Sequence record: SRR20825019_2447
DNA length: 35,710 bases
Direction: 5' to 3' (one strand)
The notes below the pieces were generated by a model, which ran no database searches, had not been told where the DNA came from, and saw only the letters and a list, made by a program, of their open reading frames with translations. Positions 1 to 35,710 of this stretch are shown piece by piece (position 1 is the first letter of the stretch; each line of letters opens with the position of its first letter). The position numbers and the translations under genes were made by a program.

Positions 1-258
1 GCTGATCCTCGTGGCCATGCTCATGGTGGGAGCTGTCGGACTCGGGCCGCTGCCCGGGATACGATCTTCCGTTTCGAACTGAATCTATGCGAGTCTTTGA
101 TACTTGGCATAGTCGGAGCGGGTGGGATCGGTTTCTATATCCAGACCTACGTGCGATCCTTCCAGTATGAAAAAGCGGCCAGCGTCACGATTGCGGTTGT
201 CGTTATGGTCATCGCTATAGAGGCCATAAACGTTACTCTGCGCCGTCGATTTACCTGA
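1..258 (+). pseudogene. phnE: PhnE/PtxC-like phosphonate ABC permease, 3' remnant with internal deletion and frameshift
   Basis: Frame 2 reads LILVAMLMVGAVGLGPLPGI. Frame 1 continues TIFRFELNLCESLILGIVGAGGIGFYIQTYVRSFQYEKAASVTIAVVVMVIAIEAINVTLRRRFT*, TGA 256-258. Both are PhnE motifs, but the EAA-loop segment normally between them is absent. Confidence 0.75.
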
Positions 259-261
259 TCT

Positions 262-545
262 TCACGCATAGATTTTTTTGATGGACGTTCCGTTCCTGAT
301 CATGGCGTACATTTCTTCGATCTGGCGGCCCGTGACGGCCATGCAGTCTGGCGTGCAGTCGCGGACATTCATGGGGTCGATCCCGCGCTGAGGCCCGCCA
401 TTAGTGAAGTTGTCACCGCCGGGAGCCGGGCCCTGCGCCTCAGCGGAAGCGATGTCTGCCGCGTTGGGACAGGAAATGCCGATTGAGAGTTGAAAAATTT
501 TCCCGGATTTCGCTGATCGATCAGGTATGAGGCCTCCGCAGCACG
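262..545 (-). pseudogene. L,D-transpeptidase (YkuD family) C-terminal remnant
   Basis: EASYLIDQRNPG in one frame, then a frameshift near the A/T run at ~493-501, then QLSIGISCPNAADIASAEAQGPAPGGDNFTNGGP...VRDCTPDCMAVTGRQIEEMYAMIRNGT. This resembles YkuD (LSIGISYPN...GGDIFIHG...DWTxGCIAV) with the catalytic His replaced. The 5' part is missing where the ATPase ends. Confidence 0.65.
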
Positions 546-550
546 CCGGA

Positions 551-2911
551 TCAATGACCATGCGCCAGCGTGCCCTTCGCCACCTGCTCGCCCGCCGGTT
601 CACCGCCCGATGGGCCGTCTTTGACCTGATGGCCGTTCAAAAGGCGCAGCGCATTGGCCACGACGAGCAGCGATACACCCACATCAGCCGCGATCGCGCC
701 CCACATCGAGGCCATGCCGAACGCTGTCAGCCCAACGAAAAGCGCTTTCGTCGCGAGCGAGAGGCCGATATTCTGGCGGATGATGCTGATCGTGCGGCGC
801 GAATGGCCTATGAGCCACGGAATCCTGCCGATGTCGTCGGTCATAAGCGCGATGTCCGCCGTCTCGATGGCTGCATCGGAACCGACCGCGCCCATGGCGA
901 TGCCGTAATGAGCTCGCGCCATGGCTGGGGCGTCGTTCACTCCGTCGCCGACCATCGCCACCATCTCGTGCGACGCAACCAACTTCTCGATCGCCTCGAC
1001 CTTGTCTTCAGGCAGAAGCTCGGCGCGCACCTCGTCGATACCGACCTCGGCGGCGACCGCGCGTGCGGTGCGTTCGTTGTCACCGGTCAGCATGACTATG
1101 GTCTTGACGCCTTGGGCGTGCAGTCGCGCCACGATGCCCTTGGCGTCGGGGCGAATGCGGTCGCGCAGTTCGAGCAAGCCGAGCACTCCGCCGTCGTCGC
1201 CCACGACGACCATGGTCGCGCCCGCAGCTTCGATCCGCTCACGCAGGTCGGCGGGGATCGCTTCGGCAACCCCCTTCTCGGCGGCGAAGCGGTCGGAGCC
1301 GAGCCAGACCGCGTGGCTCCGAAAATGGCCTTCGAGGCCGCGGCCCGGCACCGTGCGGGTATCCTCGGCGGCAGTCACTTGCGAACCGGCGCGGTCCAGA
1401 ACGGCGCGCGCTAGCGGGTGCGAGGAGCGCGCCTCGAGCGATGCGGCGACGGCGAGCAGATCGGCCTCCGACGTACCTCCGAGCGGATACACGGCGGCCA
1501 CCTCGGGCTTGCCTTCTGTGATCGTACCGGTCTTGTCGAGCGCTAGAGCCGTGGTGCGCGCCGGCGCCTCGACATAGGCGCCACCCTTGATCAGCACGCC
1601 GCCCCGCGCCGAGGCGGTGAGCGCCGCAACGATGGAGACCGGCGTCGATATCACCAGCGCGCAGGGGCAGGCGATGACCAAAAGCACCAGCGCGTTGTAG
1701 AACCAGAAGCTCCAAGCCCCGCCCGCAATGAGTGGCGGCAGCAACGCGATTGCGAGCGCCAGCGCCATCACGGCGGGAGTGTAGACACGGGCAAACCGCG
1801 TCACCCACTGCTCCACCTCGGCGCGGCGGGAATGTGCGTCCCCCACCATGCGGACAATCTTCGCGAGCACCGTGTCGGACGCAACCTTCGTGGCCCGCAC
1901 TGTCAGCGTGCCCTCACCGTTGATCGTGCCGGCATAAACCTCGTCGCCCGGTCCCTTGGGGACAAGCGCGCTCTCGCCCGTGATCGGCGCCTGATCGACC
2001 GCACCCGCGCCGTCCGTCACCTCGCCGTCGAGTGGGACGCGATCACCACCACGCACAACGAATCGGTCGCCCACGGCAACCCGTTCGGCCGGCACGACCG
2101 CTTCGACCCCGTCGTCGCGGATCACCCGCGCCGAGGGCGGGGCGAGATCGAGCAACGCCGCGACGGCATTGCGCGCACGCCCCACGCTCCAGCTTTCTAG
2201 ATAGAGCGAAAGCGCGAAGAAGAAGGCCACGGTCGCCGCCTCGAAGAACTCGCCGAGCCCGATCGCGCCGGCGACGGCGACTACCATCAAGAGGTTCATG
2301 TCGGGCGAGACCCTGCGGGCCGATGACCACGCCTTGGGCGCGACGAGCCAGACACCGAACAGGATCGCCAGGCCGAATAACGTCACCTCGGTCAGCGGCA
2401 TCGGCGCCTCGCCATGGCCGGCGAACAGCCCGAGCGCGCCACCCAGGCCCGTCTCGACGATGTGATAAAGGAACCCCGCCGCCCAGAAGCCGCCGCTCAG
2501 CGCCGTGAACCGTCCCTGCCGCAGCAGATGCGCGGCCCGGTCGGCCTCGGCATTGTCCGCATCCCACGGACGGGCGCTCATGCCCGTGCCGGCAACCGCC
2601 TCGAGAATGCGATCGTCGGAGGCATCGCCGGCCGTGTCGAGCACCGTCATGCGCCCGTTGATGACGTCGAAGGCCAGATGTTCGGGCCCGCCGACTTCAG
2701 GCCCAACAACCTTTTTCAGAATTGACACCTCCTCGGCGCAATCCAGGCCGGTTACCAAGAAACTGCGACCGGATACTTCTCCCAGTGAAGTCACCATACC
2801 GTGGTTGGTACTGCAGCACCTGTCCACGCCATCATCATTGCGGCCAGGCTTGTGACTGCATTGACCGCTCGCATTGTCAGAGCAGTAAGTTTGTCTCGAG
2901 TGTTCTTGCAT
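551..2911 (-). CDS. cadA: Heavy-metal translocating P1B-type ATPase, Zn/Cd/Pb (CadA/ZntA-like)
   Basis: TGES, CPC, DKTGT, HP and GDGVNDAP motifs; Lys in TM7 (ATKAL) and ADVG in TM8, typical of P1B-2; HMA-like GLDCAEE domain and Cys/His-rich N-terminus. Confidence 0.93.
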   Translation of the reverse strand: MQEHSRQTYCSDNASGQCSHKPGRNDDGVDRCCSTNHGMVTSLGEVSGRSFLVTGLDCAEEVSILKKVVGPEVGGPEHLAFDVINGRMTVLDTAGDASDDRILEAVAGTGMSARPWDADNAEADRAAHLLRQGRFTALSGGFWAAGFLYHIVETGLGGALGLFAGHGEAPMPLTEVTLFGLAILFGVWLVAPKAWSSARRVSPDMNLLMVVAVAGAIGLGEFFEAATVAFFFALSLYLESWSVGRARNAVAALLDLAPPSARVIRDDGVEAVVPAERVAVGDRFVVRGGDRVPLDGEVTDGAGAVDQAPITGESALVPKGPGDEVYAGTINGEGTLTVRATKVASDTVLAKIVRMVGDAHSRRAEVEQWVTRFARVYTPAVMALALAIALLPPLIAGGAWSFWFYNALVLLVIACPCALVISTPVSIVAALTASARGGVLIKGGAYVEAPARTTALALDKTGTITEGKPEVAAVYPLGGTSEADLLAVAASLEARSSHPLARAVLDRAGSQVTAAEDTRTVPGRGLEGHFRSHAVWLGSDRFAAEKGVAEAIPADLRERIEAAGATMVVVGDDGGVLGLLELRDRIRPDAKGIVARLHAQGVKTIVMLTGDNERTARAVAAEVGIDEVRAELLPEDKVEAIEKLVASHEMVAMVGDGVNDAPAMARAHYGIAMGAVGSDAAIETADIALMTDDIGRIPWLIGHSRRTISIIRQNIGLSLATKALFVGLTAFGMASMWGAIAADVGVSLLVVANALRLLNGHQVKDGPSGGEPAGEQVAKGTLAHGH

Positions 2912-2942
2912 GACCCAGCCTCGTTTTCCCGATAGTGCGGAT

Positions 2943-2973
2943 TATGTAATTGCTACAGCGACTAGAGCTTCAA
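2943..2973 (-). promoter_or_regulatory. MerR-type (CadR/PbrR/ZntR-like) promoter-operator for the ATPase
   Basis: Minus strand TTGAAG-CTCTAGTCGCTGTAGCAAT-TACATA: -35, 19-bp spacer carrying the dyad, -10; about 30 bp upstream of the ATG at 2911. Confidence 0.8.
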
Positions 2974-3078
2974 GAGGAAAATCGCACTTGTTTAACACGC
3001 TTCATCCGGTCGTACTCGATCAGGCCAGTCCATCTTTTTAGGATAGGTCGTTCGCAGCGCGATAGCTTGCCTAGACAT

Positions 3079-5739
3079 TCAGAAGTGAAGAGAAATATCC
3101 CGCCTGTTTGAAATACAAACGGCAATTTCCTCGGCGATGTTATCAGGCAGACGGGTTTGTCCGCGCAGGCCGATCGTATCGGCGATGGCTCGATCATATT
3201 CCTCGATCTGCGGGCGCAGTTGATCGATTGCCCCCTCACGCCAAGTAACTTCCTTTTCAAATAAGACGACAGCTTTTGCCATACCCTCACGCGCCCAATT
3301 TGCATCAGGCGACTCATTCTTGAATTCCCGCTTTACCTTATACAATTGACTTCGGATTTGGCTCGTACCTGATATCTCGGCCAATGAGGCTATGGCTTTA
3401 TTGATGTTATCAACTGTTGACGTCGCCATTCCGGATTGGACGAGGAGACTCAACCCCCGGAACTGGGGAGCGGCATTTTTTAATCGTCCTGTATCCGCCA
3501 ACAAAATCATGGCCGTTTTTACAGGTTCATATGCGTCATCGACACTACGTCGAAAAATTTTCCGTGCGTTGTTTTCTCGTTCCAAAACCGATGAAAACTC
3601 TTCATGCATCGCACTCCATTCGGTCGGGATTTGGGCCATCAGTTCTTCACGGCGGATTTTCAGTCGAGCTCTATCGTCTCGCAGGTCGTTGAGTTCTTCC
3701 TCTGTTTCAGCGCGTTGGCTCTGCGTGATCGCGATATTTAGTTTCGAAACGGCATCATCGATCCGGCGAATGTCGCTTTCGACACCGCGCACGCGAGACA
3801 GAACGGGGCGGTAGAACACCGCCGCTTCTGCGACCTCAACGTAACCCTGCTTGATATTCTGCATGATCGCGAACGCACGCTCTGCGGCGGTCAGCCCTCT
3901 TCGAAAATCGACGCGTAGTTCTTCAGGGAGAGTGGAAAGGTCCGCTCTTCGCATCCGCTCGATGGCGGAGCGGATTTCGGCACCGTCGCTTTCGAACTTT
4001 CGTGCGACGAAATTTTCCATACAGACCTGCAGCCGTGGATTTGTCGTAGGTGGAGCGTATTCCGACAGCAACAGATTTCTGTTGGGAAGGTAATTAACCA
4101 GCACCGGAAATATGAAAACGAGGCCAACAGCCACGAGTTGGAGGGCGATGAATGGAATGACCCCCTTATAGATCTCCGTTGTTTTGATGCTTGGAGGAGT
4201 GACACCACGCAGATAGAATAGCGCGAAGCCGAACGGCGGCGTCAGAAAAGACGTCTGGATCACCAACGCCAACATCACACCGAGCCAGAGCGCGCTGACA
4301 TTGGCGGCTGGGTCCGCAAGGATAATTGGTGCAATGATTGGCACGACAACGACTGTTATCTCGATGAAATCGAGAAAAAATCCCAGTATGAATATGACCA
4401 GCATAACAACGGCGAACTTGTTCCAGAAGCCACCGGGTATGGAGGCTAGGAAATCCTTCACCAAGGCTTCGCCGCCAAATGCGCGGAAAGCCGCGGTGAG
4501 CATTACCGCGCCGAGCAAAATTGCGAACACCATCGCCGTGGTCTTCGTAGTTTCCTCAACCACGTATTTCAGTGTCCGGTCCTTCTTCAGCGTACGCCAT
4601 CCGCTCCAACCAACTGCGTAAACCAGAACGGCCGAGGCGATGCCCGCGAGCGTTACCCCCAAAACGTTCTGAGCAGACTCAATTTTCCGCAGGTTCACAT
4701 CAAACAGGCTGATAACGATCCAGATAGCGCACGTCGCCAAGGCGGCTAACAAGACTGGCCAATAGGCCCGCCGTTCTCCCTCGCAGAGACGATATCCGGC
4801 CATTACCGTTGCACCAGCAGCGCCGATTGCCCCCGCCTGGTTGACTGTTGCCACTCCCGACATGATCGAACCCAGAACCAGTAAGATCAGGGTCAGTGGC
4901 GGGAACAAGGCGAGCAATGTCCTGCCCACCAATCTGCGAGCGTCAGCCCCTGGAAGATTCGATGCAGGAGCCATGTCTGGGCGAATCGCGGCGACAACGA
5001 CCTGATAGAGAATGTACAGGCCGACCAACAACAGCCCCGGGACGAGCGCCCCCATGAACATGTCACTGACACTGGCAGATGCCACGTCGAACTCACTCGG
5101 CATCATCAGCTCGCCGCTGGCGACCTTGTAGAGCGACTGGCGCTCTTGGTTCGCTTTGTATACGGCAGTGGTCAACTGGTGATTGAGGATAATCAGCACG
5201 ATCGACGGCGGGACGATCTGCCCGAGTGTGCCGGTCGCAGCAACGATACCGGTTGCCATCTGCTTCGAGTAGTTTGTCCGGAGCATAGTTGGCAGTGAGA
5301 TCATCCCCATGGCCACGACTGTGGCGCCGATAACACTGGTCGTTGCGGCGAGAAGCGCGCCGACAAGCACCACCGATATACCCAATCCACCGCGAAACGA
5401 TCTGAAAAGCTGGGACATCGCCAGCAGCAGGTCCTCTGCGATCTTCGAGCGTTGCAGCATAAGCCCCATGAAGATGAACAACGGGATCGCGATCAAAACG
5501 TCACTCTCGTCTGACCTGTAGATTCGGCGCAGGTTGGTGACACCTGCCGACAGCCATTCCCCGGGCGTCCCCCCGTGTACGAAGTATGCGTTGGGATCGT
5601 CGGCCAGCAACTGACCCGCGAGGGCCGCCACGGCAATCGACATGATTGCTGCACCGGGTATGGCAAGCGCGACCGGGTATCCCGCACCAAGAGCGAGACA
5701 AAGGAGGGCAAGCAACAATACAAGAAGAAAGGGCTCCAT
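3079..5739 (-). CDS. dctM: TRAP transporter large permease (DctM) with ~330-aa soluble C-terminal extension
   Basis: AIPLFIFMG, GTLGQIVPPS, ILGFFLDFIEI and QTSFLTPPFGFALFYLRG motifs; hydrophilic helical tail after LVNYLP. Confidence 0.9.
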   Translation of the reverse strand: MEPFLLVLLLALLCLALGAGYPVALAIPGAAIMSIAVAALAGQLLADDPNAYFVHGGTPGEWLSAGVTNLRRIYRSDESDVLIAIPLFIFMGLMLQRSKIAEDLLLAMSQLFRSFRGGLGISVVLVGALLAATTSVIGATVVAMGMISLPTMLRTNYSKQMATGIVAATGTLGQIVPPSIVLIILNHQLTTAVYKANQERQSLYKVASGELMMPSEFDVASASVSDMFMGALVPGLLLVGLYILYQVVVAAIRPDMAPASNLPGADARRLVGRTLLALFPPLTLILLVLGSIMSGVATVNQAGAIGAAGATVMAGYRLCEGERRAYWPVLLAALATCAIWIVISLFDVNLRKIESAQNVLGVTLAGIASAVLVYAVGWSGWRTLKKDRTLKYVVEETTKTTAMVFAILLGAVMLTAAFRAFGGEALVKDFLASIPGGFWNKFAVVMLVIFILGFFLDFIEITVVVVPIIAPIILADPAANVSALWLGVMLALVIQTSFLTPPFGFALFYLRGVTPPSIKTTEIYKGVIPFIALQLVAVGLVFIFPVLVNYLPNRNLLLSEYAPPTTNPRLQVCMENFVARKFESDGAEIRSAIERMRRADLSTLPEELRVDFRRGLTAAERAFAIMQNIKQGYVEVAEAAVFYRPVLSRVRGVESDIRRIDDAVSKLNIAITQSQRAETEEELNDLRDDRARLKIRREELMAQIPTEWSAMHEEFSSVLERENNARKIFRRSVDDAYEPVKTAMILLADTGRLKNAAPQFRGLSLLVQSGMATSTVDNINKAIASLAEISGTSQIRSQLYKVKREFKNESPDANWAREGMAKAVVLFEKEVTWREGAIDQLRPQIEEYDRAIADTIGLRGQTRLPDNIAEEIAVCISNRRDISLHF

Positions 5740-5744
5740 GGGAT

Positions 5745-6818
5745 CTACGGCCCCTCCCTGGTCGCGGGATGGACGGTCCCTGCTACCGCATCACAATTAC
5801 GTCCGCCGGGTTCCCCACGACAGTCGGCTACCGCATCAAAAAAAGTGCCGACAAGCTCGACCAGCATCGTGATAGCGAACACCGCGATAAACACAGTCAT
5901 CAAATAGAAGACGTACAGGCCGTTGCCGATGCCCTCGATCTCAAAGGTCAGCAGAGCGCTGTTGATGATAGCTGCTTTCCCCGAGGTCCCGACAATCAGG
6001 ATCAGCCAACAGAACGGCATTCCCAAAAGCACAGCGCCGCATGCATTGACGACGCTTCTGGATCTAAGACCTAAGGCCGTATAAAGAACGTCGATCCGTA
6101 CGTGCCCCTCCTCACGCAGGGCGTATGCGCAGCCTATCAGAAACAGCGGCGCGTACCAGAAACGGACCAAGTCCGCCATGTAGTCTTGCTCATAGGAAAA
6201 GACAAAGCGGGAGATAACCAGCAGCAACTCGGCAACTACGATCAGTAGGGAAAGCCAGGTCACGCCGATCGAACGCGTAATTGAAGCAATGATGATTGCG
6301 ACCCCGACGAGGGACATATGTACGTAACCCCCACGGAATTCTGCTCTCATGAGCTGCTTGAACAGCTCGTCCCCGGCCATCGCGGCAAGCAGATTCTCGC
6401 CCCGCAGGAACGCAAGACTGAAGTCGACCAGGCCGATCAGCAGGACCGACCAGAAGGCAGTGCGAATCAGGAAGGAATTGATGCGGACGATCCGCTCGCG
6501 CTCCTCGCGCAGAAGGCGAAACCGGTCCAAGACCAAGTACGACGCGACAAAAAGAACAGCGATGCCGTAGAATCCGGCCTGAATCATCGAGGAGATATCT
6601 GCGGTTTCACCCGTTACCCCGGCAGGCCCCGGCCATCCGCGCCAATAGGTCAGATAATTATTGAATAGAAAGGCAACAAGAACGGCGAGGCTGCCCCAGC
6701 CGAACAGCCGAGTGAAAATAGCAAGACATATCCTGGAACGCCTCGCATTGTGATCTGGCTCAAAATGAGCTCTGTTCCAAACAGTTTTTGTTTGCGCGTC
6801 GTAATTCTCAAGATTCAT
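5745..6818 (-). CDS. dctQ: TRAP transporter small permease (DctQ) with N-terminal membrane extension
   Basis: AYALREEGHVRIDVLY DctQ motif in the C-terminal half; 357 aa with extra hydrophobic segments; 5 bp from dctM; ATGA overlap with the upstream ORF. Confidence 0.85.
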   Translation of the reverse strand: MNLENYDAQTKTVWNRAHFEPDHNARRSRICLAIFTRLFGWGSLAVLVAFLFNNYLTYWRGWPGPAGVTGETADISSMIQAGFYGIAVLFVASYLVLDRFRLLREERERIVRINSFLIRTAFWSVLLIGLVDFSLAFLRGENLLAAMAGDELFKQLMRAEFRGGYVHMSLVGVAIIIASITRSIGVTWLSLLIVVAELLLVISRFVFSYEQDYMADLVRFWYAPLFLIGCAYALREEGHVRIDVLYTALGLRSRSVVNACGAVLLGMPFCWLILIVGTSGKAAIINSALLTFEIEGIGNGLYVFYLMTVFIAVFAITMLVELVGTFFDAVADCRGEPGGRNCDAVAGTVHPATREGP

Positions 6819-7384
6819 TCTGATGGAAACCTGGCTGGCATAACCCCGACGATCGTCCAGATCACCTCTATGGAAACTACATCATTGCCCCCCCGAATAC
6901 CCGCACCGAAGACAACTCCACTCTCTGAGATCGCCCACAGCATGTAATCACCGACAATCGTGTGCATTTGGTTCATGTAGGCGAGCAAAGTCGGTGACGG
7001 ATTGGGCGATTTTACCGCTTCGCCATCGCCCATACCGCTACTGCCATCACACGAAGCACGGTTCTCATGATAGAGGCGGCGGCCTGACCGTATGATCGTT
7101 CCGTAGAAGGCGGCGGGATTTTGCCCGTCTTGATGCTCCAGCGGAACGCCTTGATGCATGAACGTCCAAAAGCGCTTCATTCTCTGTTGCATGTGAGGGC
7201 TCATGCTCTTAGGCACCCACATGCCGCGAGGCATCCTGCATGGGTTAAATGTATCCCGAGAGTCAGGCAACCGTGATGCTTGGGCAGAAACTTTAGTTCC
7301 GGCGACTGATTGGCCGATCATGAGAAAGGAAGCCGCTAGGAGACGCTCTGCCGTTATTGATCGAATATTCCTTCTATGCAGCAC
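6815..7384 (-). CDS. Degenerate cytochrome c-like exported protein lacking CxxCH (possibly a decaying pseudogene)
   Basis: Signal-peptide-like N-terminus. GRRLYHENRASCDGSSGMGDGEA matches the class I pattern GxxLYxxNCASCHGxxGxGDG with C>R and H>D. DYMLWAISESG is followed by GIRGG where MPAF is usual. Confidence 0.6.
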   Translation of the reverse strand: MLHRRNIRSITAERLLAASFLMIGQSVAGTKVSAQASRLPDSRDTFNPCRMPRGMWVPKSMSPHMQQRMKRFWTFMHQGVPLEHQDGQNPAAFYGTIIRSGRRLYHENRASCDGSSGMGDGEAVKSPNPSPTLLAYMNQMHTIVGDYMLWAISESGVVFGAGIRGGNDVVSIEVIWTIVGVMPARFPSE

Positions 7385-7537
7385 GGTGTTCCTCCGACGC
7401 CCCTTGAGACCCGATTTGGTTTAAAGTTGGTTCGGCGCACTATTTTTCCTAAAACTGAGTGGTTTCAAACGTGCCCCTCTCCCGCAGTGACGATGTTGAC
7501 AAGGTCCAATTTTCCACTTCCATAGAAGCGCTCTGCA

Positions 7538-7568
7538 AGCCTACACTCTCTAGTCACTATAGCTTCAA
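7538..7568 (-). promoter_or_regulatory. MerR-type promoter-operator for the cytochrome-like/dctQ/dctM unit, overlapping the divergent regulator leader
   Basis: Minus strand TTGAAG-CTATAGTGACTAGAGAGTG-TAGGCT, 19-bp spacer, dyad CTATAG-TGA-CTAGAG; 12 bp from the regulator ATG at 7581. Confidence 0.85.
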
Positions 7569-7580
7569 GGGGGTTTCACT

Positions 7581-8000
7581 ATGGCCGTTGAGCTTTCAAT
7601 CGGTCAGCTTTCCGAAACAACGCGGTGCAAGGTTCCAACCATTCGGTACTACGAACAGATTGGGATGATGCCTGCGGTTAGTCGCACTAGTGGCAATCAA
7701 CGGCGATATGGGCCGGAGCACGTTAAGAGACTCCAGTTTATTCAACATTGCCGCGATTTGGGCTTTCGTCAGAACGCCATAATCGAGCTTTTGGCCCTTA
7801 CAGCTCAACCAAGTCAAGGATGCGAGGTTGTAACAGAAATAGCCAAATCCCACCTCGAAGAGATCAACCGTCGCATCGCTCGATTCTCAGGACTTAAACT
7901 AGAGCTCGAACGAATGATCGACTCCTGTAGCAGCGTAAATATTTCTGAGTGCCGTATTATCGAGGGTCTTGCGGATACTTCAAACGCTGATGCTTCCTAA
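7581..8000 (+). CDS. MerR-family divalent-metal-responsive regulator (CadR/PbrR/ZntR-like)
   Basis: SIGQLS...TIRYYEQIG...RTSGNQRRY HTH; Cys at the start of the dimerisation helix (QGCEVV) plus C-x7-C loop (SCSSVNISEC), the three-Cys divalent pattern. Confidence 0.92.
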   Translation: MAVELSIGQLSETTRCKVPTIRYYEQIGMMPAVSRTSGNQRRYGPEHVKRLQFIQHCRDLGFRQNAIIELLALTAQPSQGCEVVTEIAKSHLEEINRRIARFSGLKLELERMIDSCSSVNISECRIIEGLADTSNADAS

Positions 8001-8078
8001 CCCACTTGGCAGCATATCCATTAATCGGTCATCCGAGTCTGCGCTCGATAGAGCAAATCGGTATTTACGGTTCTGGCG

Positions 8079-9440
8079 TCAAATCCCCAAAACGGCTTTC
8101 GGTAGTATGGTTACCAGTGCGGGAAATAACAGCACCGCGGCTATCATTAAAAGCTGGATCGCAACAAGTGGGATGACGCCACGGTAAATCTGCGCCATTC
8201 GAATGCTGTCAGGAGCCGCGCCTTTGAGAAAGAAAAGCGCAAAACCAAAGGGTGGGGTCAGAAAGGAAGTCTGAAGAACCAAGGCAACGAGAGCGCCAAT
8301 CCAGAGCCGGGCCAGTTGTTCTGATCCAACATATGCAGAAAAATCAAGCTGGCTTATTGCCGGGTAAAGAATTGGCAATGAGACTAGAGTGATCTCGATC
8401 CAATCGATGAAAAAGCCTAGCACAAATAAAATAATCAACACGACGGCCAGCACACCAAAATCGCCGATCGATAGATCTTCGAACAAGCCAATCGCTATGT
8501 CGTCTCCTCCATAAAACCGGAACACCAACGAGAAGATTCCAGCTCCTAGGACCACGAAAAACACCATTCCGGTGATCACCATCGTGCGAACCAAGGCTTG
8601 ACGTAGTAGGGCAAGATCAAACCCGCGGTATAAAAAGATCATCGCACCGCCACCGATGGCCCCGACAGCCGCCGACTCTGTCGGCGACACCCACCCCGCG
8701 ACGATAGAGCCAAGCACCAATGCTATGAGTCCGACCGGCAGAACCAGGCTTCGAATAAGATAAATAAGTATTGAGCGTCCATTTTCGGACGGCATGGCTG
8801 CCGCACCGGAACGTGGGCGCAGCACATCAATTACAATAAAATAACAAATGAAGGCCCCCGCCAAGCACAGTATAGGCAAGATTGGCGCTAGAAACATACT
8901 GCCAATCGTCAACTCCATTGCATCCGACAAAAAGAACAACATAATCGCTGGCGGTGCTATCACCCCAAGCGTCCCGGCGGCCGCGATAACGCCGCTGGCG
9001 ACTTCAGGACGATAACGCTGGGCCATCATGGTTGGTAAGGCAGCGGCGGCGATAGTAGCGACTGAAGCCCCAATCACGCCGGCAAGTGGCGCCAGCAGCA
9101 GGCCAATCAAGATCACCGATACGCACATGCTCCCGGGGGCGCGGCCTAAAATACGCTGTAAACACAGGAGCAGTTCTCGCGCAGCGCCACTGACTTCAAG
9201 CGCAACGCCCATAAATAACAGCATCGGTACAGCCGGATAGGTTAGATTCTCACCGATAGACATGTAAATCTTACTCGGAATGAGGAAGAGCGACTGAACC
9301 GGATACTCACCAATAACAACACCGAGCAACCCAAAGCCAACTCCAACCCCAGCAAGAATAGCCCCAACGGGAAAGCCCGACATTAGTAGGAGGGCAAGAA
9401 CTATCAGCATGAGATGGGGGAGGTAATCCACCAAGATCAT
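8079..9440 (-). CDS. dctM: TRAP transporter large permease (DctM), standard length
   Basis: AVPMLLFMG, GTLGVIAPPA, LGFFIDWIEI, QTSFLTPPFGFALFFLKG. Confidence 0.9.
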   Translation of the reverse strand: MILVDYLPHLMLIVLALLLMSGFPVGAILAGVGVGFGLLGVVIGEYPVQSLFLIPSKIYMSIGENLTYPAVPMLLFMGVALEVSGAARELLLCLQRILGRAPGSMCVSVILIGLLLAPLAGVIGASVATIAAAALPTMMAQRYRPEVASGVIAAAGTLGVIAPPAIMLFFLSDAMELTIGSMFLAPILPILCLAGAFICYFIVIDVLRPRSGAAAMPSENGRSILIYLIRSLVLPVGLIALVLGSIVAGWVSPTESAAVGAIGGGAMIFLYRGFDLALLRQALVRTMVITGMVFFVVLGAGIFSLVFRFYGGDDIAIGLFEDLSIGDFGVLAVVLIILFVLGFFIDWIEITLVSLPILYPAISQLDFSAYVGSEQLARLWIGALVALVLQTSFLTPPFGFALFFLKGAAPDSIRMAQIYRGVIPLVAIQLLMIAAVLLFPALVTILPKAVLGI

Positions 9441-9940
9441 AGCTCGCTTCCTCGATCAATCGTCGGAAAGGCAAAACGGTAGATACCCGCCAAGAACAGG
9501 AGCAGAGCGCAGACTGGCAGCGCAGACTTGACTATCCACCGGGCGGACAGCCCCAAAGCTGCGCGAGACCCTTCTCCCTGAACAAAAGAAAGCCAAGTCA
9601 TTTCCGCGCCAAACCAGAATAATATAAGACAAAACGGAAGAAGGAGCACCGTCAACAAGATACGCTCGAGCCTTCTTTTTATACGGGCAGGGAGGCGTTC
9701 ACGCAGAATATCAACTCGGACATGGCGCTCTTGAATATAGGTGTATCCAATGGCGAACATCACGCAACCGAAGAAGAAATGCCAGGCAAGCTCCTGCAAT
9801 AAGGTCGAGCTGAAATGAAAAAGCCGCCGCCCGACGATGTCGTAGCCCGACACAAGAATGAGTGCTGGCAAGAAAATCAATGCTGCAGCGGCCCCACCTA
9901 GCTCGACGAACCGTCTACAAGCAGATAACCAACCCTGCAT
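9437..9940 (-). CDS. dctQ: TRAP transporter small permease (DctQ)
   Basis: LQELAWH...GYTYIQERHVRVDIL motif, four hydrophobic segments, 4-bp overlap with dctM. Start taken at ATG 9940; GTG 9958 is possible. Confidence 0.88.
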   Translation of the reverse strand: MQGWLSACRRFVELGGAAAALIFLPALILVSGYDIVGRRLFHFSSTLLQELAWHFFFGCVMFAIGYTYIQERHVRVDILRERLPARIKRRLERILLTVLLLPFCLILFWFGAEMTWLSFVQGEGSRAALGLSARWIVKSALPVCALLLFLAGIYRFAFPTIDRGSEL

Positions 9941-9978
9941 CGCTTTCTGCCCCCTCACCTAAATCTGCCGCAATGAGA

Positions 9979-10009
9979 AATCTAGTACCTATAGCTACTA
10001 TAGGTTCAA
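9979..10009 (-). promoter_or_regulatory. MerR-type promoter-operator for the second dctQM pair
   Basis: Minus strand TTGAAC-CTATAGTAGCTATAGGTAC-TAGATT, 19-bp spacer; perfect dyad ACCTATAG-N3-CTATAGGT at 9987-10005. Confidence 0.85.
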
Positions 10010-10616
10010 GCGATCATTTTGGGCCGGGCTGGTTACCTATCGACCGTACAGTGCGATGCTTTGTTCGTTGACCACTCAGCCTGCCAACGAGAATCTGATC
10101 CGATGAACGGCATATCTTAAGGTTTGGTGCTCTGAACCTCTTCTTCGCATCAATTGAGGGTAGAGTTTTCCTACTTCATCAGTATGACGGGCTTGATCCC
10201 CTCGCAAAAAGGTCCGCCCAAGCGTCATTACCCTTATAGGACAGAATCGCTTTGATCCGTCCGAGGATGGGTGCGGAGACGGCTTGGGCAAGGCCGGAAG
10301 GGCACGCCTCGCACTGCCGTCGCAACAGACGGCTTCAGGCGGATCGACGCGAATGCCTATCAGATTAACTCCGGAGACCTACTCCGCATCATCGAATCTA
10401 TGAGCATCCGTGGAAATCGACTGAACGGCCATTGAGCTGAATCAGATAAACATTAAGAACCTGGAACCTGAGCAAGCCGACATAACAAATACTGACGGCT
10501 TTGGGTCGCCGCCGGCCGAATAGACCATCAGGCGCTGCAGGGTCAAAATAGGCCTTCCGGCTCAGCAGGGTGGGAAGAAGATTCTGAAATTGAATTCAGA
10601 CCAAACAACTTTTCTA

Positions 10617-12446
10617 TCACCGCTCACGGCCCTGCGATCTACCTTGCTGCTTTGATTTCTTTTTTGAGCTGCGAGCCGGACCTGTTCCTGGCTTGCGTGA
10701 AATATCGCGTTCGATAACATTCTCAACAACCCAACTGTTCCGTTCGACAATTTTCCCGTTTGGGAGACGCACCGGCGTTGTTCCCGTATGCTCAATTCGG
10801 ATTGCCGCACCCGGCTTCGGATTGGCTCTAATCATCGCCTGCTTAAGATCAACGCCCCATATTGTGTGGCGTTTCCCATTATCGCGTTCAACCGTCACGA
10901 AGTAGCTTTGGCTGCTACCCGGTTTGTTCTCAAACGGTGCGCTGCCCTGCTCAATAAAACGAACCTCGGCCTTCGCAATCTCCGCCGACTTACGATCCTG
11001 TTTCCGGGTTCTTGCAATGCCGTTGCCAGCGTTGGCGCGGGTACGTGGCGCGCCTGGCGCTATAGTACCAACGCCCAGAAACAGGTTCATCATCTCCCTG
11101 TTTGCGACCACAATCACAAAGGCCAAGGGGTCAGTGTGGGCTTCTGTCAGGAGGAACGCTTTCCAGTTCCGAGCCGTGAGCCCTCGCACACGTGGCACCA
11201 GTGAACGCTTGCGGGCAATATAGCGGTCCCATAACGCGGTTCCGCCTGATGGCAACGCCAGCAAGGGCCGTTGTCTATATCCTAAATTCTCCCCGCGCTT
11301 AGATCCCCTGTCAGGGCCGACAGGACGTTCGACGGCGTTAGGGCCTAAAAATGGCCCTAACCGTTCTTCCAGCTTCTTCTTGCTGGCATTACGGTCCAAC
11401 GAAGAGGCTTTGATAGTGTTCTGTCCGCCAAGGTCGGCAAAGACCACGCCGGCTCCACGCTTCTTGAGCTGAACACCTGATTCCCTCAGCGCTGTGTGAA
11501 GTTCACGCCAGGTCGCACTTTTCTGCAGGGCCTCGATCAGATTGGCTTTGTTGCCGCGGATCCAATGTTCAAAATTATCTTTGTCCGGAGAAGGGCCATT
11601 CTTTGAGGTTTCTTCGCTTACAGGATCCTCTCCTGTTCCGTTCGGCCCTCCGAACGCTCCAAGACGCTTCTCAAGTCCTCGAAGGCTTGCCGACCTGTCG
11701 AATGACGAGGCTTTCATGGTGTGCCGGCCATCCAGATCAGCGAAGACCAAGCCAGCACCGCGCCGTTTCAACACCACACCAGATTGCTGCAGGCTGGCAT
11801 GCAAAGCCGCCCAGGTGCGGCTCTGCTGCAGAATTTTCTTCAGTGGCTCTTTGTTCTCGATCATCCAACGCTGAAAGCTGACTTCCCACGTCTCACTTTC
11901 ATAATCCAGAGCCGCTGGCGACAGCCCCTCTGGATCCTCGCCTCGATCAGACATCCCCCGATCGATCGCCAGCCCAAATTGCGTCTCCATCGCACGGCTG
12001 GTTTTCTCCAGGACCTTGAAGTCCCGATAGGGCGTGTGAACCCGGCCCGTCACCGGGTGAATTTTATTAAACGCGACGTGCATATGAAAATTGTCAGTGT
12101 TGATATGCGTACCGGCAACATATTGATGGTCGTCGAATCCCAACGCGTCGGCGTAGCTCTGAGCTATTTCTTTCAGGTTATCTGGCGTCAGTGATTCCCG
12201 CTCGCCGTCTCTGAACGACACTATCAAATGATAGGTCCAGTCGCCCTTTCCGCCCTTCAACTGACGGACGGCTTCAATCTCGGCTAATGCCGCTTCAAAA
12301 CTCTCTGGGCTATCTCCGGCAGCGCAATTTGCCATCCAAAGTTGATCGAGTTTCTCGCCTGTTTCCTTTGCTGCAGCGATATATTCACCCAGGCGCGTGA
12401 AGTCTTCGCCTCTATCGCCACTCTTGCTAACTTTTTTGGCGATCAT
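10617..12446 (-). CDS. traI: MOBP-family relaxase (TraI-like) with a duplicated middle domain
   Basis: MIAKKV start (ATG 12446), RLGEYI (candidate catalytic Tyr), YHLIVSFRDGE, THINTDNFHMHVAFNKIHP (HxxTDxxHxH); basic SQGRER tail. Confidence 0.9.
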   Translation of the reverse strand: MIAKKVSKSGDRGEDFTRLGEYIAAAKETGEKLDQLWMANCAAGDSPESFEAALAEIEAVRQLKGGKGDWTYHLIVSFRDGERESLTPDNLKEIAQSYADALGFDDHQYVAGTHINTDNFHMHVAFNKIHPVTGRVHTPYRDFKVLEKTSRAMETQFGLAIDRGMSDRGEDPEGLSPAALDYESETWEVSFQRWMIENKEPLKKILQQSRTWAALHASLQQSGVVLKRRGAGLVFADLDGRHTMKASSFDRSASLRGLEKRLGAFGGPNGTGEDPVSEETSKNGPSPDKDNFEHWIRGNKANLIEALQKSATWRELHTALRESGVQLKKRGAGVVFADLGGQNTIKASSLDRNASKKKLEERLGPFLGPNAVERPVGPDRGSKRGENLGYRQRPLLALPSGGTALWDRYIARKRSLVPRVRGLTARNWKAFLLTEAHTDPLAFVIVVANREMMNLFLGVGTIAPGAPRTRANAGNGIARTRKQDRKSAEIAKAEVRFIEQGSAPFENKPGSSQSYFVTVERDNGKRHTIWGVDLKQAMIRANPKPGAAIRIEHTGTTPVRLPNGKIVERNSWVVENVIERDISRKPGTGPARSSKKKSKQQGRSQGRER

Positions 12447-12810
12447 CGAGGCGCTTCCTGGTGGGCTGCAGCTCACCCCTGATGCTCAAAACAACATCAC
12501 GAATGATCCCCTTCGTCGTCTCAATTTCTGCAGCTATGCGGTCCAGCCGGGCGTCCAAATCGGATTCCTCTTTATCATCCAGAGCCATCTTGAATAAATT
12601 GCCGAGCCGGGCGAGATCGGCGTTGAGCTGAAGCAGATGCTGAATATTCGCCCACCCCGCGCGAGCTTCTGGCGACGGCAGCGGGACGCCCATAATTAAT
12701 CGTCTTATAAGCTCAGATGCAGAGAGTCCGGTCTGTGCCGATAAGACAGACAGCCTTTCGCGCTCGACCTCTGTCAAATAGCTCTTGGCTACGTGGCGAT
12801 CCGAAGCCAT
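12427..12810 (-). CDS. Relaxosome accessory RHH protein (TraJ/MobC-like)
   Basis: RHH-like AKSYLTEVERERL...GLSASELIRRLI and LNADLARLGNLFK motif; overlaps the relaxase start. Confidence 0.8.
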   Translation of the reverse strand: MASDRHVAKSYLTEVERERLSVLSAQTGLSASELIRRLIMGVPLPSPEARAGWANIQHLLQLNADLARLGNLFKMALDDKEESDLDARLDRIAAEIETTKGIIRDVVLSIRGELQPTRKRLDDRQKS

Positions 12811-12813
12811 CTG

Positions 12814-13845
12814 TCACAGCCCAAAATCACGTTCTCGCACCATCGACCTAACGGGGCGGGTTTTAACGCTACCAATCTGCTTTGATACTTCGCATTCAGA
12901 GCGGATGAGCGCCTTTATTGATTCATCGATCCCACGCATGCGGCGCAAATCGTTCCAATCCGTAAGGCCGGCTGCTTTTTCAGCATCGGTAAACGGGGGC
13001 ACCACGTAGAACGCGCTGCCGCCTTCAGAGACAACTGCAGTCACTGCTTTCTCGGCCCCTTTTATGCCCCCATTGAAAACTTTCGCGTTGTGATCATCAT
13101 CGGCGCCAATGATCAAGGTGCGGCCCGGATGCAATTTGTGGATCGCGCTGGCAACGGCGGACAGATTGCCGCTATCAAATCCGACGACTGTTGCTCTTCG
13201 GGATGCTTCATGAAGTGCGGCTGCTGTCGAATACCCTTCTCCGATCATGATGTGCCCGCCATTCTTGATGCTCTGGTTAGGATCAATAATGTGGAACAGG
13301 CCGGCTTTCCTCGACCCCTTCAAATACCCCTTCCGACCGTCAGGATCGATCCATTGAAAACTCCATAGGAATCCATCTTCATCACGTAACGGGACCAACA
13401 AACGATTGTTCTTGTCGATCTTGAGGCCAAAGGAATCAATCTGCTTTGCTAACAGATACGGATGGTTCATCGGCGCCGGCCGGGCGTTTGCAAAGATCCC
13501 GTAAGCCACCCGCGCAACGGCCTTGTGTTGCTCAAGAAGGCTATGATCGTCCGCCTTCTTTGATGCCGCGATTTCTGCCCGCCGTGCCGACAATGCGGGA
13601 GCAGAAAGATTGCCGCCTTTTCCGATCCACGTTACCGGTTCGGCGTGCTTGAAGTTATTGATGATGCCGCGAGGGACTCCATCATCCAGGAAGCCACGAT
13701 AAGATCCGGATGTTGTACCTGGCTTATCGCCTTCGACCGGCGCCCGGTGCCAGGCGGAATCCATTACCGGTCGGGCCTCTAATCTGAATCCATTTTCGTG
13801 AAGAGCAGACGCGAATTCATCGATTGGATCATAAATATCCGACAT
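12814..13845 (-). CDS. Plasmid DNA primase, toprim domain (TraC-like)
   Basis: HPYLLAKQI, LLVPLRD, IGEGYSTA, FDSGNL, IGADDD, LTDWNDL motifs. Confidence 0.85.
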   Translation of the reverse strand: MSDIYDPIDEFASALHENGFRLEARPVMDSAWHRAPVEGDKPGTTSGSYRGFLDDGVPRGIINNFKHAEPVTWIGKGGNLSAPALSARRAEIAASKKADDHSLLEQHKAVARVAYGIFANARPAPMNHPYLLAKQIDSFGLKIDKNNRLLVPLRDEDGFLWSFQWIDPDGRKGYLKGSRKAGLFHIIDPNQSIKNGGHIMIGEGYSTAAALHEASRRATVVGFDSGNLSAVASAIHKLHPGRTLIIGADDDHNAKVFNGGIKGAEKAVTAVVSEGGSAFYVVPPFTDAEKAAGLTDWNDLRRMRGIDESIKALIRSECEVSKQIGSVKTRPVRSMVRERDFGL

Positions 13846-13850
13846 TAGTT

Positions 13851-15635
13851 TTACCCAACTTCATGGACCATCGCGACCGATGGTGCAGGAATGGATGCGC
13901 GCTTGCGCAAGGCTCGATTTTGAAAATAGAGAAGCTGAACGCCACGGATCGGCCGGCTGCCCGCCACAAGCAGAATCGCTTCACCTGGCGACATGCCGCC
14001 GAAGCATTTTTTAAGCCATTCGCCGGGTAAGGACCGAGACAGCCAGTTCTTTCTTATCCGCCCCAAACGCATCGCTTCGTCTGGAGTCAGCAGTGATCGT
14101 CCTGTCTCAGTCTCGCTTTGACTTACTGACCCACGCCCACCAATAGAGCCCGAAGCCGAACGACGCGACTGAATGACAGTTGCTCTACCCGCCATATCCG
14201 ACACGGTTTTCGCTGTCTCATACCGGTTCGGCGCGAACGCAATCTGAACATGACAGTTGCTCGTGATTGCCTCTTGTTGCCCATAGATTCCCTTGAGCAT
14301 CTGCAAATCTTGCACGAACAGAAATGCTTTCACGCCATAGCCGGCGAGATAGGCAAGAGACGTTTCGAACACATCAATTTTCCCGAGGGATGTGAATTCA
14401 TCCATCAGCAAAAGGATCTTTCTTTCGGCAATTCGGCCGTCGAGTGTTTCCGTCAGTCTCCGCAGGATCATCGCAAAGATGATCCGCGTAATGGGCCGAA
14501 GCCGTTCCAGATCCGAGGGCGGTATAACTAGGTAGAATGACGTTTTTTGATCACCGGCCAAATCGCTGATCGCGAAATCCGATGCTTCTGTATTGCGTGC
14601 CAGGATTGGATCGGACAGGAGACTGAGCGACGCCAACGCCGTTGAATGAACGCCGCTTCGCTCTTTCCAGTCCTTCAACCGCATAATCTTCGCTGCAGCC
14701 TCGACTTCGCGGTCGATTACCGGATCACCGTGATCGAACGTCAACATTGCATCGAGCAATGCATCCATCGGATCTTCATTTTCTGATTCACCTTCGTCCG
14801 CACTTTGCGAAAGGAAACCGCGAACATCATTGAGCGACGCAGGGTGCCCCACACACTGATGGTTCCTGAACAAGACATGAAGGATTGCGCCGGTAAGCCA
14901 AGACGCGCCTTCACGCATCCAGTGGTCTTTAAGCCCCTTCCCCTCTGGGTCGATCAGGGTAAGAGCAATGTTCTGCGCGTCCTGGATCTCACGACCGGAG
15001 CCAAGGCGTATTTCGGCCAATGGATTGAATCGCGCAAATGGGGCCAGCGCCGTTGGATCGAACCGAATTATCCGCTGACCTATCTGGGCTCTATAGCCAG
15101 CAGTGAGTTGATAGTTTTCACCCTTAATGTCTAGAATGATCGCCGTGTCAGGCCATGAAAGAAGCGCTGGAATAATTAATGAGACCCCCTTCCCTGATCG
15201 TGTCGGGGCGAAGCACAAGACATGCTCCGGGCCATCATGTCGCAAGGGTTTTGCCCTGCGAAACCGCCTCTTCCATCCCCCAACTTGTATCCCGCGCTTA
15301 GCAAAAAGGCCGGCCTTGCGCAGATCGGAAACACGCGCCCAGGACGCCGTCCCATGAAGGGCTTTCGCCGCGAACTCACCGCTTTTTGTTTTTGATCCAG
15401 CCTGGGGCAACAAGATCGACCCGAGAGCCATAATCAATGCGCCGACGATACCGGCATACAGAACGGAGTTATCCATTCCGGCTGGCAGCCCACCACTTTT
15501 CTTTAGGTTGGAAAGCAGCCATTCCCACCAACGCTTGTCAGCGGGATCAAAGCCGACCAGTAACCACCATTGATACAAAATGCTGGCAACGACGGCGCTA
15601 AAGATGAGCACGAGAAAGACGCGATGACGAACCAT
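13851..15635 (-). CDS. virD4: Type IV coupling protein VirD4/TraG
   Basis: Two N-terminal TM segments, LHGTASWA, APTRSGKG Walker A, LDIKGEN, LLMDEFTSLG Walker B, LLTPDE. Confidence 0.95.
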   Translation of the reverse strand: MVRHRVFLVLIFSAVVASILYQWWLLVGFDPADKRWWEWLLSNLKKSGGLPAGMDNSVLYAGIVGALIMALGSILLPQAGSKTKSGEFAAKALHGTASWARVSDLRKAGLFAKRGIQVGGWKRRFRRAKPLRHDGPEHVLCFAPTRSGKGVSLIIPALLSWPDTAIILDIKGENYQLTAGYRAQIGQRIIRFDPTALAPFARFNPLAEIRLGSGREIQDAQNIALTLIDPEGKGLKDHWMREGASWLTGAILHVLFRNHQCVGHPASLNDVRGFLSQSADEGESENEDPMDALLDAMLTFDHGDPVIDREVEAAAKIMRLKDWKERSGVHSTALASLSLLSDPILARNTEASDFAISDLAGDQKTSFYLVIPPSDLERLRPITRIIFAMILRRLTETLDGRIAERKILLLMDEFTSLGKIDVFETSLAYLAGYGVKAFLFVQDLQMLKGIYGQQEAITSNCHVQIAFAPNRYETAKTVSDMAGRATVIQSRRSASGSIGGRGSVSQSETETGRSLLTPDEAMRLGRIRKNWLSRSLPGEWLKKCFGGMSPGEAILLVAGSRPIRGVQLLYFQNRALRKRASIPAPSVAMVHEVG

Positions 15636-15637
15636 TG

Positions 15638-16585
15638 TTAGCGTCCACCATCAACAGTTTGACCGTCCTTGATCACGTACCGGTCATTCCGCGCCTCATA
15701 TATGTCTGAGACCCTTCTAAACCCATCCGAAGAGCGCTTGATCTGAATGATCACATCAACAAGTTCTTGAAGGAATTCCGGTATGCGTGGCATCGAGGCA
15801 CCTGACCAGGCCACGTTCTGATCGAATTTTCGGTGGATAACCTGCTGGGGGCTTTCGGCGTGAATCGTACACATAAAGCCAGTAACGCCGGAGTTTAACG
15901 CTGCCAGCGCAGCAAAGGCGTTTTGGGTGCTTATCTCCCCCAACACGATATGATCCGGCGTAATACGCATCGTGTGGTCATACAGTTCACGCCACCCCAC
16001 CATCCCGGCGCCTTTTTGCTCCTCACGGGACGCCAGAAGCCCGATACCATCGAAGAACCGCCCTAGGTGGAGTTCGGGGGTATCTTCCATGGCGACGACG
16101 CGCCGATCTGGTGGAAGCGTTGCCAACAACATATTCAATAGGGTCGTCTTTCCAGTGTTGGTCGCTCCAGAGACGATAATGTTTGCCTCTTTCGAGACGG
16201 CCGTCTCGATGTAGGCCTGTGTCTCTTCCGAAACGCCCCACTGGTCCCATTGCGGCTCAAATGGATGTTTGCAGCGCACAGCTAAACTGACACCGCTCTG
16301 GGTTGAGTTTCCAACAAGACACTCGAAGCGATGACCGCCCGATAAAACACAGGAGAGCTTCACGTTCTCCTCGCCATCAAAAACAAGACCGTTCTTGTTG
16401 GCTAGAGACCGGGCAATTGATTCAATTGCACCGCGCGAAAGCTCATCGTCTTCGAATTCCTCCTTGCCGACTCCTCGACGTTCCACAACGACGTGGTGTG
16501 GTCGCGAAATGCGAAGTTCGACTGTTTTAGGATCCGCGTAATACCGGGAAAGCGGCGCTAGAATTCGCTCACTGAGACGATCCAT
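15638..16585 (-). CDS. virB11: VirB11-family traffic ATPase
   Basis: SGATNTGKTT, MEDTPEL, RITPDHIVLGEI, TIHAES. Confidence 0.92.
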   Translation of the reverse strand: MDRLSERILAPLSRYYADPKTVELRISRPHHVVVERRGVGKEEFEDDELSRGAIESIARSLANKNGLVFDGEENVKLSCVLSGGHRFECLVGNSTQSGVSLAVRCKHPFEPQWDQWGVSEETQAYIETAVSKEANIIVSGATNTGKTTLLNMLLATLPPDRRVVAMEDTPELHLGRFFDGIGLLASREEQKGAGMVGWRELYDHTMRITPDHIVLGEISTQNAFAALAALNSGVTGFMCTIHAESPQQVIHRKFDQNVAWSGASMPRIPEFLQELVDVIIQIKRSSDGFRRVSDIYEARNDRYVIKDGQTVDGGR

Positions 16586-16591
16586 GATCGC

Positions 16592-18724
16592 CTACCAGGC
16601 TGGCGGGGTTGCGAACCCGCTATACATCTGTGTGCCCGTACTAACGTCGCTGCACGTCTTGTCCGTTTCAGAGCTCGACGTAGCTCCCGACCTATTTGCC
16701 GAGCCGGCCCATGTATAATTGGTTGAGACAACCGCGTTGGTTTCACCGTTCGTCACAACGACCTTGCTGGCTACTCGCACCAGGTCGTATCTGAAGATCG
16801 TAATAGTCGAGGTATCGTTATGGTTCTGTTGTGAACACGTACTTTCCTCTCCCACCTTATAGGTCTTATACCCGGCGTTGGTTTCCTGGCAGATATTCCC
16901 TTCGCGAACCGGCGTCCCGACCCCTTCATCTTTTAAGTATTCGGAATTATCCGGGCGCGAATAGACAGCAATACTCCGTGTGGCCCGGATTGCGGCGCAC
17001 CCTTCGTAGGTACTGACACCAGTAAGTTCCAGCTTTACCCGGTCTCTTGAATAAGGCTCTGCAGGTGCTCCCGACAGCAGCTCCGACTCACTGATGACAT
17101 ATGTTCCCGAGGGAGCATTGATTGAAACTTTATGCAGCCGTTGGGCCGTCAGAGAGCCATCATCAGTAAGCCAGCCCGCAAGCTCAATATTGTGCGTGTA
17201 GGTCCGGGTTCCGGTGATGCATTCGTTGATATACTCACGCTCACCGTTTCTCATGTAATATTCACGGATCTTGTTATATGAGATCCCGGATGTCAGATCA
17301 TGGTCCCAGGTTGCCGGATCCTCGCATCCGTCTGTTGTGCTGCTAAGCAATAGATTGCCTGCCGCGGGCCTGCATTCCGTGATGTAGGAATCAACCCCTT
17401 CGACGGTGATCTGTAATCGGTATTGCTCAGTGACCGTTTGACTGACGTCATCAACAATGGGCTCACAAACGCGTCGCCCGCCCTCATCAACAAATGTCTT
17501 CACATGCGAAAATGTGTCGCCGTTATCGATGCAAGAGCCGGCATCCCAGGTCACACCGTCCAAAGTGTATTGATGGTGGCCCTGCTGATAGGAAAGCTCT
17601 TCATCAAAGGCGTGCCGCACTGCGCATCCATCCGTGGTAGGAACCAACGGCACGGCCTGTTTGGTTTCTGACGCGGCACAGCCGCGCACCTCGACGGTTG
17701 CATTTACGTCATCGGCGTAGCCAAGCGTTGCTTGCGGCACCGCGAGAAGAGACGCGTAATCCAGAAAGACCGGACACCCATCATGTAGTTCTACGATTTC
17801 GTATGTTTTGTCTTCGTCATCAACACAATCTTGTGCCGTTACACGGCCGCCGCCTGGCCCTGTATAATAAAGCTCAAACTGCGCCGTTGCCGTTCGCGCA
17901 TTTAAATCAACCCGATCCGGGCATGAGGCATATGACCGTTCGAGCGGATATCGTGCGTTCCCGTCTTCGCAGAGTGTTTCCGTGCGATCGCTCCCTTCGA
18001 CCGTCACCACTTTGCTTTGCTGAACGGCTACCAGTTGGCCGATATCGACACGAATTGGACACCCGTCCGTCACGACCTCTACCGATATTGAAGGTGCTTC
18101 AGCAGGTGATTTTTTTATTGGATCCGGTGACTGATAACCCGCCGCGTCGTCGTTCGAGCCGCTATTGCTCCCGACGACCGCTTGCTCGTCGTCGCCTGCA
18201 GCTTCCTGTTTCTCTTCTGTCTCTCCTTCCTCTTCTTTGACAACAAGCCTTTTCAGAGCCTCAAGAAGCTCGTAATGATCGCCCTCGACCGTGACCTTTT
18301 CGGCGCTGCTGAGTGCAGGGTTTGAAAGCTCAAACTGTGCGTAAAAATTGTCTGTTGTTAGGGTTTCCGCTTTCTCGCCTTTGCGCACCCCCGACATGAC
18401 AAGCTGAGCTACCTTTTTGTCGTCAACCTGGACAAAGCGCGAATAGGCATCAACAGTCACGCCTCGGGTTAGATGACTCGGAATATGCGGTACTTTTTCG
18501 AAGTTCATCTCGAACATCACCGGATCTTCTTCTGGGATCTCAATCGGCGCATTCGGGCGCAGATCGATATCGATCTTTTTCGTATGTTCCTGGACGGCCT
18601 CGCCTATTTCCCCCGCTTGGGTGTCTACGGTTTTCGCCCTTTGTGTTTGTGAAGACACCGGCATGACAAAGATCATCAGACCAGCAATTACAAAAAACAT
18701 AAAACTTATGTAATGCCTCGCCAT
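16592..18724 (-). CDS. Exported acidic protein with Cys-paired repeats, unknown function, inside the T4SS operon
   Basis: 710-aa ORF coupled to virB10 (1-bp overlap) and 6 bp from virB11; signal-peptide-like N-terminus; six C-x(29-34)-C modules. Confidence 0.85.
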   Translation of the reverse strand: MARHYISFMFFVIAGLMIFVMPVSSQTQRAKTVDTQAGEIGEAVQEHTKKIDIDLRPNAPIEIPEEDPVMFEMNFEKVPHIPSHLTRGVTVDAYSRFVQVDDKKVAQLVMSGVRKGEKAETLTTDNFYAQFELSNPALSSAEKVTVEGDHYELLEALKRLVVKEEEGETEEKQEAAGDDEQAVVGSNSGSNDDAAGYQSPDPIKKSPAEAPSISVEVVTDGCPIRVDIGQLVAVQQSKVVTVEGSDRTETLCEDGNARYPLERSYASCPDRVDLNARTATAQFELYYTGPGGGRVTAQDCVDDEDKTYEIVELHDGCPVFLDYASLLAVPQATLGYADDVNATVEVRGCAASETKQAVPLVPTTDGCAVRHAFDEELSYQQGHHQYTLDGVTWDAGSCIDNGDTFSHVKTFVDEGGRRVCEPIVDDVSQTVTEQYRLQITVEGVDSYITECRPAAGNLLLSSTTDGCEDPATWDHDLTSGISYNKIREYYMRNGEREYINECITGTRTYTHNIELAGWLTDDGSLTAQRLHKVSINAPSGTYVISESELLSGAPAEPYSRDRVKLELTGVSTYEGCAAIRATRSIAVYSRPDNSEYLKDEGVGTPVREGNICQETNAGYKTYKVGEESTCSQQNHNDTSTITIFRYDLVRVASKVVVTNGETNAVVSTNYTWAGSANRSGATSSSETDKTCSDVSTGTQMYSGFATPPAW

Positions 18725-19797
18725 TAGTAATCCTCCATCTTCGCTATGTACCAGTCCGTCCTCGGTCTGATTTGAAGGCGTGTGCCTTGCGGCACTGTGA
18801 TTATGGGATTCAGCTCAAGTGTCCGTTCCAGCACACCAGCGCTGATTTCCCCTAGCCGCTCCGACAATTCCGAAGAGCCTGATTCAAGACCAGATTGGAG
18901 GCCATTGCTATCTTCATCATCAGACGCGCCTGCAACGGCGCTGGATAAGGCTACACCCGTCGAAATGCCCGTCAGCAAGAAAGCAGTGCCATAGCGCTCT
19001 CCGAAGCGATCATCTACTTCGCCAGAAGTACCGGCCCTGCCCTGCACGTCCGCGAGAAGGCTACCCAGGTCTCGAATTTCCGCTCGATGTCCCGCGAGCA
19101 AGATGCGCTCACACTCAACAGCCAATCGGCTTGAGCCAAAATCCTCGGGCTCTGAGTAATTGCAAATTATGCGGGATCCTTTTGGCACCAGCACATTGCG
19201 CCCGTGGTATCCATAGACATCGCGGGAAACCTGCACATTGACTGTGCCGGTAGATCCCCCGCCAATCTGGCTGTTGATCCCGGTTTCCAAGACAACAGAA
19301 ATGTACCTATCGGCCGCCAGGATCCTACTGTTATCGACCGGATATCCCGACGTTCTGCGATCACCTTCGTAATCCGAGGTCTTAATTGAGTGCGTCGGTG
19401 CCAGTGCGCTTTCAACGGGTTTCATAGGCGCCGTCGAGACTGGTTTTGCAATGTTGATCGGCCGATCTGGCATAACCAAATCGAGGCCGCGAACAGAGCG
19501 CCTTGGCGGTGCATCATACAGAGCCGTCAGAGCGCTCACCAACGGATCTGGTGGCGGTGACGGAGCCTCCTTCACGACAACTGGTTCGGCCTTCGGCCGG
19601 GGGGCCTCCCGTATGACGATGGGCGGAAATTTTGGTGGTGGTGCCGGTCTTACTATTTCGACCGGCACCGTCGGCAATGCATACGCCGAGTGATCGTCTG
19701 CCGGTAATTGGAATTCGCTTCGCTCGACTACACCGGTCGCGCACAAACCGTTTAGGGTGAGGCCAACTGCGAGCGCAATATCACAGAATGCGCTCAT
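18724..19797 (-). CDS. virB10: VirB10/TrbI core complex protein
   Basis: Pro-rich linker, VLETGINSQ, VSRDVY, LVPKGSRI, DVQGRAGTSGEVDDRF, PIITVPQGTR. Confidence 0.92.
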   Translation of the reverse strand: MSAFCDIALAVGLTLNGLCATGVVERSEFQLPADDHSAYALPTVPVEIVRPAPPPKFPPIVIREAPRPKAEPVVVKEAPSPPPDPLVSALTALYDAPPRRSVRGLDLVMPDRPINIAKPVSTAPMKPVESALAPTHSIKTSDYEGDRRTSGYPVDNSRILAADRYISVVLETGINSQIGGGSTGTVNVQVSRDVYGYHGRNVLVPKGSRIICNYSEPEDFGSSRLAVECERILLAGHRAEIRDLGSLLADVQGRAGTSGEVDDRFGERYGTAFLLTGISTGVALSSAVAGASDDEDSNGLQSGLESGSSELSERLGEISAGVLERTLELNPIITVPQGTRLQIRPRTDWYIAKMEDY

Positions 19798-19798
19798 G

Positions 19799-20851
19799 TC
19801 AGGTCCCCGTGTACTTGATGCAAAGGAAGCTCTTGCCGGACTTCAGCGAAATCAGCTCTCGCGTGCTTTCAACAATAAATACCTTGCCCTGGACACGTGT
19901 ATTAACCGTCTCATCGATCTCATCCACGACGACATAGGCAACCGGCAACTCCATATCCTTCCACTTTTCTCCGAAATCGATATAGGTGAAATGATCATCG
20001 CGGTAGACGCGTTCGGGCACCAAGGAATCGTCGTCGCCCCACATTTCATAGTCCTCGAATCCGCGAAGTTTCGCCGGATCAAACTCGACGTTCGCCACGA
20101 AATCATCCCTCGGCGTAGTCGGATTTGTTGTGGTTAAATCGGCAACAATTTTGTCAAGGTCTGGGTGAGACCCACTCTTTTCCAAACTGTCTGTTGGTGA
20201 AATTACAGCGTCGGGCTCAGCGTTTTTCTCGAGGGACGACACAATGCCTGGCACCGCAATTTCTTCCTCAATCGACACCCGGCCCGTAATGCGAAAAACG
20301 ACATCGGGGGAGTTCTTGGAGTTAAAGCCTTCGGCGCGAAGATAGAACGGGTAAACTCGGCCGCTATCTCCATAAATTAGTAACGTGCTGTCATAGCCAG
20401 CACCGGTCGGGCGGAGCACCATTCTGTTGTCTCCGCGTGTTTGAATTTTGAAGCCATCCGGATCGCCAATATCCGCGCTTCCAATCCGTTCACCGCGCGG
20501 CAGCTCGATAACCGATACGACCCACTCTCGCAGGCGCATCTTATAGACGCAGCCATCACATATCGCAGTGATATAGACGGCATCTGTTAGGTCGCTCTCG
20601 TCCCACTGTTCCTGTATCTGACCTGGGGACCGTGGCCGCACCAATTGACCGTAATTACCGTCGAACTGCTCCCGTGTTTGATCGAGCACGGAATCTGGCA
20701 TTGGCAATCGCTGCACCTTTTGCACCTCTGTAACTGGTGCGTTTGCCGGGCGTGGAATTGAGCGAGATGGTGTCTGGGCTCCCGCCGAGACGGTCAGGAC
20801 AGCCAGGAGTACGAAAACAATCCCTTGGCACGCGAACAATTTCGTTTTCAT
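19799..20851 (-). CDS. virB9: VirB9/TrbG core complex protein
   Basis: Signal peptide, IELPRGERI...IGD, LVPERVYRDDHFTYIDF...LPV; position between virB8 and virB10. Confidence 0.88.
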   Translation of the reverse strand: MKTKLFACQGIVFVLLAVLTVSAGAQTPSRSIPRPANAPVTEVQKVQRLPMPDSVLDQTREQFDGNYGQLVRPRSPGQIQEQWDESDLTDAVYITAICDGCVYKMRLREWVVSVIELPRGERIGSADIGDPDGFKIQTRGDNRMVLRPTGAGYDSTLLIYGDSGRVYPFYLRAEGFNSKNSPDVVFRITGRVSIEEEIAVPGIVSSLEKNAEPDAVISPTDSLEKSGSHPDLDKIVADLTTTNPTTPRDDFVANVEFDPAKLRGFEDYEMWGDDDSLVPERVYRDDHFTYIDFGEKWKDMELPVAYVVVDEIDETVNTRVQGKVFIVESTRELISLKSGKSFLCIKYTGT

Positions 20852-21534
20852 CAGGATCTTTCCTTCACAACCATGTCGGTAATCAAAATGCCAAGCGGAT
20901 TGATATAGCGATCAGCTTCCCGCACTTCGTTGACCCGAGTGATCATTGTCAAATACGCTTGAAGGTCTTTGCGGCCGACCTCAACGCCCTTACGCGTGTC
21001 TATCTGCTCGAACTCGACCGACATTAAATATCCGCCTGATTTACCTTCTACCTTGCTCGCCGTTCTCACATGAATTCTGCGCACGAGCCCATTTTTGAGA
21101 GCCGTTGCCATCTCCTTCGTATCAAGCCGATTTTGGCGGAGCTGTTTCCAGAATCTCTTTTCCGTCATGAGCATCGCTTCTCGATGACGCGATTCTTGCG
21201 TTGGTTTGTCTACTTCCAGAACTAGCCGAACATAGGTTTGCGCTTGGCTTTCGAGATAGTTGACGAACCCCTCCACTTGTTCCGTTATGGGCTCAACCCG
21301 GTAAAGGCGGTCGTCCGGACCATAGGTGCGAACAAGCGCTATCTGCGTTTCTTTGAGCGGGGCTAACTCCGCAATCCCATTCACTAAAAGAATCACGGCA
21401 ATTACGAGCGCGACGTTCGTCATCACAGACAGTCTCAATACGAATGCCAGACGACGGTGTGCTATTTCGAAGCGGTACGGATCCGACGCGATGGAGGAAC
21501 CGTGCCCGCCAACCCCCGTTATACTTTCTGCCAT
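20851..21534 (-). CDS. virB8: VirB8-family inner membrane protein
   Basis: Single TM followed by LAPLKET, YVRL, and C-terminal RYINPLGILIT; start at ATG 21534. Confidence 0.85.
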   Translation of the reverse strand: MAESITGVGGHGSSIASDPYRFEIAHRRLAFVLRLSVMTNVALVIAVILLVNGIAELAPLKETQIALVRTYGPDDRLYRVEPITEQVEGFVNYLESQAQTYVRLVLEVDKPTQESRHREAMLMTEKRFWKQLRQNRLDTKEMATALKNGLVRRIHVRTASKVEGKSGGYLMSVEFEQIDTRKGVEVGRKDLQAYLTMITRVNEVREADRYINPLGILITDMVVKERS

Positions 21535-21719
21535 GACGCTCCCCCCGGCTTGTATTCGAGCTGATAGCAAGCGCATGGCGATTTTTTCATCTCATCGGAC
21601 CCTTCCAAATCGTCCGGAAGCTCGTGAGCCGCGCATCCTGAAAGGACGAGCAAAGACAGCAGAGCGACAAAAGCAAATCGCCGGTTCGTGTTCGGTTTCG
21701 GATATTCCGTTTTGTTCAT
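21519..21719 (-). CDS. virB7: VirB7-like small lipoprotein
   Basis: 66 aa, lipobox LSGC, KKSPCAC motif, located between virB6 and virB8. Confidence 0.75.
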   Translation of the reverse strand: MNKTEYPKPNTNRRFAFVALLSLLVLSGCAAHELPDDLEGSDEMKKSPCACYQLEYKPGGASWQKV

Positions 21720-21721
21720 GG

Positions 21722-22864
21722 TTAGCTCCCTGACGAGTTGTGCGAGTTATCAATGCCGGGCTCATTGAACCGATCACTTCCTTGAGCATTGCTCTCTGAG
21801 GATCCAGTGCCGGCGTTGCTCCCCGACCCTCTTCCTTGATCGATTAGACTCTTGCCTTTTTGCCAAATTTGACCCGCGCGGCCTTTGCCGTGATTCAGCA
21901 GCGTCAGTCCCGTTGCTGTTGCGCCTGCCGTTATGATGGCGGCCGCCTGATTAGTGAGTTTTGCTTCTGAAATCGAATTGGCGATCGATGTCGCTTCAGC
22001 CATGAAAGCGGTGCCGAGCCATCCGAGCATGATCGTGACCCAGAGGCGGGGATTGCTCCAATTCAAGAAGCCAGCAACTTCTTCTTCAATCGGCTCACCC
22101 GCAATATCCATTGAGGACACACCGTATAGGCAGACTGCCAAGGCGATGGTGGCCCCAAACAGGACCATGAAGCTGGCAAACATGGTTCTCAGACCGCTGA
22201 AAACCATGCCGCGCCCAAAATTGAAGCCGAACATCAACATCAGGATCGGTGAAAGCGCCGCGATCATCATCACACGGAAGATGGTGACGACGACTTGCGC
22301 AAAATAAACGATCAGTAAAATGGCGTAGGGCAGCAAGATTAGAAAGCCGGTGACGTAAGCGCCAATCGACGGGCCCCACCCTGGCGCGTTAGCAATCATC
22401 AGACCAACCATTTCGAATACCTTAAAAATCCCTTGTTCCGCGGTCATGACTAGAGAGGTCATTCCGTCAAGATTGGTCACTCCATTTGATGCAAGGGTAT
22501 CTGGCTGGCCGCCTGTAACTCCTGTTTCGTCGGCAATTGTGCCGGTTGAAAGCACCGCCGACGCCGCACCGGAAATTGTTGAAAGGGAAGCCGAATAAAG
22601 TGAATTAACCAGCTCCGGGCCTTGCCCAGAGAGCATGCCAGCGGCTATAATCATGTAAATAAACTCGCGTCCAAATTCGCGAACATCCAATGATCCGAGG
22701 ATTATTTTAATGCCGTGCACAACAATCCATAGACTCGCTAAAGAGCCAAATAAGATCCACATGGGTTCAACAATGGAATTGCTTAGGTCGCTAGTGAATT
22801 TTCCAGCGAGATCAACGTATGAATTCACTACGGCGCAAGTGAAGCATTCGCTTTCATTAGCCAT
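21722..22864 (-). CDS. virB6: VirB6/TrbL-family polytopic membrane protein
   Basis: Multiple TM segments, AALSPILMLMFGF, Gly/Ser-rich tail; start at ATG 22864 preceded by GAGGG. Confidence 0.85.
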   Translation of the reverse strand: MANESECFTCAVVNSYVDLAGKFTSDLSNSIVEPMWILFGSLASLWIVVHGIKIILGSLDVREFGREFIYMIIAAGMLSGQGPELVNSLYSASLSTISGAASAVLSTGTIADETGVTGGQPDTLASNGVTNLDGMTSLVMTAEQGIFKVFEMVGLMIANAPGWGPSIGAYVTGFLILLPYAILLIVYFAQVVVTIFRVMMIAALSPILMLMFGFNFGRGMVFSGLRTMFASFMVLFGATIALAVCLYGVSSMDIAGEPIEEEVAGFLNWSNPRLWVTIMLGWLGTAFMAEATSIANSISEAKLTNQAAAIITAGATATGLTLLNHGKGRAGQIWQKGKSLIDQGRGSGSNAGTGSSESNAQGSDRFNEPGIDNSHNSSGS

Positions 22865-23363
22865 GATTGTTGCCCTCGCATTCCTGCCTATGAAAGATGC
22901 CCAAGCGTTCGGCTGGAGCCAAAAAATCACCAAAGACAGTTTTTATGATTTTGACCGTGCGCAGGAATGGTGGAACACAATCAAAACTCGCGAAGAGTTC
23001 GAGGGACGGAAACGAGCGCTTCGTAAACCATTCGGTTTGTGGACCCCGACAAAATCGATGGTTGAGCGCTACAAGAACGATTCCAGTTACGAAGGCCGAC
23101 AGGAATACTTCGATTTCATGCAGCTTTTTTATCTTTGGCAGCAAATCGAGGCAGCTTCTGTCTCGTCTTGGGCAAATCAATTCGGCGCAATTCCTGGATC
23201 CGTTCCAACGCCTTGGGGCGTTAATTCTCCTGAGGAATGCGAAAGAATGTCCAACCTCAATATCTTCTCTGGCGACTGCACCAATGTTCCCAATTGGATG
23301 GACAAAGCCATGCAAGCGAGGATTGCGAAGGCAATCGACACCCATCAAAAGAAAAGCAATTGA
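22839..23363 (+). CDS. Hypothetical exported protein, antisense to the T4SS operon
   Basis: From GTG 22839: MKHSLSLAMIVALAFLPMKDAQA/FGW signal peptide with AxA site, protein-like K/E/W composition, two Cys; fills the virB5-virB6 gap. Start uncertain. Confidence 0.6.
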   Translation: MKHSLSLAMIVALAFLPMKDAQAFGWSQKITKDSFYDFDRAQEWWNTIKTREEFEGRKRALRKPFGLWTPTKSMVERYKNDSSYEGRQEYFDFMQLFYLWQQIEAASVSSWANQFGAIPGSVPTPWGVNSPEECERMSNLNIFSGDCTNVPNWMDKAMQARIAKAIDTHQKKSN

Positions 23364-23384
23364 TCGCGAGAATCGAGGGGACAT

Positions 23385-24227
23385 TTAATTGTTACCCTCG
23401 ATTTCTTCTTTCTCTGTAATTTCAATGTTATCCGTTGCCGGAAGCGACATACCCATAAGCAAAGAGGAAAGCAGCTCAACCTGCTTTGCCTGTAATTGGT
23501 TCGACTGAACTTGGAGCTGCGCTTGGAGCACAATGCCTTGTGCAATGACTGCAAGGCGCGAGTTCTGGTCCTTTGCGGCCAATACACTGTTTTGTAACTC
23601 CTGGACCGCACGCCCATTCGTTTCAGGAACATCCGTTGTATTGAGTTTTGCCAAGGCGAGGCCGCTGACAACCGCTTCCTTAGAGACAGCATGGCGCCGA
23701 TAATTGACCGCCTTGACCTCTTCTGATCGCTCCCGCCAGGTCAATGGGCGCTCGTCGTCCTCAACTTCTGCCCCTTTAATAAAAAGCGCTTTGGAATAGG
23801 CCGTGCGGCCAGCACAAATACTGGCGAAATTTAAATTCTCGAAGCCCAGTGTCGGATAAGCGTCATTGAGATTGTTTATTAGACATCCGACATCGCTATT
23901 CAACCGGCCGGTTAGCCGCTCCAGATTGACCGTTGGGAGTGTTATTGCGCCGGCTGTCCCAACAGCATTGAGAGTGTCGTTGGCGACTGCAGATATCTCC
24001 TGGAGCCACGTTATTTGATCGAGCGCTGCCTGCAGTTGCTCTTTCATATTGTTTATCTGTTGGGTCAGTTTTGTAATTGCCGTTGCGTCAACAACCGCCA
24101 TAGCGGCTACCGCAATCGTTGGCACACCGATGATAAGGCCGCTCACCACTGCTAAGCGGATGGTGAACTTGCGAAATGTGATCCAGCCGTTCGCCATCAA
24201 AGATGCCTTCGCCATTCCTGCCCCCAC
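23385..24227 (-). CDS. virB5: VirB5/TrbJ-like minor pilin
   Basis: Signal peptide followed by MAVVDATAITKLTQQINNMKEQL; Gln-rich helical protein between virB4 and virB6. Start uncertain. Confidence 0.65.
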   Translation of the reverse strand: MGAGMAKASLMANGWITFRKFTIRLAVVSGLIIGVPTIAVAAMAVVDATAITKLTQQINNMKEQLQAALDQITWLQEISAVANDTLNAVGTAGAITLPTVNLERLTGRLNSDVGCLINNLNDAYPTLGFENLNFASICAGRTAYSKALFIKGAEVEDDERPLTWRERSEEVKAVNYRRHAVSKEAVVSGLALAKLNTTDVPETNGRAVQELQNSVLAAKDQNSRLAVIAQGIVLQAQLQVQSNQLQAKQVELLSSLLMGMSLPATDNIEITEKEEIEGNN

Positions 24228-26581
24228 TCTTCTTGAAGTTTTTCGATCTGTTTGTTCCGATCGGGACCGCTTGCGTAGAACCGCAGCGCGTCACCAAGAT
24301 ATCCAAGATCGATATCGATGATGGCTGTCTCTTCGTATCCGCTGGAAGCATCCCGCTTGACCACCAGCGCTTCACGGTGCCCGGACTGAATTGTCCTGCC
24401 GGTAGCAAAGGCCAGTTGCTCTTCGTTCAAACCGAAGGGAGCGAAACTTTCCGGCCGGGCATTGGAATTAGGCAGGAAAATCATAGTCGCCGTGTTTTCG
24501 ATGATTGCTTTGCTATGCCGGCATGCAGCCAATGCGGCCGGATCCTGAAAAGCGAGCCCTACAACCCCGCCTAATTTCCGGTACTCCCGGTACATTTCTG
24601 CCGCAAAATCTTCGAACCCAGGATTCTCCAAAAGTTTGGCGGCTTCATCGATGAAAATCGCGAAACCTTTTCCCCCACCAGCCGTTCGCCCGATGGCGCT
24701 CGCAATATGAGATACGACAGGCGGCCCGAGCAGAGGGTCTTCAAGTGCCTCATTCATATTGATCGCGACCATAAAGTGATCGAGGACGCCGCTAAGGCTA
24801 TCGTCCGGCGCGTTGAAGACGTGTGAATGGGAGCCGATGTTGCCTTTGGCATCACGCACCCAAAGCCCCAAGCTCCGACGCAAGTTCGTATTGCGCGGAA
24901 AGGCATGCTCAAAAATGCCATTTAGAGATCGGTGCGGCGGCTCGTCCAGAAAGGCCAGATCTACTGCATGCCGGAGAATGTCACTGGCGCCGTCTTCGTA
25001 TGCGGCTTCGCCTGCAAGAAGTCTCAGCATGGCACTCACACGGTTCCGGTTGGCTACCGTGTCGGCGCCAACATCGAGCGGATTGAGCGCCAATTTCTCA
25101 TAAGGCTGGTAAACCCCGCCCATCGCTTCGACCATGAAGCGGGCGCCTTCCTTTGAATCAAAGAGGTAAGATCGCACCCCCGGAAATTTCGCCAATCCGG
25201 ATAGTAAGTGGAGCATCAATGTGGATTTGCCGCCACCAGTCGGCGCGAAAACCAAAAAATGCCCCAACGGCTTATCTTTATTCGAGACATGGAATTGAAA
25301 ATTGTAGGCTTGTCCTACGCGCGTTCTGAACAAACGCACCGGTCCTTTGCCGAACGGACTCTCATGCATGCCCGATGGCGAATGTATAAAGGGCCACAAC
25401 GCCGCGACTACGTTCTCAGTGATCGTTAGTGGCCGTAAAAATTTAGCGCCAGGTCCCGCAACACCCGCTACGACGGGTTTTGGGAGGCGATTGAACCAAC
25501 AAATGGGCGCTCCCACGGTTTCGACCGATGCTACAACTCTCCGGTCTCCCAGAACCTCTCGCACTTTGTCCACGAGCCGATCAAGTTCGGTCTCATTCGG
25601 CGCGCGGGCAACAATTTGAAACTGGCTGACGAGAAGGCACACGGTTCCGTCTGACAGTTTTTCCAGCACGTAATCTATTTCGTCGGAAAGCGCCCTATTA
25701 GGGAAGAGGATGTTCGACTTCTCCTGCCGTTGCTGACGCTTCCACATCAACAAAGCGCGGTCGCGGGCCCAGGGCTCTATGAGGTGATCAATCTCTAGAT
25801 CTCCCTCGATGGCCAGCAAAGCGGCGATAAGCTGTCCAGAGACGGCTTCGGGCCATTCCCTAATGGCTATAATTTTCTGAACCGCCTTCTCTGAACCTTC
25901 AGTGCGAACCGTTCCCGACTTGTCGAATTGGAGATCCGCTGCCGGCAGGCTTCCAGAAATTGAATGAGACCTCGCCGGAAGAACGTCGGAAAACTCGCCA
26001 CAAACCAATCCGTTCAAAAAGCCGGTCAGCTCGCAGGCGCCTTCTCCGGGCGGTGATGATTTAAGCAATTCAGGCTTAAACACACCAAGCCGACTTTTGA
26101 GAAGTAGGTCGGCATCAATGAGCGCTTGCATAGAGCGACCGGTCGCCATGAGATACCAATCAATCCGATGGCTCGACCTGTATTGTTTTTCTTCCGCCCG
26201 GCCTATTTCAGCAAGTGTCTCTACAGGCCAAGCACCCGCTACCGACAGCGGTCGTCTCCGTTTGACAACAATCAAACGCAAGGCCAGATCGGCTTTTTTG
26301 CAGAGTCCCGACAGTGCGGCTGAACGCGCTAGATGAAGCGCCTTTTGCTCTTCGTCCAATTTGGAATCATAGCTCGTCCCTTGGATCTTCCAGACTCGTG
26401 TCAACGCCCCGCATTTGTTGTGAATTGTCGCGCTGTCACTGTCTACACGGTCAATTTCCAGCTCATCATTGAGCCAGTCCTGACGAACATCCCCGAAGGC
26501 CTTTCGGCGCAACGCCGGTACTGCCAAAGCCCCAGAAAGGCCGACCGCAGCGAACGATGATAAAAGTGTTTCCCAACCCAT
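24197..26581 (-). CDS. virB4: VirB4 ATPase
   Basis: GHFLVFAPTGGGKST, FDSKEG, LNPL, IFIDEA, REYRKLGG, IFLPN. Confidence 0.93.
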   Translation of the reverse strand: MGWETLLSSFAAVGLSGALAVPALRRKAFGDVRQDWLNDELEIDRVDSDSATIHNKCGALTRVWKIQGTSYDSKLDEEQKALHLARSAALSGLCKKADLALRLIVVKRRRPLSVAGAWPVETLAEIGRAEEKQYRSSHRIDWYLMATGRSMQALIDADLLLKSRLGVFKPELLKSSPPGEGACELTGFLNGLVCGEFSDVLPARSHSISGSLPAADLQFDKSGTVRTEGSEKAVQKIIAIREWPEAVSGQLIAALLAIEGDLEIDHLIEPWARDRALLMWKRQQRQEKSNILFPNRALSDEIDYVLEKLSDGTVCLLVSQFQIVARAPNETELDRLVDKVREVLGDRRVVASVETVGAPICWFNRLPKPVVAGVAGPGAKFLRPLTITENVVAALWPFIHSPSGMHESPFGKGPVRLFRTRVGQAYNFQFHVSNKDKPLGHFLVFAPTGGGKSTLMLHLLSGLAKFPGVRSYLFDSKEGARFMVEAMGGVYQPYEKLALNPLDVGADTVANRNRVSAMLRLLAGEAAYEDGASDILRHAVDLAFLDEPPHRSLNGIFEHAFPRNTNLRRSLGLWVRDAKGNIGSHSHVFNAPDDSLSGVLDHFMVAINMNEALEDPLLGPPVVSHIASAIGRTAGGGKGFAIFIDEAAKLLENPGFEDFAAEMYREYRKLGGVVGLAFQDPAALAACRHSKAIIENTATMIFLPNSNARPESFAPFGLNEEQLAFATGRTIQSGHREALVVKRDASSGYEETAIIDIDLGYLGDALRFYASGPDRNKQIEKLQEEWGQEWRRHL

Positions 26582-26880
26582 CAGCGTCCCCCTGCCCCAG
26601 CTAGCAAGGTACGCTGCTGCTTACCGGCCCAGAACCTGGGTGTTTGCATCAGCACCCGGTCATAGTGACAATCCTCCCGGACGTGCTTCCAGAACCATGC
26701 CCATAGACCAATAGTGAGGCTAATGAAGACAATTAGGCTGACGCTGATTACCCCCATGAGAACGCATACCGCCAAACCTACTGCGCCTCCCGAAACGGAG
26801 AGCATCATTAGGGCGGGCGGCAGGCCGAACATTGTTTGTGGCCGCTGTGTTTGGGTAAGGATTGCGCTCGAGGTTTTCAT
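26581..26880 (-). CDS. virB3: VirB3-family protein
   Basis: QRPQTMFGLP motif and two TM segments; 1-bp overlap with virB4; start ATG 26880. Confidence 0.82.
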   Translation of the reverse strand: MKTSSAILTQTQRPQTMFGLPPALMMLSVSGGAVGLAVCVLMGVISVSLIVFISLTIGLWAWFWKHVREDCHYDRVLMQTPRFWAGKQQRTLLAGAGGR

Positions 26881-26888
26881 AGCGGCAT

Positions 26889-27209
26889 TTAACCGAAAAG
26901 ATTTGTTACGAGAGTCGGGCCGAGCATCACCAGAATCCCGCCAACCAAGGCAAACCCGAACCTGGGCCAGTCCATGCGGCCGGTCCATGACGCCCAAAGC
27001 CCAATAGCGATGATACCAATGCCCAGAACCGCTGATCCGAGCTGGCCCAAGCCGGTTGTCAGCGTCTCAAGAAAGTCAGTGATCGGCGCGACCCAATTCG
27101 CATCCTGGGCGGCCGCTGGCGATGCAAGAATCGCGACCACGAAGACAAATGTAATCAGGCCGGTTGCGCGGCCCATATTGCGTGAATAACCCATCGGATA
27201 CCCCTTCAT
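26889..27209 (-). CDS. virB2: VirB2/TrbC pilin
   Basis: Leader ending PAAAQ, two hydrophobic helices separated by GRMDW. Confidence 0.85.
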   Translation of the reverse strand: MKGYPMGYSRNMGRATGLITFVFVVAILASPAAAQDANWVAPITDFLETLTTGLGQLGSAVLGIGIIAIGLWASWTGRMDWPRFGFALVGGILVMLGPTLVTNLFG

Positions 27210-27652
27210 GACAAAACAGATTTTAGGACTAGGAGGTTGATGCCGACGCTCGCGACAGAGACGGCAATTAGGATGCAGTTCCAGCGCAACAAGCGTTTGT
27301 GCGCGGATACAGAGCGGTCCATGATCACGGCCGATTTTTCAATCGATGCCATGCTGGCCCTAATGCTCAGGTTGCTAACTTGGCCTATGATTTCATCGAG
27401 AGAGCTTCTAATGCGCTTATCGATGGATTCGGCCCCGTGATCGCAGGTGGTTTTAATACCCGCCTTCAGCGCGCCGCCGACCTCAACCGCTTCATCGAGG
27501 CAAATTCTCATGATCGAATAGAGGAGAAGAACCGGATCATCACGATCTACGGCCACGTTATGCTGATCGAGTAGAATGGCGCGAAGCTCGTCTATTTTTT
27601 TTGCGGCCGGCAGCGCGTTGGCTGCCTCCTGCTCAATGCCCTGGCGGCTCAC
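27206..27652 (-). CDS. traM: IncP TraM-like protein
   Basis: IDELRAILLDQHNVAVDRDDPVLLL motif and C-terminal TM; GTG 27652 overlaps the traL stop. Confidence 0.7.
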   Translation of the reverse strand: MSRQGIEQEAANALPAAKKIDELRAILLDQHNVAVDRDDPVLLLYSIMRICLDEAVEVGGALKAGIKTTCDHGAESIDKRIRSSLDEIIGQVSNLSIRASMASIEKSAVIMDRSVSAHKRLLRWNCILIAVSVASVGINLLVLKSVLS

Positions 27653-28389
27653 AGGTTGGCCTCGCTCAAGGCCTCGTTGATACGGCCCCAAAGGCTTTTG
27701 AGGCGATGCTTCGCAATGATGGATAGGCCTTCGTCAGCCGCGGCCTCGCTAAAGGTAAGATGCCGCGATAGTATAAAGTCCAGATCCTTCCCGAAGGTCG
27801 CCGGATTGATCTCTGGAAGAACGATAACGCTCCGCACCCGTTCTTCCAGCTCGCTGTAAAGCCGCGTTTCTGTGAACTGGACTGTTTTGCCCTTCACGAC
27901 AGATTGAATAGGGCCGAAATACTCATTGAGGACGATCAGCAGCTCTACGGCGGGAACCAATTGCGCAAGCTGGCTCAAGCCCATTGCCGTATCTTTCAGC
28001 GCCTGCCCGCCTGTAAGAATGGAAATCGGAATAACCGAATGCCCCGATTCTGTTAGGATCGAGACCGCTTCGCTCTCCGCAAGATAGTTGATGAGCGGCA
28101 AAAAGGTTGAGGCGCCGTTATCAATAACGAAGACTTCTTCGGGCTCTGCCGACAGGATCTCCTCAATCAGCCCATCGAACGACCGTGGATCGATTTGATC
28201 TACGCGATGGCCTAATTGAAACTTTGTCGTGTTGAAGGCTTGGTATGAGCCGAAGGTTCTGTTCACCGGATCAGTATCAAAACAACGCGGTGTTATTCCT
28301 CGCTCAATGAAGTGCTGCGCTACAAGCGCCGATACAAGCGATTTACCAACGCCGCCTTTGCCCTGCAGTGTCATGAAGACTTTAGCCAT
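27649..28389 (-). CDS. traL: IncP TraL-like (MinD/ParA-type P-loop) protein
   Basis: TLQGKGGVGKS, FDTDPVN, VIDNGASTFLPL, TGGQA, LNEYFG. Confidence 0.85.
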   Translation of the reverse strand: MAKVFMTLQGKGGVGKSLVSALVAQHFIERGITPRCFDTDPVNRTFGSYQAFNTTKFQLGHRVDQIDPRSFDGLIEEILSAEPEEVFVIDNGASTFLPLINYLAESEAVSILTESGHSVIPISILTGGQALKDTAMGLSQLAQLVPAVELLIVLNEYFGPIQSVVKGKTVQFTETRLYSELEERVRSVIVLPEINPATFGKDLDFILSRHLTFSEAAADEGLSIIAKHRLKSLWGRINEALSEANL

Positions 28390-28828
28390 TGGAATCATCT
28401 CCTGATTGTGGCTCTTCGCTCGGGCTCAACAGATCTTCCGGATCTACCGTCAGACTGTTCAGATCACGACCGGCGCGCGGCCGAATGACCTTGCTCTTTG
28501 ATTGGATGATGGGCTCGGACGGCTGGTCCGTCCGTCGCACCGCTGTTTCGCTTGATGCCGGGGCATCTTTCGATGCCGCTCCCGTGCCCAGAAATTCTCG
28601 GCAATGGGTGTAAAATGTCTGAACGTGGATCGTTGTACGATTGCGGCTTTTAAGGTCCTTGTAGATGTCCGCTATGGTCTCTTTATTGTTGTCCAGGCGT
28701 TGTGAAACTTCCGGCCACAAGGCGGCAAATTCGACCTTCGCAAACCCCCACGGCGCCCTCGTTCTCTTGGCGCCAGATGGCTCGATCTGCTTCGCCTGGC
28801 CTTGCCCATTTGACGGCTTTGAATTCAT
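28382..28828 (-). CDS. TraK-like oriT-binding protein
   Basis: KVEFAALWPEVSQRL...TIADIYKDLKSRNRTTIHVQTFYTHCREFL resembles TraK-family HTH; position immediately before traL-traM. Confidence 0.62.
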   Translation of the reverse strand: MNSKPSNGQGQAKQIEPSGAKRTRAPWGFAKVEFAALWPEVSQRLDNNKETIADIYKDLKSRNRTTIHVQTFYTHCREFLGTGAASKDAPASSETAVRRTDQPSEPIIQSKSKVIRPRAGRDLNSLTVDPEDLLSPSEEPQSGDDSNG

Positions 28829-29093
28829 ACCCTCGCAACCAATTCTGTATCTCAAGCGGGATTCTGAACGGCTCTCGTCATCACTGAGCAGGGGGGCGAG
28901 CCAGATGTTGTTCTACGATTGACCCATCGGAATTATTCTTTGCTCAGCTTGACTTACTCGCCAGCAACAGCCGATTATGGAAGTTCAGCGCAGGAAATTT
29001 TGACCGGTTTGATTTTCCATTCCGCATCAATTTCCTGTGGTAGACATTGCTGATTAGTGCCAACACGAAAGATGCTGAAGGTAAATCAAGCCC

Positions 29094-29432
29094 ATGAGCC
29101 AAAGAGTTCCGAATTCTCAGGGTAGGATTAGTAATCTTATTCGGTTCACTGAAGCAGACGGCCAGCTAATCAACGAATATGCAAAGCAACACTACTCGAA
29201 GAAGTACGAGTATTATTGTGCGTCAGCGCAGGCATTCATTGACCACTTCAAATCCAACGCAGACATAAGCTTTGTTCAGACCCCGTTTAATGTTTCATAC
29301 AAAGGCATCACTATTTATTTGACGCCTCATCTCTATGACCAATTGAACGAGATAGCCCTTTCAACTGGTACACAAATTGGCCGTGTTATTGCGACCGCTA
29401 TGCTGCACATGGCCCGCAGCCATCACCATTAA
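29094..29432 (+). CDS. Small putative DNA-binding protein with two RHH-like units
   Basis: ISNLIRFTEADGQLINEYAKQH and KGITIYLTPHLYDQLNEIALSTGTQIGRVIATAM; AT-rich; divergent from the tra cluster. Confidence 0.6.
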   Translation: MSQRVPNSQGRISNLIRFTEADGQLINEYAKQHYSKKYEYYCASAQAFIDHFKSNADISFVQTPFNVSYKGITIYLTPHLYDQLNEIALSTGTQIGRVIATAMLHMARSHHH

Positions 29433-29734
29433 TCGGCGTTAACTACTGGCTCGATACCCTCTTTAATAATTTGCCGTAGAAAAAAACGCAAGAGCTAACT
29501 ATTATCTTTCTTCAATAATCCAGACCTATTATGACAGTAGGTGACGGGGCTGCGATTCCCCGACGAGCAGACCAACACAATGTTTGTTCCGCTTCGAAGA
29601 AGTGGCTTGTTGTCAGTTGCTTAGGGGGACTATTTTGTGCCGGAAAGAGAGTGCGTGGTAATATCTTGTGTTAGGCCCACGCATAAACTGGCCGAAGTCA
29701 TCATCAACAGTAAGGAGCGTGTGAACAAGGAGCC

Positions 29735-29768
29735 ATAAAAACACAAGGCCGCCCCAAGTGGGACGGCC
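29735..29768 (-). terminator. Intrinsic terminator-like hairpin
   Basis: Minus strand GGCCGTCCC-ACTT-GGGGCGGCC followed by TTGTGTTTTTAT; fully paired (one G-U) only on the minus strand. Confidence 0.6.
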
Positions 29769-29791
29769 CGTGAAAACTCTACGATGTGACA
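29737..29791 (-). ncRNA. Candidate ~55-nt counter-transcript RNA
   Basis: Minus strand TTGACA (29826-29821), 17 bp, GAAACT, then about 55 nt ending in the terminator; antisense to the leader of the 29900 gene. Confidence 0.45.
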
Positions 29792-29899
29792 ATCAAGAGT
29801 TTCCGCGATCCCCAAAAAAGTGTCAAGCAGAAAAGCGGTAAAACGCCACCCTTTTTTGCGTCCTTGTTTAGCACGCCTCCAATATCGCGGAGGCAGTGA

Positions 29900-30697
29900 A
29901 TGTCGGAACTCGACCTACTAAAAAAGAAGCGGTTGCTGTTCATGAAACAGACCGCCGATCAACAACCTACCTTGGATCAGTGGAACCGCTGGCACAAGGA
30001 AGCCTCTGTTCCTGAACGTCACCGGCAAGAAGTCTTGCCGGGTGTCCACGACCGCTCGCTACGACGCGGTTTCAGGGGACGGCGAGCGGGAAGAACGAGG
30101 ACTTCGATATACAGCTGCCGGCGACCGCGGCCAGGACGCGAAAGCCGTTGGGCCGACCAGGAACTACGCGAGACAGATTCCTTTGCCGTCTCCACAATAC
30201 CATCAGCGATTCTTGAAGAGTCGCACCTGTCCCCAGCGGACAGACGAGTTCTTTTAGCGCTCCTGATTTACTCACGCGGCCGCGAAAGTTGGACCATGTA
30301 TATGGCCCCTATCGCTAACATGGCCCGTGTAGCCCGATCCACGGCCCACCTATCAGTCGCACGCCTTGTCCGCGCCGGATACATCGGCCGGGTTACAAAT
30401 CCCGTCACGGGGTCGCGCAACGGCCCTAATACCTGGACCCTTCTCGATGCCCGTCTATTGCTGGCAGCAGAGGAGATGTTGAATTCTAAGCGGAGAGATT
30501 CTGGCGGCGAAGCTGTGTTCTTTTCTTTTGGGGATAGGGTCCAAAAGAATGATCCGGTGAATCACGTCAATTATATATCTTCTATCACGCGCTCTACAGC
30601 GCCTGATGTTGATCCAAGGCATAACCGCTTGGGCGCCGCTGCGCCCCCTCACCTCAATCATCCCTACCAAGATCCACGAAAGAAGGCTCGGCGATAG
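29900..30697 (+). CDS. Winged-HTH protein, possibly replication-associated
   Basis: HLSPADRRVLLALL...IANMARVARSTAHLSVARLVRAGYI...GSRNGPNTWTL; GGAGG RBS before ATG. Confidence 0.7.
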   Translation: MSELDLLKKKRLLFMKQTADQQPTLDQWNRWHKEASVPERHRQEVLPGVHDRSLRRGFRGRRAGRTRTSIYSCRRPRPGRESRWADQELRETDSFAVSTIPSAILEESHLSPADRRVLLALLIYSRGRESWTMYMAPIANMARVARSTAHLSVARLVRAGYIGRVTNPVTGSRNGPNTWTLLDARLLLAAEEMLNSKRRDSGGEAVFFSFGDRVQKNDPVNHVNYISSITRSTAPDVDPRHNRLGAAAPPHLNHPYQDPRKKARR

Positions 30698-30765
30698 CCG
30701 AGGAAGCCGAGAGGCCCCTGCCCTACTGATCAAAATTATGCGCCAGGTATGTGGAGCTGAACGCG

Positions 30766-30871
30766 ATTCGGAACATCAAACACATTTCCGATCCGAACAT
30801 CCGCCTCGCCTAACTCGCAGGATTCGGAACATCGATCACACTTGATGACAAAATTCGGAACATCACTCACA
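30766..30871 (+). repeat. Iterons upstream of repA
   Basis: ATTCGGAACATCnnnCACA at 30766, 30822 and 30853, plus a partial copy near 30791. Confidence 0.88.
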
Positions 30872-30878
30872 ATTCGCC

Positions 30879-31769
30879 ATGGCTTCAAACGATCAAGTAG
30901 ATCTCTTTCTCAGCTCGATCATCGACGCGCCGATCAAAGATCAGCGGGATGTCATGGAATTTCCTCACTTCGCCCTAGCGAAGCGCCCGAGGATGGATCC
31001 CATGATTTACGACGATCCGAAGCGTGGAATTCACGTAGAAGTCCGGCCTGGTCACAAAGGAATTGCGACCATCTGGGACAAAGACGTGATGATTTATTGC
31101 TCATCGCTGATAAATGAGCAGATCGAACGGGGGCTTACTCCCGCGCGTACGATCCAGTTTCACGCCTATGACTTTCTCCGCCTGGCTCGGCGCGGCGAAG
31201 GCAAACGATCTTATCAGCTCCTGCAAGATGCTCTTGACCGTCTGCAGTCGACTGCCATCCGAACCACGATCAAGACTGGGGAAAAAGAAGAGAAGCGGTT
31301 CTTTTCGTGGATTGAGTCGGCCCGCGTTGTCGAAAGAACAACCCCGGCCGGCAAAGAACGCATGGCCGCGATCGAGGTCACGCTGAACGAGTGGATTTTC
31401 CGGGCACTGACCAAAGACCGGACAGTACTCACGATTGACTCGCGGTATTTTTCGCTCAAGGGCGGTATCGAACGGCGGCTGTATGAGCTTGCGCGTAAGC
31501 ATTGCGGGCATCAGCAGCGCTGGGACATTTCTCTGGTAAACCTTTGGAAAAAATGCGGTTCTCAAACAGAGCTGCGCTTTTTCAAGGTTAACATTCTCAA
31601 GATTATCGAGACGGACCCCCTGCCCTCTTACACGATATCCGCCTCTTTCGACCCGAAACGCAAACCGGGGCCGCCGGCGGACACACACGAGGTCACGAGG
31701 CGATATCAAAAAAACGAGAATATGATCATCAGCTTCCGGCCAAAAGAAGGGATCACCGTCCTGGAGTGA
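30879..31769 (+). CDS. repA: Plasmid replication initiator, RepA (RPA-type) family
   Basis: KDQRDVMEFPHFALAK, GIATIWDKDVMIY, Y..LQDALDRLQST.I.T, YFSLKGGIERRLYELARKHCGHQ. Confidence 0.92.
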   Translation: MASNDQVDLFLSSIIDAPIKDQRDVMEFPHFALAKRPRMDPMIYDDPKRGIHVEVRPGHKGIATIWDKDVMIYCSSLINEQIERGLTPARTIQFHAYDFLRLARRGEGKRSYQLLQDALDRLQSTAIRTTIKTGEKEEKRFFSWIESARVVERTTPAGKERMAAIEVTLNEWIFRALTKDRTVLTIDSRYFSLKGGIERRLYELARKHCGHQQRWDISLVNLWKKCGSQTELRFFKVNILKIIETDPLPSYTISASFDPKRKPGPPADTHEVTRRYQKNENMIISFRPKEGITVLE

Positions 31770-31959
31770 TTCGGAACATCACTCACACAACGTCCGGCAG
31801 ATCCTGCGGTGACCCACCTCTCTTGAATTCGGAACATCGACCACGGAAAATTCGGAACATCACTCACAAACTGATACGGAACATCACTCACAGATCCTCG
31901 GAATATCGATCACATTCACTTCGGAACATCATTCACGATGATTCGGAACATCGATCACA
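31769..31959 (+). repeat. Iteron array (oriV) downstream of repA, seven copies
   Basis: Copies at 31769, 31827, 31850, 31874, 31896, 31919 and 31941; the last six have 22-24 bp periodicity. Confidence 0.9.
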
Positions 31960-32078
31960 GAAAGCCTAAATACGCTTTTGCGATCAACTTACTAAAAAAG
32001 CGTAACTCTCTAACTTCAGAATCTAACAATCTAACAGTCTTTTTTTTCGACGCCCGAACGGCAGATGCCTGTGGATAA
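31960..32078. other. AT-rich unwinding region with TAAC repeats and DnaA box
   Basis: cgTAACtctcTAACttcagaatcTAACaatcTAACag then a T run; TGTGGATAA at 32070-32078 is the reverse complement of the TTATCCACA DnaA box. Confidence 0.75.
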
Positions 32079-32107
32079 AGTAGGCGAGCCCATAATAGCC
32101 CCCTGCC

Positions 32108-32440
32108 CTATTTCTCTGGCTCTTGCGCCTTTTCCCAGAATTCGAAAATAATTTGGAATAGCTCACCGTTCGTAAGGCGCCGCTCGGCGGCAGCTATCTG
32201 GAAATTGTCCTTGAGCTGCTTCACCACCTTCATATTCAGCTGCTCTCGCGGACCCTTGGATCGTAGACTTCGCCCATCGATCTTGGCCCCGCTACGCGGA
32301 GTGAAACCGGACTGAATAGACGTACGATCAAGCTCCCGTTTTGCTTCCGGTGTACGTGCAGGTTTTGGCACTCGTTTTTTTTCTTCAGTCGCTCCGAATT
32401 CGAGAGAACCGAAGTCTAGTTTCGCGCGTTCCTTACCCAT
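32108..32440 (-). CDS. Type Ib partition adaptor (ParG-like RHH protein)
   Basis: Disordered N-terminus, then REQLNMKVVKQLKDNFQIAAAERRLTNGELFQIIF; overlaps the parA stop. Confidence 0.75.
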   Translation of the reverse strand: MGKERAKLDFGSLEFGATEEKKRVPKPARTPEAKRELDRTSIQSGFTPRSGAKIDGRSLRSKGPREQLNMKVVKQLKDNFQIAAAERRLTNGELFQIIFEFWEKAQEPEK

Positions 32441-33113
32441 GAGCGACCTCCTTCAGTTTGTTGATCAATTCCTGAGTAACGGCTTCGGCATTCTCAATTG
32501 CTCTCTCCACATTTGATGCATCCGCTTTGGACATTTGATAGATCGTCCCCCCGGTCTGAAAAATTGTCGAATAGACCGCTCGTTGCGTCACTGCAGACTT
32601 GAATGTCGGGATTCCGGCTGCAGCCAACTCTCTTTCGATATGGGTTAAGTCCCTCGGCCGGATTGCGGGGTTTACGCGCGTAAACAGGATCGAGAACGGG
32701 ATCTTGCGGCGCGTCTGCCTTTCGCCATTTTTGACGAGCGCTATCACTCGGGCAGCTTGGTCGACGTCGAGCTGGGTGCCCTGGCATGGAATCACAACGA
32801 GATCCGATGCGCTGATCGCGTAACTTACGGCGATCGACGCTGTTCCTTCCAGGTCGATTAGGACGAAATCGTTCTTCGACTCTTCCTCTTCGAGCACGTC
32901 GAGAATTGTTTTCTCAGTAACATCACGGACGATTGCCAGATTCTCAGGCATGTCATCCCCTGTCCGGTCGGCCCAACTGCCGAGGGGTTGGTTTGGATCC
33001 GCATCGAGGACGCACACTGTTCGGCCGGCTTCAGCAAGAACTTGCCCCACGAGGAGCGTCGTCGTGCTTTTACCTGCGCCACCCTTGGAATTAGCGAAGC
33101 AAATGGTTGGCAT
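32433..33113 (-). CDS. parA: ParA-family Walker ATPase, short type Ib
   Basis: NSKGGAGKST, LDADPNQ, LIDLEG, SDLVVIP; start ATG 33113. Confidence 0.92.
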   Translation of the reverse strand: MPTICFANSKGGAGKSTTTLLVGQVLAEAGRTVCVLDADPNQPLGSWADRTGDDMPENLAIVRDVTEKTILDVLEEEESKNDFVLIDLEGTASIAVSYAISASDLVVIPCQGTQLDVDQAARVIALVKNGERQTRRKIPFSILFTRVNPAIRPRDLTHIERELAAAGIPTFKSAVTQRAVYSTIFQTGGTIYQMSKADASNVERAIENAEAVTQELINKLKEVAHG

Positions 33114-33140
33114 AATCAGTCTCTTCTCAGTTGTGACGGC

Positions 33141-33325
33141 ATATCCGATATCCCGAGATATCTGATACCCTTTGATAGATGTTAACAACAGATATCCGGT
33201 ATCTCAAGATATATGATATCTATAAATATCGCATATCTTTTATATATTGGGTATCTATCGATATGTCATATCTATCAGATAACTGATATCTCATGCTATC
33301 CGATATCTTCAGATATCGGATATCT
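33141..33325. repeat. GATATC/ATATC-rich repeat tract, candidate centromere (parS) and par promoter region
   Basis: Dense exact and degenerate GATATC copies in an AT-rich tract immediately upstream of parA. Confidence 0.7.
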
Positions 33326-33414
33326 AGGGGCGGACTATATGAAAATCCCTTATGGCGGTTTAAGAAAGGGGGGGAGGGCGCCACATTTTAGTCGTTGAGG
33401 GGTTTGAACACGGG

Positions 33415-34428
33415 CTAACTCTTCGGCAACAGGTCCTTCAGGGACTTCAACGCTCCCGGGCCGTAGAACATTGCTATGGTCGCCGCGACCGCCTCGGACA
33501 TCAACAATGTGTATCCGCTCCAGTGAACAAATCCACAAGCAGCTACTGCCACACCCCAGCAGCCAATCGCTCCGGCTGTCGTTGTCCCGAGGGCAGGGAG
33601 GGTGTCCAGAAATTGCGACACTCGTCCGGGCAGTTTTTCAGTGGCTTGAATTGCAGCTTCGATATTCTCTTCGCTCGGATCTTTTAGCACTCGCGAAGTC
33701 GCTGACTCGACCTCTCTGGTAGACCCGCGAAGCTCCCTTAAAGCATCGATCACGTTACGCACGACCGGTTCATTCGAACCTTCTTTTTCAAGCTTCTCTA
33801 GAAGCTCTTCTGCAGCCTCTCGGATTGCCGTGGCGCGACTTAAATGTTCTCCAGGGTCTTCACGTATACGCGCGCCCGGATCGCCGGCAGTGTCCGAAAC
33901 AAGCGTCTCGGAAACCGTTAATGCCCGGATCAATTTAATCGATTGAACTATCGACCTTAGATCACGATCAAAACTCGATAGTTCAGCTGGAATATCGATA
34001 TCTTCCGGAGGTTCTGAGTTTTTTTTGGCAGTTCTCGCAACCCAACAAAACACCTCACGCTCTGATCGAAATGGAGGGTACCTTAACCGACCGCTACTCC
34101 CTAAGATCGAAATGTCGCTGCCTCTAATAGTCTTAGAATATGCCGCATTCCCAATAATACGGACCCCTTCTGGATGCGGTTTGATAAACTCAAAAAGATA
34201 TAAGTCTTCGAGTTCCTCAGTCGGCATTTTGCTTAGTGTTTCTATAAAATCACCAAACGAATCTATACCCATTATCTCCCAAAATGCCTCTGGTTCTTCA
34301 GTAGCATACGAAATTGTGTGAACAGCGTGATCGAGAAGCTCCTGAGAATTCTCTATACCGGGGAATGTCTCTCTCAAAACCTGAACAATTCCCTCAAATG
34401 AAGGAGAATCAAAATCTGTGTCTGGCAT
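33415..34428 (-). CDS. Hypothetical protein, acidic, with C-terminal hydrophobic hairpin
   Basis: 337-aa ORF of protein-like composition, lower GC than its neighbours; no motif recognised. Confidence 0.65.
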   Translation of the reverse strand: MPDTDFDSPSFEGIVQVLRETFPGIENSQELLDHAVHTISYATEEPEAFWEIMGIDSFGDFIETLSKMPTEELEDLYLFEFIKPHPEGVRIIGNAAYSKTIRGSDISILGSSGRLRYPPFRSEREVFCWVARTAKKNSEPPEDIDIPAELSSFDRDLRSIVQSIKLIRALTVSETLVSDTAGDPGARIREDPGEHLSRATAIREAAEELLEKLEKEGSNEPVVRNVIDALRELRGSTREVESATSRVLKDPSEENIEAAIQATEKLPGRVSQFLDTLPALGTTTAGAIGCWGVAVAACGFVHWSGYTLLMSEAVAATIAMFYGPGALKSLKDLLPKS

Positions 34429-34480
34429 TTCGGAATCGTCGCACGCCGTTTCGGATAAAGAACTTTAGTCAGAATCAACT

Positions 34481-34815
34481 AAGTGGGGAAAGCCTTCCCC
34501 CTGGTCGGAGCCGAGGTCTCCTCCACACCCCCTTCTGCGGGGGCACCCCGCAACGCCCCAATGAATGAGCGCGCATCGCGCGCATGGTCCGAAAACGGGC
34601 AGACCGGCCGCCGCTTCGCTCTAGCCGGCCAGACTCCATAGATTTCCTTTATCCGCCCAACATCCCGTTCCGTTCCCGTCAATAGGCAAGCGTCGCGCAC
34701 GCGCGCCGTCCTGCAGCTCCCCCGTGTCCTCGGCTACGCCTGCGGGCCGCACCAGGTCGCCTCCAGACCATTGACCGGCCCAGACCGGGCCATGGGTCGG
34801 GCTGCGCCCCAACCC
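34481..34815. other. GC-rich multi-hairpin non-coding element (ssDNA promoter or single-strand initiation-like)
   Basis: GGGGAA-agcc-TTCCCC, CCCC-ttctgc-GGGG, CCGGC..GCCGG and a long imperfect inverted repeat anchored on GTCAAT (34678) / ATTGAC (34770). Confidence 0.45.
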
Positions 34816-34935
34816 ACTCTGTTCAGCCGAAAACTGTGTTTTCGACCAATCAGACCGGTTGAGACACGCCCATTGGCGGAAGAGGGGAGGGCAACACCCC
34901 CGCCGCTCGTCATAGACAAAACCGGGAGTATCAAG

Positions 34936-35710
34936 ATGACCGAAGCAAACACAGCCGCATGGAATAAACTTCTTCCCCCCACGGACAACCAGCGCAAGTC
35001 CTTTGATCAGGACGCGCTCGAATCACTCGCTGCCTCGATCTATTCCGTTGGCGTGGTGCAAAACCTCACAGTGAAGAAAGAGCGCGGCAAGTTCCGTATT
35101 TATGCCGGACACCGCCGATACCTCGCAGTTGGCCTTCTGATCGAGCAAGGCAAAGTGACGGACGAATTCGAGATGCCAATTCGCATCCGCTCCGAGAAAG
35201 GCGTGGACCTTGAAGAAATCGCGCTGGCCGAAAACCTTGAGCGCGAAGACCTCTCCCCGATGGACAAGTGCGAAGCGTTCGCCCGACTGAGCGACGGCGG
35301 TATGGACTTGGCCCAGATCGCGGAGAAGTTCGGCACCAGTGAAATGACCGTCCGCCGCAGACTCGCGCTCGGAAGCCTTTCCGAAAAGGCGAGGGACATG
35401 GTGAGGGCAGGGGAGATGTGTTTGCGCGAAGCCAAGCATTTGGCCTCCGTGAGCGTCGAGGAGCAGGCTGCCTATTTCAAATATCTCGACGACAATAATC
35501 GGGAAAATGGCGAGTACGCGGCCCGCAAATATTTCTTCGAGAAGCCTACCGCCGATATGGCGATCTTCGATCTCGGAGATTACACGGGCGGCTACCTTCA
35601 AGATCTATTCAGCGACAATGCAGACCGGCATTTCGATGACGTCGACCAATTTACAGCGCTTCAGAATGCAGCCTATGACGAGAAGAAAGCGGCATTCGAA
35701 GCAGACGGGC
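34936..35710 (+). CDS. ParB/Spo0J N-terminal domain protein, truncated by the window end (absent from the ORF track)
   Basis: GGGAG RBS, ATG 34936; NQRKSFDQDALESLAASIYSVGVVQNLTV...IYAGHRRYLA...LAENLEREDLSPMD...IAEKFGTSEMTVRRRLAL; frame open to 35710. Confidence 0.9.
   Translation, partial: MTEANTAAWNKLLPPTDNQRKSFDQDALESLAASIYSVGVVQNLTVKKERGKFRIYAGHRRYLAVGLLIEQGKVTDEFEMPIRIRSEKGVDLEEIALAENLEREDLSPMDKCEAFARLSDGGMDLAQIAEKFGTSEMTVRRRLALGSLSEKARDMVRAGEMCLREAKHLASVSVEEQAAYFKYLDDNNRENGEYAARKYFFEKPTADMAIFDLGDYTGGYLQDLFSDNADRHFDDVDQFTALQNAAYDEKKAAFEADG

Follow-up and report, generated by a model that had tools for sequence, protein, structure and literature searches.

TRAP systems are regarded as importers of organic acids that depend strictly on a binding protein. 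In the window (the whole stretch of 35,710 nucleotides analyzed here, from sequence record SRR20825019_2447), two pairs of genes for the DctQ and DctM membrane subunits of such systems lie on either side of a merR-type regulatory gene and close to the gene for a heavy-metal ATPase. This arrangement raises the question of whether the transporter genes belong to the metal regulon and, if so, what they contribute to it.

The original prediction placed three matching promoters on the minus strand and gave them the activation geometry of the CadR, PbrR, and ZntR systems. We scanned the window with TTGAASCTNTAGNNNCTNNAG, allowing up to one mismatch, and found exactly three matches (2953-2973, 7548-7568, and 9989-10009), each on the minus strand and free of mismatches, versus none (mean, 0.00) in 100 dinucleotide-preserving shuffles. 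The dyad alone, CTNTAGNNNCTNNAG, was present in the whole window only at these sites, designated P1, P2, and P3; because two of the three are palindromic on both strands, they gave five matches, compared with 0.12 expected and with 0 of 100 shuffles reaching five. Read on the minus strand, P1, P2, and P3 are, in order, TTGAAGCTCTAGTCGCTGTAGCAATTACATA, TTGAAGCTATAGTGACTAGAGAGTGTAGGCT, and TTGAACCTATAGTAGCTATAGGTACTAGATT. They share a −35 element, TTGAA(G/C), abutting a 15-bp dyad, CTnTAG-N3-CTnnAG, which is followed by 4 bp and a −10 element, TAnnnT/A, the dyad lying within a spacer of 19 bp in each case. This layout agrees with the footprinted PbrR promoter, which has its dyad in a 19-bp spacer and a −35 element of TTGACT (PMC3431237), and with the MerR-family promoter signature set out in PMC1526738. 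Both the positions and the geometry of the promoters were confirmed. A standard sigma-70 scan with spacers of 16 to 18 bp did not pick up P1, P2, or P3, as expected from MerR-type spacing. Across two whole related genomes, G001 and G132, all TTGNNN-plus-dyad matches were on the plasmid contig (3/3 and 4/4, respectively).

P1 (2943-2973, minus strand; −35 TTGAAG, dyad CTCTAG-TCG-CTGTAG, −10 TACATA) precedes the ATPase gene (551-2911, minus strand), the ATG of which lies 41 nt past the dyad. The 786-aa product is a P1B-2 (Zn/Cd/Pb-type) heavy-metal ATPase, with Pfam E1-E2_ATPase and Hydrolase domains (PF00122 and PF00702) and a CPC transmembrane motif visible in the translation. It scored above the cut-off of the Cd-family model TIGR01512 (514.4 bits; cut-off, 313.5) and of TIGR01525 (587.5 bits; cut-off, 346.25) and below that of the Cu-type model TIGR01511 (391.1 bits; cut-off, 397); ATPase genes on Roseobacter-group plasmids were 76 to 78% identical to it at the DNA level. 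P3 (9979-10009, minus strand; −35 TTGAAC, dyad CTATAG-TAG-CTATAG, −10 TAGATT) is followed by dctQ2, which begins 30 nt past the dyad if the GTG at 9958 is used or 48 nt past it at the probable start, the ATG at 9940 behind GAGGGGG. P2 (7538-7568, minus strand; −35 TTGAAG, dyad CTATAG-TGA-CTAGAG, −10 TAGGCT) faces two ways, with merR starting 19 nt from the other side of its dyad on the opposite strand. Thus, the ATPase gene and dctQ2-dctM2 each have the promoter predicted for them, whereas the first gene behind P2 is not dctQ1 but orf189, which starts 163 nt past the dyad and is followed by dctQ1 and dctM1.

merR (7581-8000, plus strand), the one MerR-like gene of the window, encodes a CadR/PbrR-like metal regulator of 139 aa in which the N-terminal helix-turn-helix and the dimerization helix are present (Pfam MerR_1, PF13411, 3e-17; MerR-DNA-bind, PF09278, 1.3e-14; MerR, PF00376, 3.3e-12). 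Its best solved relatives are CadR (6jgv; E value, 1.3e-20) and PbrR (5gpe; 1.8e-19), CueR being about 10 orders of magnitude weaker. Although described beforehand as a three-Cys regulator, the protein contains five cysteines, of which C81, C116, and C124 align with the metal-binding cysteines of both structures and match the CadR triad, which we take to be C77, C112, and C119. The top metal-regulator model in NCBIfam was the CadR-PbrR equivalog TIGR02047, at 103.2 bits and below its cut-off of 151.45; the CueR model came close, at 99.5 bits, and the protein fell below the cut-off of every NCBIfam equivalog, so the inducing metal is a prediction. From their sequences, MerR would be expected to bind all three dyads, and metal would be expected to induce all three promoters.

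The closeness of the CueR and CadR-PbrR scores, like the copper genes found in many related loci, would also suit a genuine regulon induced by something else, with Cu(I)/Ag(I), Hg(II), and oxidative stress as candidates and the QM pairs serving that response. We consider this very unlikely, because the solved relatives are so clearly CadR and PbrR, because C81, the first cysteine of the triad, is present, because the ATPase is of the Cd/Zn type and fails the Cu-type cut-off, and because dctQM is accompanied by CDF and LspA genes in related operons. A regulon for Zn, Cd, or Pb is the reading that we carry forward.

The stops and starts of the three genes behind P2 overlap or abut. orf189 (6815-7384, minus strand), which overlaps dctQ1 by 4 bp, had no match in a Pfam search and encodes a degenerate periplasmic protein resembling cytochrome c. 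It is 42% identical to a homologue in locus L019 with an intact CxxCH motif, and the nearest ESM Atlas clusters are all cytochrome c (score, 0.95), but its heme ligands have been lost (NRASCDG in place of NCARCHG in the homologue and IRGG in place of MPAF). A search of 5.8 billion proteins returned one near-identical protein. dctQ1 (5745-6818, minus strand) encodes a 357-aa protein with an N-terminal membrane extension (Pfam DctQ at residues 198 to 325) and 44% identity to a chromosomal DctQ of G001, and dctM1 (3079-5739, minus strand) encodes a large, 886-aa DctM (Pfam DctM) with a C-terminal soluble extension of ~330 aa and without a DctP partner. The chromosomal homologues of DctM1, 47 to 53% identical to it, all have dctP, as do 19/19 informative relatives in its subfamily. 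DctM1 retains the Thr-rich HP-in tip and the PPS motif of its DctP-linked relatives and is altered at 32 of the 276 positions invariant among 18 such homologues. DctQ1M1 is a divergent, DctP-less offshoot of a DctP-carrying subfamily. On the near-identical plasmid of G001, the segment corresponding to 3198-7310 is gone, and with it the whole of dctQ1 and the greater part of orf189 and dctM1, so the unit is dispensable; the P2 dyad of that plasmid carries one substitution.

dctQ2 (9437-9958, minus strand; 173 aa from the GTG; Pfam DctQ) and dctM2 (8079-9440, minus strand; 453 aa; full-length Pfam DctM) overlap by 4 bp, and the DctQ and DctM domains (PF04290 and PF06808) are present in both pairs. 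Against TIGR00786, the curated model of the DctM subfamily, with a cut-off of 268.45 bits, DctM2 (207.3) and DctM1 (253.1) both fell short. The original prediction had spoken of TRAP systems, which are tripartite, and this description was not upheld. A tblastn search found no remnant of DctP in the window, and none of the 14 DctP (PF03480) matches in each of the G001 and G132 genomes was on the plasmid contigs. The search for related loci covered the best 80 of 480 DctM relatives. We placed DctM2 in a tree of 88 DctM rows, built by a quick maximum-likelihood search that gave long-branch warnings. DctM2 fell into a clade of 45 rows (SH-aLRT, 99) that includes the metal contexts, and DctP lay within 3 kb in 0/45 of these rows versus 32/39 rows of the sister clade, as judged with an HMM built from 36 sequences of the same loci, which a very distant binding protein could escape. 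These searches covered DctP as distinct from TAXI-type proteins. Both pairs are thus binding-protein-less QM permeases, predicted to be wired into metal regulons, rather than tripartite TRAP systems, and transport by DctQM is predicted to proceed independently of a binding protein. On the whole, the original interpretation was partly supported.

At the residue level, the twin-proline motifs of both Na sites (TM5 and TM11) are intact in DctM1 and DctM2, and the conserved Glu of the Q-M salt bridge is retained. DctM2 A117 and A120 align with S103 and S106 of PpSiaM; Na coordination is ascribed to backbone carbonyls (PMC9971032). Four DctM2 residues, P118, A120, A155, and A165, are specific to the binding-protein-less clade, in which P/A/A/A replaces the A/T/S/S of 32/32 DctP-linked sisters, such that the hydroxyls of the HP-in tip and TM5 (T, S, and S) have all become alanine. 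P118 and A120 are each found in 16/16 metal rows and 25/25 other rows of the clade, A155 in 13/16 and 21/25, and A165 in 15/16 and 18/25. We found no conserved Cys or His in the metal subclades of DctM, and every conserved Asp, Glu, or Met is also present in the DctP-linked sisters, so that the sequences reveal no new metal site. The PpSiaM counterpart of E64 is D50, which contacts both the binding protein and SiaQ (PMC9971032); E64 is kept in 16/16 metal-clade rows but lost in 17/25 rows of the other binding-protein-less subclade, and its retention could mean that a periplasmic partner is still used.

The QM pairs might, then, be importers that borrow a binding protein encoded elsewhere, for example, a chromosomal DctP of the host, and that bring in, under metal stress, the metal-carboxylate chelate or the protective organic acid suggested in the original prediction. 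Besides E64, the metal subclades retain D173, both residues being common to the DctP-linked sisters; DctM1 has kept the HP-in tip and PPS motif of its relatives, each host genome has DctP candidates to offer, and solved TRAP systems are strictly binding-protein dependent according to PMC9971032. We nevertheless judge import of this kind unlikely. No DctP gene was detected within 3 kb of any of the 45 clade rows, in contrast to the sister clade, and the units are carried on plasmids across different families, so that a matching host binding protein would be needed each time. In addition, the HP-in and TM5 hydroxyls of DctM2 have been replaced, DctM1 has changed at many positions otherwise invariant in DctP-linked homologues, and uptake of metal chelates under metal stress would run contrary to the efflux genes in the same operons. 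No result favors import over export, and we retain the binding-protein-independent permease as the preferred reading.

If the pairing of dctQM with metal regulation is functional, homologous loci with the same dyad or with metal-gene neighbors should exist, as had been proposed, and they do. The metal-context subclades and a separate two-row clade comprise 22 rows, which reduce to 18 distinct units, and 16 of the 18 have a metal link. In 12/18, a TTGnnn-dyad-N4-TAnnnT promoter with a 19-bp spacer heads the dctQM operon. Ten of these 12 (the window group, L013, L014, L018, L019, L024, L061, L020b, L027b, and L020a) have dctQ directly after the promoter, except that a 475-aa ORF comes first in L020a; the L014 promoter has a variant dyad. 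The remaining two begin with a CDF gene (L015) or an ATPase gene (L002). In one unit (L016/L017), merR lies immediately upstream in the same orientation, and three (L001/L003, L021, and L027a) have a divergent ArsR-family gene. In many units, dctQM belongs to an operon that also includes CDF, ATPase, or LspA genes. Annotated plasmids of Marinovum and Ruegeria likewise carry a cassette in which an ArsR gene is divergent from CDF-lspA-dctQ-dctM. Metal context is absent from L025 and from L012, a 4.6-kb contig on which the unit sits between acyl-CoA dehydrogenase and aminotransferase genes. Copper genes (multicopper oxidase, PCuAC, SCO1, and cupredoxin) often occur in the related loci. In six loci of the sister subclade, DctQ forms the C-terminal domain of an AcrB-family pump encoded behind a HlyD-type adaptor gene, a fusion that hints at export.

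This recurrence bears on whether the regulator and operators matter for the ATPase only, the dctQ dyads being relics of promoter duplication and the QM genes hitch-hiking cargo. Plasmid metal islands are mosaics that gather unrelated genes, orf189 has lost its heme ligands, and the plasmid of G001 lacks the dctQ1M1 unit and is otherwise unaltered in this vicinity, all of which such a view would explain. We hold it to be the least probable of the readings considered here, because the promoter-dctQM arrangement, with diverged sequences, is found in at least 11 other distinct units in other taxa, because dctQM is in some units embedded within CDF- or ATPase-led operons, and because the sole perfect palindrome among P1, P2, and P3 is P3, before dctQ2. 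Furthermore, dN/dS for DctM within the metal subclades is 0.06 to 0.18 (five pairs), and the binding-protein-less, metal-context DctM is therefore under strong purifying selection. The literature that we searched contained no description of metal-regulated dctQM systems, in line with the original prediction. The recurrence of the pairing in many other bacteria suggests that these transporters contribute to metal resistance in a way not previously described.

Taken together, these results suggest the following model. The region lies on a conjugative plasmid, of which it would be the metal-resistance cargo, and the single CadR/PbrR-like MerR (7581-8000) would bind all three dyads, the 19-bp spacers being too long for open-complex formation. 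Zn, Cd, or Pb bound through Cys81, Cys116, and Cys124 would untwist the spacer and activate the promoters, switching on the P1B-2 efflux ATPase, orf189-dctQ1-dctM1, and dctQ2-dctM2. DctQ2M2 would act as an ion-coupled elevator carrier, independent of a binding protein, in the divalent-metal stress response, and its cargo, which could be the metal or an anion that binds it, would most likely move outward from the cytoplasm. DctQ1M1, divergent and more recently recruited, would derive from an ordinary DctPQM subfamily and would have lost its DctP. As a whole, we regard the MerR regulon with DctQ2M2 as a binding-protein-independent carrier in this response as reasonably probable. More tentatively, and with doubt prevailing, the binding-protein-less clade may be a hitherto unrecognized group of exporters in the inner membrane that arose from TRAP importers. 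In metal islands, its members would be controlled by MerR or ArsR and would deliver a divalent metal, or an anion that binds one, from the cytoplasm to the periplasm; in the sister subclade, the fusion of DctQ to an AcrB-type RND pump, together with the adaptor, would form a continuous line from cytoplasm to outside.

If the model holds, the TRAP fold is also used in a second way, without a binding protein, and Zn/Cd/Pb islands of marine Alphaproteobacteria hold a component mislabelled in current annotation as a C4-dicarboxylate or mannitol transporter. The clade in question is spread by plasmids and wired to metal sensors, with an RND-pump fusion among its relatives. The locus also offers a simple genetic system for an elevator carrier without an operator protein, comprising one regulator and three promoters, with a deletion variant available in nature.

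The regulatory part of the locus most resembles PbrR/PpbrA of Cupriavidus metallidurans pMOL30 and CadR/cadA of Pseudomonas (PMC3431237 and PMC1526738), with which it shares a Cys-triad MerR activator encoded divergently from its target, a dyad within a 19-bp spacer abutting the −35 element, and a P1B ATPase as a target. It differs in that one regulator gene serves three operators, two of them driving binding-protein-less DctQM pairs, and in that the regulator scores below the CadR-PbrR cut-off. None of PbrT, PbrB, PbrC, and PbrD of pbrTRABCD is among the window genes; LspA (PbrC type) and FTR1-cytochrome c (PbrT type) occur in related loci only. ZntR/zntA of Escherichia coli likewise combines a MerR-family Zn/Cd/Pb sensor, a long-spacer promoter, and a P1B-2 ATPase, but with a spacer of 20 bp (both per PMC3431237). 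ZntR is not known to serve more than one target or to control permease genes. The DctQM pairs share with SiaPQM and DctPQM the overlapping DctQ and DctM genes, the twin prolines at both Na sites, and the Q-M salt-bridge Glu. Unlike those systems, they are not accompanied by DctP, which was found neither in the window nor on the plasmid contigs nor beside the 45 clade members, the HP-in tip and TM5 hydroxyls of DctM2 are replaced, the pairs are tied to metal sensors instead of substrate-specific regulators, and they score below the TIGR00786 cut-off. In czc-like two-step metal efflux, a CDF protein or P-type ATPase moves metal to the periplasm, from which an RND pump carries it outward. The window contains no RND pump, in contrast to such systems; it resembles them in that DctQM genes of the family lie in CDF and ATPase operons and in that the DctQ-AcrB fusion of the sister subclade adjoins a HlyD-type adaptor. 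DctQM may thus be placed where the inner-membrane feeder of a two-step efflux system would sit.

By gene content, the window is a conjugative plasmid, carrying genes for a RepA-type initiator (30879-31769), a VirB-type secretion system with a coupling protein (13851-28855) and a MOB relaxase (10617-12476), together with ParA- and ParB-like genes. Its closest relatives among the genomes compared are a 94-kb contig of Nisaea denitrificans DSM 18348 (the G001 plasmid) and a contig of Nisaea nitritireducens DSM 19540. Whole-genome comparisons were made with G001, the nearest genome, and with G132. The cargo sits at one end of the plasmid, where merR (7581-8000) is the sole plus-strand gene. All the others there lie on the minus strand, namely the genes for a P1B ATPase (551-2911; 786 aa), DctM1 (dctM1, 3079-5739; 886 aa), DctQ1 (dctQ1, 5745-6818; 357 aa) and a 189-aa protein (orf189, 6815-7384), followed beyond merR by dctM2 (8079-9440; 453 aa) and dctQ2 (9437-9958; 173 aa). 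Similarity to the G001 plasmid ends 8 nt beyond the ATPase stop codon (window position 543 leftwards), and the last part of an ORF weakly resembling ABC permeases occupies window positions 1-258. The two plasmids thus have different sequences to the left of the cargo.

The original prediction had placed matching promoters on the minus strand ahead of the ATPase gene (P1, 2943-2973) and of the two dctQM units, here read as orf189-dctQ1-dctM1 (P2, 7538-7568) and dctQ2-dctM2 (P3, 9979-10009), and a search with its composite pattern returned exactly these three sites, without a mismatch, while none of 100 shuffled sequences gave any match. The dyad alone (CTnTAG-N3-CTnnAG) has no further site in the 35.7 kb (0.12 expected). 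All three promoters are built in the same way, with a -35 element TTGAA(G/C), the 15-bp dyad, 4 bp and a -10 element TAnnnT/A, giving a 19-bp spacer; the P3 dyad is a perfect palindrome, and the half-sites are imperfect at one position in P2 and at two in P1. P2 is common to merR, whose start codon on the opposite strand is separated from the dyad by 19 nt. A divergent regulator sharing its operator with the target genes is the classic MerR layout. An ordinary sigma-70 scan allowing 16- to 18-bp spacers missed P1, P2 and P3, and neither terminators nor ordinary promoters rose above chance in positions 300-10300. In the available portion of the study of PbrR (PMC3431237), the PbrR footprint covers a promoter with a dyad-holding 19-bp spacer, and cutting that spacer to 18 bp increased transcription whether or not Pb(II) was present. 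A palindrome in a 19- or 20-bp spacer is described, in the part of PMC1526738 at hand, as the signature of the whole metal-sensing MerR branch.

Logan contigs from four RNA-labelled runs in three studies contained pieces 99 to 100% identical to merR, dctM1, dctQ1, dctM2 and dctQ2, although such contigs are not proof of transcription, since DNA carry-over is possible. One of them stops at 9972, shortly past the -10 element of P3, but contigs show neither transcript ends nor levels, and we base no conclusion on them. A fourth MerR-type site was seen outside the window on related plasmid contigs (G001:C10:18527-18547 and G132:C4:7845-7865), where the dyad CTGTAG-TTA-CTACAG follows TTGAGC or TTGCTC; the same dyad in the related locus L017 adjoins a second MerR gene, 36% identical.

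The product of merR, the sole MerR-like gene within the window, has both the MerR helix-turn-helix and dimerisation domains. Among proteins of solved structure, its best matches are CadR (E = 1.3e-20) and PbrR (1.8e-19), and Cys81, Cys116 and Cys124 align under the metal-binding cysteines of these proteins. Against the NCBIfam equivalogs, it scored 103 bits with CadR-PbrR (cut-off, 151) and 99.5 bits with CueR; because it fell below every equivalog cut-off, we call it CadR/PbrR-like and not a CadR-PbrR member. The ATPase has a CPC motif and scored 514 bits against the Cd-type model, above the cut-off of 313.5, and 391 bits against the Cu-type model, below the cut-off of 397.

To place the small permease among its relatives, we used a profile of DctM2 and three plasmid homologues on one genome per species; 600 stretches matched, 480 of which were relatives, and the best 80 of these 480 were taken forward. 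A quick maximum-likelihood tree was made from 88 DctM rows (80 loci, 4 second copies, 3 plasmid loci and the window), and DctP genes were sought after ORF calling with an HMM built from 36 DctP sequences of the same loci. In this tree of the best 80 of 480 relatives, 45 rows were united with an SH-aLRT value of 99, and our DctP HMM found no DctP gene within 3 kb of any of the 45. Of the 39 rows in the sister group, 32 have DctP, and 5 of the remaining 7 have less than 2.3 kb of upstream sequence. Metal contexts within the 45-row clade fall into three subclades (20 rows) and a separate two-row clade.

Merging near-identical rows (the window with L010 and L011, L016 with L017, and L001 with L003) left 18 units. 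In 12 of these, a TTGnnn-dyad-N4-TAnnnT promoter heads the operon that holds dctQM, the first gene of which encodes a CDF protein in L015, an ATPase in L002 and a 475-aa ORF of no assigned function in L020a. In one unit merR immediately precedes the permease genes in the same orientation, three have a divergent ArsR-family gene, and two (L012 and L025) have none of these arrangements. Scanning with 2 mismatches allowed and searching for inverted repeats revealed no variant dyad ahead of dctQ in L012, L014, L016, L021, L025, L027a, L022, L023 and L026, although a variant-dyad promoter was recognised by eye in L014, which is counted among the 12. One of the three ArsR-type units, the cassette in which an ArsR/SmtB gene diverges from CDF-lspA-dctQ-dctM, is conserved on conjugative or mobilizable plasmids of the Roseobacter group, in Pseudosulfitobacter, Pontibrevibacter, Marinovum and Ruegeria (L001, L003, L148 and L149), and an Antarctobacter plasmid (L002) has the order dyad-ATPase-dctQ-dctM. 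Other recurrent neighbours in these metal islands encode a multicopper oxidase, a PEMT/ICMT-like methyltransferase, DsbB, a DsbA-like thioredoxin, PCuAC, SCO1 and FTR1 fused to cytochrome c. The DctM genes of the metal-context subclades are under purifying selection, with dN/dS values of 0.06 to 0.18 in five pairs and a sixth pair saturated.

Taken together, the promoters and neighbours in 16 of the 18 units offer good comparative support for control of dctQM genes by a metal sensor, which probably applies here as the original prediction proposed. Its label "TRAP transporter" needs correcting because no DctP is encoded nearby, and "binding-protein-less TRAP-type QM permease" is the better description.

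Two further observations concern neighbouring genes. In L024, L020 and L027, the dyad-dctQM units have beside them an FTR1-family permease of 637 aa that begins with a cytochrome-c domain (L024:3998-5911), the architecture of PbrT. On a Thalassobaculum plasmid (L147, NZ_CP139716.1), a Tn3-family transposase gene cuts short the gene for a DctM 70% identical to DctM2, leaving the C-terminal 260 aa, and the truncated gene adjoins genes for a helix-turn-helix protein and a heavy-metal ATPase.

Aligned to the reference protein PpSiaM, as far as it is described in the accessible part of PMC9971032, DctM2 keeps the twin prolines of both Na sites, the salt-bridge Glu between Q and M (E255) and, in the substrate cavity, the acidic residue (D346), consistent with a working elevator carrier. 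The clearest differences of the clade lie at the HP-in tip and in TM5, at positions adjoining the Na1 site, where P118, A120, A155 and A165 take the place of the A, T, S and S found throughout the DctP-linked sisters (32/32). Every metal-context row (16/16) and every other binding-protein-less row (25/25) has P118 and A120; A155 (13/16 and 21/25, respectively) and A165 (15/16 and 18/25) are majority states. In PpSiaQM, a change of S106-S108 to Ala abolished transport, according to the same portion of PMC9971032. The metal subclades of DctM have no conserved Cys or His and no acidic residue specific to them, so that no new soft-metal site can be seen. These subclades share E64 and D173 with the DctP-linked sisters, whereas the other binding-protein-less subclade has lost them, and their retention leaves room for a periplasmic partner.

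That other subclade comprises 25 rows with varied neighbours. Six of its loci, from different assemblies (L038, L029, L032, L034, L035 and L039), have an HlyD-type adaptor gene, then an ORF of 1214 to 1226 aa, then dctM; DctP is absent from their vicinity. The ORF of L038 (locus at 3084-9368) joins an AcrB-family RND pump (PF00873, residues 7-1023, E = 2e-157) to a C-terminal DctQ domain (residues 1086-1211). By Rosetta-stone logic, the fusion suggests that QM modules of the clade can act together with efflux machinery. We therefore lean toward export, on the strength of relatives and not of evidence from the window.

The large pair has a different character. DctM1 is extended by ~330 C-terminal residues and DctQ1 by ~190 N-terminal residues, and some of the DctM matches from 401 Alphaproteobacteria genomes come with the same extensions. 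The C-terminal third of dctM1 (3079-4080) encodes a helical domain of ~330 aa, carried by this large TRAP subfamily, that belongs to no Pfam family and, by the ESM Atlas, occurs as stand-alone proteins of 351 to 375 aa too; the DctQ1 extension, in the N-terminal half of dctQ1 (6240-6818), is a membrane segment. Twenty full-length DctM1 relatives (47 to 53% identity) were examined, one cut by a contig end, and in all 19 informative cases, including a chromosomal G001 copy, dctP lies directly upstream of dctQ. In the plasmid copy, orf189 occupies this position, and tblastn found no DctP remnant upstream of dctQ1. DctM1 is altered at 32 of 276 columns invariant in 18 relatives (L134 left out because of a wrongly chosen 1437-aa ORF), among them the HP-in tip Gly, R79, D187 and N493, whereas leave-one-out controls gave 0 to 6 changed columns in 17 rows and 17 in one. 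DctQ1 is altered at 9 of 54 invariant columns (controls, 0 to 6).

The orf189 product is a cytochrome-c relative in which the haem Cys and His of the CxxCH motif and the axial Met have all been replaced. Its frame is open, with a signal-peptide-like N terminus and a Met/His-rich stretch, and it is 97 to 98% identical in a related Nisaea record. A role as a substitute binding protein found no support, the sole distant homologue (L019) being a normal c-type cytochrome. The G001 plasmid, 98% identical, lacks window positions 3198-7310 (4.1 kb, comprising dctQ1 and the greater part of both orf189 and dctM1) and retains the first orf189 codons and the last 39 dctM1 codons, with a junction at 8 to 12 bp of microhomology ending in GATCAT (L008 9972-9983); its P2 dyad carries one substitution (CTATAG to CTATAT). 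The diverged invariant columns, missing dctP, loss of ligands in orf189 and G001 deletion make the orf189-dctQ1-dctM1 unit look like a recent, dispensable recruit.

Our literature search, which covered mostly open-access text so that absence from print is not proven, returned no description of DctQM genes controlled by MerR or ArsR or lying in metal operons, nor of an AcrB-DctQ fusion. The portions available of PMC3141670, PMC6308992, PMC11796062 and PMC5812351 describe no metal regulon that includes TRAP QM genes, and the accessible part of a 2018 TRAP review mentions neither DctQM genes in metal operons nor the fusion. The MerR-type promoter device is already known, indeed textbook; what is new is its QM permease cargo and the binding-protein-less clade to which that cargo belongs.
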